Below, piece after piece: positions 1 through 64,000 of a stretch of DNA of 64,000 nucleotides (the stretch's first letter is position 1; each line of letters begins with the position of its first letter). The notes beneath the pieces are model-generated. The model saw nothing but the letters and a program-made list of their open reading frames with translations, did no database searches and was not told where the DNA came from. The translations under genes were made by a program, and so were the position numbers. The stretch covers positions 37,046-101,045 of the IMG/VR virus record IMGVR_UViG_3300023184_007611; one strand, given 5' to 3'. Source of the stretch: a virus.

Positions 1-1
1 A

Positions 2-304
2 CCAGTAAAACCTTTGCCAAATAGAGAAAATATAGTTATTTCAAAAAGTTACAAAATAAATTCTCTTCAAAAGGCTCTGGATTATTGTTGGGATAAAAAC
101 CAAATTCCTTTTATTATTGGTGGTTCATCAATTTACCAAGAAGCAATAAATCATCCAAGTTTAGATGGTTTGTTTTTAACTTTAATTCATGGATGTCACA
201 AAGCAGATGTATTTTTTCCAGTAATACCAGAGAATTTAAAAATAATGTCTGGAGAACATTATTTTAGGTATTCTATATTTACTTTTGTTAACAAAATCAA
301 TTAA
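2..304 (+). CDS. folA: Dihydrofolate reductase, C-terminal part (5'-truncated by window edge)
   Basis: Frame is open from base 2: PVKPLPNRENIVIS ... IIGGSSIYQEA ... ADVFFP are DHFR motifs. Confidence 0.88.
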   Translation, partial: PVKPLPNRENIVISKSYKINSLQKALDYCWDKNQIPFIIGGSSIYQEAINHPSLDGLFLTLIHGCHKADVFFPVIPENLKIMSGEHYFRYSIFTFVNKIN

Positions 305-313
305 ATTTTTTAA

Positions 314-2044
314 TTAAGTTTTTATAGCAAAAGTCGTATAACCTTCAAAAGATGCAGTACATTGAACCCAATTAGAACCGCTTGCTATTAATTGAACAGG
401 AGAAGAACATTTATACCCAGAATAACTTCCATTTTGATTTTGCCCTAATTCACCGAAAAGATTTCTTCCCCAACTCCATAATGTTCCATCTTTTTTTATT
501 CCAATTGTATAAGTAGCACCACATGAAACTTGCAACCAATTATTTCCAATTGCCTTTACAGGTGAGTAATTAAATTCTTGATTACTTGTTTGATTGTTTC
601 CAAATTGTCCAAAGCCATTAGTGCCCCAACACCAAAGTGTTCCATTTTTTTTAATCGCTGCTGTATGAGTTTTACCTAAAGATATTTGGTCCCAGCCTGT
701 TCCAATTTGGCGAATTTTAGGATTGCCATCATCTTCGCCTTTTTGATAGTTTAAACCCCAAGTCCAAAGTGTTCCATTTTTTTTAATCGCTGCTATTTTG
801 TTGTAACCACAGAAAACCTTATCCCAATCATTTCCACCAATTTTTGTTTGAAATGGTGCTCCTAATGATTGTATTCCTGAATTAGTCCACAAGAATCCTG
901 ATAAATTAGATCCCCATACCCAAAGTGTACCATTTGTTTTAACTGCTGTTGTTATGTAATGGCCACAAGATACTTGCTTCCAGTTATTACCAAATGCTAC
1001 AGTTTGAGTTGGAGATGATCTTCCAGTCCTATAATCATTCCAACCATTTCCTAATTCCCCATATAAATTTAACCCCCAAGTCCAAAGTGTTCCATTTTTT
1101 TTAATGCCTGCTGTGTGGTAGCTTCCACAAGAAATTTGCTCCCAGTTAAAATCTTTGTCGCAAGTTTGAACTGGCTCTTTTACAAAATTATCTTTATCTG
1201 GCTTATTTATATCAACACTTTTATTATCTCCAAGTTGATTGTATAAAAATGACCCCCAACACCACAATGTTCCGTTTGTTTTAATTCCTGCTGTATGTTG
1301 AACTCCACATGATACTTCTTTCCATTTATCTGTTCCAATTATAGTTTGAATAGGAGAACTTTTATCAATTGAATTACCGTTTCCTAATTGATATGAATCG
1401 TTTCTTCCGAATCCCCATAATGTACCATAAGAAGTTGGAGTTGGTGCTTCTGGAGGCAAAGGACGACTTATTATTTGTGATTTTTCGGCAATTACATATC
1501 CTGGCTTTTTCCAAGTGCAATAATTATCTTCTGGACTATAAATATATATTTTACAAGTCCTTATAAATTCAAATTTTTTAAGTCTTCTATTGTAATAATA
1601 AAAGTTTATATCTCTTTTTATTGGAAATTTAATGTCTTTACATTTTGAAATTCCGTAATATGATGAATTTTTTAAATCTTTTGAATAAAAATAACTTTCT
1701 GGCACTGGATCTTTAGTTTCTATGGTTATTTTAATTGAATACTTAATCCAAGGAAGTCCAATTTTGCATTTAGAATTATTGCATTTTCCTAAACTTACTG
1801 TTACTCCAACATTATAGTCTGTATAGTCACTTTTAATAGGCAATCGTAATCCTTGGATTATATAATTTTTATAATCTCTATGCATAATAAATCCGTCCCA
1901 ATTACTAAGCTCATTAGTCTCTGGTTTTAATGAAAAAATATGATTTCCAAACTTTGGGTTCTCAATTAGAACATTTAAAAGTTTTCCTTTTTTTAAATTA
2001 TCTCCTCTAAGACAATCAAACCAAGGTGTATTCTTAGATGCCAT
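314..2044 (-). CDS. RCC1/BLIP-II repeat beta-propeller protein with unknown N-terminal domain
   Basis: Repeated W-x-Q-V-S-C-G-x-x-H-T-x-x-I-K-x-(N/D)-G-T-L-W-x-W-G-x-N-x-x-G-(Q/E)-L-G units. Confidence 0.85.
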   Translation of the reverse strand: MASKNTPWFDCLRGDNLKKGKLLNVLIENPKFGNHIFSLKPETNELSNWDGFIMHRDYKNYIIQGLRLPIKSDYTDYNVGVTVSLGKCNNSKCKIGLPWIKYSIKITIETKDPVPESYFYSKDLKNSSYYGISKCKDIKFPIKRDINFYYYNRRLKKFEFIRTCKIYIYSPEDNYCTWKKPGYVIAEKSQIISRPLPPEAPTPTSYGTLWGFGRNDSYQLGNGNSIDKSSPIQTIIGTDKWKEVSCGVQHTAGIKTNGTLWCWGSFLYNQLGDNKSVDINKPDKDNFVKEPVQTCDKDFNWEQISCGSYHTAGIKKNGTLWTWGLNLYGELGNGWNDYRTGRSSPTQTVAFGNNWKQVSCGHYITTAVKTNGTLWVWGSNLSGFLWTNSGIQSLGAPFQTKIGGNDWDKVFCGYNKIAAIKKNGTLWTWGLNYQKGEDDGNPKIRQIGTGWDQISLGKTHTAAIKKNGTLWCWGTNGFGQFGNNQTSNQEFNYSPVKAIGNNWLQVSCGATYTIGIKKDGTLWSWGRNLFGELGQNQNGSYSGYKCSSPVQLIASGSNWVQCTASFEGYTTFAIKT

Positions 2045-2147
2045 TTATTTCCTTTTATTTTTTAAAAAATTATAAATACTCTTAGATAAACAAATATTAC
2101 TTTAATTATTTATTAAACTTACAAATTTTTAAAAAATAATAATACAT

Positions 2148-5057
<2,910 letters not shown>

Positions 5058-5074
5058 AATAAATGTTATATTTT

Positions 5075-5118
5075 AAATAAAAAAAGCCATCTTAATTAAA
5101 AAGATGGCTTTTTTATTT
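5075..5118. terminator. Bidirectional intrinsic terminator between convergent genes
   Basis: aaataaaaaaagccatctt-aattaaa-aagatggcttttttattt inverted repeat with A and T tracts on both sides. Confidence 0.85.
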
Positions 5119-5138
5119 ACTTTTATTTGGTTTAATAT

Positions 5139-5483
5139 TTATAAATTAAAGCTGCTTCCGCAACCACAAGTTGATTTTGCACTTGGATTAACTACTTTAA
5201 ATCCTCTTTCGTTCATATCATCAAGATAATCAATAGTCGCACCATTAATGTACATCACGCTTCTCTTATCTATAATTACACCAACTTCATTTATTTCATA
5301 AGATTCATCTAACTTATCGTTTATTTCTTCATCAATTGTGAGTTTGTATTGAAATCCAGAGCATCCACCTCCAACAACACGAACTCTTAGGTATTGTTTT
5401 TTATCATTATTATTATCATTTTTTTGTTCTTCAACAATACGCTTTATTTCACTTTTCGCTCTTTCGGTAATTAATATTGACAT
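5139..5483 (-). CDS. iscA: A-type Fe-S cluster carrier (IscA/ErpA/HesB family)
   Basis: LRVRVVGGGCSGFQY and NPSAKSTCGCGSSF motifs. Confidence 0.93.
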   Translation of the reverse strand: MSILITERAKSEIKRIVEEQKNDNNNDKKQYLRVRVVGGGCSGFQYKLTIDEEINDKLDESYEINEVGVIIDKRSVMYINGATIDYLDDMNERGFKVVNPSAKSTCGCGSSFNL

Positions 5484-5511
5484 AGTTAATCCTTTCTTTT
5501 GATTAATTAAT

Positions 5512-6417
5512 TTAGTTACTATGTTTGATTCTTTTAATTAAATCTAGTATGGCTAAGTCTTTGCCTTTTAATTCTACATCAAACATAATATTTTTACCAT
5601 GAGAATTTGGTATTTCTTTTGCCATTTCTGCATGTGCTTTAGTGCCGTCTTTTGATTCACTATAATGAAAAAGAGGTTGGCAATTCCAAGTTTTGTATGC
5701 CAGATCAAAGGCTTCTTTTTCTGATAAATTATCAGCAAGAAATTTATGATGTAAGCAATCAAAAGTAATAGGAATGTTATATCTTTGGTAAAATATTTCA
5801 ACTAATTTTTTAGTACTCCAAACACCTTTAACATTATCATTGTTTTCTAGCACCAATCTTTTTCTTACGCCATCAGATAATTTTTGAAAATTTTTCATGA
5901 ATTCCTTAGACAATTCTTCTTCATTGCCATCTTTTCTAATATGGATATTTAGAGGTGACAGGTAATTCAAAGGTAATTCAAGTCTGTTAAATATATCGGC
6001 ATGTAATTCAAGGTCATTAATTGAATTAGAAATTGTACTTGGGTTTTCAGAAGTAAGACTTATGTACTCACTTGGATGAGCAGAAATTCTTATTCCATTT
6101 GATTTAATGAAGTATTTAATTTGATTTAACAAAAAATTTATATCTTTTACATTTGGTAAATCATCAATTTTCATACATATATCAGGATGATTAAGCAAAG
6201 GAAATAAATCGCTACTAATTCTATAACCAGAAATGCCAATATTTACACATTGTTTTATTGTTTTAAAACAAACTTCTAGATTATGCAAAGAAATAAGTCC
6301 TATTTTATTAATTGCTTCATTTTTACTTATACTAGAAAAGCTTTTATAAGTAATTCTTCTGAATCTAGTGCCTTCTTTGGCTAAGATATTAGAAATACAA
6401 CAAAGTGATAAATTCAT
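5512..6417 (-). CDS. uvsE: UV-damage endonuclease (UvsE/UVDE)
   Basis: YRISSDLFP, RISAHPSEY, LVLENND, ITFDCLHH, FHYSE, HA, DVELKGKD motifs; start taken at MNLSLCC (6417). Confidence 0.9.
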   Translation of the reverse strand: MNLSLCCISNILAKEGTRFRRITYKSFSSISKNEAINKIGLISLHNLEVCFKTIKQCVNIGISGYRISSDLFPLLNHPDICMKIDDLPNVKDINFLLNQIKYFIKSNGIRISAHPSEYISLTSENPSTISNSINDLELHADIFNRLELPLNYLSPLNIHIRKDGNEEELSKEFMKNFQKLSDGVRKRLVLENNDNVKGVWSTKKLVEIFYQRYNIPITFDCLHHKFLADNLSEKEAFDLAYKTWNCQPLFHYSESKDGTKAHAEMAKEIPNSHGKNIMFDVELKGKDLAILDLIKRIKHSN

Positions 6418-6568
6418 AATAATTTCTATTTTGTTAGATATACAAAAAACAACTTTCCACAAGGTAAATATAATTAATTTTTTAAATAAGTCAATAATAA
6501 TTCATGTTAATAAATAAAATGTTAGTATGTTAATGTAATATAAAGATGCAATTTTTAACAAGGATACA

Positions 6569-7183
6569 ATGCTTTTAGATTTAATAGGATTAATTAAAAA
6601 ATACAACATGAAAATAAAAGGTGTTATTCATATTGGATCACATCATGGTCAAGAAAATAATTTATACAACTTAATTGGTATTAATAATAGAATTTTTTTT
6701 GAACCTCTAGCTTCTAATTTTTCAGTATTAGAAAAAAACATAGGATCTGAATATACATTAGTTAAAAAAGCTTTGGGCAATGAAAATAAAAAAGTCAGCA
6801 TGTATGTAGAAAAAGCAAATTCAGGACAATCAAGTTCAATATTAAAACCAATGCTTCATTTGAAGCAATATCCAAATATAGTTTTTAACGATACTGAAAT
6901 TGTTGATATGATAAGACTAGATTCTTTTGAAGAAGACTTAACAAACTATAATTTTATAGTTATTGATGTTCAAGGGTACGAATTAGAAGTTTTTAAAGGG
7001 GCAAAAAATACTCTTGAGAACATTGATTATATAATATCTGAGATAAATAGAGATGAATTATATGAAAACTGTGCTAAAATAGAACAACTAATTGAATTTT
7101 TGAGTAATTATGGATTTGAATTTATTGAACATAATTGGGTTGGGGGAACATGGGGAGACGGACTTTTTATAAAAAGTAAATAA
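6569..7183 (+). CDS. FkbM-family SAM methyltransferase
   Basis: GVIHIGSHHGQE, FFEP, IDVQGYELEVFKGA motifs. Confidence 0.88.
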   Translation: MLLDLIGLIKKYNMKIKGVIHIGSHHGQENNLYNLIGINNRIFFEPLASNFSVLEKNIGSEYTLVKKALGNENKKVSMYVEKANSGQSSSILKPMLHLKQYPNIVFNDTEIVDMIRLDSFEEDLTNYNFIVIDVQGYELEVFKGAKNTLENIDYIISEINRDELYENCAKIEQLIEFLSNYGFEFIEHNWVGGTWGDGLFIKSK

Positions 7184-7186
7184 CTT

Positions 7187-7990
7187 ATGATAAGCATATT
7201 AAATTTTGGAAACATGGTAAGACTAGGAAATCAAATTTTTCAATTTGCTTTAATGTTTGCAATTAATAAAGATAAGAAATATTCTATATCTCTTCCTAAA
7301 GGGAAAAACAATAAGGGAGAAGATATTCAATTTTGGAAATGTTTTGATATTCAAAATATAAAAATACATAATTTTAAAGAAGATGATTTTGATTATTACA
7401 TTCAAGAAGATAATGGATGTTATAATTTTGATAAAGATATTTTGCAGCAAGAAGATGATTTAATTTTTGATGGTTGTTTTCAATCGTATCTTTATTTTGA
7501 TAAATATAAAAAAGAATTAATAAAATGTTTAAAATTTAAAAATAATATTATTAAAAAAGGCAATGATAAGTTATCAAAATATAAAACTCCACTTACCAGT
7601 ATTCATGTTAGAAGAACAGATTATTTAAATCATCCTTGCTGGGGAGATTTAATCAAAGAAGGATATTATGAAAAAGCGATTGAAAACATAAAAGACAATG
7701 AAGAAGTTTTAGTATTTTCAGATGATGTTAATTTTGTTAAAGATTATTTTAAAAATAAGAAAAATTTTAATATTATTGACGAAGACGAATATATTTCTTT
7801 GTACATGATGACAAAATGTGAAAAGCATATAATTGCCAATAGTAGTTTTTCATGGATGGGTGCATATTTAAGTGGAAAAGAAAATATCACTTGTCCCAAT
7901 CCTTGGTTTCCTTCTTTTTTCCCAAAGCCAAATAACATTCAAAAAGATATAACTAAACCAAATTGGAGAAAAATAAATGTCTTTAAATAA
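7187..7990 (+). CDS. Alpha-1,2-fucosyltransferase (GT11)
   Basis: RLGNQIFQFA, SIHVRRTDY, VFSDD, IIANSSFSWMGAYL. Confidence 0.9.
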   Translation: MISILNFGNMVRLGNQIFQFALMFAINKDKKYSISLPKGKNNKGEDIQFWKCFDIQNIKIHNFKEDDFDYYIQEDNGCYNFDKDILQQEDDLIFDGCFQSYLYFDKYKKELIKCLKFKNNIIKKGNDKLSKYKTPLTSIHVRRTDYLNHPCWGDLIKEGYYEKAIENIKDNEEVLVFSDDVNFVKDYFKNKKNFNIIDEDEYISLYMMTKCEKHIIANSSFSWMGAYLSGKENITCPNPWFPSFFPKPNNIQKDITKPNWRKINVFK

Positions 7991-8960
7991 AAAAGCATTA
8001 GTTTTAGGAGCAGGGGGATTCATTGGATCTCATTTGGTAAAAAATCTAAAAATAAAAGGCTATTATGTAAAAGGCGTTGACATAAAACATCCTGAATTTT
8101 CAAGTAGTTTGGCTGATGAATTTATGATTGGTGATTTAAAACAACAATGGTTTTGTGATAAGGTATTTAATGAAAGATTCAATGAAGTATATCAACTTGC
8201 AGCAGACATGGGAGGTGCTGGTTATATTTTTACTGGCGATAATGATGCTAATATTATGACTAACTCAGCATTAATTAATTTAAATGTTATAGAAAGATGT
8301 GTTAGCACACAAGTTGGAAAAGTTTTCTATTCTTCTTCTGCGTGTATTTATCCTGCTTATAATCAAGTAGATCCAGAAAATCCAAAATGCTCAGAAGATT
8401 CAGCTTATCCAGCTGAACCAGACAGTGAATATGGATGGGAAAAACTATTCAGTGAAAGGCTTTATCTTTCTTATCATAAAAATTATAACTTAAATGTAAG
8501 AATAGCAAGGCTTCATAACATTTTTGGCCCTGAAGGAAGTTGGAATAATGGAAAAGAAAAAGCCCCAGCAGCATTATGTAGAAAAATAGCAGAAGCAGAT
8601 TCTATTGTTGATGTTTGGGGCGATGGCAAACAAACTCGGTCTTTTCTTTATATTGATGAATGTTTAGAAGCTATCGAAAGATTTATTGAATCTGATTTTA
8701 CTGGTCCTGTTAACATTGGTTCAGAAGAAATGATTTCAATAAATGATTTAACTAATATGATTATTAGCATATCAGGTAAAAATTTAACTATAAATAATAT
8801 AAAAGGTCCTACTGGAGTTAGAGGAAGAAATTCAGACAATAAATTATATTTTAAAAATATTGGTTGGAAACCAGATTGCAAATTAAAAGATGGAATAGAA
8901 AAAACATTTAATTGGATTAGTAACCAGCTAAAAAAATCTATTAATCAGAAAATATCTTAG
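7977..8960 (+). CDS. NAD-dependent epimerase, GDP-mannose 3,5-epimerase-like
   Basis: GAGGFIGSHL, LAADMGGAG, SSSACIYP, YGWEKL, GKEKAPAALCRK. Confidence 0.9.
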   Translation: MSLNKKALVLGAGGFIGSHLVKNLKIKGYYVKGVDIKHPEFSSSLADEFMIGDLKQQWFCDKVFNERFNEVYQLAADMGGAGYIFTGDNDANIMTNSALINLNVIERCVSTQVGKVFYSSSACIYPAYNQVDPENPKCSEDSAYPAEPDSEYGWEKLFSERLYLSYHKNYNLNVRIARLHNIFGPEGSWNNGKEKAPAALCRKIAEADSIVDVWGDGKQTRSFLYIDECLEAIERFIESDFTGPVNIGSEEMISINDLTNMIISISGKNLTINNIKGPTGVRGRNSDNKLYFKNIGWKPDCKLKDGIEKTFNWISNQLKKSINQKIS

Positions 8961-9369
8961 AATTTTTTTTTAAAATAAGAACAATTGCTTCAAGCATTAC
9001 ATAATAACAAACTGTGTTTACTTCTTTTTTTACTTTTCTTGTTTTTACAATTGGCATTTTTTCTATTATGTCTTTCATTTTCTTGTTATTTTTAAATTTT
9101 TCTTTTACAAACTCAAGTAAATCCTTGTCTTCAAATTTTTTAAACATAGAAAGTAGTTCTTTTGATAAAGAAACTTGTCCTTCGTACATAGCTGGATTGT
9201 TATTTTTTAAAGTAACATAGTTTTCAACACCTGTGTAATTATAAAGTAGGCCATTGTAGCATTTTACATATTTATCTGCGTCAAAATTATCCCCAAAAGC
9301 TTCATTTATAACACTTAACATTCTATCTCTAAATAGCTTGTAAAATTTATTTATTTTATCTATATTCAT
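8941..9369 (-). CDS. Hypothetical protein
   Basis: 142-aa ORF with AAGGA SD, fits gene tiling. Confidence 0.6.
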   Translation of the reverse strand: MNIDKINKFYKLFRDRMLSVINEAFGDNFDADKYVKCYNGLLYNYTGVENYVTLKNNNPAMYEGQVSLSKELLSMFKKFEDKDLLEFVKEKFKNNKKMKDIIEKMPIVKTRKVKKEVNTVCYYVMLEAIVLILKKNSKIFSD

Positions 9370-9471
9370 AAAGTTCCTTAATTTTATTGTTAATTTATTT
9401 AGTTTTTTTTAAACAATATAGATATTTTATTTTGTATTAAATTAAAATATTATTTTCAAAGGTGTGTTGTT

Positions 9472-10026
9472 ATGAATATCATTAAAAAAATCATCGAATC
9501 AGTTAGTGGCTTTAAAAAGAATAATATAATTAATAAAATAGAGCCTAAAAAACAAAACTATTCTCATTTAGAAAAATTTATTAATAACAGCAAGGAAGCT
9601 TTTAATTCTATGAATTTTTCTTTATCAAAATTAAATGATGCTTCTAAAATACCAAATGGATGTCCTAAAAAAAACAATGAAGCAATTGCTAATCAAATAA
9701 AAGCATTAAAAAACATCACTTTGATATTTAAAAAAATTATGATTAACATTAGCGAAACAAAAAATTTCTTAAATATTAATGAACCAATAAAAGAAATTGA
9801 AATATTAAATAATGATTTTATTATTATTGAAAAAATTAATTTGTTTTTAGGAAGTGTAAAAGACGATGAATCTTTAATAGGAAAACTACTTTATGCAAAA
9901 CAAGAAAAAGACATAAAAAGAAAAAAATATGTTTTGAGAAATCAAATAAATAGACTTAAAAATAAATTAAACAATTTAAATGAAATAATTAAAAGAATAG
10001 AAAAAATTTACATTGATAAAATTTGA
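9472..10026 (+). CDS. Hypothetical protein (helical/coiled-coil)
   Basis: 184-aa ORF with AAGG SD. Confidence 0.55.
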   Translation: MNIIKKIIESVSGFKKNNIINKIEPKKQNYSHLEKFINNSKEAFNSMNFSLSKLNDASKIPNGCPKKNNEAIANQIKALKNITLIFKKIMINISETKNFLNINEPIKEIEILNNDFIIIEKINLFLGSVKDDESLIGKLLYAKQEKDIKRKKYVLRNQINRLKNKLNNLNEIIKRIEKIYIDKI

Positions 10027-10028
10027 TG

Positions 10029-10670
10029 TTAAGGACATGGAAATTTTTTCTTACCACAAGATGCTTCTATTGCTGCAATTCTAGCAACAAGAGCATCAAT
10101 TGCTTCTTGACATTTCTCAAGATCTTTTATATCTTTGTTTTTTATATTTTTAGCACTTTTTAAATTAGCTTCTGCGTTTGACAGTGTTCCCTCTAGAGTT
10201 AAATTGGTTTTTTTTATTGATTCTATTTCAGAAATTCTTTTCAATATTTGTTGATTAATTTTATTTTGACATCTTTCTATTGCTCCTGGTCCAGCTTGTG
10301 AAGCACTTTGAACACATAAATTTCTTTCTTCTTCAAGAGTTTTTATGCTGTTGTTTTTTTCTTTAATTGTTGCTTTATTACTTTCAATACTAGCATTTAT
10401 TCCATCTAACACTTTCTGAGCATTGTCTATAGCTTTATCATATTTATTTGCTGTAATCCTCGATTGAATATTATTTTTTGTTGTTTCTTTGCTTGCTTTT
10501 TGTGAAAGCAAATGAGGAATACTGCAGAATGTATCTTTTGTGCATTCTGGAGTAGTAGTAGGTTTCTTAGTAGTTGTAGGCTTAACAGTAGTGCTAGGTT
10601 CTGTTGTTGTGGAAGATGCAAAATTTAAGCCTATGATTTTTCTATTAATATTTTTATGTATTTTTTTCAT
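10029..10670 (-). CDS. Thr-linker + Cys-bracketed coiled-coil protein
   Basis: Basic N-terminus, TTTEP linker, heptad region, C-terminal SCG..PCP. Confidence 0.65.
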   Translation of the reverse strand: MKKIHKNINRKIIGLNFASSTTTEPSTTVKPTTTKKPTTTPECTKDTFCSIPHLLSQKASKETTKNNIQSRITANKYDKAIDNAQKVLDGINASIESNKATIKEKNNSIKTLEEERNLCVQSASQAGPGAIERCQNKINQQILKRISEIESIKKTNLTLEGTLSNAEANLKSAKNIKNKDIKDLEKCQEAIDALVARIAAIEASCGKKKFPCP

Positions 10671-10749
10671 TTTATCCTAATTTTAAATTTTATAATTAAA
10701 TTATATATTATTGAATAAATAAATTTATCATTTTTAAAATATATAAGAT

Positions 10750-11262
10750 ATGATAAATATTGCATTTTTAATTATGATTAAGTATAATATTTATTTGCAA
10801 GAAATTAAATACAAAAAAGAAATTGAAGAAATTCACATTAATTGTCAACTAAGATTCCCAAATGATAAAGATAAATGTTCTATCGAAAGTCTTATAAGTG
10901 AATACTTAGAATCTAAAATAAATAATTATCCAGTTATGAGTCATGCTTATCATTTTGGTTATATAGGAAGATGCTGCACTAGAGAAATATTAGTATTCAA
11001 TCAAAGTTATCAATCATATTGTAAATATAAAATAGAAACTGGCAATCAATATGAAATAAATTTTTACTCAAATGCTTTAAGAGAAGCACAAGAACTTTAT
11101 AAATGCTACGATTTATTAGATGATTCTTTTTGTGATGGGTTTTCTATGATAAGAAGAAGAAGATCTCTTAATGATTTAAAAAAATTAATTGGGGAAGAAA
11201 GTTTTTATAAAGGAATACTTCCTCCATCAATTCCAATTTGGCGTTTTAAAATAGTTGAATAA
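10750..11262 (+). CDS. Hypothetical protein (C-terminal LKKLIGEESFYKGILPPSIPIWRF motif)
   Basis: 170-aa ORF; C-terminal motif recalled from uncharacterised Planctomycete proteins (unverified). Confidence 0.6.
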   Translation: MINIAFLIMIKYNIYLQEIKYKKEIEEIHINCQLRFPNDKDKCSIESLISEYLESKINNYPVMSHAYHFGYIGRCCTREILVFNQSYQSYCKYKIETGNQYEINFYSNALREAQELYKCYDLLDDSFCDGFSMIRRRRSLNDLKKLIGEESFYKGILPPSIPIWRFKIVE

Positions 11263-11270
11263 ACTAATCT

Positions 11271-11921
11271 TTAAACATTTTGTGGAGTTAGCCTATAATC
11301 AATTATTTTCATTAATAAATTAAATTCTCTCGTGCCATATAAGTAGAAATCACCACACTTGTTACTACCATGAAAACTTACTGGTAACTCTATGTAATTT
11401 ATATCTTCAAATCTCAAGTGTCTTTTTAATTTACTATTTCTAAATTCATTAGATTTTTTTGTATTAGTATAAAGATTAACGCCAAATAATTTTTCTTGCT
11501 GTTTAATCAAAATATCAATTCCATGTACAGTATCTAATTTCATGTCATATATAACATTTTGATATAGACCACTTTCCTTTAACATTAAAGAAAAATGCAA
11601 ATCTCTTACCAAAGAAGGATAAGTTCTAAATATCCTTGCTTTAAGTCCTGAGATAATATCATTTGAAAGCTTTTGTTGCTTAAGCCATTCTAAGTTTAAC
11701 TTAACATAAGCATTTGCGAAATCATTTTGATCTAAAACTTTTTGGTTAATCAAAATGTTTTCATAAAAACAATTTAAAAACATTGGAAACTGAATTTTAT
11801 GTTCTACATCATGATTCCTGCACTGCATAAAACTTAATTTATAATTTTTAATTGTCTCTTCAATATCATTTGATGTTAAGTAAATCTTATCTAATAAGTT
11901 GTCAAATTCATTGATATCCAT
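11271..11921 (-). CDS. Type II restriction endonuclease-like protein (TaqI-family-like)
   Basis: RIFRTYPSLVRDLHF ... LDTVHGIDILI pattern; AGGAG SD; no adjacent DNA methylase. Confidence 0.5.
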   Translation of the reverse strand: MDINEFDNLLDKIYLTSNDIEETIKNYKLSFMQCRNHDVEHKIQFPMFLNCFYENILINQKVLDQNDFANAYVKLNLEWLKQQKLSNDIISGLKARIFRTYPSLVRDLHFSLMLKESGLYQNVIYDMKLDTVHGIDILIKQQEKLFGVNLYTNTKKSNEFRNSKLKRHLRFEDINYIELPVSFHGSNKCGDFYLYGTREFNLLMKIIDYRLTPQNV

Positions 11922-12067
11922 AGAATCTCCTAGTTAATGGAATTATTATAATATTTAATTTTGGTAATTGCAAGATAATATTATAAATCACTTTATTTTA
12001 TTGACATTAGATTGATTGTGTTTTATAAAACAATTGAATAAAAATTAAGTTTAAAAAAGGAATAACA

Positions 12068-12892
12068 ATGATTATTGTACATGATGGAAGAGCACACGAA
12101 GATGATTTCCTAGCTACTTGTGTTTTGATTTATAAAACAAATCAAAGGGCTTTAAGAACTAAATTTACTTCAGAACACTTGGAAAATTCAGAATATTGGG
12201 TTGTTGATCAAGGATTATCTTTTAATACACAATTACATAATTTTGATCATCATCACATAAAGGAAGAAATTTGTGGGTTTACTATGGTTCTAGATTATTT
12301 TTATGGGAAAACCTATAGAGAAGATTTTCCCCAGCTTAGATTTGTTGAGATATATGATAGCTATGGTTCAAAATCAGCAGCAAAATTTGCCAAAGTATCA
12401 GAAGAAAGTTTAAGTGTAATTCATAGTCCTATTCGTAATTCTATTATCTCAGTGTTCTCTAAAATAAATGGGGAAATTAATGATCCAATGTATTCAGTAA
12501 TGAAGGAAATTGGAAAATCTATTTGCGAAGAAATTGAGAATTGTAAGAAATTAATGCAAATGATTGAAAATGGCGTACAATATTATTCTTTTGAAAACAT
12601 TAAGATATTGGATGTTACTAATTGCAAATTAGATGAAGGTTTTAAAATTGAGAACTTACCTACTAGAAAATATTGCAAGGATAAAAAAATTGAAGTCGAT
12701 GTCGTTCTCACCATAGATAGCAGAAATTCAAACGGTGGATATAGAATGGTTAGTAACAATATTGATGTAATTAAATTTCTTCCTAATGAAAAATCTTATT
12801 TCTGTCATAATAGCGGGTTTTTAATAGCATTTAATAATCTTGATGATTACAAGGAAATAATCATGAATTATATTGAGAAATCGAAAAACTGA
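12068..12892 (+). CDS. MYG1-family (DHH-like) exonuclease
   Basis: IVHDGRAHEDDFLA, VVDQG, NFDHHH motifs; TTGACA promoter at 12001. Confidence 0.78.
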   Translation: MIIVHDGRAHEDDFLATCVLIYKTNQRALRTKFTSEHLENSEYWVVDQGLSFNTQLHNFDHHHIKEEICGFTMVLDYFYGKTYREDFPQLRFVEIYDSYGSKSAAKFAKVSEESLSVIHSPIRNSIISVFSKINGEINDPMYSVMKEIGKSICEEIENCKKLMQMIENGVQYYSFENIKILDVTNCKLDEGFKIENLPTRKYCKDKKIEVDVVLTIDSRNSNGGYRMVSNNIDVIKFLPNEKSYFCHNSGFLIAFNNLDDYKEIIMNYIEKSKN

Positions 12893-12953
12893 TGATTTAT
12901 GTAAATATTTTAAATGGTAGGTAATAATTATATATTTATATAATACATAATTC

Positions 12954-13319
12954 ATGTACACAGCAATAGTTTTAGACGAAGAATCTAAAAATAAACTTAA
13001 AGATAAATTTCATTCTTTTTTCAATGACGATTGGAAAATAATTTGCCATCACATGACTATCAACATGGGTAAAGCTTCTGAAGACATTAAAAACATGATA
13101 GGACAAAGGGTTAAATTAGAAGCAGTCACGCTTGCTTTTGACGATCAAGTAGTAGCTGTTGGAGTAATTACAGATGTCCCTTCAGATAATAAAGTAAAAC
13201 ATATTACTGTAGCAGTTAATTACAATAATGGTGGCAAACCATATCTTAGTAATAAATTAACAAATTGGGAGACAATACCAAATATTAAATTGTCTGGGAC
13301 AATTGAAGAAGTTGGTTAA
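12954..13319 (+). CDS. 2H phosphoesterase (cyclic phosphodiesterase-like)
   Basis: Two HxT motifs (HHMTI, KHITVA) and C-terminal SNKLTNW. Confidence 0.8.
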   Translation: MYTAIVLDEESKNKLKDKFHSFFNDDWKIICHHMTINMGKASEDIKNMIGQRVKLEAVTLAFDDQVVAVGVITDVPSDNKVKHITVAVNYNNGGKPYLSNKLTNWETIPNIKLSGTIEEVG

Positions 13320-13326
13320 ATAAACT

Positions 13327-14187
13327 ATGAGAAAAATAATTGTAATTTTTTTGTTTTTCATAATTGCTTCTACTTCTCAAGCTCAAAAATATAGAAGTAT
13401 TTTACCGCCAAGCCCTCCATTTCCTCCTCCGTTAAACAATACAGTTCAAGCCCAAATTGCCAATCAAAACATTAATTTTAATACTGGAAGTAGTTCTAGT
13501 GGTATTGGTGGTTTTGGCGGTGGATTCCAACAAAATATAGGCGGTATTCAAGGTACTGCTCAATACACACAAAATAATACTCCAGGCATGCAAATTTCGC
13601 AACTTTATCAAATTCCACTTTCTACAGGTGGTGGTGGATTTGGTCAAGGTGGTGGTGGATTCGGTCAAGGCGGTGGTGGATTCGGTCAAGGCGGTGGTGT
13701 CAATACAACTTTTGGTGGCGGATTTGGACAAGGTGGCGGATTTGGACAAGGTGGCGGATTTGGACAAAGCGGTGGTGGATTCGGTCAAGGTAGTGGTGTC
13801 AATACAACTTTTGGTGGCGGATTTGGACAAGGTGGCGGATTTGGACAAAGCGGTGGTGGATTCGGTCAAGGTAGTGGTGTCAATACAACTTTTGGTGGCG
13901 GATTTGGACAAGGTGGCGGATTTGGACAAAGCGGTGGAGTTCAAGCAATTGGTGTGAATAATCTTTTTTATTCTATGGCAATGCAAGGTATTATGTCTGG
14001 TGTTGGTGGTTCAGCATTTCAGAGTGGCGGTGGTGGCAATATGGGCGGTCAAAATATGCGTGGCGGTCAATTTGGTGGTGGTAACATGGGTGGTCAAAAT
14101 ATAGGTGTTTTTGGTGGTGGCAATATGGGTGGTGGTGGATTTGGTCAATTTGGAGGTGGATTTAACAATGGTGATAATGGTCTATAG
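13327..14187 (+). CDS. Secreted Gly/Phe/Gln-rich low-complexity protein
   Basis: Signal peptide MRKIIVIFLFFIIASTSQA; GGGFGQ repeats. Confidence 0.7.
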   Translation: MRKIIVIFLFFIIASTSQAQKYRSILPPSPPFPPPLNNTVQAQIANQNINFNTGSSSSGIGGFGGGFQQNIGGIQGTAQYTQNNTPGMQISQLYQIPLSTGGGGFGQGGGGFGQGGGGFGQGGGVNTTFGGGFGQGGGFGQGGGFGQSGGGFGQGSGVNTTFGGGFGQGGGFGQSGGGFGQGSGVNTTFGGGFGQGGGFGQSGGVQAIGVNNLFYSMAMQGIMSGVGGSAFQSGGGGNMGGQNMRGGQFGGGNMGGQNIGVFGGGNMGGGGFGQFGGGFNNGDNGL

Positions 14188-14214
14188 ACATATATTGCCA
14201 AGAAAGATATTTCA

Positions 14215-14493
14215 ATGAAATCATTTAATTCATGGATGCATAAAAAAGAAAAAAAATACAACTTTGATGATGTACTCAGATTGGCTAAATTAGCTAATGT
14301 AGATAAAAAAGAACTAAATAAATATGAAGAAAAACAATTAATTGATGGTATTAATTCAGAAAAAGAACATGCAATCGGTAAATTTAATGTAATTGGTAAA
14401 AACGAAGAAAAAATACTTAAAATTGCTTTAGCTCACCTTGAAGAAGATAAAGAATATTATTCTAAGCTTAAAAATTGCGTAGAAAAGAAATGA
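14215..14493 (+). CDS. DUF5661-like small phage protein with leader-like N-terminus (MKSFNSWM)
   Basis: GINSEKEH ... KIALAHLEEDKEYYSKL motif. Confidence 0.7.
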   Translation: MKSFNSWMHKKEKKYNFDDVLRLAKLANVDKKELNKYEEKQLIDGINSEKEHAIGKFNVIGKNEEKILKIALAHLEEDKEYYSKLKNCVEKK

Positions 14494-14505
14494 AATTTAA
14501 TAGAC

Positions 14506-14658
14506 ATGCAAGAAAACATAGACTTTTATTACGATGACAATGGATTAATGGTGCTTACTAAGGAATTTTTATTAAAAAGAGGAAAATGTTGTAAAAGTGG
14601 CTGTAAAAATTGTCCTTATGACTTACATGAAGAAAATATAAATTTAAACAAAAGTTAA
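14506..14658 (+). CDS. DUF5522-like small Cys protein (absent from ORF track)
   Basis: Translates MQENIDFYYDDNGLMVLTKEFLLKRGKCCKSGCKNCPY... Confidence 0.8.
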   Translation: MQENIDFYYDDNGLMVLTKEFLLKRGKCCKSGCKNCPYDLHEENINLNKS

Positions 14659-14703
14659 TAATTTATTTGCTCAATAATGAATAAATAAAGTATAATTCTT
14701 CAC

Positions 14704-15219
14704 ATGAGGTGTAATATGGCAACAAGATGGATTGCTCAAAAAAACAAATCATCATGTGGTCCAGTTGCTATATTAAATATATTGAAATGGCTAGAAGTAG
14801 AAATTAATTATAATAAAGATTATTGCAAATATAAAAGAAAATGTAAATGTACAAAAGAAGGAACACATCAGCCATATTTTGAAAAAAGCCTAAATAGTAT
14901 TGTTGGAATTGATGTAAAAAGCAAAAATTTGCCAACTATAAAAGAAATAGAAGATGCTTTAAATTCAAATTATATAATAATAATGAAATCAACATTTATG
15001 TTTGATTTTAAGAAAATAGAAGGACATTTTTTTATAATAAGTGAAATGACAGAAGAAAGTTTATTTTGCATAAATGACATTTATGGTCAACATACATGGT
15101 ACAACAAACATATATTTGCACAGTATTATTTACAATATCACAAAGGATATTGTGAGGAATGTGGTACTTCTAAATTATGCGGAATATCGCCATATGCTTG
15201 GTTTGTTAAAAAAAAATAG
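14704..15219 (+). CDS. C39-like cysteine peptidase
   Basis: QKNKSSCGPVAI (Q..CG) and GHFFII catalytic motifs. Confidence 0.7.
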   Translation: MRCNMATRWIAQKNKSSCGPVAILNILKWLEVEINYNKDYCKYKRKCKCTKEGTHQPYFEKSLNSIVGIDVKSKNLPTIKEIEDALNSNYIIIMKSTFMFDFKKIEGHFFIISEMTEESLFCINDIYGQHTWYNKHIFAQYYLQYHKGYCEECGTSKLCGISPYAWFVKKK

Positions 15220-15238
15220 TTTAATTTAAAGCATGGTT

Positions 15239-15796
15239 TTAAACCTCTTTTTTTTTAAATAATTCATAAAGCTGTTCATAGTTCAAGGAATGGCAAAAAT
15301 AATTCTTCAAGTGATATTCTATGTTTTTATTGTTAATATGAAACTGACCTTCACCTACACCACCTTTTTGTTGTTTATCACAATATGAAATACCACATCC
15401 TATATCATTTGATTTCATATTAAATATTAATATTTGATCTTCAAAAAATAACCCATAATAAATTCTATCAAACTCTGCTGGTTTAACATGATTCATACTG
15501 CAATCAAAATTGTTGTTTGCATGATCTTTGAAAGCAATTATTTTATTGCCATCAAAAGAATTCTCAATGCATTCTATAACATTATCTTCTTTCAATAATG
15601 TTTTCCACTTTTCTCTTACAATTGAAAACTTTATTTCTATTCGATGACTAGAATTGCTATCAAATAAATCATGGTAATTGTTAATTGGAGAAGAATAGCT
15701 AAATAGTTTATTGATCATAATTTGACATAAAGTGCCAAATCTTTTATGAGGTAATTGAAATATTCCTTTTTTAAAATCTTCTAAATTCATTTTCAA
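15239..15796 (-). CDS. Restriction-endonuclease-like PD-(D/E)xK nuclease
   Basis: HDL ... RIEIKFS pattern; C-terminal GEGQFHI. Confidence 0.5.
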   Translation of the reverse strand: MKMNLEDFKKGIFQLPHKRFGTLCQIMINKLFSYSSPINNYHDLFDSNSSHRIEIKFSIVREKWKTLLKEDNVIECIENSFDGNKIIAFKDHANNNFDCSMNHVKPAEFDRIYYGLFFEDQILIFNMKSNDIGCGISYCDKQQKGGVGEGQFHINNKNIEYHLKNYFCHSLNYEQLYELFKKKEV

Positions 15797-15870
15797 TTAT
15801 ATATTAAAAGTTATTTTTAAATTTTTAAAATTATGATATATATAAAATATATTAACAAAAGGAACATATT

Positions 15871-16551
15871 ATGAAAAGTTTTGAAATTTATTTAATTGAA
15901 CAAGATTTAATTCAAACCATCGGCATCTCAAGAAAACAATTGTATTGTGAAAGTTTATTAAAAGAAAATTTTCAAGTAAATGAATTTCTAAGTTTATTGC
16001 CATCTATGCTTGGTTTACTCGGATCAAGCAAACCTAAAGATGTTGAAAGTGAAGTAAAACAAAAAGATAAAAAATCATTTGTTATAGAATTTTTAAAAAG
16101 TGCTGTTAAAAAATTGGGATTGTTAGTTGTTATTGGTGCATTACTTTACTTAGGTGTAAAAACTGGAATAATAGCACAGTTATTAGGCTGGGCTGGGACT
16201 ATAATTAAAAATATAGTTATGTGGATACTTTCTTTTGCTGGGGATAAAATTAAAGCAATGCTAGAAAAAGCTTATGTAGAATTCAATGGTTTTGTAGTTG
16301 ATACTGCATCACAAATTAATGATAAAACTGGAGAAGCTGGAGAATATCTAAAAGATCTATTCAAAAAAGGCACTGGAACATTTGGAAATCCAGATGTTGG
16401 TAATGCTTGGAAGAATCCACAAGAAACAGATTTTCTAGGAAGAGGCAGAACTATTTTAACTCCAAAAGAAGATCCCAAGCCAATAGATTGGGATGGAATA
16501 AATGATTTCTTTAGAGATAAAAAATTAATTGATCCAGGTTTGTTAAAATAA
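15871..16551 (+). CDS. Leader-bearing protein with hydrophobic helices (N-terminal paralog of 21088)
   Basis: MKSFEIYLIE leader; KKLGLLVVIGALLYLGV hydrophobic segment. Confidence 0.65.
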   Translation: MKSFEIYLIEQDLIQTIGISRKQLYCESLLKENFQVNEFLSLLPSMLGLLGSSKPKDVESEVKQKDKKSFVIEFLKSAVKKLGLLVVIGALLYLGVKTGIIAQLLGWAGTIIKNIVMWILSFAGDKIKAMLEKAYVEFNGFVVDTASQINDKTGEAGEYLKDLFKKGTGTFGNPDVGNAWKNPQETDFLGRGRTILTPKEDPKPIDWDGINDFFRDKKLIDPGLLK

Positions 16552-16691
16552 TGAATTTAAAATCATTTGTATCTTCAAAAGGATTTAAGAAAATAATATT
16601 AATATTATTTTCTATGTTTGTGCTATATTTTACATTGAAGTTTTTATTAGCAGACTTAATAAATAATTGTAATTGTCTAGAGCATTAAATT

Positions 16692-17078
16692 ATGAAATTT
16701 AAACTTTGGTTTGAAGCTGTCAATCAAAATGTATATGATTTTATAAATTATTTTAATAGACTTGGAAATCCCAATCCTTTAAGCGATGAAGCACATTATA
16801 TAATAGACAATAGAACTTTAATAAAATACACATTAACTACATCTATAGAACCAAATACAGTTTACTTTGATTCTCTTATTGTAATACCACAGAAAACAGG
16901 TGCTGGTACTAATTTCATGAATAAGATAATACAAAAGGCAGATGAGTTAAAAGTTAATATTTCTTTACATGCAATACCATTGCCAACAAAAGATGAATTA
17001 AGTAAAGCAAATTTGTATAAATTCTACAGAAAATTTGGTTTCAAAGGAACTGAATATATGACTAGAAAACACAATTAA
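16692..17078 (+). CDS. GNAT acetyltransferase with MKFKLWFE leader
   Basis: QKTGAGTNFM (acetyl-CoA motif A) and LYKFYRKFGF. Confidence 0.75.
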   Translation: MKFKLWFEAVNQNVYDFINYFNRLGNPNPLSDEAHYIIDNRTLIKYTLTTSIEPNTVYFDSLIVIPQKTGAGTNFMNKIIQKADELKVNISLHAIPLPTKDELSKANLYKFYRKFGFKGTEYMTRKHN

Positions 17079-17383
17079 ATTTTATCATTTTGCTCATCTG
17101 TATCTAAAAAATAAAACATTATAAATGTAAGACCGTAAACTCCTGAAATATACGAAAAAATATAAGAGTTAAAAATTAATATTTCTAATGCACTTATAAT
17201 ATTAACAAAAGGAAAAGTAACGAATAAAAACAATGATATAAAATGAAGAATTTTATCATATATTTTTAAATTTAATAATTCATGTTTGGATGTTAATATC
17301 CCAATCATGAATTTAAATGAATATATTCCAAGTAAAAAACTAGAAGCAGCAATGATGTAGTTCATAAAAATAATTCCTTTCAA
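17075..17383 (-). CDS. Small membrane protein
   Basis: Three hydrophobic segments. Confidence 0.55.
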   Translation of the reverse strand: MKGIIFMNYIIAASSFLLGIYSFKFMIGILTSKHELLNLKIYDKILHFISLFLFVTFPFVNIISALEILIFNSYIFSYISGVYGLTFIMFYFLDTDEQNDKI

Positions 17384-17405
17384 TTTTTACTATTCTCATA
17401 TACTA

Positions 17406-17855
17406 ATGAAAATAATTATGTTGTGCAACAACAATTTTAAAAATAAATTTAAAATGATAGATATTATTATGAGTTATTCACCTACTAATAATCAATCTTG
17501 GCTAGACCCTTCTGGAAATTTTCATCCTATTGATAGGAAAGATTCTGGAGATGGTTTTTTAACGCACGAACAATGGGCTAAAAATAAGGGATATAAATTA
17601 AAAGGATTATATAAAAAGGGATGGCTTAGAATTAAAAAATATGGTGATACATTGTGGGCGAGTAACGCTGAGAAAGTACCACCTAATTACAAACAAGAAA
17701 GAGAATTACAGAACTGGGCTAGTGAAAATCCAGTTTTTAAAAAAATTTCTTTTGATAATGGAGAAAAAGAAATAATTATTTGGTCTAGATTATCAGAATA
17801 TTACGAAGTAAATTTCAAAGAATGGTTTGATTCTAAAGAAAAAATAATTAATTAA
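17406..17855 (+). CDS. Hypothetical protein (WLDPSG..H..GWLR family); true start probably MSYSP at 17469
   Basis: TAGATA box 5 nt before ATG 17469; C-terminal NFKEWF motif. Confidence 0.6.
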   Translation: MKIIMLCNNNFKNKFKMIDIIMSYSPTNNQSWLDPSGNFHPIDRKDSGDGFLTHEQWAKNKGYKLKGLYKKGWLRIKKYGDTLWASNAEKVPPNYKQERELQNWASENPVFKKISFDNGEKEIIIWSRLSEYYEVNFKEWFDSKEKIIN

Positions 17856-20200
17856 ATCTTATAATCCCTTGCTTCTCTTGTAGAATCTCCTCTGTATGCT
17901 TTATCAATCTGTTCTGGAGATGCTTGTTGCTGTTGCTGTTGTTCTGGGAATATAGATTTATAACCTTCTTCTCCAACTTTATCTTTTATTAAATCTCTTG
18001 TAGTTCTTGGTATCTTTTCGTTTCCAATTGTATCTACAATAAATTTGATAGTTGAAATTGCATCATTATCTATTTTTTCAAAAGACCACTTTAATATTTT
18101 TGCAAATAAATTTATACTAGTATTTTCATGATTTTGACTTATATCAGAATGATGAGTATCTTTTTCATAACGATCAATATCTCTGGCATCGTCTAATTTT
18201 GAAGCAAAATTCTGAAAGAATCTTCTGAACATAACAATGTATTTAGAACTACCACCAAGATAGCCTCTCATCTTTTGAATTAGATCTGGTATGCTATTAA
18301 TTGGCATTTTATTTGAATAGCTGCTTAAAACATGCAATAAATTTATAATTTTAACTTTGTCATCGTGAAATTGATAAAATTTGCTCTTCATACTATCATG
18401 GTTACTTAATATATCATCTATTAAAACTTGACATTTTGAACTTGATCTTAAAAAATCAGTCAAAAATTTAACATTGTTTTTGTTTTTCTGTTTTAAAATT
18501 TCAGATATAAAATCAGAATTTTTACAAGTAATTAAATTTTTTATTTCATCCGTAAATTCTAAGCTTGGATTTTCTTCATATTTTCTAAAAAAACTATAAG
18601 AAGTTGATATGACATCTTTAAAATAACCTTTAAATAATGTTTTGAATTCTGCTTTCTTATCTTCTGGAAGATTAAGATAATCATCTAACTTTATATAATT
18701 ATATTTATCGTGATTACTATTATTTGGTGATATAAATCTAGTACCATCACCTTTAAACAAGGTTTTAATTTCTGTTTTTTTATCTTCTGGGAAATTTAAA
18801 TAATCTTCAAGTTTTATTGAATTGCTTAACATTAAATTTGAAACATCATTTTTAAACAAGGTTTTAATTTCTGTTTTTTTATCTTCTGGAAGATTTAAAT
18901 AATCTTCAATTTTCATATTGCCATGTGATATATAATCTTTAATTTTATCGCCATATTTTTCTGCCAACTCTTGTTTGTATTTTGGTGGCATGGCTAAATA
19001 TTCTTGTGCTCCTAGCTGTTTATTTGGTAGGCCATTCATTCTTGCGTTAAGATAATTTAATTTTAAATCTTTAAAATAAGGATTGTTAAGAACAAGGTTC
19101 AATTGCTTACCATGCAAAATTATACCAAGTGATACATGTATTTTTAAAAGTGGCTCAGATCTAGTTGTAACTAGAAAATTGAATTGTTCATCTGAAAGGG
19201 CGTGTCCTCTACTAAGATAATTCTTTCTTTCTTCATATGTTAAAGATTTGAACCATTCTAAGTCAAGATTGCTGTTACCTAATTTTTCATGTTCTGATTC
19301 TTCTTTTGGTGTTTTTGGTTCATTTTTAAAGACAGTGGTATCAACGCCTTTTTCTTTTAAATATTTAAAATATAAATCTGGGTCTGATGTTATTCTTTTT
19401 GGTGTAGTTTCATATGGATCTTGCATGAAACCATTTGTTTGATTTTGTCCATCAGTAATTTCAATACCGTTTCTCGTAGCATCAACTACAACGACTTTAA
19501 GATCATCCCCAAGATTTCTTGTATTATCATAAACAAAGTAGAAAGTTGAATCTTTGGTATTCCTGTAACCATGAAATTGTGAATTGCCAGGTTGAGATAT
19601 GCAAAACCTTTGGCCTCTACCAAGAATAATACACTTGTCAACTGCGTTAGCTTTATAAACCTTTATCTTTTCATCTGGTGATTTTGCAATTAATTCTTGA
19701 TCGCTTACATCCCCTGTGGTTTTTTGTAAGGTTTGGTGGAATTTCTTTTTTTCTTCATCTTCATTTTCGCTATTTTTAGAATGTACAGCAGATGCCCAAT
19801 CAATATAATTTGAATATGGATTTCCTGTATCTTTGGGTTTCCCTATAATATAGTTCCCAGTTACAACTCCATTATCATCAAATGATAAAATAGGAAGTTG
19901 GTTTGCTATTACAAATTTATAATAGTCTTTTAAATCTTGAGAGAATTCTCCTTCGCCAACTGATGGGTTTGTTTTGTACACATAAGCTGCTGTTGGATAA
20001 ATGTTTTTTTGTTGTGCTTCAGGAATGCCAGAAGCGGTAAATATCTTATTGAATTCATTTGTTGTTTTTATAATATTAGGATCAGTACTAAGAACAGGCT
20101 TGCCAGCATTATCAACTGTATTACCAAGTATTTTAAAAGCCAAAGCCTTTGGTTTTAATTCTTCTAATATTAATAGCCATTCTTGAAAATTAAAGTTCAT
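17852..20200 (-). CDS. Leader-bearing protein with GxGxxFCIS domain and helical repeats (paralog of 36187)
   Basis: MNFNFQEWLLILE; CIILGRGQRFCIS..TFYFVYD; DYLNLPEDKK repeats. Confidence 0.7.
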   Translation of the reverse strand: MNFNFQEWLLILEELKPKALAFKILGNTVDNAGKPVLSTDPNIIKTTNEFNKIFTASGIPEAQQKNIYPTAAYVYKTNPSVGEGEFSQDLKDYYKFVIANQLPILSFDDNGVVTGNYIIGKPKDTGNPYSNYIDWASAVHSKNSENEDEEKKKFHQTLQKTTGDVSDQELIAKSPDEKIKVYKANAVDKCIILGRGQRFCISQPGNSQFHGYRNTKDSTFYFVYDNTRNLGDDLKVVVVDATRNGIEITDGQNQTNGFMQDPYETTPKRITSDPDLYFKYLKEKGVDTTVFKNEPKTPKEESEHEKLGNSNLDLEWFKSLTYEERKNYLSRGHALSDEQFNFLVTTRSEPLLKIHVSLGIILHGKQLNLVLNNPYFKDLKLNYLNARMNGLPNKQLGAQEYLAMPPKYKQELAEKYGDKIKDYISHGNMKIEDYLNLPEDKKTEIKTLFKNDVSNLMLSNSIKLEDYLNFPEDKKTEIKTLFKGDGTRFISPNNSNHDKYNYIKLDDYLNLPEDKKAEFKTLFKGYFKDVISTSYSFFRKYEENPSLEFTDEIKNLITCKNSDFISEILKQKNKNNVKFLTDFLRSSSKCQVLIDDILSNHDSMKSKFYQFHDDKVKIINLLHVLSSYSNKMPINSIPDLIQKMRGYLGGSSKYIVMFRRFFQNFASKLDDARDIDRYEKDTHHSDISQNHENTSINLFAKILKWSFEKIDNDAISTIKFIVDTIGNEKIPRTTRDLIKDKVGEEGYKSIFPEQQQQQQASPEQIDKAYRGDSTREARDYKI

Positions 20201-20904
20201 AAATTATATAGTGTTTTATAATAAAATGTATCTTCAAAAACAGGCAAATTAATATATTCGATTGCGGTTTTATAAAATTTATTATAAATTTCCATGTATA
20301 GAATAAATCTATCTTTTAAAGATTTCAAATGCCACTTATAATATTCATTATTTAAATAAATTAATTCTACTTGGTCAAGGCAGTAATTTAAATTTTTATT
20401 GTTTGTTAATATTATTAATTTAAACCAATTGTTAGTTTTTTCTTTTATTAAATTAATCATTTCTAATACTTTTATATCAACATTAGTGAATGTAATGAAT
20501 ATAATTTTGTTTTTTAATTCCAAACATTCTTTAAAATTTTTTATTTTAGTGTTGAAGCTATCAACTATAAATTCATAATTTATAATTTTATAGTCTTGCA
20601 AAGCATAGTCATGGTTAAATTTAAAATTATACTTTTTATTAACTAAATTTTCTTCGTCAGGCAAATAATTATATTCTTTTAGATAACTATGAAATTCAAT
20701 TATTTTAATGCCATTGAAAAATAAATTTGATTTACTGTATATTTCTTCATAGTTTGATTCTTTTAAATATTCTAGTATATCATTAAAATTAAAAACCCCA
20801 AGTTGAAATAATTGCTTGTCTTTAATATTAAGAATATCATTGATTATGATGCCAGATGCACAATCATTTCCAAAATGAACTAATCTTGTTTTTTTATCAA
20901 TCAT
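20197..20904 (-). CDS. Putative papain-like peptidase (DUF1796-like)
   Basis: N-terminal FGNDC and internal FNHDY motifs. Confidence 0.45.
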   Translation of the reverse strand: MIDKKTRLVHFGNDCASGIIINDILNIKDKQLFQLGVFNFNDILEYLKESNYEEIYSKSNLFFNGIKIIEFHSYLKEYNYLPDEENLVNKKYNFKFNHDYALQDYKIINYEFIVDSFNTKIKNFKECLELKNKIIFITFTNVDIKVLEMINLIKEKTNNWFKLIILTNNKNLNYCLDQVELIYLNNEYYKWHLKSLKDRFILYMEIYNKFYKTAIEYINLPVFEDTFYYKTLYNL

Positions 20905-20921
20905 AATAAATATATATAATT

Positions 20922-21101
20922 ATGGAAGAAATGATTGATTGTTATGAGTGTTCATTTTGTAAATTAAAATTCAATTGTAATAGTTATTGGAAAGGCCAAG
21001 GAAATCCAAATAAATGCCCTGAATGTAACTGTGAACAATTAATTTATAAATATTGTGCAATAATATATTTAAATTCTAGGACTCCTAATGAAAACATTTG
21101 A
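20922..21101 (+). CDS. Small zinc-ribbon protein (absent from ORF track)
   Basis: MEEMIDCYECSFC ... KCPECNC, 59 aa, TATATA box before ATG. Confidence 0.6.
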   Translation: MEEMIDCYECSFCKLKFNCNSYWKGQGNPNKCPECNCEQLIYKYCAIIYLNSRTPNENI

Positions 21102-21555
21102 AATTTACATGATTGAAGAAGATTTTTTAAGAACATATAATTTAAAAAGAAATGAACTTTTTTTAGAAATTTTTGGGTTTTTTGATATAGCACCATCACA
21201 AGGACCAGCATATTCAAGAGAATTCGCAAGCAGGAAAAATACAAACCCAAGGAAGGTATTCATTTCTGATGATGATACCTTGTTTGATAAATTTATTCAA
21301 AGTGCAATGAAAAAAATAGGAACACTTGCGGTTGCTGGTGCTTTGCTTTTTCTTAAGTTTTCATATAAATCAATTTATCACATTCTTAGATTTGCTGGAA
21401 AAATATTGATAAAAATATTAAAATATTTAGGTGCAATAAGTGCAAATGTATTAAACAATTTATATATTTCACTTAAAGATTATCTTAAAAAAAGCAACGA
21501 TTTTACAGTTGAAGAAAAACAAAAAATAGAAGAAAAATTAAATAAAAATAAATAA
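21088..21555 (+). CDS. Leader-bearing protein with hydrophobic helix (N-terminal paralog of 15871)
   Basis: MKTFEIYMIE leader; KKIGTLAVAGALLFL. Confidence 0.65.
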   Translation: MKTFEIYMIEEDFLRTYNLKRNELFLEIFGFFDIAPSQGPAYSREFASRKNTNPRKVFISDDDTLFDKFIQSAMKKIGTLAVAGALLFLKFSYKSIYHILRFAGKILIKILKYLGAISANVLNNLYISLKDYLKKSNDFTVEEKQKIEEKLNKNK

Positions 21556-21571
21556 CTTAAAAGATATTAAT

Positions 21572-22228
21572 ATGACTCAATGTAGACCTGATGAAATTCA
21601 AGAAGATTCTTTGTATTTTGACATAGGAGCAAATGTAGGCAATTGGTCTTTGGCAAACATTGAAAGATGTGAAAAAATAATTGCTGTAGAACCATCAATA
21701 AAAAATTACGAAATATTGAGTAAAAAATGCGAAAATACAAATATTACATGTTTAAACTATGCAGTAAGCAATGAAGATAAAAAAGAAGTTGATTTTTATG
21801 AATGCAAAAGCGATTATTGTCTATCAACAATAAATAAAGATTGGCTGTGCTCTGAAAATTCTAGATTCTACGGCAAAGAATACACTAAGATAACTTGCCA
21901 AACAATAAGCTTAGACAAACTAATAGAACAATATGGAGTGCCAGACTTAATTAAAATAGATGTAGAAGGGGCAGAGCATTTGGTGATTTCATCTTTAACA
22001 CAAAAAGTAAAAACCTTGTGTTTTGAATGGGCACAAGAATTTTATTTTGTAACAAAACATAGCATTAATCATTTAACAAAAATTGGATTCACTAAATTTC
22101 ATGTTCAATTTTACGACAATTATATTTATATACCAAAAGAAGAAGAATACACAGAAGATTTAAAAATTATAGAAGAGAAACTAAACAAAGAAACAAATAA
22201 TAATTGGGGCATGGTTTGGGCTATGTAA
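21572..22228 (+). CDS. FkbM-family SAM methyltransferase
   Basis: FDIGANVG, AVEP, IKIDVEGAE. Confidence 0.9.
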   Translation: MTQCRPDEIQEDSLYFDIGANVGNWSLANIERCEKIIAVEPSIKNYEILSKKCENTNITCLNYAVSNEDKKEVDFYECKSDYCLSTINKDWLCSENSRFYGKEYTKITCQTISLDKLIEQYGVPDLIKIDVEGAEHLVISSLTQKVKTLCFEWAQEFYFVTKHSINHLTKIGFTKFHVQFYDNYIYIPKEEEYTEDLKIIEEKLNKETNNNWGMVWAM

Positions 22229-22234
22229 ATTTAA

Positions 22235-23500
22235 TTACATAGCAATTATTTCTTTTCTGAAAGTTGAAAAAGTAGGAAATTGTATCCATTCCCCTTTGAA
22301 AAACTGCTCTTTTCCTAATAAATGATACATTATGACTATTGTTGAAAAATCATTATTAAATAAGTAAGAATTATTTTCGTACTTATCATAAAATGATCTT
22401 AATATATTTTTAAAGTTTTTCCAAGAATCATCGCTGCAAATATCTTTAAATTCTATTCTATCACTTAATATCTTATTCTTTAATGAAAACTCTGGTGTGC
22501 CTTGAAACCCAGCTAATAATGAACTCTTGCATATTATCTTTTTTCCAACTACCTCAAATGGAAAATAAAAATATCTCATTAATATTTTATCATACCTCTG
22601 ATTTTTTAAAAGAGGAAATTCAAAAGACTTTAAAGCATTGCTTTTAATCTTATTATCTATTTCATATGTTAATGGCATGTAACAACATAAAAGATGTTGA
22701 TTACCACTAAATCCACAAAAATCAAAATGTGTATGCGAAAAAAATTCAGATAATGCATCCATCTTTATGTGATCTAACTCAGCATTTAGAAAACTTAAAT
22801 TAAAACTCTTTATTTCCTTTTCTGAAAATATCCTTTCTGAAATCCTATCTAAAGAATGTTTTGTTAAATAAATCTCATATTTATCTCCTTCTGCATTTAT
22901 CTCTTTTAAATGCTTAAACAAAGTTCCATTTTCCGTTTTTAAAGATTCAATCTTTAAAAACTTAATATAAACTTGGTTGTTTAAAAAGCCTAATGTAAAA
23001 AAATAATAAGGAAAAAAATTCTTAAAGTTGCTATTCTTCAGCAAGTAACTAGTAATACATGATGTTGTTAATTGCAACATAGCAAACAAGAATTTCCTAG
23101 TGTCAAATTTATAATCAGCTTTAAATTCTATTAATAATTTTTGAATAACTTGTTTCTCTAAGATTTTAATTGTTGTGTGACTACTAGGGCCGAAATTAGG
23201 ATCAAAGTTACTTAATCTTATGATTTTTAAAAATTCATAAACTACCTTCTCATGGCTAGTTTTATCCTTTTTTTCACTTAACTCAACGAGCATTTTTCTA
23301 TATGTTTTTTTAAAAACAACAGCTATGTTTAGGGGTGCTTTATCTTCTGAAAATAATTCTAAAGAACAAAATTTATTGAAAAAATCCTTCTCCAATAAAT
23401 CTTTTTTTAATTTCTGTTTCCTTTTCATCTCTTTTGACATGGCAAACTCCTTTACCAAAGTAATATTTATTATTATTATGATTGTGCATGACAAAGACAA
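22235..23500 (-). CDS. Hypothetical protein (start probably MSKEMK, 23440)
   Basis: Long ORF; AAGGAG SD before MSKEMK; contains TKHSLDR and GFQGTPE. Confidence 0.6.
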   Translation of the reverse strand: MSLSCTIIIIINITLVKEFAMSKEMKRKQKLKKDLLEKDFFNKFCSLELFSEDKAPLNIAVVFKKTYRKMLVELSEKKDKTSHEKVVYEFLKIIRLSNFDPNFGPSSHTTIKILEKQVIQKLLIEFKADYKFDTRKFLFAMLQLTTSCITSYLLKNSNFKNFFPYYFFTLGFLNNQVYIKFLKIESLKTENGTLFKHLKEINAEGDKYEIYLTKHSLDRISERIFSEKEIKSFNLSFLNAELDHIKMDALSEFFSHTHFDFCGFSGNQHLLCCYMPLTYEIDNKIKSNALKSFEFPLLKNQRYDKILMRYFYFPFEVVGKKIICKSSLLAGFQGTPEFSLKNKILSDRIEFKDICSDDSWKNFKNILRSFYDKYENNSYLFNNDFSTIVIMYHLLGKEQFFKGEWIQFPTFSTFRKEIIAM

Positions 23501-23647
23501 GATTTAAATTTTTTTTTTAAGTATATAATTTAAATATTAACTTAATCCAAGGGATATATTTAAAATTAATCTTCAATTAATTTTACTTAATATTTAATTG
23601 AAACATAAAATTTAAAAATTAGATATATTTTTTATTTTTTCTAAATT

Positions 23648-24356
23648 CTAAAATTTTTCTAAATCTGCATATTGATAGTTTTCAAAACTAAAATTAAAAA
23701 GTTCTATGTCTTTTGCATGTATTTTCTCTACTAATTCTATTGTTTTGTCATCATAGTAAGTTTTGAAAAATTCATGCTTTTCTTCGTGTATATTTTTTTG
23801 ATCTTTTTCTTTTACTTTGTTTAAATCTTCTGTTCTGTTACTTATTTTTTTTATTAATTCAAAATCATTGTTTAAATTGTGTAAATTGATTATATAATCA
23901 ACTCCAATTTTATCATTTAGATTTATATAATTATAATAGCTATTATTTTTAATTAATTTTTCTAGATCACTTTCCTCATATAGATGCAAAATCCAATCTT
24001 TAAAAGTATATTTCTTTTCTATAATTCCAATCCAATACTTAATTCCTTCTGGATTTATTGGGTTTTTCATAGTTAAGATCTGTTTTCTTGTTCTATAATT
24101 AAATTCTGAAAGAATTCTCTCCCAAGGATTTCTAAATATTACAAACTTAAAATAATCCTCAAAAGGAATAGATTGATATATCTTTTTCTTATCATAAAAT
24201 TCTCTTTTTATATCTGCTAACATGCGATGGCCAGTTTTTTTACCTGTGATCAGGAATATCTGAATAACCAAAATAGGTTTTTACTGTTCCTCCACCTGTC
24301 TTTGGTATATGTACAAATAACAATGGTGTTTTATTTTTTCTTGGATTTTGTATCAT
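23648..24356 (-). pseudogene. Sulfotransferase (Sulfotransfer_2-type) split by a +1 frameshift
   Basis: 24356-24240 encodes MIQN..FVHIPKTGGG (5'-PSB motif) then stops; the +1 frame carries FRNPWERILSEF (3'-PB motif). Confidence 0.8.
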
Positions 24357-24472
24357 TAAAAAATTTCCTTTTTATTAACACATAAATTTTTTGTTAACAT
24401 GTAATTTATATACAGTCAATAAATAAAAAATTTTACTACAGTAATACATAATAAAAAAGGAGATTTGCTAAC

Positions 24473-25297
24473 ATGAGGAAAATATTTAAAAATCTATCTG
24501 GTGAAGGTTCATCTACGCCACCGCCTGCGACAACATCAGAGCCAACTACAACTGCTTCACCTACGACAACATTAGAGCCAACTACAACTGCTTCACCTAC
24601 GACAACATTAGAGCCTACTACAACACCACCTACTACAACACCACCTACTACAACTGCTTCACCTACGACAAAACCTCCTACTACTACTAAAAAACCTACA
24701 ACAACTACAACAACTACTACTCCAAATTGTGTTGCTGACCTTAAAACATATAAGTCGTATTGTTCGCAAGAAACTACAGACTTAGCAAGTAAAAAAGATA
24801 AAATAGCTTCACGCAAAACTAAATTATCAGATAAAAAAACTAAAGAAGGCGAATTGAAAACAGCACAACAAAATTATAAAGAAAATGTAAGTGCCTACAA
24901 AAAAGCTTTAGCAGCCAGAAACAAAGATATTGAAAACATTGCTGCACAAAAAAAAATAATTGCAGCAAAAACTAAAATAATTAATGATCCAAACTCAACT
25001 AAAAAAGCTAAAAATGATGCAATAATAGCAAAGAAAAATGCTATTGCTGCAAATGTAAAAAACCAAGCAAGTTATGATAAACATACAGCAACATATGAAA
25101 AAGCATTTAAAGATGCAAGTTTTTATGATAAATTGAAAAATTCTTTGGAAAGTTCAATTGCAAGTCTAACAAAACAAATTAATGCTTTAGATAAACAAAT
25201 ACAAGCCCTAACTGATAGCTTATCAGCACTTAATCAATCTAAGTCAGATTTAAGAAATACTATGGTTGATAGAGGATGCAATGAGCCTTCTTGCTAA
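24473..25297 (+). CDS. Thr/Pro linker + Cys-bracketed coiled-coil protein
   Basis: AAGGAG SD; PTTT repeats, PNC, long heptad region, C-terminal GCNEPSC. Confidence 0.7.
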   Translation: MRKIFKNLSGEGSSTPPPATTSEPTTTASPTTTLEPTTTASPTTTLEPTTTPPTTTPPTTTASPTTKPPTTTKKPTTTTTTTTPNCVADLKTYKSYCSQETTDLASKKDKIASRKTKLSDKKTKEGELKTAQQNYKENVSAYKKALAARNKDIENIAAQKKIIAAKTKIINDPNSTKKAKNDAIIAKKNAIAANVKNQASYDKHTATYEKAFKDASFYDKLKNSLESSIASLTKQINALDKQIQALTDSLSALNQSKSDLRNTMVDRGCNEPSC

Positions 25298-25337
25298 TAA
25301 ATGATCATCATAAGCAATAAAATATATAAATAAATCT

Positions 25338-27056
25338 ATGGACTTTAAAAAATGGTTATTATTAATTGAAACAGATGTTAAGAACTGGGAAAATGAAATA
25401 AAATCTTCTTCTTACAGTAGATCTTTTGCATTTGAAAATTGGTTTCCTACAGAAGGCAGAGTTTATATTCCATTTGAATCAGAAGAATCAGAAGATTCAA
25501 AAATTGATAAAGATATAGAAAACTATTTTAAAGACCATGAAAAGTATGAAATATTAGATTATCCTAAAGGATTAGCTGCTGATAAAATTTCAAAAAGACC
25601 AATGAAAATTGGAAAAATATTAGAAATGGAAGCTAAAAAAGAAGAAAATAAAATAAAATCATCTTATGAAAACAAACAAATTTCAGATATTAAATATCAA
25701 GACGAATTAAAATGGCATAAAGAATACTACAAAGGCCTTTTATCTACATTCACTTCGTCTAAGTATAGAGTTGGAGTTAAATCTACATCACCATATATGA
25801 TAGTCTTCAGTAGCATTCCTGAAGATATTGCTGCAATGTCTACTAATCGTAATTGGACATCATGTATGAATCTTCAAGGTGGAGCAAACAGAGAAAGCGT
25901 ATTTTGTGAAATAAAAAATGGTGGATTTATAGCTTATCTTTGTCTTAAAGATGATAAAAATATTGAAAAACCATTAGCAAGAGTGCTTATCCGTAGATTT
26001 GATAATAAAGCAGGTAAATCAATAGCAGTATTAGAAGAAAGTGTTTATGGAAATTCTTTAGATGGATTCGAACAACAAGTTCAAAAATGGATTGATTCAA
26101 AACAAGGTAAAATAAAACCAGCTAAATATATTCGCAAAGGTGGCTGGCATTCAGATACATTTGGAACTGCTGACCCTGATGATAGTGTTCAACGACAACG
26201 CAGAGATATGACAAAAATATTTTATCCCAAAACAGCTGATGGTCTGTTTAAAATGCTAGAGAAAAAAAGAGAACCAGAAGTCACAAGAGACATATTACAA
26301 AAGTTACTTGATCCAAATTTAGTACTTGATGAAGAAAACAAAACTAAACTTATTAATTTAATAAACTCTGAATGGACTATCAATACTTTTGTATACAATC
26401 TTTACGCTGCTGATTTCAAAAGAAAATTATTTTTAAAATATCCTGAACTTTTAAATAACCAAGAATTTTCTAATTTAAGAACTTATGATCGAGAAAAATT
26501 AGCTAGAAATAATCCAAAATTTAAAGAACTTCAAAAAGATTTAGCAATTAATGCAATATTATCTTTTGACCCAAGCAATCCATCTTTAAAAATACACAAT
26601 CCTGAATATGGTAGACCAGAAGCTTACAGTCAAATTACTGATATTGTTTTAGATTTTTCTGGTACAGGCAAATTAACAGAACCTTTAATTCGTAAATTAG
26701 TTGAAATTTCAGAATACTTTTTAAAAATATATGAAGCTGAAAAAGATAAAAGTTGGGGAGGGCCATTTGGAATCATCAAACATATCCTTGGTTTTTTAAG
26801 CAATGGAGATGCAGATACACCTACTGTCATAAAATTTTACAGTCGTTTATTACCATATTTTAACGATGATTTATTTATGGATGGATTAGGAACTGCATTG
26901 GCTCGATTAGGAGAAAATGGCAGACAATTTTTGCCATTTTTACAACAAAAATTACAAGAATCTAAAGATAATAAATATATGACAGAAAAATATGAATATG
27001 TTATAGATTCTATTGAAAATGGTACTGGTAGATCAAATAAATATAAATTTTATTAA
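25338..27056 (+). CDS. Leader-bearing hypothetical protein (MSTNRNWTSCM domain)
   Basis: MDFKKWLLLIE leader; TATAAATA box upstream. Confidence 0.7.
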   Translation: MDFKKWLLLIETDVKNWENEIKSSSYSRSFAFENWFPTEGRVYIPFESEESEDSKIDKDIENYFKDHEKYEILDYPKGLAADKISKRPMKIGKILEMEAKKEENKIKSSYENKQISDIKYQDELKWHKEYYKGLLSTFTSSKYRVGVKSTSPYMIVFSSIPEDIAAMSTNRNWTSCMNLQGGANRESVFCEIKNGGFIAYLCLKDDKNIEKPLARVLIRRFDNKAGKSIAVLEESVYGNSLDGFEQQVQKWIDSKQGKIKPAKYIRKGGWHSDTFGTADPDDSVQRQRRDMTKIFYPKTADGLFKMLEKKREPEVTRDILQKLLDPNLVLDEENKTKLINLINSEWTINTFVYNLYAADFKRKLFLKYPELLNNQEFSNLRTYDREKLARNNPKFKELQKDLAINAILSFDPSNPSLKIHNPEYGRPEAYSQITDIVLDFSGTGKLTEPLIRKLVEISEYFLKIYEAEKDKSWGGPFGIIKHILGFLSNGDADTPTVIKFYSRLLPYFNDDLFMDGLGTALARLGENGRQFLPFLQQKLQESKDNKYMTEKYEYVIDSIENGTGRSNKYKFY

Positions 27057-27144
27057 TTTAAAAAATATCTGACCCAATTGTGAAGATATTTTGAATAATG
27101 CACAACAATATAACATATTCTAATTAATGTGATATAAATATCAC

Positions 27145-27822
27145 ATGAAAGATGCCATCATTATATCAGATATTCATCTAGGCAGCGATAATTGCCAAGC
27201 TAAAGATTTAAACCACTTTCTCGATAATCTACCGCTTACCAAAAGACTCATACTAAATGGTGATGTTTTTGACTCTTGGGACTTCAGAAGACTAAAAAGT
27301 AGCCACTTCAAAATATTAGCAAAATTAAGACATCTATCAACTTTAATAGATGTTATCTGGATTCATGGAAATCATGATGGCCCTAGTGAAATAGTATCTC
27401 ATTTACTCGGATCTAATGTTCATGAAGAATATATTTTTGTTTCAGGCGATAAGAAAATTATCTGCACTCATGGCGATAAGTTTGATGACTTTATAGCAGA
27501 TTACCCTTTAACTGTAAGGGTAGCCGATTATCTATATCACTTTCTACAAAAACTTGATAATGATTTCTATTGGGCTAAATTAGCTAAAATGAGCAGCAAA
27601 ACTTTTTTGAAATGTATCGAAAAAGTTAAAGCCAAAGCAATTAAATATAAAGATAAAATGAAATGTGATTTGATCTGCGTTGGACATACACATTGTCCAG
27701 AAGCAAATGATGGCATCTACTTTAATTCAGGATGCTGGACCGAAAAAGCTTCTACATTCTTGCTGGTTGATAATGGTACTATTACTTTGGAGAAATATGA
27801 AGAAAATTATATTAGTATCTGA
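27145..27822 (+). CDS. plcP: LpxH-like metallophosphoesterase of PlcP (phospholipase C) type
   Basis: SDIHLG, NGDVFD, GNHD (His; LpxH has GNRD), HGD, GHTH, NSGCW; overlaps a GT4 gene. Confidence 0.7.
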   Translation: MKDAIIISDIHLGSDNCQAKDLNHFLDNLPLTKRLILNGDVFDSWDFRRLKSSHFKILAKLRHLSTLIDVIWIHGNHDGPSEIVSHLLGSNVHEEYIFVSGDKKIICTHGDKFDDFIADYPLTVRVADYLYHFLQKLDNDFYWAKLAKMSSKTFLKCIEKVKAKAIKYKDKMKCDLICVGHTHCPEANDGIYFNSGCWTEKASTFLLVDNGTITLEKYEENYISI

Positions 27823-28768
27823 TACATCTTACCCTGATGTAAATGGTGTTGCTACTACCATGTATAACTACCAATGTAATATAAAAGAATCATGTCATCT
27901 TTTGTCAAGTCATGATTTCAAGTCTTTCAACTGCCCTTTCTCTAATGATGTCAAACTTGCTTATGATGTCGAATTTGATAAAGATCTATTCACTGGTAAC
28001 TTCGCTGTGCATATTTCTACAGAAGGTACGCTAGGACTTTCTACAAGAAAATTCTGCTTGCAAAATGATATTAAATTTACCACATCTTATCTTACTATGT
28101 TCCCAGAATATATAAAATCTTATACTGGCATTCCATTATTCATCACAAGAGCTTACTTTAAATGGTTTCATAGTAAATCATCTAAAGTACTTTGCTGCAC
28201 TAATGACCTTATCAATAAACTATCTTGGCTAAATCATAATAATATGAAAGTATCTCCAAAAGGCGTAAACCTTGATTTCTTTAAATGTAAAAGTGATCTC
28301 ACCAATAACAATACCGCACTCTATGTCGGCAGAGTATCGAAAGAAAAAAACTTAGATGCATTCTGTCAATCTACTCTACCTATACAAAAAATTGTAGTAG
28401 GTGATGGGCCTCTTCTTCCTTACTATAAACAAAAATATAAAGATGTTTATTTCTTAGGCAAAAAAACTGGGGATGAACTAATCCAAGCATATCATAATGC
28501 CGATGTATTTGTATTTCCTTCTAAAACAGATACCTACGGATTAGTTATGCTTGAAGCTTTATCTTGTGGTCTGCCTGTTGCTGCTTATCCAATTAATGGT
28601 GCTTTAGATCTACAAGATGAAAAAACGGTATTCTGCAATGAAATATTAGATGTAGCTATATCAAATGCATTTTCTAATCTAGATGTTAAAGCATGTAGAG
28701 AACATGCTGAACAATATAGCTGGAGTATTGCTACTGATAAATTCTTGAATAATTTGATTTTTAATTAA
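27797..28768 (+). CDS. GT4 glycosyltransferase, Agt-like (glycosyl-diacylglycerol synthase)
   Basis: VSD..YPDVNGV, HISTEGTLG, FTTSY..FPEY, YVGRVSKEKNL, FPSKTDTYGLVMLEA; start at MKKIILVSD. Confidence 0.8.
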   Translation: MKKIILVSDTSYPDVNGVATTMYNYQCNIKESCHLLSSHDFKSFNCPFSNDVKLAYDVEFDKDLFTGNFAVHISTEGTLGLSTRKFCLQNDIKFTTSYLTMFPEYIKSYTGIPLFITRAYFKWFHSKSSKVLCCTNDLINKLSWLNHNNMKVSPKGVNLDFFKCKSDLTNNNTALYVGRVSKEKNLDAFCQSTLPIQKIVVGDGPLLPYYKQKYKDVYFLGKKTGDELIQAYHNADVFVFPSKTDTYGLVMLEALSCGLPVAAYPINGALDLQDEKTVFCNEILDVAISNAFSNLDVKACREHAEQYSWSIATDKFLNNLIFN

Positions 28769-29079
28769 AAAAACAATAGCCAGCAAAACAAAAATATCTG
28801 AAATAATAAAATGCTAATTCCAATTGTAAATCCATACTTGTGATTGCTTATCAATATCTTTTTCCAAATCATCAAGCTTAAACATGTTCCAAACATCTTT
28901 AACGCTGAAAATAAAGCAACCGATCCAGAGTCTAACCTTATTAGCCAAACACCTAATAAATTCTTTTCTTCATATATCAATACATTTTGAAATCTTATTA
29001 TAAGATATAAATCTACCGCACTTATTGATAATATCATTGTGAATAAAAACCAAAAAGCAATGTTTTTTGTTGTTGTCAT
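28765..29079 (-). CDS. Small membrane protein (DUF5658-like)
   Basis: Three hydrophobic helices with D..L and E-x-N motifs. Confidence 0.55.
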   Translation of the reverse strand: MTTTKNIAFWFLFTMILSISAVDLYLIIRFQNVLIYEEKNLLGVWLIRLDSGSVALFSALKMFGTCLSLMIWKKILISNHKYGFTIGISILLFQIFLFCWLLFF

Positions 29080-29228
29080 ATTACCTATCTATATGAATAA
29101 ATTATTTAATTATCAAAGTTGCCAATACTTCATAAATCCTTCACATTAATTGATGTATTTTTATAAAAATTTTTTTAAAAAAAACAATATATAAAGTAAG
29201 ATTATTTTTAACTACTAAGGAGAATACT

Positions 29229-30269
29229 ATGGGAGCAACTTCAAACGAAGGCGTAGGTCAAGGTTCAGTATCAAATATTTATCCAAAAATTTTAAATGAT
29301 GTTGTAAAATCAGAAAATCTTGTTTCTTCAGGTTTTACTGGCATATTAAGCATTGTTGGTAGCGATACCAATGCTTTAACTATTATATCAGGGCCAAGTG
29401 ATGGAGGCCCAAGTGATAATGCACAAAACTTGAATTTATATGGTGGAACTGGTAATTCAACTGGCGACAACGATGGTGGTAATATTGAAATTATTGGTGG
29501 TGTTGGTAATGGCGATGGTGAAGGTGGTGATGTTTTTATCGGTGGTGGTGAAGGTGGCCCAGATTCATCTTATAGCGGAGAGGTAACCATTGAAGGTGGT
29601 TATGGTGCTGATGATGAGGTTGATGGTGGTGATGTTTATATTTATGGTGGGCCAGGAAGTTTTGACAGCGGAAACTTTGGTAATGGTGGCCAAATCTACA
29701 TGGCAGCTGGTACTGGAGCTAGTGGCGGTGGTAATGGCGGTGATTTTACTGTATATGCTGGTGAAGGAAGAGGAGATGGTGGTAATGGTGGCAGTATTTC
29801 ACTTAATGCTGGCGATTATGATGGCGATTTCTCGCAAGCTGCTGGATATGTAGAAATAGTTGCTGGTAGTGTTTCTAATGATGGTACTGTTGCTGGAAAT
29901 GTACAAATATATGCTGGTAATTCCTATTCCAGTAAAAATGTAATTGGTGGAGATATTAATCTTCAAGCAGGTCTTGGCTCAGTAAATGGTCGTGGTGGTG
30001 ATGTTAACTTGGTTGCTGGCAATAGTGCTGGAACAGATAGGGGTGGTGATATTAATTTGAGTGCTGGCAATAACTCTGGTGCTGGCAGAGAAGGTCATGT
30101 TTATCTAAATTCCATGCCAAGAATGCCAGTATATGCAAATGCTACCGCAAGAGATGCTGCTGCTGGCATTGTAACCAACGGCATGTTTTGTTACAACACA
30201 GCGACAAGCAACATAGAAGTTTATGTTGGTGGAGCATGGAAGAGTGTTAACACATCTGCAATTGTTTAA
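29229..30269 (+). CDS. Gly-rich beta-solenoid putative fibre/virion protein
   Basis: MGATS N-terminus; repeated GGD-V/I-x-I-x-(A/G)-G; C-terminal GMFCYNT...VYVGGAW fibre-like motif. Confidence 0.6.
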   Translation: MGATSNEGVGQGSVSNIYPKILNDVVKSENLVSSGFTGILSIVGSDTNALTIISGPSDGGPSDNAQNLNLYGGTGNSTGDNDGGNIEIIGGVGNGDGEGGDVFIGGGEGGPDSSYSGEVTIEGGYGADDEVDGGDVYIYGGPGSFDSGNFGNGGQIYMAAGTGASGGGNGGDFTVYAGEGRGDGGNGGSISLNAGDYDGDFSQAAGYVEIVAGSVSNDGTVAGNVQIYAGNSYSSKNVIGGDINLQAGLGSVNGRGGDVNLVAGNSAGTDRGGDINLSAGNNSGAGREGHVYLNSMPRMPVYANATARDAAAGIVTNGMFCYNTATSNIEVYVGGAWKSVNTSAIV

Positions 30270-30290
30270 TTACAAATAAACTATTAAACT

Positions 30291-30328
30291 AAAAACTCTT
30301 TTTCATTAAATCGAAGAAGAGTTTTTTT
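30291..30328 (+). terminator. Intrinsic terminator
   Basis: aaaaactctt..aagagttttttt hairpin with T tract. Confidence 0.7.
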
Positions 30329-30351
30329 ATTTTCACACTTATATAAAGTAC

Positions 30352-30807
30352 ATGGAAATTAATAAAAATTACTGGATTAAAGAATTAGCTCCTCCTTATT
30401 CGCCTAATGAAGAAGATATAAAAATTTATAACTATAATTTATTAAAAGGAAGTGTATTGCTTTTAGGTTGTACACATAAGTTAATAACTTTAAGTGATTG
30501 TCAAATGGATATAGATCCTTGGTATGAAGGTTCAAATGTTATAGTACAAGAATGGACAACAAATAGAAAATCTTACACGAATATTATAGGAGATGGAGTT
30601 TTAAATTTTACCAAAGAAGCAACTGATAATTTATTATTAATGTGTGCTAATCACAGTAAAGTATTTGTAGCAAGATCATTTAATGAGAAGTTACCAGAAA
30701 TGAAGATAGCTAATTTCTTCCCAACCGAAAATGATTTTAATATAAAACCTAAACAAACAATAAAATTCGATAAATATTCTTTTTACATTTGGAATTTTAT
30801 TTCATGA
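30352..30807 (+). CDS. Degenerate SAM-methyltransferase-like protein
   Basis: VLLLGCT and IIGDGVLN motifs; coupled to the next gene by an ATGA overlap. Confidence 0.5.
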   Translation: MEINKNYWIKELAPPYSPNEEDIKIYNYNLLKGSVLLLGCTHKLITLSDCQMDIDPWYEGSNVIVQEWTTNRKSYTNIIGDGVLNFTKEATDNLLLMCANHSKVFVARSFNEKLPEMKIANFFPTENDFNIKPKQTIKFDKYSFYIWNFIS

Positions 30808-31817
30808 ACGCAGATGTTTTAAAACTAATAAATAATTTGGAAAAGTCACAATGGAGTTTCAAACCAAATTTTAATTTCATTAAAGATTTTAAAATTATGA
30901 CAAGATCAGATTTACAAAATTTAAAAATGGAAAAAGGATATTCCACTTGTAAAAGTTCTGGATCAACAGGTGAACCAGTTTCAGTTGAAAAGTCATATTA
31001 TGATTCTGTGTGGTTTGCTGCTAGTAATTTAAGAGAGATCATCTGGAGAAAATGGGATGTCTCTAAAAACATGGCAACAATTAAACCTAATATTAATATT
31101 TGCGATATGAATTCTTGGGGGCTTCAAGCAAAAAATCAAGGTAATGTATATTGCATGAATTATCAACCAGTTTCAGTAATACAGAAGTGGTTAGAAGAAA
31201 AGAACCCACATTACATTAGTTGTTTGCCTTCTATATTAAAGCAATTAGATTTATCTAAAATTAGTAATTTTATAGATAGCAAAGGAACTGGAGAAAAAGG
31301 TGGTACAAATTATTCAAGTGAAGAATGTGGAACAATAGCAATTACATGTCCAGATAATAAAAATGTATATCATGTAATGGAAAACCATATCGTTGAAGTT
31401 GATACTGATGGAGGATTAATAATATCAACTCTTTCAAACAAATATATAAGAAGATATAAACATGGAGATCATATTGAATTAGGCACTTGTCATTGTGGTA
31501 GATCATTGCAAACTATAAAAACAATACAAGGTAGAACAAGAAATATGTTTATAATGCCAAACGGTGATAAAAAATGGCCTTTGATTGGAAGTTTAGAATT
31601 TGATAAATTTGGTATTAAAAGATATAAGGCAATACAAGTATCAATAGATCAATTAGAATTACATATAATAGCTAATCCTTTAAATGATAGAGAAATTGAA
31701 TTAATTAAATTAGTTCAAGATAAATTAGACAGTTCAATTAAAGTTAACATAAAATATGTTGAAGAATTTTTAGGTTACAAACATGAAGAATTTGTATGCT
31801 TGATTAACACTTTATGA
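30804..31817 (+). CDS. Phenylacetate-CoA ligase/CapK-like adenylate-forming enzyme
   Basis: SSGSTGEP, YSSEECG, RYKHGD, CHCGRSL, GR motifs. Confidence 0.8.
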   Translation: MNADVLKLINNLEKSQWSFKPNFNFIKDFKIMTRSDLQNLKMEKGYSTCKSSGSTGEPVSVEKSYYDSVWFAASNLREIIWRKWDVSKNMATIKPNINICDMNSWGLQAKNQGNVYCMNYQPVSVIQKWLEEKNPHYISCLPSILKQLDLSKISNFIDSKGTGEKGGTNYSSEECGTIAITCPDNKNVYHVMENHIVEVDTDGGLIISTLSNKYIRRYKHGDHIELGTCHCGRSLQTIKTIQGRTRNMFIMPNGDKKWPLIGSLEFDKFGIKRYKAIQVSIDQLELHIIANPLNDREIELIKLVQDKLDSSIKVNIKYVEEFLGYKHEEFVCLINTL

Positions 31818-31851
31818 AATAAATATTAAACTATTGATCAATATATAAACT

Positions 31852-33267
31852 ATGAACTTTAAAAGCTGGCTATTAATAACTGAAATGGCAAAGTCCTTTT
31901 CACCTAAATATCTTGAAACAAATAGTTTACAGGCTTTATCTGAAATTGAACGAAATCCTGTTTTAAAAGCTAGATATAAAATATTGGTATCTGAATGGGA
32001 TAAAAAAAATAATACATTAACTCCTAAAGATGTAACGCTAGGAAGTGAAAAAGAGATAAATTGGAAATGCATTAAGAAAAAACACACATGGTCAGCACCA
32101 CTTAACAGTAGAACAAGAGGTACTAATTGTCCTTGTTGTTCAAACTTTATAGCTTGTAAAGATAATAATTTACAGTATTTATCTAAAAATTTACCAGAAT
32201 CTGATTTAAAAGCTAGATATAAAAGATTGGTATCTGAATGGGATAAAGAAAATAATATATTAACTGCTAAAGATGTACTGCCAGGAAGTAGGCAAGAGAT
32301 AAATTGGAAATGTAAAGAAGGACATCTATGGCCAGCACCAATTAGTAGTAGAACAACATTGGGTTCAAATTGTCCTGATTGTTCATCTACAAACAAAAGA
32401 GTTACTAAAGACTATAATTTACAAGCTTTATCTGAAAATTTACCAGAATCTGATTTAAAAACTAGATATAAATTTTTGGTATCTGAATGGGATAAAGAAA
32501 ATAATATATTAACTCCAAGTGATGTAACGCCAAAAAGTGGTAAAGAGATAAATTGGAAATGCATTAAGAAAAAACACACATGGTCAGCACCACTTAGCAA
32601 TAGAACAAAAGGTTATAATTGTCCTTGTTGTTCAAACCAAGAAGTTTGTAAAGATAATAATTTACAAGCTTTATCTAAAACTTTACCAGAATCTTATTTA
32701 AAAGCTAGATATAAAAGGTTGGTATCTGAATGGGATAAAGAAAATAATATATTGACTCCTAAAGATGTGACGCCAGGAAGTGATAAAGAGATAAATTGGA
32801 AATGTAAAGAAGGACATCTATGGGTAGCACCACTTTCTCGTAGAACAGGAGTGGAAGCAAATTGTCCTACTTGCAATCAATCTAAAGGTGAAGAAAAAAC
32901 ATATGAAATATTACAAAAGTACATAAGTCCAACACAAATTAAACGCCAATATCGGGATACAGATTGTAGAGGAGATTGCTTTTCTTTAAGATTTGATTTT
33001 ATAGTAGAAATAAATAAAAAAAAATACCTTATAGAATATAACGGTCAACAACATTACAGACCAGTATTTGGTTCTACACCAGAGCAAAGACAATCTGCTT
33101 TTGAAAAAGCTCAAAGGTATGATAAAGTTAAATTAGAATATTGCAGAAATAAAAACATTCCTTTTTTGGTAATTCCATATACGAAATATAAAAACATCGA
33201 AACAATAATAAGCAGTTTTCTTAAAACAAAAACTTTTGATAGTAAATTTGCAGAATTAGGATTGTAA
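31852..33267 (+). CDS. Leader + 4 treble-clef Zn-ribbon repeats + PD-(D/E)xK (Vsr/DUF559-like) endonuclease
   Basis: SEWD..WKC..H.W.A...RT...CP.C x4; SKGE ... FDF ... IEYNGQQHY ... D..K. Confidence 0.82.
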   Translation: MNFKSWLLITEMAKSFSPKYLETNSLQALSEIERNPVLKARYKILVSEWDKKNNTLTPKDVTLGSEKEINWKCIKKKHTWSAPLNSRTRGTNCPCCSNFIACKDNNLQYLSKNLPESDLKARYKRLVSEWDKENNILTAKDVLPGSRQEINWKCKEGHLWPAPISSRTTLGSNCPDCSSTNKRVTKDYNLQALSENLPESDLKTRYKFLVSEWDKENNILTPSDVTPKSGKEINWKCIKKKHTWSAPLSNRTKGYNCPCCSNQEVCKDNNLQALSKTLPESYLKARYKRLVSEWDKENNILTPKDVTPGSDKEINWKCKEGHLWVAPLSRRTGVEANCPTCNQSKGEEKTYEILQKYISPTQIKRQYRDTDCRGDCFSLRFDFIVEINKKKYLIEYNGQQHYRPVFGSTPEQRQSAFEKAQRYDKVKLEYCRNKNIPFLVIPYTKYKNIETIISSFLKTKTFDSKFAELGL

Positions 33268-33274
33268 ATAAACT

Positions 33275-34453
33275 ATGAACTTTAAACATTGGCTGCTAAT
33301 CTCTGAAATGGCAATATTTTCACCTAAATATCTTGAAACAAATAGTTTACAGTATTTATCTGAAAAGGCATCAGATCCTGTTTTAAAAGCTAGATATAAA
33401 AGATTGGTATCTGAATGGGATGGCCCTGAAAATAAAAAAGAGCTTAATCTTACTCCAAGTGATGTAACACCTGGCAGTAAAAAAAAGATAAATTGGAAAT
33501 GTCTTGAAAAAGGACATAAATGGGCAGCAACTCTCAACAGTAGAACAAATGGTGGAAATAATTGTTCTTGTTGTTCAAACCAACAAGTTTGTAAAGATAA
33601 TAATTTACAGTATTTATCTGAAAAGGCATCAGATCCTGTTTTAAAAGCTAGATATAAAAGATTGGTATCTGAATGGGATAAAGACAACACATTAACTCCT
33701 AAAGATATTACGCCAGGAAGTGATAAAAAGATAAATTGGAAATGTAAAAAAGGACATATGTGGAAAGCAGAGCTTAGTAGCAGAACAAGAGATGAGAGTA
33801 ATTGTCCTTGTTGTTCAAATTTTAAAGTTTGCGATGACAATAATTTACAGTATTTATCTGATAATGAAGAAGATCTTGGAAAAAGAGAGAGATATCAAAG
33901 GTTGGTATCTGAATGGGATAAAAACAATATATTAACTCCTAAAGATGTATTGCCAGGCACTGGTCAATTTATAAATTGGAAATGTAAAAAAGGCCATACA
34001 TGGGAAGCATCTCTTGTTAGTAGAACAGGATTGAATTTAAAAACTAATTGTCCTATTTGCAATGAATCTAAAGGTGAAGAAGAAATATTTAAAATATTAC
34101 AAAATTACATAAGTCCAGCACAAATTAAACGCCAATATAAAGATATAGATTGCAGAGGAGATTGCCTTCCTTTACCATTTGATTTAATAGTAAAAATAAA
34201 TGACAAAAAATACTTTATAGAATATAACGGTGAACAACATTACAGACCAACATTTGGTTCTACACCCGATGAAAGGCAATCCGTTTTTGAAAAAACTCAA
34301 AGGTATGATAAAGTTAAATTAGACTATTGTAGAAGTAAAAACATTCCTTTTTTGGTAATTCCATATACGCAATATAAAAACATCGACACAATAATAAGCA
34401 GTTTTCTTAAAACAAAAACTTTTGATAGTAAATTCGCAGAATTAGAATTGTAA
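33275..34453 (+). CDS. Leader + 3 treble-clef Zn-ribbon repeats + PD-(D/E)xK endonuclease (tandem paralog)
   Basis: Same architecture; C-terminal domain nearly identical to the preceding gene. Confidence 0.82.
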   Translation: MNFKHWLLISEMAIFSPKYLETNSLQYLSEKASDPVLKARYKRLVSEWDGPENKKELNLTPSDVTPGSKKKINWKCLEKGHKWAATLNSRTNGGNNCSCCSNQQVCKDNNLQYLSEKASDPVLKARYKRLVSEWDKDNTLTPKDITPGSDKKINWKCKKGHMWKAELSSRTRDESNCPCCSNFKVCDDNNLQYLSDNEEDLGKRERYQRLVSEWDKNNILTPKDVLPGTGQFINWKCKKGHTWEASLVSRTGLNLKTNCPICNESKGEEEIFKILQNYISPAQIKRQYKDIDCRGDCLPLPFDLIVKINDKKYFIEYNGEQHYRPTFGSTPDERQSVFEKTQRYDKVKLDYCRSKNIPFLVIPYTQYKNIDTIISSFLKTKTFDSKFAELEL

Positions 34454-34460
34454 ATAAACT

Positions 34461-36197
34461 ATGAACTTTAAAGAATGGTTATTATTATCTGAAAACACAA
34501 ATATTGCTCAATTATTAAAGCAATCCAATGATCCAATAATTAAACAAATTAAATCAAATGTAACAAAACTTGTAAATGCTTTCGCTCACAACATAAAAGA
34601 AAACATCAAATCCACTTTCATTAACTTTTATACTTGGAACTTTTATAATTCAAAAGAATCAAACTTTCAAACACACATTTATTCCACTAAAGATTATTTA
34701 ATGGCTAATTACCAAAAACTAAATTTAACCGATCCAAACTTCACACTTGAACAACTAACACAAGAATCAGATGAATGGCACGAAGAATTAGAAGCAAACC
34801 AAGCAATCCCAGCTAGAGAAGCTGAAACTTTTATAGATTTATCTCATTTAGGATCTCAATGGAAAGGCTGGCGATGGGTTTCCTTAGATCGTTATAAGTG
34901 CGAAATGGAAGCAAAAAGTGGTGGGCATTGTGGTAATGCTGCTGGTATAGAAGGAGATAACATACTATCTTTAAGAGATCCGCAAAATATAGCAAATCTT
35001 ACTTTTATCGAAAATAAAGGAATATTAGGCGAAATGAAAGGCATTAAAAATTCAAAACCATCTACAAAATTTCATCAACCAATAATAGAATTACTTAAAA
35101 ATGACAAAATAATAACCATCAAGGGCGGTGGGTATTTACCAAAAAATAATTTTTCATTAGATGATTTAAGTAATAAAGAAGAAATACTTAAATTAAAACC
35201 AGATTTGGATTTTGTAAACTATAATTCAAAACCAGAAAAAATAAAATATCTTACTGATGAAGACATTGAATATCTATTTGATAAAGCAAAAGACAAAGAA
35301 AAAATAGAAAATTTAGTTATTCAAAATAAACAAGATCTTTCCGATGACAATGTTCACCAGTTACTTAAAAATACAAAAAACACATACGAAATGTCAAAAA
35401 TAATAATTAAAAAGAACCCACAACTTTCTGATGCTATTGTTCTTTATTTACTTGAATTTGCACATGACAAAGACGATATGGCTAAAATTATTTTAAATAA
35501 CAAACCAACAATTTCTACTAAAGATGTTTCTACTTTACTTGATAAAGCAACTAACAAAGACGAAATAGCAAAATTAATTATTGAGAAAAATACAGAATAT
35601 GGAAGTAATAAAGTTGTTAATGATAATAAAATTTATTTCTTACTTTATCATGCAATTGATAAAGAAAGCATAGAAAAACTATTAGGAGCGTACAGCTTAA
35701 ATAAGCTTTTTGATAGTACTGTTGCTGAATTTCTTAAATCTTCTAAAGATAAAGACAAAACGGCAGAAATAATCATAAAATACAAAACAAAACTTTCTAG
35801 TAACAATGTTTATAATTTGCTTCATTTTGCAAAAAATAAAGCAAGTATAGCGAAACTATTAGGAGCATATAATATAAGCAATATTTATGAGTTTGATATT
35901 TCTAATTTGCTCCATTTTGCAATCGACAAAGACAAACTGGCGGAAATAATCATAGATTATAAAACAAATTTTGATAATGAGAGTGTTTATATTTTGCTTT
36001 ATTATGCAGTTAACAAAGAAAATATAGCAAAGCTGTTAGGAACAGATAATATAAACAAGCTCGAATTAACTTCTATTAATCGTCTGCTTGATTTTCCGCC
36101 AGATAAACAAAAAATGGCACAAGTTTTAAATCACTATCACACAAAGAAAACACCAGAAATTCAAGAGCTAATAGATAAATACCTACATGAACTTTAA
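34461..36197 (+). CDS. Leader + PcfJ-like domain + helical repeats
   Basis: WHEEL ... EAKSGGHCG ... ILSLRD; repeated LLxxAxDKxxxAxxI. Confidence 0.62.
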   Translation: MNFKEWLLLSENTNIAQLLKQSNDPIIKQIKSNVTKLVNAFAHNIKENIKSTFINFYTWNFYNSKESNFQTHIYSTKDYLMANYQKLNLTDPNFTLEQLTQESDEWHEELEANQAIPAREAETFIDLSHLGSQWKGWRWVSLDRYKCEMEAKSGGHCGNAAGIEGDNILSLRDPQNIANLTFIENKGILGEMKGIKNSKPSTKFHQPIIELLKNDKIITIKGGGYLPKNNFSLDDLSNKEEILKLKPDLDFVNYNSKPEKIKYLTDEDIEYLFDKAKDKEKIENLVIQNKQDLSDDNVHQLLKNTKNTYEMSKIIIKKNPQLSDAIVLYLLEFAHDKDDMAKIILNNKPTISTKDVSTLLDKATNKDEIAKLIIEKNTEYGSNKVVNDNKIYFLLYHAIDKESIEKLLGAYSLNKLFDSTVAEFLKSSKDKDKTAEIIIKYKTKLSSNNVYNLLHFAKNKASIAKLLGAYNISNIYEFDISNLLHFAIDKDKLAEIIIDYKTNFDNESVYILLYYAVNKENIAKLLGTDNINKLELTSINRLLDFPPDKQKMAQVLNHYHTKKTPEIQELIDKYLHEL

Positions 36198-37899
36198 AAG
36201 CTGGCTATTAATAACTGAAGCAAAGAAATCAAGCGACATTGCCAAAGAACTTCTCGGCAACGATGATTTATTTAAAAAAATAAAATCTATCATTCCAACA
36301 AATATACCAGAAAAATTACAAGGTCAATTACTTCCTATCGCTGCATTCTACTACAACCAAGAAGAACCACAAATTGTGGTTCTAAAAGACTACTTGGAAG
36401 ATTATGCCAATCTTGTAAAAAATCAAAAAATGAACATCATTACAGTAAAAGATGACCTTACTGTTGATGGCGATTTTAAATCTTTTATCCATTGGACTGA
36501 AATAATTGATGTTTTAACCCATGAAGGCAAAGTTATCAATACACCAATACAAGGCGATCTTGAAGGCCAAGAAGTAATCGAACATTCACCAGACCTTAAG
36601 ATAAAGGTTTATCTGGCAAACTCAGCAAATCAATGTATCGTACTCGGCAAAGGTGAATCTTTCTGTATATCAAGACACGGCCCACATAATATGTTCCAAA
36701 CTTACAGAGATACTAAAGTATCAACTTTCTACTTCGTTTATGATAACACAAGAACTGATGACCTTGCAATTACTGTAGTTGATGTAACAGAACATGGTAT
36801 TGAACTTACAGATCGAAAAAACGACACAGCAAAAACTATGCAAGATCCTTATCAAACTACACCAAAAAGAATAACATCAGACCCAGATTTATACTTTAAA
36901 TATTTAAAAGAAAAAGGAATTGATACAACTGTATTCAAAAATATACCAAAATCACCAGAAGAAGAAGCCGAACAGGAAAAATTAGGTAAAACAAATTATA
37001 ATTTAAATTGGTTTAAAGCACTATCACCAATAGAAAAATCTAATTACATAGGAAGAGTACATAGACTTTCAGATCCTCAATTTGATTACATACACGATAA
37101 CAATATTGCTTCATTATTAAAACAATATGTTAAGACTGGTTTGAAACTTGAAAATTATCAGCTTAAAAAAGTTATTGCTAAAAAAGAATTAAAAGATATT
37201 TATTTACATAATAGATTGATATTAGATAGGCAAAATGAAGATCTTTCTAAAGAAGAATTTAATTTATTTACACCAAAACAACAAGAGGAGTTTTATAATG
37301 TTACTGATGAATTAAAAATTCACAAAGCTCTTCAAATTGAAGACTTTTCTCTGGTAACAGAATTGATCGAAAAAGGACAAAGCGTCCCATATTATGCTGC
37401 TGGTCACGCAATAAAGGCAGATAGACTTGACCTATTAAAATATTTTGTAAAACACGGTATGATATTACAAGACTCTAATTCGATTATGTATGCAGTAAGA
37501 TATGGCAGGCTTGATATTTTAAAATACTTGATTGAAGAAAAAAATATTAATGTAGTCCCAACTGATATCGAAGAAGCTTTTAGAAAAGATAATGTTGATA
37601 TTATAAGATACTTAATTGATGAAAAAAAACTCCGCATGCCTTATAATGCTGTTGATATTGCAGCAAGTAATGGAAGTATTAATGTTTTAAAATACTTGAT
37701 TGATGAAAAAAATAAAATTTTTACATCTAGTAATGTAAAATCTGCAAGCCTTTCTGGAGAACTTGATGTTTTAAAATACTTTTTTGATGAAAAAAGTTTT
37801 ATGCTAGAACCTAAAGATTTTCCATTTACTATCAATAATGCAAAAACACAAATAGTTAAAGATTATTTAATACAAAAACAAAAAGAACAAAATAAATAA
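36187..37899 (+). CDS. Leader + GxGxxFCIS domain + ankyrin-like repeats
   Basis: Paralogous to 17852; C-terminal AxxxGxLDILKYLI repeats. Confidence 0.72.
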   Translation: MNFKSWLLITEAKKSSDIAKELLGNDDLFKKIKSIIPTNIPEKLQGQLLPIAAFYYNQEEPQIVVLKDYLEDYANLVKNQKMNIITVKDDLTVDGDFKSFIHWTEIIDVLTHEGKVINTPIQGDLEGQEVIEHSPDLKIKVYLANSANQCIVLGKGESFCISRHGPHNMFQTYRDTKVSTFYFVYDNTRTDDLAITVVDVTEHGIELTDRKNDTAKTMQDPYQTTPKRITSDPDLYFKYLKEKGIDTTVFKNIPKSPEEEAEQEKLGKTNYNLNWFKALSPIEKSNYIGRVHRLSDPQFDYIHDNNIASLLKQYVKTGLKLENYQLKKVIAKKELKDIYLHNRLILDRQNEDLSKEEFNLFTPKQQEEFYNVTDELKIHKALQIEDFSLVTELIEKGQSVPYYAAGHAIKADRLDLLKYFVKHGMILQDSNSIMYAVRYGRLDILKYLIEEKNINVVPTDIEEAFRKDNVDIIRYLIDEKKLRMPYNAVDIAASNGSINVLKYLIDEKNKIFTSSNVKSASLSGELDVLKYFFDEKSFMLEPKDFPFTINNAKTQIVKDYLIQKQKEQNK

Positions 37900-37902
37900 A
37901 CT

Positions 37903-39168
37903 ATGAACTTTAAAAGCTGGCTAATACTATCTGAAAATATAATCGTAAAATGGCAAAAAGATGATGCTGTTTTGATTCCTGCTAAAGATGTCATTTCTTT
38001 TGATTTTTATTATCAATGGGATAAAGGACATTCTGAATACTTTATAGGTGCTTTTAAAGCTGAAAAAAATGGCTACTCTTCAATTGGTGCTAAGTCAACT
38101 CATGTAGGCATAATTAGAAATTCTCCCCTTCATGCTGGTTCAGGAGCAGATTATGGGTTTATTAAAAACTTAATACAAATAATTCAAAAAAATGGATTAA
38201 AACCCATTCCTTATAAAGAAGAAGGTACATTCATTGATAAACATATTTCTAATGCTGAAAAAGAAATAGGACAAAAACTTGATGTAGATCTAGTAAAAAC
38301 TGGCTTTACAACTGGCCAAGAATTACCTGATTTTGAACTAGGACAATCTGCCACTCATCAATTGACAAAAAGTGTTTCTGTTTCTAGAGCTACAGGATCA
38401 TGGGCACAATTCTTTGAAACTATTGATGCAACATCTTTAATTAATAAACTTGTAGATTTTATGGAACAAGCTGCAAAACCTTTGTTAGATAATGATCTGC
38501 TAGACTTTATTGAAATTATTAATAGAAAAAGCGGAAACCACAGAACAATTTATTCTTCTAAAGGTAAAAAAGATTCAGAAGACTGGAAGGCTAATAATAT
38601 TAAAGCTGTATCTCAATTAAAATTTTATGTTGATAAATACTTAACCAATGCTCCTTTTTTAAAAAAAGAATTACTAAAAATAATAAACATAGAAGGATCT
38701 AAAAATGCAGATAAATGGTTCGGGGCAAAAGCAGTACCTAAAGATTATGCGTTACCATTAGATAAATTGTTTGAATTAAACAACAACTCATATGCAGAAG
38801 ATAGTATTATTGATGCGTTTCTTAAAGCAATAAATAATCAAGATAAAATAGAACAATTGGAAATTCTATCAAAAAATCAAAACCTTGATTCCGTTTATTA
38901 TTTAAAGAGTTATTTTTGGGCTAACGAATTCTATGAAGATATGTTTACATCTGATAATATTTTTAATTATCTTATTAATGTTTATGAAATAGTTGTTAAA
39001 CATGGAAAAGCACTTAAGTCTGCATTACAAGAACATTTTGATTACTTCTTGAAAAATATCAAAGAATCATTAGAAGAAGCTTTATCTGATAAGCCTTTTT
39101 TAAGCAAAAATAATATTAAATATTTATCAGAAATAGCTCCTGTTATAGGACTTAAAATTTTACAATAA
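37903..39168 (+). CDS. Leader-bearing hypothetical protein
   Basis: MNFKSWLILSE; no recognisable domain. Confidence 0.65.
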   Translation: MNFKSWLILSENIIVKWQKDDAVLIPAKDVISFDFYYQWDKGHSEYFIGAFKAEKNGYSSIGAKSTHVGIIRNSPLHAGSGADYGFIKNLIQIIQKNGLKPIPYKEEGTFIDKHISNAEKEIGQKLDVDLVKTGFTTGQELPDFELGQSATHQLTKSVSVSRATGSWAQFFETIDATSLINKLVDFMEQAAKPLLDNDLLDFIEIINRKSGNHRTIYSSKGKKDSEDWKANNIKAVSQLKFYVDKYLTNAPFLKKELLKIINIEGSKNADKWFGAKAVPKDYALPLDKLFELNNNSYAEDSIIDAFLKAINNQDKIEQLEILSKNQNLDSVYYLKSYFWANEFYEDMFTSDNIFNYLINVYEIVVKHGKALKSALQEHFDYFLKNIKESLEEALSDKPFLSKNNIKYLSEIAPVIGLKILQ

Positions 39169-39175
39169 ATAAACT

Positions 39176-40201
39176 ATGAACTTTAAACAATGGCTATTAA
39201 ATGAAACCTTTAAACAGACCCCACTGTTAAAGAATCTACATGATTATTTAACAAAACAACACATAAGCGATAAACAATTCATGATTGAATTCTTGAATTG
39301 GTTTGATGAACATCAAGATGATTTAAGAGAATTAGAAGTAGATTGGAAAGATGCAAAAAAACCATATGTACTAGACCATGAAACAAACCAAGAATATGAT
39401 CCTGAAGAAGCTGATGATCATCAATATGCAACTAAGGAATTCTATACTTCAGCAATAGAAATGTATTTAAACGATACATTGAAATTAAACTTAAATAAAG
39501 ATTTTAAACATGTCCAAAAAATAAAAGAGTTTTTAGATAAACCAGAAAATTACTATTTTCTCAGTAGTTTTAAAGAATATATACTTCATAATTATATAAA
39601 CTTTGAAGATTCCATGGACCAAACTTCTGGACATAGATTTTATATTTTTAAAAAATTATTAAATCCAAATAACTGGCTTCTACATTTTACAAATAATGCA
39701 GAATCTATTAAAAGAAATGGATTTAAATTTGGCGTGACAAATTTTGATGATCTGCCTCTTACTAGAATATATGGCTACGATAGAAATAAAGCTGGATATA
39801 ATTTTGCATACCTTTCTAAAGATTATCACACCTCAGACATACCAACTACATATTTAAATACTCATGATCATAAAGAATCTCCAAATAGCGGACTTCTTAT
39901 GTTTAAAAGCTCTGGAGTTCTTGTAGATAATCTTGCAGATCACAATGAGGAAGTTATATTTGATGGAAGTAGTATAAATCCAAAAAATATTGTCGTAATT
40001 AAACCAGAGCGAAGAAAAATATTATTTGTTAACAACCCAGAAAATGGTGGTAAAACAGATGTGTCACCACAAGATAATTATGAAAAATGGATCGTTAAAT
40101 CACAAAACTCCAAATTACCAGACCCTTTCTCTGGTACTATTCAAGATGCAATTCAATGGGTAAAAAATAATTGGAATACTAGTAAAAATATTATATTATA
40201 A
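39176..40201 (+). CDS. Leader + putative ADP-ribosyltransferase-fold domain
   Basis: LLHFT..AESIKRNGF, GYNFAY, EEVIF match the H...Y...E ART strand pattern. Confidence 0.5.
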   Translation: MNFKQWLLNETFKQTPLLKNLHDYLTKQHISDKQFMIEFLNWFDEHQDDLRELEVDWKDAKKPYVLDHETNQEYDPEEADDHQYATKEFYTSAIEMYLNDTLKLNLNKDFKHVQKIKEFLDKPENYYFLSSFKEYILHNYINFEDSMDQTSGHRFYIFKKLLNPNNWLLHFTNNAESIKRNGFKFGVTNFDDLPLTRIYGYDRNKAGYNFAYLSKDYHTSDIPTTYLNTHDHKESPNSGLLMFKSSGVLVDNLADHNEEVIFDGSSINPKNIVVIKPERRKILFVNNPENGGKTDVSPQDNYEKWIVKSQNSKLPDPFSGTIQDAIQWVKNNWNTSKNIIL

Positions 40202-40393
40202 AACTTAATCTGTTGACAATATATAAATTATTAAAGTTTTTTAGATATAAAGAAAGAAACAATGGATTCATTTAAAAATTTTTTAAAAAAGAGAACTTGA
40301 GGCTTCAGATTTTTTAAAAAGTATAGCAAAAAGAGTTTTTGAATTTGGATTTAAATAATATATAATTTAAACTTTAATTAATGATTATAAAAT

Positions 40394-42790
<2,397 letters not shown>

Positions 42791-42804
42791 AGGGAGAATC
42801 AAAA

Positions 42805-43680
42805 ATGGAAACTTTTAATAATTTTGTAAATAAAAAAAATATTAAAGTATATAATGAATTTTTTAATTTTAGAAAAAATTTATTAGTAAATAATGAATAT
42901 ATTGTTGACCAACAAAACAAAAAAATTATTGAAAATTCCTTATCTGATTATTTAAGCAAAGACAATCCTACAAAAGAACTATTAAAAGATTTATCAAGCA
43001 AAGGTTATTCTTATAAAAACTTTCCACTAGAAGAATTGCAGAAAATAGTACTGCTTTTCTTGCATAAAAATAGCCCAAAAGAAATTGAATATATCATGTC
43101 GCCTTTATCAAGAGATTTTTCTGAAAGAAATCCATTTGCAATTAACGATTCTTTTGCTGATTTGATGCTGAACCCTTCTTTTCAAAGAAGTTTAATTGAT
43201 AATTTAGATGATTATAAAAAATACAATGGGAAAATTAAACAAATATTTGATTTATTAATTGATTGGGTTCTTTTTAAATTAAAAGGAGAAGATTACATCA
43301 AATTTATTCTATATTTAAATGATGATGAATTAGAATATGTTTTTGAAACATTATATAAATATAATTACGGCACGAAAATAACAATTGATAATTTATTTCA
43401 ACTAATAAATACTAAAAAAAATGCTCCAGCATCGTATTTTGAAAGATTAATAAATGCATTTGTTACTAATAGAAATACAAATGATAAAGAAATTGCAATT
43501 TTGGAAAGATTTATCGAACAATACAATAAAAACAATCCCAGCGATCCCATCAATCCAGTTAATTTTGATGACTTAAGAATGAAAAATTTTACCAAAAAAA
43601 GACCATCTGCTACAGATTCATTAAAAGCCATAGGCGTTTCTTTTTTAGCAAACATGGCAAATAAATTTAAACTTAAATAA
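42805..43680 (+). CDS. Hypothetical protein (leader-like METFNNF)
   Basis: GGGAG SD; 291-aa ORF. Confidence 0.6.
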   Translation: METFNNFVNKKNIKVYNEFFNFRKNLLVNNEYIVDQQNKKIIENSLSDYLSKDNPTKELLKDLSSKGYSYKNFPLEELQKIVLLFLHKNSPKEIEYIMSPLSRDFSERNPFAINDSFADLMLNPSFQRSLIDNLDDYKKYNGKIKQIFDLLIDWVLFKLKGEDYIKFILYLNDDELEYVFETLYKYNYGTKITIDNLFQLINTKKNAPASYFERLINAFVTNRNTNDKEIAILERFIEQYNKNNPSDPINPVNFDDLRMKNFTKKRPSATDSLKAIGVSFLANMANKFKLK

Positions 43681-43703
43681 TTTTTTAATGTTAAAAGCGT
43701 GAT

Positions 43704-44060
43704 TTGAGAAAAAAAATTGCAAATACAAGATTTTTAAGTAATAACAGTTTGGAAAAAATAAAATTTAAAAAATTTGAATTATCAAATGAGCTAGAAGCTA
43801 AAAATAAATTAATTAATTTTATTGAAGTAAGGCTAGAAGATAACACTTATATAAGTGCTTTTGAAATATATAATAAATTTAATGATCTTCTTACAAGTGA
43901 AGCAAAAACAATAAAAAGAAAAATTAAAAATTTTGAAAAAAATGAATTAGATAAAAAATCTTTTATTAAAAAAATCCAAGTTAGATTATCTAAAAAAATT
44001 AAATTATTTAATGAAATAAATAAAGAAATTTCAAATTCATGCACAAATATATCTAATTAA
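43704..44060 (+). CDS. Small coiled-coil protein
   Basis: TTG start; basic N-terminus, heptads, terminal SC. Confidence 0.45.
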   Translation: MRKKIANTRFLSNNSLEKIKFKKFELSNELEAKNKLINFIEVRLEDNTYISAFEIYNKFNDLLTSEAKTIKRKIKNFEKNELDKKSFIKKIQVRLSKKIKLFNEINKEISNSCTNISN

Positions 44061-44119
44061 CTTGCATAAATATCATTATTAATATTATAATAATCGTAAC
44101 CCTAACCCTATGGATTACG

Positions 44120-46561
44120 ATGAATAAAATATCTAATCACGAATTGAAAAGTAATAATCTGGTGAAGAAACTTGCTTTATTTTATAGAAAAAATAATAAT
44201 TACCCATGTCGCAAAGACAATTTAGCTTTATATAATTTTTTACTAACTAAAAGAAGCGTCTTTAAAAGTAAATCAATTAAAAATAAAATATATCCTTCGG
44301 ATATAGAAGTTGCTAAACTACACGGACTTCCAGATGATTGGCTATCCACTAAAAATGAACAAGAATTGAAAAGTAATAATCTGGTAAAGGAACTTGCTTT
44401 GTTCTATAGAAAAAACAATGATTATCCATGTAAAAAATCTAATTCAATTTTATATTATTTTTTACAGAATAAAAGAAGAAGCTTTAAACATAAATCAAAT
44501 AAAAATAGAAATAAAAATAGAAATAAAATATATCCTTCAGATATAGAAGTTGCTAAATTACACGGACTTCCAGATGATTGGTTCTCAACTAGTAATGAAC
44601 TTGAAAGTAACCAAAAAATAATCAAAATTGCAGAACATTTTAAAAAACATGGAACTTATCCTTCTAGAAAAACATTATTAGGCAAACACTTAACTAACAA
44701 ACGATCTAGTAAAGATGGAACATATAAAATATATCCATCAGATATAGAAGTCGCTAAAGCTCATGGACTTCCTGATGATTGGATGTTACTCATCAATCGT
44801 GAATTTGAAAGTAACGAAAGAATAAAAGAACTTGCACAAGAATTTGTAAGACTTGGAAATTATCCTAATCGTAATACTAAACTTGGACAACTACTAGCAT
44901 GGAAAAGACACATATATAAAAAATACATTATTGGCAAACAAAAAAAATATAAGGCTCTTTGGTATCCTTCAGATATAGAAGTAGCTAAAATTCATGGACT
45001 TCCTGATGATTGGCTCTCCATTAGCAATGAATTTGAAAGTAATCAAAAAGTAATTGAAATAGCACAATACTTTAAAACACATGGAGCTTATCCTGATTAC
45101 AATTGTAAAATTGGAGTTTCATTGTCAAATAAAAGACTAAGTTATAAAAAACACACTAATAGTAAAAAATGTAATCTCAAATGGTATCCATCAGATATAG
45201 AAGTCGCTAAATTACACGGACTTCCAGACGATTGGATTATAAATACTGATCTTGAAAAGGAAAGTAATCGAAAAGTAATTGAAATAGCACAATACTTTAA
45301 AACACATAATGATTATCCTGATTACAATTGTAAAATTGGAGTTTCATTGTCAAATAAAAGACTAAGGTATAAAAAACACACTAATGGTAAAAAATTTAAT
45401 TCCAAATGGTATCCATCAGATATAGAAGTCGCTAAAGCTCATGGTCTACCAGATGATTGGATTATCAATAATAATTTTGAATTAGAAAGTAACCAAAAAG
45501 TAATATTATTAGCACAAGAATTCACTAAAATTGGAAACTATCCTGATATAAATTCTACAAATGGAAAATTCTTAAAATATAAAAGAAAAGCATTCAAACA
45601 CTATACCAATAAAACTAAATCAAAATATAAATGGTATCCATCAGATATAGAAGTCGCTAAAGCTCATGGTCTACCAGATGATTGGATTATCAATAATAAT
45701 TTTGAATTAGAAAGTAACCAAAAAATAACTAAAATAGCACAATACTTTAAAACACATGGAATCTATCCCAATAGTAAAATTGGGATTGGGAGATTTTTAA
45801 AAAATAAAAGAAAAGCATTCAAACACTATACCAATGGAACTAAATCAAAATTAAAATATACATGGTATCCTTCAGATATAGAAGTCGCCAAAGCTCATGG
45901 GCTTCCTAACGATTGGATGCTGATTATTGATTTTGAAAAAGAAAGTAATCAAAAAGTAATTGCACTAGCACAAGAATTTAAAAAAATCGGAAACTATCCA
46001 GACAATTATTCTTTAAATGGAAGACTGTTGATTACTAAAAGACAAGCATTCAAACACTATACCAATGGAACTAAATCAAAATTAAAATGGTATCCTTCAG
46101 ATATAGAAGTCGCTAAAGCTCATGGGCTTCCTAACGATTGGATGTTAGTTAAAAAACAAAAATCATCATTAGGAGAAAGAAAAACAAATTTTATACTCGA
46201 AAAATTTAACATTAAACCAATACAACAGTACAGACATAAACTTTGTGTCAATAAATTGTGCCTGCCTTTTGATTTCTATTTCAATAAAGATAACTTACAC
46301 TATTTCATAGAATACAACGGAGAACAACATTATAAACCAATCTACGGAAAAACACAAATTATAAAAAAAGAACATTTAAAATATGTTCAAACAAACGACC
46401 TAATTAAATTAAACTTCTGCAAAAAAAATAACTACCCACTTCTAGTAATACCTTATTGGATAAAAGATTTCGAAAACCTTATATCAGAATTCTTAAAAAC
46501 TACACAATTTGATCCAAACTTCGCTCAACCAATTATTCCAAATTTACCTGAATTAAATTAA
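44120..46561 (+). CDS. Nine ~75-aa helical repeats + C-terminal PD-(D/E)xK endonuclease
   Basis: YPSDIEVAKxHGLP(D/N)DW x9; SLGE ... LPFDF ... IEYNGEQHY. Confidence 0.8.
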   Translation: MNKISNHELKSNNLVKKLALFYRKNNNYPCRKDNLALYNFLLTKRSVFKSKSIKNKIYPSDIEVAKLHGLPDDWLSTKNEQELKSNNLVKELALFYRKNNDYPCKKSNSILYYFLQNKRRSFKHKSNKNRNKNRNKIYPSDIEVAKLHGLPDDWFSTSNELESNQKIIKIAEHFKKHGTYPSRKTLLGKHLTNKRSSKDGTYKIYPSDIEVAKAHGLPDDWMLLINREFESNERIKELAQEFVRLGNYPNRNTKLGQLLAWKRHIYKKYIIGKQKKYKALWYPSDIEVAKIHGLPDDWLSISNEFESNQKVIEIAQYFKTHGAYPDYNCKIGVSLSNKRLSYKKHTNSKKCNLKWYPSDIEVAKLHGLPDDWIINTDLEKESNRKVIEIAQYFKTHNDYPDYNCKIGVSLSNKRLRYKKHTNGKKFNSKWYPSDIEVAKAHGLPDDWIINNNFELESNQKVILLAQEFTKIGNYPDINSTNGKFLKYKRKAFKHYTNKTKSKYKWYPSDIEVAKAHGLPDDWIINNNFELESNQKITKIAQYFKTHGIYPNSKIGIGRFLKNKRKAFKHYTNGTKSKLKYTWYPSDIEVAKAHGLPNDWMLIIDFEKESNQKVIALAQEFKKIGNYPDNYSLNGRLLITKRQAFKHYTNGTKSKLKWYPSDIEVAKAHGLPNDWMLVKKQKSSLGERKTNFILEKFNIKPIQQYRHKLCVNKLCLPFDFYFNKDNLHYFIEYNGEQHYKPIYGKTQIIKKEHLKYVQTNDLIKLNFCKKNNYPLLVIPYWIKDFENLISEFLKTTQFDPNFAQPIIPNLPELN

Positions 46562-46577
46562 TATTAATATATAAGCT

Positions 46578-47180
46578 ATGAACTTTAAACAATATTTTGA
46601 AAATGAAGAAATAGCAAATACAATATTCCTGTCAAACCATAAACAAAAGTTTGATAATATATTTGATGTGCTTAAAACTTTTGCAATTGAAGAGAATTTG
46701 CCACACCCAACAACTTATTTAAATCATGGAACTAATGCAATTATATTCGATACTACAAATCCAAATGTAATAGCAAGAATAGTATGGCTGAATTCACCTA
46801 TGCTTGGTAGGAAAAGCTGTGATAAAGTTATGGCACAAAAACAATTTCAAAACTCTGGCGGTGTATGTAGAATATATCTCCATGAAGATAATTATGAAGA
46901 TATTGATGGAAATACACACGAAATTACCTATAAGGAAAAATTAAATACTAAATGGCAAAATTATATAAAAGAACAATATCCAAATGATGCAAATAATATT
47001 ATTAAAATACTATCAAATATGAATGCATCATATAGATATGAAGATTTAAATTATTTAAATGACTTTGATTCCCTAAAGAACCTCGTTAATGCAATAAGAC
47101 TTGGATTGCCAACATTTGACTTGCATGCTGATAATTTTGGCATAGATAAAAAAAATAACATAGTTGTTGTAGATTGTTAA
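46578..47180 (+). CDS. Leader + protein-kinase-like (APH/PK fold) domain
   Basis: LNHGTNAIIF Gly-loop, DLHADN catalytic loop, VVVD metal-binding Asp. Confidence 0.62.
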   Translation: MNFKQYFENEEIANTIFLSNHKQKFDNIFDVLKTFAIEENLPHPTTYLNHGTNAIIFDTTNPNVIARIVWLNSPMLGRKSCDKVMAQKQFQNSGGVCRIYLHEDNYEDIDGNTHEITYKEKLNTKWQNYIKEQYPNDANNIIKILSNMNASYRYEDLNYLNDFDSLKNLVNAIRLGLPTFDLHADNFGIDKKNNIVVVDC

Positions 47181-47193
47181 ACAGCAATCTGTT

Positions 47194-47706
47194 TTATAAA
47201 TGTTTTTCCAAAAACATCTTTATGTCTGCAAGTAAATCTATATTTTGTTCTACTTTTTCTTTAGGCCAATCCCACCATCTTATTTCCATCAATTTGTCTA
47301 TTACTTCTTTCTCGAATCTATATCTGATAATCTTAGCAGGATTACCAGCGACAATCGCAAATGGTGGAACATCTTTAGTAACAACTGCTCTAGCACCAAC
47401 AATAGATCCGTGACCAATAGTAGTACCACCAAATATCATTGCTTCTGTACCAATCCAACAATCAGACCCTATTTCAATTGGCCCTTTATCTTTTCCTGCT
47501 GGATAGTTGGAGTTTGGGTAATGTGATTTAAATCTGAAGTTACTTACAGTTGGATGATGTATTGAAGCATGATCAATAGGTCCACCACAAAGAAATGTAA
47601 CTCTTCGTGCAATCCCAGAGTAATTTCCAACCGTTATTTGTCCCTTTGGAAAATACATGATGCAGTCTTGATTTATGGTAGAAAGAGTTCCGAGAGTTAT
47701 TCCCAT
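47194..47706 (-). CDS. Hexapeptide-repeat O-acetyltransferase (CatB/Vat-like)
   Basis: IGSDCWIG, IGHGSIVGARAVVTKDVPPFAIVAGNPAK, WWDW. Confidence 0.9.
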   Translation of the reverse strand: MGITLGTLSTINQDCIMYFPKGQITVGNYSGIARRVTFLCGGPIDHASIHHPTVSNFRFKSHYPNSNYPAGKDKGPIEIGSDCWIGTEAMIFGGTTIGHGSIVGARAVVTKDVPPFAIVAGNPAKIIRYRFEKEVIDKLMEIRWWDWPKEKVEQNIDLLADIKMFLEKHL

Positions 47707-47840
47707 GAATTTATTACAGTATTAGTGCAAAAATTAAATAAAATATTTAAAACCAACATTGACTTAATTTTTAAACTTCGTTAAATTAATTTATCGCATT
47801 GGGATAAAGAATTCATCTAGACTCGAATTCCCAAAAAGTA

Positions 47841-48548
47841 ATGTGTTGTTGCTTCCCAATGCGTTTTAAAGGAAATTATAATATGTGGATTTGTAACAAT
47901 AATCAAAAAGTAATCACTGGGCCTTTGAAAACCCTACTTATTAATGCTGCACATTTTATGATCAATGATATGGTAGGATTCGATATCCCACAAGATATGA
48001 GAAATAAAAAAACAATTGAAGAAATAATTCAAACTTTGAATGAAGAAAATGAAATAGTTGCTTACTTAAACCCAATCTTTGAAAACTTATCTTCATTTGA
48101 AAAAATTTACGCAACACATTATGTCTTAACCCATCTTTTCAATAGTAAAGTTAAAGCTCCTGCTTTATCTTTATGGATGGAAGGTACAATTGATGTTTTG
48201 TTTAATTTAATCATATCTAGTATAGAGGTTGAAATTGATGATCAGGATGAAATTGATGATGAAAAATTTAAATACAGAATGAGAAAGATTGTAGTTGAAG
48301 CAGCCAAACAATATTCTAACGAAAAAGATATTTGTAAGAAAAATATAGAAAAAATAAAAAATGCCGAATTTTGGATTTTTCAAATAAATATTTTAAAATG
48401 TTTGGTGCTTTCTGTCGATGCTTTTGAGGATGATATGGAAGATGCTGAAGCTGGCACTGAACTTAAAGGAGAACACTTGCCAACAATTAAAATTGAAAAA
48501 AAAACTATTGTTAAAATGATAAACGATATATTAAAGATGAAATCATGA
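47841..48548 (+). CDS. Hypothetical protein (start probably MWICN, 47883)
   Basis: AAGGA SD before 47883; sigma70-like TTGACT-17-TAAATT at 47759. Confidence 0.6.
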   Translation: MCCCFPMRFKGNYNMWICNNNQKVITGPLKTLLINAAHFMINDMVGFDIPQDMRNKKTIEEIIQTLNEENEIVAYLNPIFENLSSFEKIYATHYVLTHLFNSKVKAPALSLWMEGTIDVLFNLIISSIEVEIDDQDEIDDEKFKYRMRKIVVEAAKQYSNEKDICKKNIEKIKNAEFWIFQINILKCLVLSVDAFEDDMEDAEAGTELKGEHLPTIKIEKKTIVKMINDILKMKS

Positions 48549-49102
48549 AACTACCTTCTATTAACAATATTCCTCTATCTTATATCCAATATGTCGTAAA
48601 GATAGATGCTTCCTCACCTTCTGGACTTACTTGGCTATATAGAAAAGATATGCCAAATAGATGGAATACTAGATTTGCTAATAAACCTGCTGGATGTAAA
48701 TCTACCAACTCAGATGCTTATCAAAAATGGGGGATTAAAATTACTTATAAAGGAAAACAAAAAGGTTTACAAGCCAGCAGAGTTGTTTTCCTTTTGCAAA
48801 ATGAGTATCTTACAAAAGGTAAAGAAGTTGATCATATTGATGGCAATTCACTCAACAACAACCCTCTTAACCTAAGAGAAACTAACCGCTTTCAAAATAG
48901 CTATAATAGCAAACTAAGAAAAAATAATACTTCTGGTCACAAAGGTATTTGTTGGTATGCTTCAAAAAGCAAATGGGTAGTTAGAATAAGAAAAAATGGT
49001 AAAAACCATTTCCTTGGCTTATTTGCAAATAAAGAAGATGCTATCAAAACATCTATAGAAGCACGAAAAAAACTACATGGCGACTTTGGGAGAGATAAAT
49101 AA
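48545..49102 (+). CDS. HNH endonuclease with C-terminal AP2 DNA-binding domain
   Basis: VDHIDGNSLNN...NLR...N; NTSGHKGI.W...KW...LG. Confidence 0.88.
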   Translation: MKLPSINNIPLSYIQYVVKIDASSPSGLTWLYRKDMPNRWNTRFANKPAGCKSTNSDAYQKWGIKITYKGKQKGLQASRVVFLLQNEYLTKGKEVDHIDGNSLNNNPLNLRETNRFQNSYNSKLRKNNTSGHKGICWYASKSKWVVRIRKNGKNHFLGLFANKEDAIKTSIEARKKLHGDFGRDK

Positions 49103-49251
49103 TGATAACTTCTGAACCCTTACTTGAAAACTTTGCACTTACTCCTCATCTAATTCTAATATTAGAACAAATTAAAAATGAAGATTATATTCTATATAAA
49201 GAAATAATGGAAACAATACAAAAAAAATTCCAAACCCTAAAAACAAAATGA
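49102..49251 (+). CDS. Small hypothetical protein (49 aa, absent from ORF track)
   Basis: Fills the gap exactly, with start/stop overlaps at both ends. Confidence 0.5.
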   Translation: MITSEPLLENFALTPHLILILEQIKNEDYILYKEIMETIQKKFQTLKTK

Positions 49252-49805
49252 AAAAACTAAAATCTATAAAAGGTATTCCTCTATCCTATATCCAATCTAT
49301 CCTTAAAATAGATCCTCTTTCACCCTCTAAACTTACTTGGCTTCCAAGAGAATATGACATAAGATGGAACAATAGATATGCCAATAACCATGCTGGATGT
49401 AAACATACAATCAAAAGTGGATATCAAATATGGGATATATCAATTTCTTATAATGGCAAAAAACTTATATTAACATGCAGTAGAATTATTTTCCTTTTAA
49501 ATAAAGGTTATCTAACTAAAGGTAAATGTATTGATCATGAAGATAATAACCCATTAAATAATAATCCAGATAATCTTAGAGAAAGCACAAAAGGTCAAAA
49601 CAATCTAAACACTAAACTAAGAAAAACTAATACTTCTGGTTATAAAGGCGTTTCTTGGCATAAAACCTGTCGTAAATGGCAAGTAAGAATAAAAGTAAAT
49701 GGCAAAGAACATTACTTTGGCTACTTTGTCAATAAAGAAGATGCTATAAAAGTCGCTATAAAAGCACGAAAAAAACTCCATGGTGACTTCGGGAGAAACA
49801 AATGA
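49248..49805 (+). CDS. HNH-AP2 endonuclease
   Basis: IDHEDNNPLNN..NLRE; NTSGYKGVSW. Confidence 0.88.
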   Translation: MKKLKSIKGIPLSYIQSILKIDPLSPSKLTWLPREYDIRWNNRYANNHAGCKHTIKSGYQIWDISISYNGKKLILTCSRIIFLLNKGYLTKGKCIDHEDNNPLNNNPDNLRESTKGQNNLNTKLRKTNTSGYKGVSWHKTCRKWQVRIKVNGKEHYFGYFVNKEDAIKVAIKARKKLHGDFGRNK

Positions 49806-50338
49806 AACTACCTTCTATCAATACTATCCCCCTATCCTATATCCAATCTATCCTTAAAATAGACCCAACTTCACCTTCTGGTCTAACTTGGATAAAAAAA
49901 TCCAAAATAGCTGGTACTTTGAAGGCTTATAAGGAAAAGGGAGTTCTTACTGGAAAAAAATATTGGGTCATCAAAGTTCCTTATAACGGCAAAAGATATG
50001 ACCTGATAGTTCATCGCATTATATTACTACTTAAACAAAAAGAGTTAGATACAGATAAAGAAGTTGATCATGATGATGGCGATACATTAAACAACAACCC
50101 TGATAACCTTAGAGAATCTACCCATTCTCAAAATATGCACAACAGCAAAGTACCAAAAAATAATACTTCTGGTCACAAAGGAATCTTTTGGCATAAAGCA
50201 AGCGGTAAATGGGAAGTTAGAATAAGACTTAATGGAAAATTATGTAACTTTGGTCTTTATGAAAAACTAGAAGATGCAATCAAAGCATCTATAAAAGCAC
50301 GAAAGAAACTTCATGGTACTTTCGGGAGAATTAAATGA
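49802..50338 (+). CDS. HNH-AP2 endonuclease
   Basis: VDHDDGDTLNN..NLRE; NTSGHKGIFW. Confidence 0.88.
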   Translation: MKLPSINTIPLSYIQSILKIDPTSPSGLTWIKKSKIAGTLKAYKEKGVLTGKKYWVIKVPYNGKRYDLIVHRIILLLKQKELDTDKEVDHDDGDTLNNNPDNLRESTHSQNMHNSKVPKNNTSGHKGIFWHKASGKWEVRIRLNGKLCNFGLYEKLEDAIKASIKARKKLHGTFGRIK

Positions 50339-50580
50339 TCTATGAATTTAGAAATCCTATGCCTGTAGAAACCCCTCTAGGGTATGGGATGCTTGTTTAT
50401 GTCCGTGATGGCGGTATGTTTTCAAACGATGTATTCGCTATTGTCAACGATGTATTCGCTATTGTCTCTGAAGTAGATGGCAAACTTCGCCATTTCCGTA
50501 ACGATCAGTTTAGATTTTTACCAAACCCTACTTTCGATATTGAAAATGTAGGCAATATTCAAGAAAACAAAAACCCTTAA
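50335..50580 (+). CDS. Small phage protein MIYEFRNPMP, copy 1 (with internal 21-bp duplication)
   Basis: Near-identical to 51575; aacgatgtattcgctattgtc duplicated in tandem. Confidence 0.75.
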   Translation: MIYEFRNPMPVETPLGYGMLVYVRDGGMFSNDVFAIVNDVFAIVSEVDGKLRHFRNDQFRFLPNPTFDIENVGNIQENKNP

Positions 50581-50591
50581 GAGAACCAAAC

Positions 50592-50969
50592 ATGCCAGCA
50601 TTACCTTCTATAAACAATTCAGTAATAATAAATATTAAACCCATTTGCAGGAAAAATGATATAATTAAACAAGCTATCCAAAAGATTCTTGAAGAAAATC
50701 CAACAAAATTCCACAAAGTTAAACCAAATGAAATAATAAAAAAAATTATTGAATTAAACCCAGATTTTAAGCTGAACCATTCTTACAGAGTAATGACTTC
50801 AATATTATTAAAAAAAGAAAAATTAAACCAAAAAAAATTACAAAGTAATAACATAAATCTAAATGATAATATTATAAAACTGGCACTTCGCTTAATTATC
50901 GCAACTGGCGGAGTAAATGAAGCAAAACTAGCTATTCAATCCGCTTACAATTTCATTCATGTAAATTAA
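50592..50969 (+). CDS. Hypothetical protein sharing its 5' end with the 51015 HNH-AP2 gene
   Basis: ccttaagagaaccaaacATGccagcattaccttctataaac is identical at both gene starts. Confidence 0.6.
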   Translation: MPALPSINNSVIINIKPICRKNDIIKQAIQKILEENPTKFHKVKPNEIIKKIIELNPDFKLNHSYRVMTSILLKKEKLNQKKLQSNNINLNDNIIKLALRLIIATGGVNEAKLAIQSAYNFIHVN

Positions 50970-51014
50970 TAATATGTCTTTGTCATACAACAAAAAACCT
51001 TAAGAGAACCAAAC

Positions 51015-51578
51015 ATGCCAGCATTACCTTCTATAAACGATATCCCCCTATCCTATATCCAATCTATCCTTAAAATAGATCCCTCTACCCAAACTGGACT
51101 TACTTGGCTTCTTAGACCAAATGCTCCTAAACAATGGAATACTAGATACGCTAATAAACCAGCTGGCTATAAACATGGCTCCAAAAATACAAATAGACAA
51201 ACTTGGAGAGTAGATATTAAATATGGCGATAAAATATTCAAACTCTTTGCCCATCGTATCATCTGGCTCTTAAATCAAAAAACTATAGACCCAGATCTGG
51301 AAATTGATCATAAAAATGGAAATCCATTAGATAATAGAATAGAAAACCTCAGATTAGATACTAAATCCAAAAATATGCAAAATAGAAAATTATGCTCCAG
51401 AAATACAAGTGGCATAAAAGGCGTTTATTATGATAAATTCCATGATAAATATGTCGCACAAATAAGATGTAATAAAAAAAAGATATGTCTTGGTCACCAT
51501 GATACCAAAGAAGAAGCTCAAAAAGTTGTTGTAGAAGCTAGAAAAAAACTACATGGTGAATTTGGGAGAGATAAATGA
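51015..51578 (+). CDS. HNH-AP2 endonuclease
   Basis: AHRIIW, IDHKNGNPLDNRIENLR, NTSGIKGV. Confidence 0.88.
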   Translation: MPALPSINDIPLSYIQSILKIDPSTQTGLTWLLRPNAPKQWNTRYANKPAGYKHGSKNTNRQTWRVDIKYGDKIFKLFAHRIIWLLNQKTIDPDLEIDHKNGNPLDNRIENLRLDTKSKNMQNRKLCSRNTSGIKGVYYDKFHDKYVAQIRCNKKKICLGHHDTKEEAQKVVVEARKKLHGEFGRDK

Positions 51579-51811
51579 TCTATGAATTCAGAAATCCTAT
51601 GCCTGTAGAAACTCCTCTAGGTTATGGCATGCTCGTCTATGTCCGTGATGGCGGTGTTTTTTCAAATGATGTATTCGCTATAGTATCTGAATTAGATGGT
51701 AAACTTCGTCACTTCCGTAGCGATCAATTTAGATTTCTACCAAACCCTACTTTCGATATTGAAAATATAGGCAATATCCAAGAAAATAAAAATAAAATTA
51801 ATGAAATTTAA
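51575..51811 (+). CDS. Small phage protein MIYEFRNPMP, copy 2
   Basis: Paralog of 50335. Confidence 0.75.
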   Translation: MIYEFRNPMPVETPLGYGMLVYVRDGGVFSNDVFAIVSELDGKLRHFRSDQFRFLPNPTFDIENIGNIQENKNKINEI

Positions 51812-51884
51812 TCGCTCTGATTAAAAAAAATAATAAATAAATGTAAATAAAATATTATACTAAATAAACATAAAGGTTAATAAT

Positions 51885-52887
51885 ATGAACTTTTTAGTTG
51901 CACAAGGAATCGGAGATTCTATCTGGGGACTCTTTAAAGCACAATCAATCGCACAATACTACAACCAACAAGAAATAAATATAAAAGTCGCAGGAGTTAA
52001 AAATGAAAATAAATGGATACAAACAGTACAAGTAAGAGCACTAGACTTTATTAAAAGATTTGACTTCGTAAATAATGCAGAATTCTATTCTATGCCAGTT
52101 ACTGACAAAAAAGGACCAGTACTTCTAAAAGGCGAAGCTAGTGATCAAAATGGAATCTTAAGATATATAAATCATGGAAAAAATATTTATAAAAACTTGA
52201 AAAATATTGATTACATACTCATCTCAAATCAAATACTAGAACAAGGAAATAGATTGGAAACTTGGTTGCCTCAATTTGATCTAAATTGGGACTTAGTCAG
52301 AAAACATTATAAGTTTACACAAGAAGAAATTGAAATTGCAAATAATCTTAAAAACGAAATAGGTGAATATTGCATCTTCTATCTAGGACCCCGAACAAGG
52401 AAATATAGTCGGAGGTAATGGATTTAATAAAGATGCATTGTGGAAACCAATTGACTGGGTAACTCTAGGAGATTATATCCATGAAAAGTTTGGCCTGAAA
52501 ATACTTGTCATAGGTGCTTCATATGATAATGATTATTACCAAAAATATATTCTTAATAAAATAAAAAATAAAAACTTTTGGATCTCTAAAATTGGAAACT
52601 ATGAAATTAATCAAACCTTTGCAATTTGTAAAAATAGTAAGTTTACAATATCCTATGCAAGCGGTATCGGAATCGTTTCTCATTACTTAGATGTTCCAAC
52701 TTGTATCTTCTGGAGGCCTAAACATAACTCAATAAGTAATAAAAATTATATCTCTTTCAATGAATCAATGTCTTATGCTTGGACTTATCCAGATTGGAAA
52801 GAAAAAGCAAGCTATTATCCAGCCTTCTATACCGTAGATAACCCAAAATCAATCTTTAATGTCATAACTAATAATAAATGGGCCTAA
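51885..52887 (+). pseudogene. GT9-like (heptosyltransferase-type) glycosyltransferase split by a +1 frameshift
   Basis: N-terminal GIGDSIW; removing one C from CCCC (52389-52392) gives YLGPEQGN...LWKPIDW...SGIGIVSH in one frame. Confidence 0.75.
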
Positions 52888-53050
52888 TCCACAACCTATA
52901 TAACTTAAAAGAGGATTTATTTTAAAGTATACTGGAAAAGAAAAAAGATTTATATTAAATGAAATACATACAAATAATAAATAATACATAACAACCAGAA
53001 ATTAAACAACTAATTAATAAATACTTATAATGAACTTTAAACATTGACTA

Positions 53051-53806
53051 TTACATTCCCTTTACACCTTCTAATTTAGCACCATCAAATTTACAACCAC
53101 TTAAATCAACTTTGCTATTACCATAATCCCTAAACTCTGCACCACTCAAATCAGCACCACTAAAATCAACATTTTCATATTTTTTAATCGTAGGACCGAA
53201 AATAGCACCTCTACAATCCGAATTAATTAATTTTACATTATTAAAATGACAACTGGCAAAGCGTTGATTTTTAAGTATTGAATTACTTAAATCAACATTA
53301 TTAAAAACACTTTCATTAAACCAAACAGGACCATTTTCAGCACTGAAATCTACAGCCCTCAAATTTACATTAATAAAATCCGCCCCAAATATTCTAACAC
53401 CTTTCCAATTAACACCAGTCAAAATAGCATTAGTAAAATTTGAATAGTGCAACACTGCATTAGTCAAATTAGCACCAGTCAAATTAGCACCAGTCAAATT
53501 ATTCTCTTTCGCTTTAGTACTTCTTCCTTCATACCTGCTTAATATTCTTAGTTCTGCACCTTCTAAATTTGCACCAATTAAATTTGCATCCATTAGTTTT
53601 ACTTTTGTGAATTTTACATTGCTAAGATTAGCACCAGAAAGATTAGCCTTTCTAAAATTAGTACCTGCTAAATATGCACCAGTAAGATTAACATCTGCTA
53701 AATATGCACCAGTAAGATTCACATCATTGTATAAACGCAAACCAACCAATGTATCCGCATTTACACTGTAAATAACTGTTCCATTTTTTTTCTTTATATC
53801 TATCAT
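53051..53806 (-). CDS. Pentapeptide-repeat protein
   Basis: A(N/D)L(T/S)G repeats. Confidence 0.9.
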   Translation of the reverse strand: MIDIKKKNGTVIYSVNADTLVGLRLYNDVNLTGAYLADVNLTGAYLAGTNFRKANLSGANLSNVKFTKVKLMDANLIGANLEGAELRILSRYEGRSTKAKENNLTGANLTGANLTNAVLHYSNFTNAILTGVNWKGVRIFGADFINVNLRAVDFSAENGPVWFNESVFNNVDLSNSILKNQRFASCHFNNVKLINSDCRGAIFGPTIKKYENVDFSGADLSGAEFRDYGNSKVDLSGCKFDGAKLEGVKGM

Positions 53807-54020
53807 TTTTATTTCCTTTATTTTACTTATTACATATTACCTTTTATTTATTATATATTACCTTGATTTTACTTCGTTTTTACATTATACTGGACTGAAT
53901 AAACTACCACACAGCAAACTCTAAACCACAAAAACGGCAAATTGGTGAAAAAATGGTGTTCAAAAGGTCAGCACTGTACTTGTTACACAGTGTTTTTTTA
54001 TACAGCGGTATAATAAATTT

Positions 54021-54434
54021 ATGAAAATAAGATTATTAAAAGAATCAGATTTAGATAAAGGTTTTAAGGATTGTCTAGAAACACTAGGAATTTTCAAGAC
54101 AACAGAGTTAATAAAAGTTTATAAGGAACGGAAGAAATATAAAATAAAAACATTTGTGGTTGTAGAAGGTGACAGAATAATAGCGACAGCTAGTTTAATT
54201 TTAGAACCTAAGTTTAGGTACGATGAAATTTGTGGTCATATTGAAGATGTATGTGTTTTACCAGAAAAGCAAGGATTTGGTATTGGTAAAAAATTAATGA
54301 AGTATTTAATCAATTATGCTAAGCATAAAAAATGTTATAAACTTATACTTAGTTCCGCCAGTAATAACATTACTTTCTACAGTAAACTTGGTTTTCACTT
54401 GCATGAAAACCATTTAAGATTAGATATTATATAA
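54021..54434 (+). CDS. GNAT acetyltransferase, glucosamine-6-phosphate N-acetyltransferase-like
   Basis: LILEPKF..CGHIEDVCV..QGFGIG, CYKLIL, FYSKLGF. Confidence 0.82.
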   Translation: MKIRLLKESDLDKGFKDCLETLGIFKTTELIKVYKERKKYKIKTFVVVEGDRIIATASLILEPKFRYDEICGHIEDVCVLPEKQGFGIGKKLMKYLINYAKHKKCYKLILSSASNNITFYSKLGFHLHENHLRLDII

Positions 54435-54595
54435 TTATTCGTTATTACACAGCATCAGAGGCCTTTATTTGATGTTTTCTTATAAGCAATAGGAAAAGAC
54501 ATTAATTATTAATAAATGTTATTAAAACGCATTTTAGGAGGTTTTTTAAAAATAAATAATATAAACATAATAAATAATATAAAAGGAATAATAAA

Positions 54596-55870
54596 ATGGC
54601 TAAAAAAAATTTATGGTACTGGGGAATCAATCATCATGTTAGAAGTACTCCTCCAGATCCTCGTAATGATTTTCTTCCGCATTTGGTAGGTGCAGGACTT
54701 AATTGGAGTTGGAAGCATATTACAGTTAATAGGGAAGGAGCACATGGTATAACTGAAAATGGTGATTTATACGGATGGGGAAATGATTGTGATTATGCTG
54801 AGGTTGCCACAAAAGTACCACCTTATTACAAAAGAGTTTGGTATTGCGTTTCTTTAACTGGTAAAGGTAGAAAAGAATGCAGGCCAGGACAACCAGGCTA
54901 TGATCCAGAATCTGGATTTATTAAAAATGGTCGTATTGTAAGACCAGAAGAAAAATGGAAAGATGTATCAAGAGGCGTTAGACATGTTGCTGGAATTACT
55001 AGAAGTGGAAGATTATATAGCTGGGGTACAAATTTCAACGGAGAACTTGGAAGAGGTAGAGAAATCGAACAACCAGGTAGATTGAAACCAAATCAAGTTG
55101 TTTCTTATAAAGGCATAAGGTTTTATCCTGTTGAAATAATGATTGGTGGAAATGATTGGATTCAGGTAAAATGTGGCTTTAAGTTTTCAATAGCATTAAA
55201 AGAAGATGGCTCAGTATGGTATTGGCCTACTAATGGTGGAAGAGGTTGCTCAGATTGTTTTAAATTCCCTAAACCACTTTGCAAAGGACAATTTTGTGGT
55301 CCTAAAAAAATAGCTACTGATTTCAAAAAAATCGCTTGTACATTTGACAGTGGCCAAGTTTATGGTCTTAAAAAAGATACTACAATTTGTAAATTTATTA
55401 GGTCATTTGGGAGTGAAGCAGAAGCTTCAGTTTTAACTCAATTAGGAGATGGATGGAAAGATGTTACATGCAATTTTAATGATGGAGGCGGTGGAATAAA
55501 AGAAGATGGAACTTTATGGACATGGGGACCAAATTATAGTGGCGAGCTTGGGATTAATAAAAGCAAAAATGAAGTTGTATATTCTTCTTCTCCAGTACAA
55601 ACAACTTTAGGTGGTAATGATTGGAAGTCAATTACTACTGGCAATAATTCTAATACAAAATATGCTATAAAAAATAATGGTAGTTTATGGTGTTGGGGAG
55701 GTAATTCCACAAACATAGGAATTGGTGGTCTTAATTTTGAAGTTCGTGAACCTATACAAAATATTAAAGATAGCGTAGGATGGAAAATGGTATCTACAGA
55801 TGTATTAGGAACATTAGCTATAAGAGATGTAAAATTTGAACCTACAACAACAGTACCACCTAATAATTAA
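54596..55870 (+). CDS. RCC1-repeat beta-propeller protein
   Basis: [30 protein letters not shown] repeats. Confidence 0.8.
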
Positions 55871-55875
55871 TACAC

Positions 55876-56014
55876 GCATATCAGCAAGGTACATATCAGC
55901 AAGGTGCATATCAGCAAGGTACATATCAGCAAGGTGCATATCAGCAAGGTGCATATCAGCAAGGTGCATATCAGCAAGGTGCATATCAGCAAGGTACATA
56001 TCCTTGCTGATATG
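55876..56014. repeat. Non-coding 15-bp tandem array (8 copies of RCATATCAGCAAGGT) capped by one inverted copy
   Basis: Copies span 55876-55995; CCTTGCTGATATG at 56002-56014 is the reverse complement of the core. Confidence 0.95.
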
Positions 56015-56364
56015 GTTATATTAACTTATAGCAAGTAAAATACAACGAGATAACATAATAGTTGTTTGAACAACTGTTGTTTATAACGAGATAGTAAAAT
56101 GAGTAATTTAAGTAGTTTGAGTTATTTTTTTTAATTTATAAAAGTAATGGCTAAAGCTACAAACTAAAGAAGGTATTAATAAATTTAAGATTATAGTTCA
56201 GCCATTAATTATTATAAATGGTTTTAGTTTATATTATCAGTAAGATTTATTTTTATTTTCAAAGTATTTTTTGAAAAAAGGGTGGAATGGGAGAAGAGTG
56301 TTTGGTAGAACAAGGTAGAAGATGATGTGTACCTCTTCGCCCAGATTTAAAATGGAGGTAAGAT

Positions 56365-57012
56365 ATGAATAAGTGCTTACTAGGAAGTGTAATATTTGGA
56401 TGGTTTGCTGGTATAAAGGAAGTTCGAAGTATTAGAAAGAGTAAAAATGGTGTAAGTCCTATATCGGCACAGATAAAGTTAGAGGCAGGAAATACGATAG
56501 GCAACAAGTCAAGGGTGGAGTCTACGGATGTTAAATACAGTAAACTTATTAATGTTGAAACTAGTATAGAAGATTTAAAAATAATATTAAGTGGCATAAG
56601 AAGAGTTAACAAGTATTACAAACATGAATTCATGGACAAAAATACAGTATCTGATCAAATGATCAGTATTTTAGATAATTATTACAAAAGTAATAATACC
56701 ATGGATATAAATTACGCAAAGTCGATGTCATGTTTTGGAGTAGAGATAGCTCCTAGGTTATATTTGAAAGATGTAATAAATATAGATGCCATAGATAATA
56801 ATGATATTAATAATATAAGTTCTGATTTTTTAATAATTAAATTAATAGAGGATAAATTTTTAAAGAAGTTAATGTCTGGCAGTTATATTATGAAGGGTCA
56901 TGATTACAAGATGAAGATATTAAGTGATAATACGGTATTGATAGCGATACCAATAACACAAATAAAAGAAGTTTTTAAAAATATTAATAATTTCTTAAAA
57001 AATAAAATATAA
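56365..57012 (+). CDS. Hypothetical protein between two repeat clusters
   Basis: GGAGG SD; 215-aa ORF. Confidence 0.6.
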   Translation: MNKCLLGSVIFGWFAGIKEVRSIRKSKNGVSPISAQIKLEAGNTIGNKSRVESTDVKYSKLINVETSIEDLKIILSGIRRVNKYYKHEFMDKNTVSDQMISILDNYYKSNNTMDINYAKSMSCFGVEIAPRLYLKDVINIDAIDNNDINNISSDFLIIKLIEDKFLKKLMSGSYIMKGHDYKMKILSDNTVLIAIPITQIKEVFKNINNFLKNKI

Positions 57013-57044
57013 AAATTTCAAAAATTAATTTTTTTCAATTTCCT

Positions 57045-57167
57045 TATTGTACGGATGTACTTCATTTCCCTATTGCACGGATGTACTTAAATTTCGTATT
57101 GCACGGATGTACTTCATTTCCCTATTGCACGGATGTACTTAAGAATTCCTATTACACGGATGTACTT
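57045..57167. repeat. Iteron-like array: 5 x TATTRYACGGATGTACTT at 26-27 bp period
   Basis: Copies start at 57045, 57071, 57097, 57123 and 57150. Confidence 0.92.
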
Positions 57168-57190
57168 GAGATTCCAACGAGAGAATTCCA

Positions 57191-57337
57191 GCGTCACGAG
57201 CTACAGGGACAACGGTATAAGTTTATATAGTGTCCTAATTTTCCTGAACGCCTGCACGGTTGACGAATAAGCTTATAAGTTTATATAGTATCCTGATTTT
57301 CCTGAATTCCTGCGTCACGAGCTACTTGCGTCACGAG
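57191..57337. repeat. Interleaved direct repeats: GCGTCACGAG x3 and TATAAGTTTATATAGT-TCCT-ATTTTCCTGAA x2
   Basis: GCGTCACGAG at 57191, 57312, 57328; long unit at 57216 and 57274. Confidence 0.85.
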
Positions 57338-57378
57338 TTCAGTTCAGGATAAGCTTATAAGTTTATTTAAATGATTTA

Positions 57379-57432
57379 ACTGGAGTTACTGGAGTTACTG
57401 GAGTTACTGGAGTTACTGGAGTTACTGGAGTT
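57379..57432. repeat. Perfect 9-bp tandem repeat (ACTGGAGTT)x6
   Basis: Directly visible. Confidence 0.95.
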
Positions 57433-57452
57433 ATAAGTTTATGTAATTAAAT

Positions 57453-57486
57453 AAAAAAGCCCCGTTAGTTTATAATCTAACGGGGT
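57453..57486 (-). terminator. Intrinsic terminator ending the minus-strand tRNA/ncRNA unit
   Basis: Minus strand: CCCCGTTAG-ATTATAAA-CTAACGGGG-CTTTTTT. Confidence 0.85.
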
Positions 57487-57491
57487 TTGGG

Positions 57492-57705
57492 GATTCTTTT
57501 TAGATAATGCTCGGTTTTTGATCCTAAAACCGATTTGATTGGCATTGTGGTGGTGGAAAGGAGCTTAAGTACCAAAGAAACTTAAATTTACCCACATCAC
57601 ACATTATCTCATGCTTTTATGATCTCTGTGCCAGAGACTTGAGCAGTTAATTAACTCAAGCGATATTAACATTACACTCTTTGGTTTCAAGCAAGATAAA
57701 GAACC
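57492..57705 (-). ncRNA. Candidate structured non-coding RNA (~215 nt, multi-stem, pseudoknotted), family unknown
   Basis: Eight hand-folded stems plus a 9-bp loop pairing ACCAAAGAG/TTCTTTGGT; lies between a promoter and a terminator; no ORF. Confidence 0.65.
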
Positions 57706-57723
57706 ATTAACTTAACTAATATC

Positions 57724-57751
57724 ATCTTAATGATTGTTTTAAATTAGTCAA
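57724..57751 (-). promoter_or_regulatory. sigma70-like promoter upstream of the candidate ncRNA
   Basis: Minus strand TTGACT-N16-TAAGAT. Confidence 0.55.
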
Positions 57752-57821
57752 TATAATTATTGTTTATTTAAATGGGGATAGTGGGAGTTGAACCCACATG
57801 ATGTTGCCATCGAGGGATTTT

Positions 57822-58583
57822 CAACAAGATGAATGTTTTCACATTCTGGTTACTTGTTTGGACTATATCATCACCTTCAACATTACTTGGTTAGGTGTCG
57901 TGAGCATAAGTCTCTGAACCTTCCTCATTTTAAAGAGGCTCGGCTGCTGATTGCCCAATTTCCCATAGTTTTATAACTTTCGCACCCGTTGTTTCCAACC
58001 ATGCTGTAGTCATGGGAACTATAAGGGTATTCCAGCAATTTCCACGATTCTCATTCATAGATTTCTCTATGATGGCTCGTTGCAAATCAAGATATTTATG
58101 TAGTCTACCATGTGTTCTTCTGTCCATCACCATAAGGTTTTTTACATCGTTATTCTTATAATTATTATCAACATGATGAATTACCATATTGTAAGATAAT
58201 TTTCCAAGAATACTTTTTGCAATTTCTCTGTGTTCACATTTCGCCCCAATCATTTTATATTGATTAGAACTCAATGTTTCTTTTGCAAGCTTTTTATTTA
58301 GTTTCCAACAATCAGAACAATGTTTTTGTTCTTTTCGCCAACCTAAATATTCTTTCTTGCAAACTTCACAGATTATTTTAATCCTTCTGGTAAATGGATC
58401 ATTTTGGTAACGATTCTTAGCACATTCCCTTTTGTGCTTAAGATAACATTCCCTACACATCTTTCGACCAACATCACGATCTTGATTGCATTTAATGCAC
58501 ATCTTTGGTTTTTTGCTCATGTTTTAAATTAGTAATCCTAATTAAAAAATTGGCATACTTATCAAATTAATACATTAAAAGTC
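57822..58583 (-). mobile_element. Group I self-splicing intron (tRNA-Leu/IC3-like) with homing endonuclease ORF
   Basis: Follows U34 and ends in G; IGS GAGCC 58078-74; P2 TCATAGA-GAAA-TCTATGA; P AATTGCTGGAA; Q AATCAGCAG; R GTTCAGAGACT; S GATATAGTCC; P3 TCGTG/CACGA. Confidence 0.93.
57930..58520 (-). CDS. Intron-encoded HNH homing endonuclease with N-terminal Cys zinc fingers
   Basis: CxxC pairs, EHR, IHHVDNNYKNNDVKNL...HGRLH. Confidence 0.88.
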   Translation of the reverse strand: MSKKPKMCIKCNQDRDVGRKMCRECYLKHKRECAKNRYQNDPFTRRIKIICEVCKKEYLGWRKEQKHCSDCWKLNKKLAKETLSSNQYKMIGAKCEHREIAKSILGKLSYNMVIHHVDNNYKNNDVKNLMVMDRRTHGRLHKYLDLQRAIIEKSMNENRGNCWNTLIVPMTTAWLETTGAKVIKLWEIGQSAAEPL

Positions 58584-58623
58584 AAGTCCCTTGCGTCTGC
58601 CAGTTCCGCCATATCCCCTTTGT

Positions 58624-59007
58624 TTAGTTCCACCAAGCAGTAGTTTTACTTTCTTGGTTAAAATCTTTTTTATGAAGTGTTTTTATTACTTTATCAAATT
58701 CTTCTCCCAATTCATGGATACGAGAGATTGAGATTAAAACATGAGTTCCCCCAATTGCAGTTTCTTGAATTTCTGTAAGTCTTTCAACAACTTCTTTGAA
58801 CAAGTCTTTAGTTGCAATAGCAAGGTTTCTTAATTCTTTTTTATTGGTGACTAGATCAATTGTAAAAGAATCTTGCAATACTGCAATTGCTCCAAGACTA
58901 ACCTTTATCTTATCTCCTTTTTTAATTTTCTTCAATTCATTTAATGAATCTTGAAGGAACATAGCCAAGGCATCGAACAGTTTTCTAGTTTTATCATCTA
59001 CTTTCAT
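58624..59007 (-). CDS. Hypothetical protein, probably co-transcribed with the tRNA
   Basis: AAGGAG SD; stop is 5 nt before the tRNA 5' end. Confidence 0.65.
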   Translation of the reverse strand: MKVDDKTRKLFDALAMFLQDSLNELKKIKKGDKIKVSLGAIAVLQDSFTIDLVTNKKELRNLAIATKDLFKEVVERLTEIQETAIGGTHVLISISRIHELGEEFDKVIKTLHKKDFNQESKTTAWWN

Positions 59008-59044
59008 ATTACCACTCCTTTTAAAAATAGGTTAACTAATAATG

Positions 59045-59076
59045 TATTCGGTTCATAATATTGGAAAATTCCAACT
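59045..59076 (-). promoter_or_regulatory. Bipartite motif AGTTGRAAT-N14-AACCGA, copy 1
   Basis: Minus strand AGTTGGAATTTTCCAATATTATGAACCGAATA. Confidence 0.65.
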
Positions 59077-59158
59077 TTTAATTAAAATATTTTGCTTTTT
59101 ATAAAAAACTTTATAATAATAACTTCAGGGTGTTTATCATTTTTTCAGGAGATGTATT

Positions 59159-59626
59159 ATGAGATTATGTGTAAGTTTATTGTGTTTAAGTTTATATGGT
59201 ATTGCATATGGAAATCAGACAGGCAAGGTATATGAAGCAGATCATGCTTTAGTAGGAGTAAATGGAATATATTTCATAGAAGGCAGAGAAAATGCTAAGA
59301 AGTATTTAGACAAGATATTTAATGATATATGGTTTAAACAGAATTTTAAGATAAAGAAGCCAGTAGTAATAAGAGAAACGAATAATTATAAATTAACTTC
59401 CACAATAGGAAGTGCAGTAGCTAATGGTAGAGGAACAATATCAGTACCAGATGGTGGTTGTTACAATTTTAATGTGATACATGAGGTAGCTCATCATATA
59501 AGGCCACATGGACAGCATGAAAAGGAGTTTACTAAAATGTATTTAATATTAATTGAACATTTCACTAACCCTAATGTTGCAAAGGAGTTACGGAATAATT
59601 ACAAGAGATTTGGGGTACAATTTTAA
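59159..59626 (+). CDS. Zincin-like (HExxH) metallohydrolase with N-terminal signal-like segment
   Basis: VIHEVAHH ... HEKEF. Confidence 0.7.
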   Translation: MRLCVSLLCLSLYGIAYGNQTGKVYEADHALVGVNGIYFIEGRENAKKYLDKIFNDIWFKQNFKIKKPVVIRETNNYKLTSTIGSAVANGRGTISVPDGGCYNFNVIHEVAHHIRPHGQHEKEFTKMYLILIEHFTNPNVAKELRNNYKRFGVQF

Positions 59627-59640
59627 AATTAATTAAAAAT

Positions 59641-59672
59641 AGTTGAAATTATTAAGTTGGCAGAACCGAATA
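59641..59672 (+). promoter_or_regulatory. Bipartite motif AGTTGRAAT-N14-AACCGA, copy 2
   Basis: AGTTGAAATTATTAAGTTGGCAGAACCGAATA. Confidence 0.65.
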
Positions 59673-59736
59673 AGGTGTAGGATCAAAGAGTTGTGTGTTA
59701 CAACTTAAAGATTATAAATTTTATAGGAGAATACAG

Positions 59737-60837
59737 ATGGAAGCTCAGAAAGTAAGTCGTGTTGATAACTTGGAAGTCATTTACCAAGAGTTCGTAGATG
59801 GTAACAAGCCAATTAAAGCTTCGACATTAAAAGAAGAATACATGACTAGGTTTGGTGATGATAAACCAGCATCATTGACAACTGTTATTTACAGTTTTAT
59901 AAATAACAAGAAAAATAGTAATATTACAAAGTTAGAAACTTCAGAAGAAACTAAAGGAGAAGAAGTGAGCAATATTTCTAGTTATTCAGTAGTTAGTGGT
60001 GATTTAGCGTTTATGAAAGTGCCAACGAGTAATACTACTTATCACATTAGCAAGAAAGATGAGGATTTCCTTAAGATTATTGATGATGATAGTAAGACTG
60101 GATTGATTGCTAATATCATGTTAATTGGTAGTCATGGTTGTGGTAAAACAGAAATGGCTAAAGAGTTTGCTGCAAGGACTGGTCGTCATTTCTTCCATAC
60201 CAATTGTGCAATGTATCGTGAACCTAGAGATTTCTACGGATACAAAGGTGCAAAATCTGGAAGCACCTATTGGAGAAAGAGTGATTTTGTTCAAGCTATA
60301 GAAAGGCCAAATACTGTAATTTTGTTAGATGAGTTCAATCGTTGTTCTCCAATGGTAGCAAACAGCTTGTTTAATCTCTTGGATGACAATCGTTGTGCAG
60401 TATTTGATGAGATTGGAGAAGTAAAGGTAGGTGCTGGCAATGTTATCTTTGGAACAATTAATCGTGGTGTTCAGTATACTGGCACAATGATTAGTGATGC
60501 AGCAGTCATGGATAGGTTTGGTAATACTGTAGAAGTACATTACTTACCAGATAACCTAGAGATTGATGTATTAGTTAAAAGAACAGGCATTGACAAAGCT
60601 AATGCTAAGATGTTGGTACAACTAGGTAATACTATTCGTTCTAAGGCTGGTGAAATGGGTAGTACGATTAGGGCTTCTGTATCAACAAGGTTATTAATTA
60701 AGACAGCGGAGAGATTTAAGACTATGGGTAAAGCATCGTTTGATTATACTATTCTTCCTCTTTACAGCAAAGAAGGTGGAGCTAATAGTGAAAGAAGTCA
60801 GATTACCCAAATGATTCAGATGGTGTTTGGAGATTAA
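59737..60837 (+). CDS. MoxR/CbbQ/CobS-type AAA+ ATPase
   Basis: Walker A GSHGCGKT, Walker B LLDEFNR, DRF, S-T-R sensor; AGGAG SD before MEAQK. Confidence 0.9.
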   Translation: MEAQKVSRVDNLEVIYQEFVDGNKPIKASTLKEEYMTRFGDDKPASLTTVIYSFINNKKNSNITKLETSEETKGEEVSNISSYSVVSGDLAFMKVPTSNTTYHISKKDEDFLKIIDDDSKTGLIANIMLIGSHGCGKTEMAKEFAARTGRHFFHTNCAMYREPRDFYGYKGAKSGSTYWRKSDFVQAIERPNTVILLDEFNRCSPMVANSLFNLLDDNRCAVFDEIGEVKVGAGNVIFGTINRGVQYTGTMISDAAVMDRFGNTVEVHYLPDNLEIDVLVKRTGIDKANAKMLVQLGNTIRSKAGEMGSTIRASVSTRLLIKTAERFKTMGKASFDYTILPLYSKEGGANSERSQITQMIQMVFGD

Positions 60838-60851
60838 TAAGTTTATGGTTT

Positions 60852-60881
60852 GCCACTTTTCCTTAAAAGTGGCTTTTTTTT
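60852..60881 (+). terminator. Intrinsic terminator
   Basis: gccactttt-cctt-aaaagtggc followed by T8. Confidence 0.8.
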
Positions 60882-60885
60882 AAAT

Positions 60886-60916
60886 AGTTGAAATTTTGGT
60901 ATAGTTGTAACCGATA
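60886..60916 (+). promoter_or_regulatory. Bipartite motif AGTTGRAAT-N14-AACCGA, copy 3
   Basis: AGTTGAAATTTTGGTATAGTTGTAACCGATA. Confidence 0.65.
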
Positions 60917-60958
60917 GACACATAGAGTTATTTATAACATTAAATAGGAGATTTTAAA

Positions 60959-63055
60959 ATGGGTAGTGGATACATGGATTATTGGAGAAATGATGGGAAG
61001 AAGCGTAACACATACATACATGATGATTATGCTGATAGTATTTACGATTACGATTCTGCAACTGAAAACAAGGTAACAAAGAGTTATCAAGATTATTCAT
61101 CTAGGTATAAATCTGGATATAGTGCTTCATCTTATTGGTTGCAGTTTTCTAGTAAGACTGATGATAAGCAGCAAAAATTAACAGATGGATTAGCGTTTGT
61201 TTGCAGAAGTGTAAACATTATTCGTCATCGTTATGGTAAAGGTGATGAAAAGTCTTTGGTTGTACAATGGGCAAATGACATTACTCAAATCAATACACAT
61301 GACAATAACATTGTTTATTTAAATCCTAGTCCATTAATTGAAACTAGCAGTTTCACAGAGAATCAAAGGTACGATGTTATTATTGGTCAGGCATTACTAA
61401 GTTCTGTTCAAAAGCATTTAGTAAGTCTTGATTGTAGTTTTTTCTCAAACAGTTTATTGAGCATAGATAGCAATATAAACATTGTTTGTGAAGGAGAAGA
61501 ATTAAAAGTATTCTCATTAGATAAAGATGGAAAAAAGACTGGTGTAATCAATTTCATTGATGGTAGGTTTGACAAAGAAGGTGTACAGATTTTTCAAGAG
61601 CATATAGTGTATGGTGGCAACAAAGAAAGTTTTTCTGCCATTGATATATCTGCTTTATATTTAAATGGTTGTGTACAAGTATGGAGAGCAATTGAACAAG
61701 TCATTGCTGAGACAGCTATTAGCAATGAGTATAGGGGAAGTATTGCATATCTTTATAGTCATCGCAATTATTACAATGATGCAAAGTATATCAAGTCATT
61801 GAAAGATGGATTAAAGATATATGATGAAGAAAATGCAGAATTACTTTCTATAGCATTAGCTGTTCACAATGTATTGAATGACAATGACAGGATTTCACTT
61901 ACTGATGTTCATAGTTTTTATCAACCAGTAGTTGATATGATAAGTAACATTTTGCTTACAAAGCCAGATTGTGATTCAGAAGCAAGGTTATCTTCTTCAC
62001 TTCATTTTGGAGTAGTTCTTAGTGAATACATATCCAAGAAGAAGAAAGAGATGGAAGAAAACAAAGATACAGAAGGAAGCGGTAAGGTCGGCAATAGTGA
62101 CATGAACAGGATAGTTGATCTTACTAAGAATGGTCTTACACCATCATTAGTTAATACAGTTTGCAAGAAAGACAGTCATTGCAAGCAAGTGGCACAGATT
62201 GGCGGGTTAGAAGTTGGAGATGAGAAGGCAATTAGGAGTATGGAGTTAGAAGGATTAACGAGTGGGTTTAGAGATGTTGATATTACTGAGGAATCTTGGT
62301 ATAGGAGTAAGGAGAGTAACTTTATCAAGTATACTAATTATAAGAACACTTATAGGCAGTACATTGATATGTTACGAGAGAGGTTATTTGTTCGCACTTT
62401 AGATTTATCAGCACCAGAGTTCAACATGAAAACTGGTAACATTGATGAAAGTTCTTTATGGAAGTTATGCGACAAGGAAGATGAGAGTAATGCAATATTC
62501 TATCAGAATGATACACCGCAGAAGATAGAAAAGTGCAGTATTAATATCTTGTTTGACAATTCTGGTAGTATGTCATCGAATGACAGGATAGAGGTATGCC
62601 GTCAGATTGGTGTGATAATGAATGAAGCAGTAAGGGGCATAGCCAATATAAAGTTAAACTTTTACAGTTTTACTGATAGTAAGTTTTACAAGTTTGAAAA
62701 TGCAGAAGATTTAGTAGCCATGAAAGAGCAGGGTGGAACAGATGAGGGTGGAGCAATGGCTTGTGTTTTGCGTGAGATAAACAATAAGCGTGTAGCTGAT
62801 TTATCAGAAGGTATTGATGGTTATGGCAAGACATTTTTCTTAGCTATTGGTGATGGTCAGACTGATGTAGACAAGGTAAAAAAGAGTTTAGATTTAATAA
62901 AGCGTGATGGTGTAAAGTTTTTCCATGTAGGCATTGACAATGCTTATGATGCAAAGTATGGCAAGGCTACATATGGTGAAGATAGTTTTTCAATTATACC
63001 AACTGAAAATCTTCTTTATGTTATGTGCAATTTCTTAGTTAAGGCTTTGACCTAA
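60959..63055 (+). CDS. VWA-domain (CobT-like) partner of the MoxR ATPase
   Basis: MIDAS motif DNSGSM, GGT, GDG. Confidence 0.85.
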   Translation: MGSGYMDYWRNDGKKRNTYIHDDYADSIYDYDSATENKVTKSYQDYSSRYKSGYSASSYWLQFSSKTDDKQQKLTDGLAFVCRSVNIIRHRYGKGDEKSLVVQWANDITQINTHDNNIVYLNPSPLIETSSFTENQRYDVIIGQALLSSVQKHLVSLDCSFFSNSLLSIDSNINIVCEGEELKVFSLDKDGKKTGVINFIDGRFDKEGVQIFQEHIVYGGNKESFSAIDISALYLNGCVQVWRAIEQVIAETAISNEYRGSIAYLYSHRNYYNDAKYIKSLKDGLKIYDEENAELLSIALAVHNVLNDNDRISLTDVHSFYQPVVDMISNILLTKPDCDSEARLSSSLHFGVVLSEYISKKKKEMEENKDTEGSGKVGNSDMNRIVDLTKNGLTPSLVNTVCKKDSHCKQVAQIGGLEVGDEKAIRSMELEGLTSGFRDVDITEESWYRSKESNFIKYTNYKNTYRQYIDMLRERLFVRTLDLSAPEFNMKTGNIDESSLWKLCDKEDESNAIFYQNDTPQKIEKCSINILFDNSGSMSSNDRIEVCRQIGVIMNEAVRGIANIKLNFYSFTDSKFYKFENAEDLVAMKEQGGTDEGGAMACVLREINNKRVADLSEGIDGYGKTFFLAIGDGQTDVDKVKKSLDLIKRDGVKFFHVGIDNAYDAKYGKATYGEDSFSIIPTENLLYVMCNFLVKALT

Positions 63056-63066
63056 GTTTATAGTTT

Positions 63067-63098
63067 GTGTGCCTGAGATAAACTTAGGCACACTTTTT
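63067..63098 (+). terminator. Intrinsic terminator
   Basis: gtgtgcctgag-ataaa-cttaggcacac followed by T5. Confidence 0.8.
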
Positions 63099-63127
63099 AA
63101 ACCTTTATAAAACTTAAGGATAAGTTT

Positions 63128-63622
63128 ATGGAAGCTTTTAATGAAAAATCTGTAGCTGTAATAGCTAAAAATGCAGAATGGTCTTTTCTTTACGCAAGAG
63201 ATTTTTTAAAAGCACCTTTTCCTTTAGGTGAAAAGGCTATCAGTAGAAACTCATGTTATTCTTTTGCTTATGCTTTAAATGTTTTAAAAGCACCTTTTCC
63301 ATTAGGGGAAGTTGCGATTGCTAGAAGTGCAGAATGGTCTTGCAAATATGCACAATATGTTTTAAAAGCACCTTTTAGATTAGGTGAAGCTGTGATAGCT
63401 ACAAGTGCAGCTTATTCTTATCGTTATGCAAATAATGTTTTAAACGCACCTTTTCCATTAGGTGAAAAGGCGATAGCTACAAAAGCAAGCTATTCTTATT
63501 TTTATGCTACAGAAGTTTTAGAAGCACCTTTTAAATTAGGTGAAAAGTTGATAGCTAAAAGTCCAGCTTATTATAAGATTTACAAAAGGTTATTTCCAAG
63601 ACCAACATTTTTTACATATTAA
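63128..63622 (+). CDS. Tandem helical-repeat protein (YAxxVLKAPFPLGExAIA)
   Basis: ~26-aa repeats. Confidence 0.75.
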   Translation: MEAFNEKSVAVIAKNAEWSFLYARDFLKAPFPLGEKAISRNSCYSFAYALNVLKAPFPLGEVAIARSAEWSCKYAQYVLKAPFRLGEAVIATSAAYSYRYANNVLNAPFPLGEKAIATKASYSYFYATEVLEAPFKLGEKLIAKSPAYYKIYKRLFPRPTFFTY

Positions 63623-63632
63623 GGATAAGTTT

Positions 63633-64000
63633 ATGAACGCACAAGAAGCTTATGATAATGCTTATATTGTACTTAAAAAACCTTGGCCAGAAGGTGAAGC
63701 TACGATAGCTACAGATGCGAGTTATTCTTTTTATTATGCTTACAATGTTTTAAAAGCACCTTTTCCGCTAGGTGAAGCTGCGATAGCTACAAGTGCGTAT
63801 TATTCTCTTTATTATGCAAGAAATATACTTAAAGCACCTTTTCCGTTAGGTGAAGCTGAGTTAGCTACAGATTCAGCTTATTCTTTTGGTTATGCAATTG
63901 ATGTTTTAAAAAGCCGTTTTCCAAAGGGTGAAGCTGCGATAGCTACAAATGCTCAATATTCTTATGAATATGCAAGAGATATACTTAAAGCACCTTTTCG
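63633..64000 (+). CDS. Paralogous repeat protein, 3'-truncated by window edge
   Basis: MNAQEAYDNAY..LKAPFPLGEAAIA repeats; same ttaaggataagtttATG leader as 63128. Confidence 0.75.
   Translation, partial: MNAQEAYDNAYIVLKKPWPEGEATIATDASYSFYYAYNVLKAPFPLGEAAIATSAYYSLYYARNILKAPFPLGEAELATDSAYSFGYAIDVLKSRFPKGEAAIATNAQYSYEYARDILKAPF

Follow-up and report, generated by a model that had tools for sequence, protein, structure and literature searches.

The stretch of DNA analysed here (the window) is 64,000 nt long and belongs to a 101-kb contig, G000, which covers about 30% of a huge phage genome and was assembled from a metagenome, the virus being uncultured. The phage is a T4-related freshwater giant phage. 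Between positions 31852 and 40201, six adjacent open reading frames (ORFs) of 471, 392, 578, 570, 421 and 341 aa lie on the plus strand. Each opens with the same nucleotides, ATGAACTTTAAA, encoding the start of a short N-terminal peptide (the tag), and AT-rich boxes stand in front of these genes, which are referred to as cassettes A1 to E. The features are the following, with positions given in window coordinates.

31842..31851, plus strand: AT-rich box TATATAAACT, adjoining the ATG of the first cassette, without a Shine-Dalgarno motif
31852..33267, plus strand: cassette A1, 471 aa, tag MNFKSWLLITE, with four DUF4379 treble-clef zinc-finger repeats and a C-terminal nuclease-like domain
33265..34453, plus strand: box TAAATAAACT and cassette A2, 392 aa (from 33275), tag MNFKHWLLISE, a paralogue of A1
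34451..36197, plus strand: box and cassette B, 578 aa (from 34461), tag MNFKEWLLLSE, a helical-repeat protein of no family
36174..37899, plus strand: box GATAAATACCTAC and cassette C, 570 aa (from 36187), tag MNFKSWLLITE, with ankyrin repeats
37893..39168, plus strand: box and cassette D, 421 aa (from 37903), tag MNFKSWLILSE, of no known family
39166..40201, plus strand: box and cassette E, 341 aa (from 39176), tag MNFKQWLLNE, missing from the array of the relative G001
25338..27056, plus strand: dispersed tagged gene, 572 aa, tag MDFKKWLLLIE, box ATATAAATAAATCT
17852..20200, minus strand: dispersed tagged gene, 782 aa, tag MNFNFQEWLLILEE, a paralogue of C
46578..47180, plus strand: dispersed tagged gene, 200 aa, tag MNFKQYFENEE, box TATATAAGCT, with a weak PHROG kinase match
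14215..17078, plus strand: looser tag variants at 14215 (MKSFNSWM), 15871 (MKSFEIYLIE) and 16692 (MKFKLWFE)
53030..53047, plus strand: orphan module consisting of a B-like 3' end, a box and then ATGAACTTTAAACATTGA (MNFKH-stop)
12954..13319, plus strand: untagged 121-aa protein with HxT motifs

The window holds eight exact copies of ATGAACTTTAAA (31852, 33275, 34461, 36187, 37903, 39176, 46578 and 53030), while shuffled sequences lead to an expectation of 0.11, and the common start of six consecutive genes reported in a first-pass annotation of this DNA is thus borne out. The N-termini of the array read MNFK(S/H/E/S/S/Q)WL...E, with MNFKxWL(L)xxE as the general form, and the tags end, in gene order, in ITE, ISE, LSE, ITE, LSE and LNE. 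That annotation had also placed four genes behind a common box; indeed, TAAATAAACT stands immediately 5' of the ATG at 33265, 34451, 37893 and 39166, with an expected count of 0.00. The first TAA of this box is the stop codon of the preceding gene at 33265, 34451 and 39166, exactly as had been described, and the second TAA plays this part at 37893. The final codons and the stop of cassette B fall within the next module, and the box of cassette C sits within the B reading frame. Genes 31852 and 36187 are, as claimed, identical over their first 33 nt and divergent beyond. Besides the array, 11 further genes of the contig carry tag variants, and a loose pattern detects a tag-like N-terminus in 17 ORFs on the whole 101-kb contig, located on both strands and spread over the plastic regions. 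The additional members proposed earlier (46578, 25338, 20200 on the minus strand, 16692 and 14215) were all recovered, 16692 and 14215 as looser variants.

The proteins behind the tags are diverse. Past residue 11, no similarity could be detected among cassettes B, D and E and the gene at 25338, or between any of these and A or C, and for them the earlier description of the cargo as unrelated holds. It does not hold throughout, because A1 and A2 are paralogues (59-66% identity) and C matches the minus-strand gene 17852-20200, with which it shares its N-domain, at 41% identity along some 430 aa. These two paralogous pairs, together with the nucleotide identity of tags within one genome, would fit an ordinary tandem paralogue family whose N-termini are alike by descent or gene conversion and have no addressing function. 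Such an origin is nevertheless highly improbable, given the mutual dissimilarity of B, D, E and 25338, the abrupt end of similarity past the Glu, and the occurrence of homologous domains both with and without a tag. For example, the protein encoded at 12954..13319 is untagged, whereas its homologue in G002 (43% identity) has an extra 15-residue N-terminus, MNFKNWIENRE...; the tag is therefore a separable add-on. Among 56 tagged proteins, Pfam recognized accessory types only (ankyrin, DUF4379, NUDIX, PolyA_pol nucleotidyltransferase and C39 peptidase) and found no replication or structural families. No match to D, E or the G002 'EEIFPNKTATVYH' family was obtained by tblastn among GenBank phages. 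Searches of the ESM Atlas returned only weak leads to an ADP-ribosyltransferase fold for cassette E and no lead for the C N-domain, and an AlphaFold2 model of E, built from 9 sequences, gave no usable fold (pLDDT 42).

The box raises the question of whether the conserved element is mainly a signal in nucleic acid. In the array, the boxes look like the T4 late promoter, TATAAATA, yet 4-5 nt separate their ends from the ATG; in T4, this promoter is read by gp55 and its 8-bp TATA box lies about one helical turn upstream of the start site (PMC2988020). No T4 gp55 was found by tblastn on the tag-rich contigs or by direct protein search in five large clade records, and a PHROG profile revealed a gp55-like ORF in two of five records, not all of them the same five, namely in the distant clade members G013 and G014 (phrog_234, E ~1e-8). 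Sites of sigma-70-type promoters and stem-loop terminators are no commoner than in shuffles, and none occurs at the cassette junctions. No such box lies within 70 nt of the head genes of the relatives G006 and G008. An ATAAATA/TATATAA/TAAATAA box 2-7 nt before the ATG is present in 12/17 tagged genes of G000 and 11/14 of G001, against 6/112 and 9/101 non-tagged genes, respectively. A Shine-Dalgarno-like motif precedes 3/17 and 1/14 tagged genes of these contigs and about half of the other genes.

Such figures would suit an element that acts as the initiation region of leaderless or coupled mRNAs, or as a recombination repeat, with the peptide being incidental. The codons of the tag point the same way: codon 2 is AAC in 21/25 Asn cases, compared to 23% genome-wide, and codon 7 is biased to CTA. 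The AAC bias means that a nucleotide-level constraint exists too. As the sole explanation, an RNA or DNA signal is still decidedly unlikely. The tagged genes of G002, G008 and part of G006 have normal ribosome sites and no box, and TAAATAAACTATG also stands 5' of an untagged secreted Gly-rich gene at 13327. The W, the L and the closing E are retained while codons vary, and tag-like N-termini occur near head genes of clade members with 33 to 58% GC; since the peptide persists over this range, selection acts on the peptide. In the homologues of cassette E, the tag is kept in 8/8 aligned sequences, through indels and changes at x, and always ends in L-x-E, a retention that would be needless for an RNA signal.

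The tag was surveyed as a peptide in 107 distinct tagged N-termini taken from 6 contigs and 50 IMG/VR stretches. An F-K-x-W-L core followed by an acidic residue 5-8 positions past the F is present in 100/107 of them, and conservation ceases after the closing Glu. The tag ends in [LIVM]xE in 72/107 cases, compared to 119/811 (15%) of other ORFs; the strict form of this ending is missing in one third of the tag-like N-termini. In T4, targeting involves residues 4 and 7 of the capsid-targeting signal, processing involves residues 8 and 10, and the gp21 protease cleaves after L/I-x-E (PMC9026906). The F and W of the tag are three apart, like the aromatics of the T4 signal, and are followed by L, and the variants MKSFQKFIESLD and MKTFSDFISLKE bridge toward the T4 sequence. 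This resemblance, which is one of sequence alone, supports the earlier reading of the tag as a putative T4-style capsid-targeting propeptide.

No capsid, protease or scaffold genes were found on the window contig or on G001-G003 and G009-G012, all of which are fragments; it is therefore via relatives that the tag can be tied to a T4-type head. In G006 and G008, tagged genes share the contig with genes for a Peptidase_S77 protease (E 1e-28 to 1e-30; PHROG head maturation protease 9e-49), which in G008 lies at L058:9357-10052 on the minus strand, and for a Gp23 capsid protein (E 1e-88). Their head genes follow the T4 order: portal-sized gene, protease, scaffold-sized gene and capsid protein. In G008, the portal-sized and scaffold-sized genes have no PHROG match and are assigned by size, order and composition only. 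The scaffold-sized protein contains 5.4 [LI]xE per 100 aa, versus an average of 1.07, and the capsid protein of the two relatives has LLE and LINE at the site where T4 gp23 is cut (LTE65). Cassette C (40% over 541 aa), the E C-domain and 46578 also have tagged homologues in G006, and in G008 small tagged genes cluster beside the head module. The head-bearing relatives share 30-58% protein identity with the window contig and have a GC content of 36%, versus 30%. An origin from a nucleocytoplasmic large DNA virus, considered in view of RCC1 and ankyrin genes and low GC, was rejected, as the capsid protein of the clade is of the HK97/T4 type; no double-jelly-roll major capsid protein (PF04451) was found in five related records.

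A short N-terminus common to unrelated proteins fits any system of one partner and many clients, and the tag could thus be the recognition sequence of another shared partner, serving modification, chaperoning, export or compartment import, or degradation, and no capsid address. This is unlikely. A signal peptide would have to be longer and less polar than the tag, and no radical-SAM gene was detected on five tag-bearing contigs (598 kb), on which the positive controls were found. Moreover, the tag resembles the tested T4 signal position by position, its last residues form the cleavage motif of a protease family encoded in the clade, and the small tagged genes of G008 are grouped beside the head module. 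The load counts against a capsid address: on three contigs, 19-24% of the coding residues belong to tagged ORFs, which are up to 918 aa long, a large amount to package.

Taking these data together, we consider it fairly likely that the tag of 10-11 residues, MNFKxWL(L)x(S/T/N)E, is a capsid-targeting propeptide of the T4 kind and that the box-plus-tag repeats serve homologous exchange of cassettes; the whole is probably a greatly expanded variant of the capsid-targeting and internal-protein system of T4. The tag would bind the cargo to the scaffolding core during prohead assembly, a protease of the gp21 family would cut after the closing L/I-x-E and remove the tag, and the mature cargo (nuclease-like, ankyrin and family-less proteins) would stay in the head and then enter the host with the DNA. 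At each cassette boundary, the first tag codons and the AT-rich box together make a repeat of about 45 bp, and ordinary homologous recombination between such repeats would add, delete or replace whole genes, as proposed for the T-even ip loci and PeSL. Core binding, cleavage, packaging, injection and any promoter activity of the box are what we infer.

Differences in cassette content can be followed in G001, a close relative of G000 (95-99.7% identical) in which whole cassettes are added, missing or replaced. Its array has three extra cassettes, a single A copy and no E; its counterpart of cassette D is 99.7% identical, and that of the gene 17852-20200 is a tandem pair. Array content is thus not fixed among relatives, and the breakpoints lie at the leader, both of which the first-pass annotation had named as points to check, with a fixed content as an outcome that would have spoken against its reading: homology blocks of 95.3%, 97.2%, 95.9% and 99.7% all begin and end inside the box-plus-tag module of about 45 bp, and one crossover lies between tag codons 7 and 8. 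Whole-gene insertions and deletions between these close relatives are bounded by a conserved repeat. All the contigs are metagenome assemblies, and it is conceivable that cassettes were wrongly joined at repeats of 33-45 bp. When four other metagenomes are compared with the array, many joints and ends of their contigs coincide with tags; the sides measure only 21-48 nt and the tag is repetitive, and these joints are not counted as evidence.

For the T-even phages, both a conserved capsid targeting sequence on diverse injected proteins and polymorphic ip loci shuffled via conserved flanking regulatory elements have been described (PMC3012670; PMC2839356, citing Repoila 1994 and Comeau 2007). 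The earlier claim of an undescribed system therefore falls; the principle is known from T4, and the scale seen here is not. IPI, IPII, IPIII and Alt of T4 are likewise unrelated proteins with a common N-terminal propeptide of 10-20 residues, which gp21 removes and in which two aromatic or hydrophobic residues at a spacing of three precede L/I and the end is L/I-x-E. Asp in place of the closing Glu stops processing in T4 and leaves targeting intact. In T4, too, tags of different genes can be nucleotide-identical, as in ipII and ipIII, which both start MKTYQEFIAE, and the relatives of the window contig share with T4 a gp21-family protease, a gp23-type capsid protein (30-32% identity to gp23 in the clade) and a scaffold rich in cut motifs. 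The differences concern the tag itself (MNFKxWLLxxE versus MKTYQEFIAE), the number of genes (a handful in T4, at least 17 tag-like ORFs on a 101-kb fragment here) and the cargo, which is mostly 8-20 kDa in T4 and up to 782 aa here and 918 aa in G001. The tagged genes of the present phage, known from their sequence only, are moreover scattered on both strands across plastic regions.

As in the ip loci and PeSL (PMC2839356, PMC4122927), accessory genes that vary have a conserved regulatory repeat at their flanks. Close relatives differ by insertions, deletions and replacements whose junctions fall at this repeat, and no dedicated recombinase is invoked for the proposed exchange. Here, in contrast, the repeat includes the first codons of the protein, and the addressing tag itself is therefore the crossover site. 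A PeSL repeat contains an early promoter and a stem-loop terminator, neither of which stands out in the array; the array is an analogue and no PeSL. The giant phages phiKZ, 201phi2-1 and SPN3US also load many head proteins whose propeptides are removed after Glu (PMC5694885, PMC9026906). Their propeptides are, however, mostly longer than 100 residues, with no single shared short tag, and are cut by a gp21-related protease at S/A-x-E rather than L/I-x-E, and the capsid protein of the present clade is T4-like, in contrast to phiKZ-type phages. Integron gene cassettes, in which unrelated genes that lack promoters or are uniformly expressed are swapped at a short repeat, offer an analogy only, as no integrase or attC-like structure came to notice here and the present repeat is partly coding.

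A wider picture, put forward tentatively as possible rather than likely, would be a clade of huge T4-related phages (0.3-0.6 Mb), spread worldwide in fresh water, with integron-like, recombinase-free cassettes. In these, a module of about 45 bp (promoter-like box and first tag codons) might serve as capsid address, as a means of leaderless or near-leaderless expression and as crossover site. Up to a fifth of the coding capacity of plastic regions might then be devoted to fast-changing injected effectors (nuclease-like, possibly ADP-ribosyltransferase-like, NUDIX, nucleotidyltransferase, C39 protease and ankyrin). Should the tag function as it does in T4, the injected proteins of uncultured huge phages could be listed by sequence alone from a motif of 11 residues; such proteins are the likeliest to be the first exposed to host defences, and the majority belong to no known family. 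The tag would also be a concrete, testable case of an addressing signal doubling as a cassette recombination site. The T4 signal has already been used to load foreign proteins into capsids, and the present tag offers candidates for doing so with large capsids.

Finally, the tag of the module at 53030..53047 is followed by no gene, and this orphan is read as the scar of a lost cassette.

The sequence ATGAACTTTAAA occurs in eight exact copies in the window, with 0.11 expected, and six of them open consecutive plus-strand genes, which bears out the invariant gene start described in the first-pass annotation. These genes form an array at 31852-40201. Each begins with an N-terminal peptide of the form MNFKxWL(L)xxE (the tag), and together with an AT-rich element just 5' of the ATG (the box) the tag makes up a module of about 45 bp.

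Array genes: start, strand, cassette and N-terminus
31852, plus strand, cassette A1, MNFKSWLLITE
33275, plus strand, cassette A2, MNFKHWLLISE
34461, plus strand, cassette B, MNFKEWLLLSE
36187, plus strand, cassette C, MNFKSWLLITE
37903, plus strand, cassette D, MNFKSWLILSE
39176, plus strand, cassette E, MNFKQWLLNE

Past residue 11 the array proteins are dissimilar, with the exception of A1 and A2. The earlier description of the cargo as unrelated stands for B, D and E, which match nothing, including one another. It does not hold for A1 and A2, paralogues that carry DUF4379 zinc-finger repeats and are nuclease-like at the end, or for C, an ankyrin-repeat protein whose N-domain is in common with the dispersed gene 17852-20200(-). 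On the whole contig (G000), 17 tag-like ORFs, found with a loose pattern, account for 19% of coding residues. A Pfam search of 56 tagged proteins returned accessory types only (ankyrin, DUF4379, NUDIX, PolyA_pol-type nucleotidyltransferase and C39 peptidase), with no replication or structural families among them. Several weak leads connect cassette E (39176-40201) to folds of the ADP-ribosyltransferase type (Arr, DarT/PARP, Tpt1, Tox-ART-HYD1), and it has invariant H153-R154, G207-Y208-N209 and an E-E-V-I-F-D-G stretch; such a fold, if real, would parallel the packaged Alt of T4. Immediately past the array, at 40394-42790, lies the gene of a 798-aa protein. Runs of Thr and Pro (TTTTEAP, PEPTTT) make up most of its first ~390 residues; repeats with Cys come next, and the C-terminal half is coiled.

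Cassette order and content across relatives, with possible breakpoints at the leader, had also been put forward as a check; differing content and breakpoints in the leader module were observed when the window was compared with G001, a close relative of 87 kb.

Identity of window segments to G001
27026-31809, left flank, 95.3%
34451-36206, cassette B, 97.2%
36175-37941, cassette C, 95.9%
37893-39177, cassette D, 99.7%

The A genes are only ~75% alike, with two copies in G000 and one in G001, and E is missing from G001. The latter carries three extra genes: a tagged gene of 416 aa ahead of A, a gene of 633 aa (MQNFKEWL) that follows B and is preceded by a dead tag (MNFKQWLTNY-stop), and a gene of 329 aa that separates C from D. 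Read base by base, all junctions lie inside the box-plus-tag module, in contigs that are all short-read assemblies, where a 33-45-bp repeat could cause misjoins. Identity stops past ATGAACTTTAAA after B, past codon 7 after C and at TAAATAAACTAT after D, and the final codons and stop of B come from the next module. The same junction pattern has been described for the polymorphic internal-protein (ip) loci of T-even phages and for promoter-stem-loop (PeSL) cassettes (PMC2839356, PMC3012670). In four further metagenomes, contig breaks and joins likewise fall at tags, with overlaps too short to serve as evidence. An orphan module at 53030-53047 (box plus tag, MNFKH-stop), behind a fragment resembling the 3' end of B, looks like the scar of a lost cassette. 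The dead tag of G001 is similar to this orphan tag, with which a 251-aa pentapeptide-repeat protein (53051-53806(-); ANLTGANL-type repeats) is convergent. At the site of the single window gene 17852-20200(-), G001 has two tandem paralogues of 813 and 918 aa, identical over their first 24 residues (24685-29886; L079:6685-11883).

The window spans bases 37046-101045 of a 101-kb IMG/VR virus record of 30% GC, estimated by CheckV as ~30% complete, so that the full genome would be roughly 0.3 Mb. A giant eukaryotic virus, first suggested by RCC1, ankyrin and low GC, was rejected, as no NCLDV capsid gene was found in related records. The exact tag DNA is present in 50 IMG/VR stretches, often in several copies per contig. 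On two contigs with the tag, G006 (181 kb) and G008 (144 kb), there are genes for a capsid protein of the T4 Gp23 type (E 1e-88) and for a prohead protease of the Peptidase_S77 (gp21) family (E 1e-28 to 1e-30; 9e-49 for the PHROG 'head maturation protease'). As in T4, a portal-sized gene is followed by the protease, a scaffold-sized gene and the capsid protein, the portal and scaffold genes being assigned by size, order and composition. The capsid protein delimits a clade that comprises at least 370 IMG/VR contigs, with lengths up to 533 kb; its top match in GenBank is LR756511.1, a published, unannotated uncultured phage of 595 kb (73% identity), followed by T4-like cyanophages (30%). Head genes of the window's own lineage are absent from its contig, which covers ~30% of the genome. 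About 35 genes common to G000 and G006, G008 or G002 (another tag-bearing contig), mostly at 30-60% identity, and tagged G006 homologues of cassette C (40% over 541 aa), the C-domain of E and gene 46578 place this lineage within a clade of huge phages related to T4, as a branch of low GC. In LR756511.1 (503509-544981; locus L175), the head module has the same order as in G008, and a 1076-aa protein starting MEFREWFRSAE lies ~3.4 kb downstream of the capsid gene (24847 in the locus); its following residues resemble a cargo family tagged in IMG/VR contigs. At least 10 small genes of 76-228 aa that start MKSF(N/K/Q/H)xW/F border the G008 head module on either side, in two clusters reminiscent of T-even ip loci (L058:1-5200 and 12100-13800).

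In T4, ipII and ipIII both start with MKTYQEFIAE and are nucleotide-identical there, including the ribosome site. Packaging by this capsid targeting sequence (CTS) needs no more than the first 10 residues, of which 4 and 7 serve targeting and 8 and 10 processing, and gp21 cleaves after L/I-x-E (Black review, PMC9026906). Across 107 distinct tagged N-termini, the pattern was F-K-x-W-L, in which F and W are spaced three apart, as are Y4 and F7 of T4, and are followed by L, as by I8 in T4. An acidic residue lies 5-8 positions after F in 100 of the 107, and [LIVM]xE in that interval in 72, vs 119 of 811 other ORFs; no conservation was found beyond the closing acidic position. One-residue-longer variants (MQNFKEWL, MKSFNEWL) bring back the T4 numbering, and MKSFQKFIESLD and MKTFSDFISLKE, beside head genes of clade members, help to close the gap to the T4 sequence. 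Protease specificity seems retained, since the clade capsid protein has LLE and LINE at the position of the gp23 cut (LTE65) and [LI]xE density in the scaffold-sized protein is five times the average. Among 19 homologues of E, all eight that were aligned keep the tag and its L-x-E end, despite indels and substitutions at x.

Tag-like N-termini near head modules occur in genomes of 33 to 58% GC, which argues for selection on the peptide and not on DNA alone. This peptide-level conservation, together with the unrelated cargo bodies, contradicts two rival explanations, a signal that acts purely at the RNA level and a simple family of paralogues. Less probably, the tag is a signal for another partner; in the one form tested, a radical-SAM partner, no radical-SAM gene was present on 598 kb of tag-bearing contigs. 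A short N-terminal peptide on otherwise unrelated proteins, its L/I-x-E end and whole-gene differences bounded by the module are features in common with the T4 CTS and ip loci; the spacing of the aromatics is a resemblance, and the gp21-type protease and Gp23-type capsid protein were found in tag-bearing relatives. The element is predicted to work like them, probably as a propeptide that would be cut by a gp21-family protease. Homologous proteins with and without the tag point to a separable add-on: the 121-aa protein at 12954-13319 is untagged in the window, while its G002 homologue (L061:5224-5631(-), 43% identity) has a 15-residue MNFKNWIENRE extension, and DUF4379/nuclease proteins exist in both forms. 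The 121-aa protein and its homologue share two HxT-type motifs (HHMTIN, HITVAV) reminiscent of 2H phosphoesterases.

The box TAAATAAACT adjoins four of the six array ATGs (0.00 expected), and TATATAAACT and GATAAATACCTAC occupy its position in the other two. ATAAATA, TATATAA or TAAATAA ends 2-7 nt before the ATG in 12/17 tagged genes of G000 and 11/14 of G001, vs 6/112 and 9/101 other genes; a Shine-Dalgarno-like motif was found in 3/17 and 1/14 tagged genes, respectively, vs about half of the rest. In T4, late promoters consist of an 8-bp TATA box that lies roughly one turn of the helix 5' of the transcription start (PMC2988020). A late-type promoter at the box would put transcript 5' ends on or beside the AUG, and the mRNAs would be leaderless; within the array, the genes might instead be coupled by termination-reinitiation. 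Only two distant members of the clade have a detectable gp55-like sigma factor, no box lies within 70 nt of the G006 and G008 head genes, one is found 5' of an untagged secreted protein, and none accompanies the tagged genes of G002 and G008. The box is thus no more than a candidate promoter, and the same observations argue that it is a lineage-specific partner of the tag, not part of its definition. The untagged secreted protein, preceded by TAAATAAACTATG (13317-14187), starts like a signal peptide and has long repeats of GGGFGQ. Codon 2 of the tag is AAC in 21 of 25 Asn cases, vs 23% genome-wide, a bias that fits module homogenisation or an RNA-level constraint.

Follow-up and report, generated by a model that had tools for sequence, protein, structure and literature searches.

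Results

Organization of the tRNA-Leu(UAA) locus

The window, i.e., the whole stretch of DNA that was analyzed, comprises 64 kb and represents the right-hand part of a 101-kb IMG/VR virus record with an estimated completeness of ~30% and a G+C content of ~30%. At the locus studied here, a gene for a 127-aa protein is followed on the same strand by a split tRNA-Leu(UAA) gene, a leader, a non-coding RNA and an intrinsic terminator, beyond which two repeat arrays are located. The individual features are as follows:

59007-58624, minus strand: gene for a 127-aa protein of unassigned family, without Pfam or PHROG match
58618-58584, minus strand: 5' exon of tRNA-Leu(UAA), read from the sequence, starting 5 nt past the stop codon of the 127-aa gene
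58583-57822, minus strand: group I intron of 762 nt with an HNH endonuclease ORF (58520-57930); Rfam RF00028, 59.6 bits at 58095-57846; Pfam HNH_3, E=3e-7
57821-57773, minus strand: 3' exon of tRNA-Leu(UAA), with long variable arm, T arm and acceptor strand; CCA not encoded
57772-57706, minus strand: leader of 67 nt between the tRNA and the RNA core, near-invariant in relatives and inside RNA contigs X16 and X18
57705-57492, minus strand: ORF-poor non-coding RNA core of 214 nt, 93-98% identical to the relatives L006, L007 and L008, found in RNA contigs, without Rfam match
57485-57450, minus strand: intrinsic terminator, stem CCCCGUUAG...CUAACGGGG and U-tract, kept in all relatives
57433-57379: perfect repeat array of 9 bp x6 (x6.1, unit ACTGGAGTT), beyond the RNA terminator
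57167-57037: repeat array of 26 bp x5, beyond the RNA terminator

The RNA sequence was found exactly where the preliminary description had located it, on the minus strand. The terminator, which had been described as strong, has a 9-bp stem with 6 G-C pairs ahead of its U-tract.

The tRNA-Leu(UAA) is interrupted after U34 by the 762-nt group I intron that carries the HNH endonuclease ORF. Each of the three relatives contains, according to ARAGORN, an intron-less tRNA-Leu(taa) of 84 nt (L006:5385-5468, L007:2183-2266 and L008:5385-5468), and BLAST comparison with these genes placed the intron junction exactly at 58584|57821. Since the tRNA lacks the intron in three close relatives, we consider the latter a recent, presumably mobile insertion. 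It sits between the tRNA exons, upstream of the core, and is no part of the RNA.

With regard to the surroundings of the locus, the word ATAAACTTATA occurs four times at about 57445-57220 on the minus strand, three times as ATAAACTTATAA and once as ATAAACTTATAC, with two of the copies lying inside a longer repeat, GGA(T/C)ACTATATAAACTTATA. The four-copy word could be a phage-specific promoter or a site for protein binding. The nearest downstream ORFs (56259-56612 and 56365-57012) matched no Pfam or PHROG family. Further away, an RCC1-repeat gene (54596-55870, region 54545-55876) is absent from L007 and L008, in which homology skips from about 55880-55890 to 54544, so that, at the sequence level, this gene behaves as a gained-or-lost cassette.

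Conservation of the block and distribution of its homologs

The relatives compared were three metagenome contigs (L006, L007 and L008) from other lake metagenomes. All three keep the tRNA, leader, RNA and terminator together. Identity from tRNA to terminator is 93-96% for L006 and L007, and over the core it is 93-98% across the three. The DNA downstream of the terminator region is only 85-88% identical to the relatives. In L006 and L007, unrelated DNA begins directly past the terminator, and homology, at about 85%, returns near 57324/57289. The 9-bp array, along with the DNA around it, has given way to unrelated sequence in L006 (about 385 bp) and L007 (about 1070 bp), whereas L008 retains it. 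The terminator sequence itself is invariant among the relatives, including the two in which the DNA past it has been swapped. At the level of these sequences, the RNA is conserved as a single block that extends from the tRNA through the terminator.

The RNA diverges from the relatives by about 2-5%, whereas third codon positions of the 127-aa gene differ by 7-10%; with a neutral divergence this low, conservation of the RNA fits constraint but proves it weakly.

The 127-aa gene co-occurs with the tRNA and the RNA in three of three relatives. Its product has 38 relatives in public metagenome proteins, 37 of them full-length and 80-98% identical and one partial; an AlphaFold model of it consists of four helices, with a low-confidence pLDDT of 57.6. 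We regard this protein as a candidate partner of the RNA. Metagenome-protein relatives of the neighboring MoxR range from 94% to about 42% identity and include groups at 72-82% and 43-52%.

Searches for remoter homologs were negative. Neither blastn of the RNA with a distant-homolog setting nor tblastn of the 127-aa protein produced a match in 50,697 phage records, in which MoxR reached only 24-34% identity, and scans of IMG/VR with the 127-aa protein, the MoxR protein and a MoxR alignment returned no relatives. DNA patterns searched in IMG/VR gave four matches for the 17-mer of the loop hairpin, six for the strands of helix 1, 24 for those of helix 2 and none for the tRNA 3' end, and all of these matches were dismissed as chance by BLAST or by a covariance model of the RNA (R1). 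GTDB genome contigs searched with the MoxR alignment yielded only bacterial MoxR genes (26-31% identity). Apart from the known copy, model R1 matched nothing in the 101-kb record, the T4 locus or the sequences hit by chance in the pattern searches. A second phage tRNA, tRNA-Arg(tct), is encoded at L020:16425-16498, in the part of the record outside the 64-kb window, and model R1 found no similar RNA next to it. Homologs were thus found in one phage clade only, and the 101-kb record holds no paralogs.

Comparison with known RNA families and assessment of coding potential

Rfam 15, with 4227 models that include RNase P, tmRNA, SRP, 6S, Y RNA, T-box, GOLLD, ROOL, HEARO, riboswitches and ribozymes, was searched for known families. 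At gathering thresholds, the group I intron was the sole match in the 64-kb window and none fell on the RNA. When positions 57300-57900 were searched with E values up to 10, the best matches scored 12-23 bits against thresholds of 40-376 and lay on the terminator and the 3' hairpin; the Polynucleobacter-1 motif was absent among the matches listed. The preliminary description was accordingly right in that RNase P, tmRNA and SRP signatures are lacking, and the comparison with Rfam that it had suggested revealed no matching family. It had also inferred a possible new class of ncRNA: the position outside Rfam agrees with this, but "class" is too strong a word for homologs which all come from one narrow phage clade at at least 93% identity.

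Several specific identities were also considered. ARAGORN found no tRNA or tmRNA in the window, and the core has no T-loop motif. A tRNA-like 3' end (N-CCA after the terminal stem P1) was rejected as not conserved, given that CCA follows the terminal stem in the window and in L008 and is absent in L006 and L007. A CsrA sponge was discarded because the single loop GGA is GGU in relatives, and a retron msr-msd because no reverse transcriptase is adjacent and the terminator and repeat arrays lie downstream. A link of the Ro60/Y-RNA type likewise found no support, as no solved structure is related to the 698-aa VWA protein.

In line with the previous claim that the RNA contains no ORF, the longest one encodes 32 aa. 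The small ORFs of 26-32 aa lack Shine-Dalgarno sites and show few substitutions, which are non-synonymous; in the only ATG-started ORF, both substitutions are of this kind, and a 12-codon ORF in the leader acquires a stop codon in L006. With no coding signal in the substitutions and ORFs of at most 32 aa, a small-peptide reading was rejected.

Expression in lake metatranscriptomes

Twelve studies of freshwater or lake samples account for the 20 listed public runs in which the RNA stretch, or part of it, was detected. At least half of the sampled words were present in 14 DNA runs, and six further runs, on record as RNA, contained smaller parts. Expression was analyzed in four lake metatranscriptome runs from four studies, which were matched to positions 57300-59100 (1.8 kb) at a likeness of at least 85%. 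This evidence consists of assembled contigs, so RNA ends, strand and abundance are only roughly indicated, and uncovered parts of the 1.8 kb are uninformative with regard to absolute expression.

A 208-nt RNA contig of run X15 spans 57492-57695 at a depth of 7.8, and one of 212 nt in X17 spans 57492-57683, followed by 17 nt of Illumina read-1 adapter, at a depth of 15.4. The 292-nt contig of X18, which has an L007-like haplotype, covers 57493-57758 and extends 14 nt into the terminator and to the tRNA 3' end. In X16, a 166-nt contig joins 58610-58584 to 57821-57679 and continues into the 5' part of the RNA. The core is hence covered in three of the four metatranscriptomes and its 5' end is entered in the fourth; the transcript exists, and contigs link it to the tRNA. 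X16 carries the tRNA exons joined, with the intron absent, and its source may be an intron-less relative instead of splicing.

No RNA contig covered the 127-aa coding sequence in the four runs, even though this gene, being 92-93% identical among relatives, would have been detectable. This pattern makes uniform DNA contamination unlikely, with the RNA far better represented than the neighboring mRNA. Coverage of the 9-bp array (57379-57433) in RNA runs had loose ends unlike this sequence and was on that basis attributed to other organisms, and no phage RNA contig reached past the terminator in any of the four runs. The RNA transcript terminates at this strong intrinsic terminator.

As for the ends of the contigs, those at 57492 and 57695 lie next to polymorphic sites, where the assembly may have broken off. 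In X17, the read-1 adapter after 57683 would fit a minus-strand RNA if the library was stranded. The passage of this contig from 57683, inside ACCAAAGAG, directly into the adapter implies that many cDNA fragments stop there, which could mean that the RNA is processed at this point or that reverse transcriptase halts at the long-range helix described below.

The preliminary description had further assigned the RNA its own TTGACT promoter. The leader, which is predicted to fold as a hairpin (UUGACUAAU...AUUAGUUAA), does contain a promoter-like match, TTGACT-16-TAAGAT at 57751-57724, with a score of 9/12; nine such sites were found versus 10.2 expected in shuffles, which is the level of chance. 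Two RNA contigs cross this site and bridge from the tRNA into the RNA, which supports co-transcription with the tRNA and leaves a separate promoter unsupported.

Predicted structure of the RNA core

The core (214 nt) has a fold z-score of -2.53 on the minus strand versus -1.28 on the plus strand; the value of -4.77 obtained for 311 nt with the leader hairpin and the terminator owes much to these two elements. Perfect Watson-Crick stems of at least 8 bp number three in the core, whereas 2000 dinucleotide shuffles average 0.44 (P=0.01), and two of the perfect stems are long-range (shuffle mean 0.25, P=0.03). The excess of structure over chance is moderate. The parts of the core considered here are the following:

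57705-57698 with 57499-57492, minus strand: terminal stem P1, GGUUCUUU with AAAGAAUC, 8 pairs
57685-57677, minus strand: 5' strand of the main long-range helix, ACCAAAGAG; perfect 8-bp inverted repeat I12, invariant in all haplotypes
57579-57571, minus strand: 3' strand of the main long-range helix, UUCUUUGGU; loop of hairpin 57585-57565 in the preliminary model
57609-57601, minus strand: 5' strand of the second long-range helix, AGAUAAUGU; perfect 8-bp inverted repeat I10, invariant, crossing the main helix
57510-57502, minus strand: 3' strand of the second long-range helix, GCAUUAUCU
57661-57624, minus strand: local hairpins GCUUGAGU...GCUCAAGU (57661-57637) and CUCUG-GCA-CAGAG (57636-57624), pair probability about 1 in four sequences
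57533-57511, minus strand: 3' hairpin UCGGUUUU-AGGAUCA-AAAACCGA, perfect 8-bp stem I11, pair probability about 1
57564-57547, minus strand: single-stranded C/U-rich stretch GCUCCUUUCCACCACCAC, conserved, including CUCCUUU, which is complementary to the Shine-Dalgarno sequence AAAGGAG

All helices drawn by hand in the preliminary description could be located by script, with four corrections that are included in the following account. The closing stem corresponds to P1 and was found in place with its 8 pairs. Its changes are one-sided and compatible (G-C to G.U in L006 and L007; G.U to A-U in L008), and its nested pair probability is low in L006 and L007, where it is less robust. Arm A, UCUUGCUU/AAGCAUGA, is present with one U.U mismatch, but its outermost pair, U57696-A57609, is not conserved (U, G or C stands opposite A in the relatives), and the probability of the arm is about 0 in nested ensembles. 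Arm B, GAUAAUGU/GCAUUAUC, was confirmed as 57608-57601 with 57510-57503 and comprises 9 pairs, 57609-57601 with 57510-57502, in the modeled fold. The hairpins at 57661-57637, 57636-57624, 57585-57565 and 57533-57511 are all present, although U57637 had been assigned to two helices simultaneously, and of the GUG..GUGG/CCACCAC helix, which is also present, only 4 bp (GUGG/CCAC) hold in the relatives. In the two adjacent local hairpins, A57627>G in X17 retains a U.G pair and the changes at 57652 and 57631 fall in loops, as does the sole change in the 3' hairpin, at position 57522.

The complementarity on which the proposed pseudoknot was based is real: the 9-nt loop 57579-57571 can form 8 Watson-Crick pairs and one G.U with 57685-57677. 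The second cross-link, UGGCA/UGCCA, did not hold, being broken by G57631>C in one RNA contig. The main helix, which can be extended to GCUUGA at 57692-57687, appears in every predicted fold, with a nested pair probability of 0.37-0.94. On steric reasoning, a 9-nt hairpin loop should not be able to pair along its full length while its 6-bp stem stands, so that the version first drawn would accommodate about 6-7 pairs at most.

No direct repeats of at least 7 nt exist inside the core (57705-57492); the only 7-8-nt repeats at the locus pair the core with the tRNA and are not conserved. The C/U-rich stretch is predicted to be mostly unpaired in four sequences (probability mostly 0.5 to >0.9) and unpaired in three fold models; one CCA repeat unit of it is missing in L007 and X18.

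Support from compensatory change was sought in 67 pairs across four DNA sequences, a very similar set, in which 65 pairs never vary, two show one-sided compatible changes (both in the terminal stem) and none changes on both sides. One further haplotype was distinguished in the three RNA contigs; it contributes a loop change and a U-A to U.G change that is compatible with pairing. The covariation that would have substantiated the fold was therefore not obtained, as no helix has a double-sided change across five near-identical haplotypes. The three in-stem changes all keep pairing; loops, junctions and the single-stranded stretch with the CCA repeat account for the remaining substitutions and both indels.

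The minimum-free-energy fold of the window sequence alone was rejected because four of its pairs are broken by changes in L007 and X18. A fold similar to that of the preliminary description fits every variant (-46.8 kcal/mol nested, plus about -5 to -11 for the cross-helix), and so does the nested rod predicted by RNAalifold (-47.4 kcal/mol), in which the long-range helix grows to 15 pairs, GCUUGA-A-ACCAAAGAG with UUCUUUGGU-AC-UUAAGC. Three nested or pseudoknotted architectures lie within a few kcal/mol of each other and do not define the structure. The two long-range helices cross by their coordinates, which provides a real basis for a pseudoknot (P about 0.03), but the nested rod fits the variants equally, and on these models at least one other architecture does as well as the ornate pseudoknot. 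The elements that appear robust in the predictions are the terminal stem (less so in L006/L007), the ACCAAAGAG helix, the three local hairpins and the single-stranded GCUCCUUUCCACCACCAC.

Discussion

A proposed stable RNA released from a tRNA-Leu unit

Taken together, these results describe a credible, expressed and uncataloged phage ncRNA of narrow known distribution. The reading that we favor, with a probability of roughly 55%, is that of a stable structured ncRNA which forms the distal part of the tRNA-Leu unit, is released by tRNA 3' processing, ends at the terminator and acts in trans. The transcription unit would comprise the 127-aa gene, the tRNA-Leu(UAA) and, lastly, the RNA, in uncultured freshwater giant phages that are putatively T4-related. 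Host tRNA 3'-end processing would free the RNA from the tRNA precursor, and the weak internal promoter could perhaps also initiate it. The RNA would then accumulate by virtue of a compact fold, in which the terminal stem (8 bp) and the three robust local hairpins are combined with two long-range helices that never vary; as these helices cross, they would form a pseudoknot or else belong to two alternative conformations. Its partner in trans may be a protein, or the RNA may pair via its exposed C/U-rich stretch, the CUCCUUU of which could, as far as base complementarity goes, pair with ribosome-binding sites of the AAAGGAG type such as the one that precedes the 127-aa gene.

A bolder form of this proposal is possible but doubtful. 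Here, the RNA would be the founding member of a new family of tRNA-linked pseudoknotted RNAs in freshwater giant phages. Its two crossing helices would form a compact knot or a two-state switch that displays the anti-Shine-Dalgarno-like stretch, and through this stretch the RNA would influence translation or a host protein in trans in the course of infection, as a functional counterpart of the T4 species 1/2 RNAs.

Alternative explanations

The rival that survives best, which we nevertheless judge unlikely, holds that the RNA is an inert 3' trailer of the tRNA-Leu unit reaching up to the operon terminator. Its conservation would merely reflect recent divergence, and the RNA-seq signal would stem from stable, terminator-protected 3' fragments in libraries that capture tRNAs poorly. 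The small distance to the relatives (just 7-10% at third codon positions), the missing covariation, a chance-level promoter with RNA contigs that pass from the tRNA through the leader, and a core z-score of only -2.53 are all compatible with such a trailer. However, 320 nt would make a long trailer for a tRNA unit, stems either lack substitutions or keep pairing despite them, and perfect stems are in excess (P=0.01). Moreover, the block has remained intact while the DNA right past the terminator was swapped in L006 and L007, and the RNA contigs lie over the core and not over the terminator hairpin that would shield a decay fragment. These observations argue against the trailer.

It is improbable that the RNA is a cis-acting switch or pre-primer, in which two exclusive folds, with GCUU 57692-57689 pairing with AAGC at either 57616-57613 or 57566-57563, would set terminator read-through into the arrays at 57433-57037 and thereby prime or activate an origin. 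The T4 oriF/oriG R-loops and ColE1 RNA II are the models for such a mechanism. The RNA points to the 9-bp x6 and 26-bp x5 arrays, and the preliminary description had it transcribed towards a putative origin; the alternative pairings are near-equal in energy, and the RNA ends in a terminator, like riboswitch-type leaders. Nevertheless, this terminator is strong and invariant, no phage RNA contig continues beyond it, and the origin role of the repeats is itself putative. The RNA is present in L006 and L007, in which the 9-bp array and the adjoining sequence are missing or replaced, which indicates that the RNA is not tied to the downstream DNA.

Very improbable, finally, is a missed divergent member of a cataloged or published RNA family or a small-protein gene. 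In favor of this reading, covariance models may give low scores to AT-rich sequences, Rfam does not include a published collection of 8495 candidate structured RNAs of phages (PMC10690425), and ORFs of 26-32 aa are present. On the other hand, the best Rfam scores stay far under gathering thresholds and rest on the terminator or the 3' hairpin, ARAGORN recognizes no tRNA or tmRNA, and the published candidates, at 29-151 nt, are shorter than this RNA. The ORFs have no Shine-Dalgarno sites and only a few substitutions, which are non-synonymous, and a 12-codon ORF in the leader is stopped in L006.

The presence of the RNA in at least a dozen lake studies and the ease with which metatranscriptomes catch it make it a small, tractable case from an uncultured giant-phage lineage. 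If the knot or switch is true, it would represent a new RNA family and an entry point to the roles of tRNA-linked phage RNAs; if false, the lesson would be that AT-rich trailers are easily drawn as ornate folds.

Comparison with known phage RNAs

GOLLD (RF01998) and ROOL (RF03087) are structured, multi-branched non-coding RNAs with pseudoknots and in this respect are similar to the fold proposed for the lake-phage RNA. They are often carried by phages, beside tRNA genes, and are about 3-4 times longer than the lake-phage RNA; we know of no established biochemical function for either. Neither model matches the lake-phage RNA, and the folds of GOLLD and ROOL rest on extensive covariation, whereas the lake-phage RNA shows none in its near-identical set.

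By position and kind, the lake-phage RNA most closely resembles the species 1 and species 2 RNAs of T4. To our knowledge, stable phage RNAs beside tRNA genes have been known since these were described, and none has an assigned function. The resemblance does not extend to sequence, as the T4 locus (L022) gave no match to model R1 and no sequence or model similarity, and the tRNA-like T arm at the end of T4 rnaC, CCGGGUUCGAAUCCCGG, has no counterpart in the lake-phage RNA. T4 also encodes two RNAs, species 1 (rnaC, 139 nt) and species 2 (rnaD, 119 nt), while the lake phage has one of about 215 nt with a 67-nt leader and its own terminator. In T4, tRNA-Arg is followed after 1 nt by rnaD and after a further 6 nt by rnaC, so that both RNAs come directly after the last tRNA gene and on the same strand; the lake-phage RNA follows tRNA-Leu, likewise on the same strand, after 67 nt. 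The T4 RNAs, too, are small, stable and non-coding, without assigned function and not in Rfam, and their combined fold z-score of -4.07 is comparable to the -4.77 of the lake-phage RNA with its flanks.
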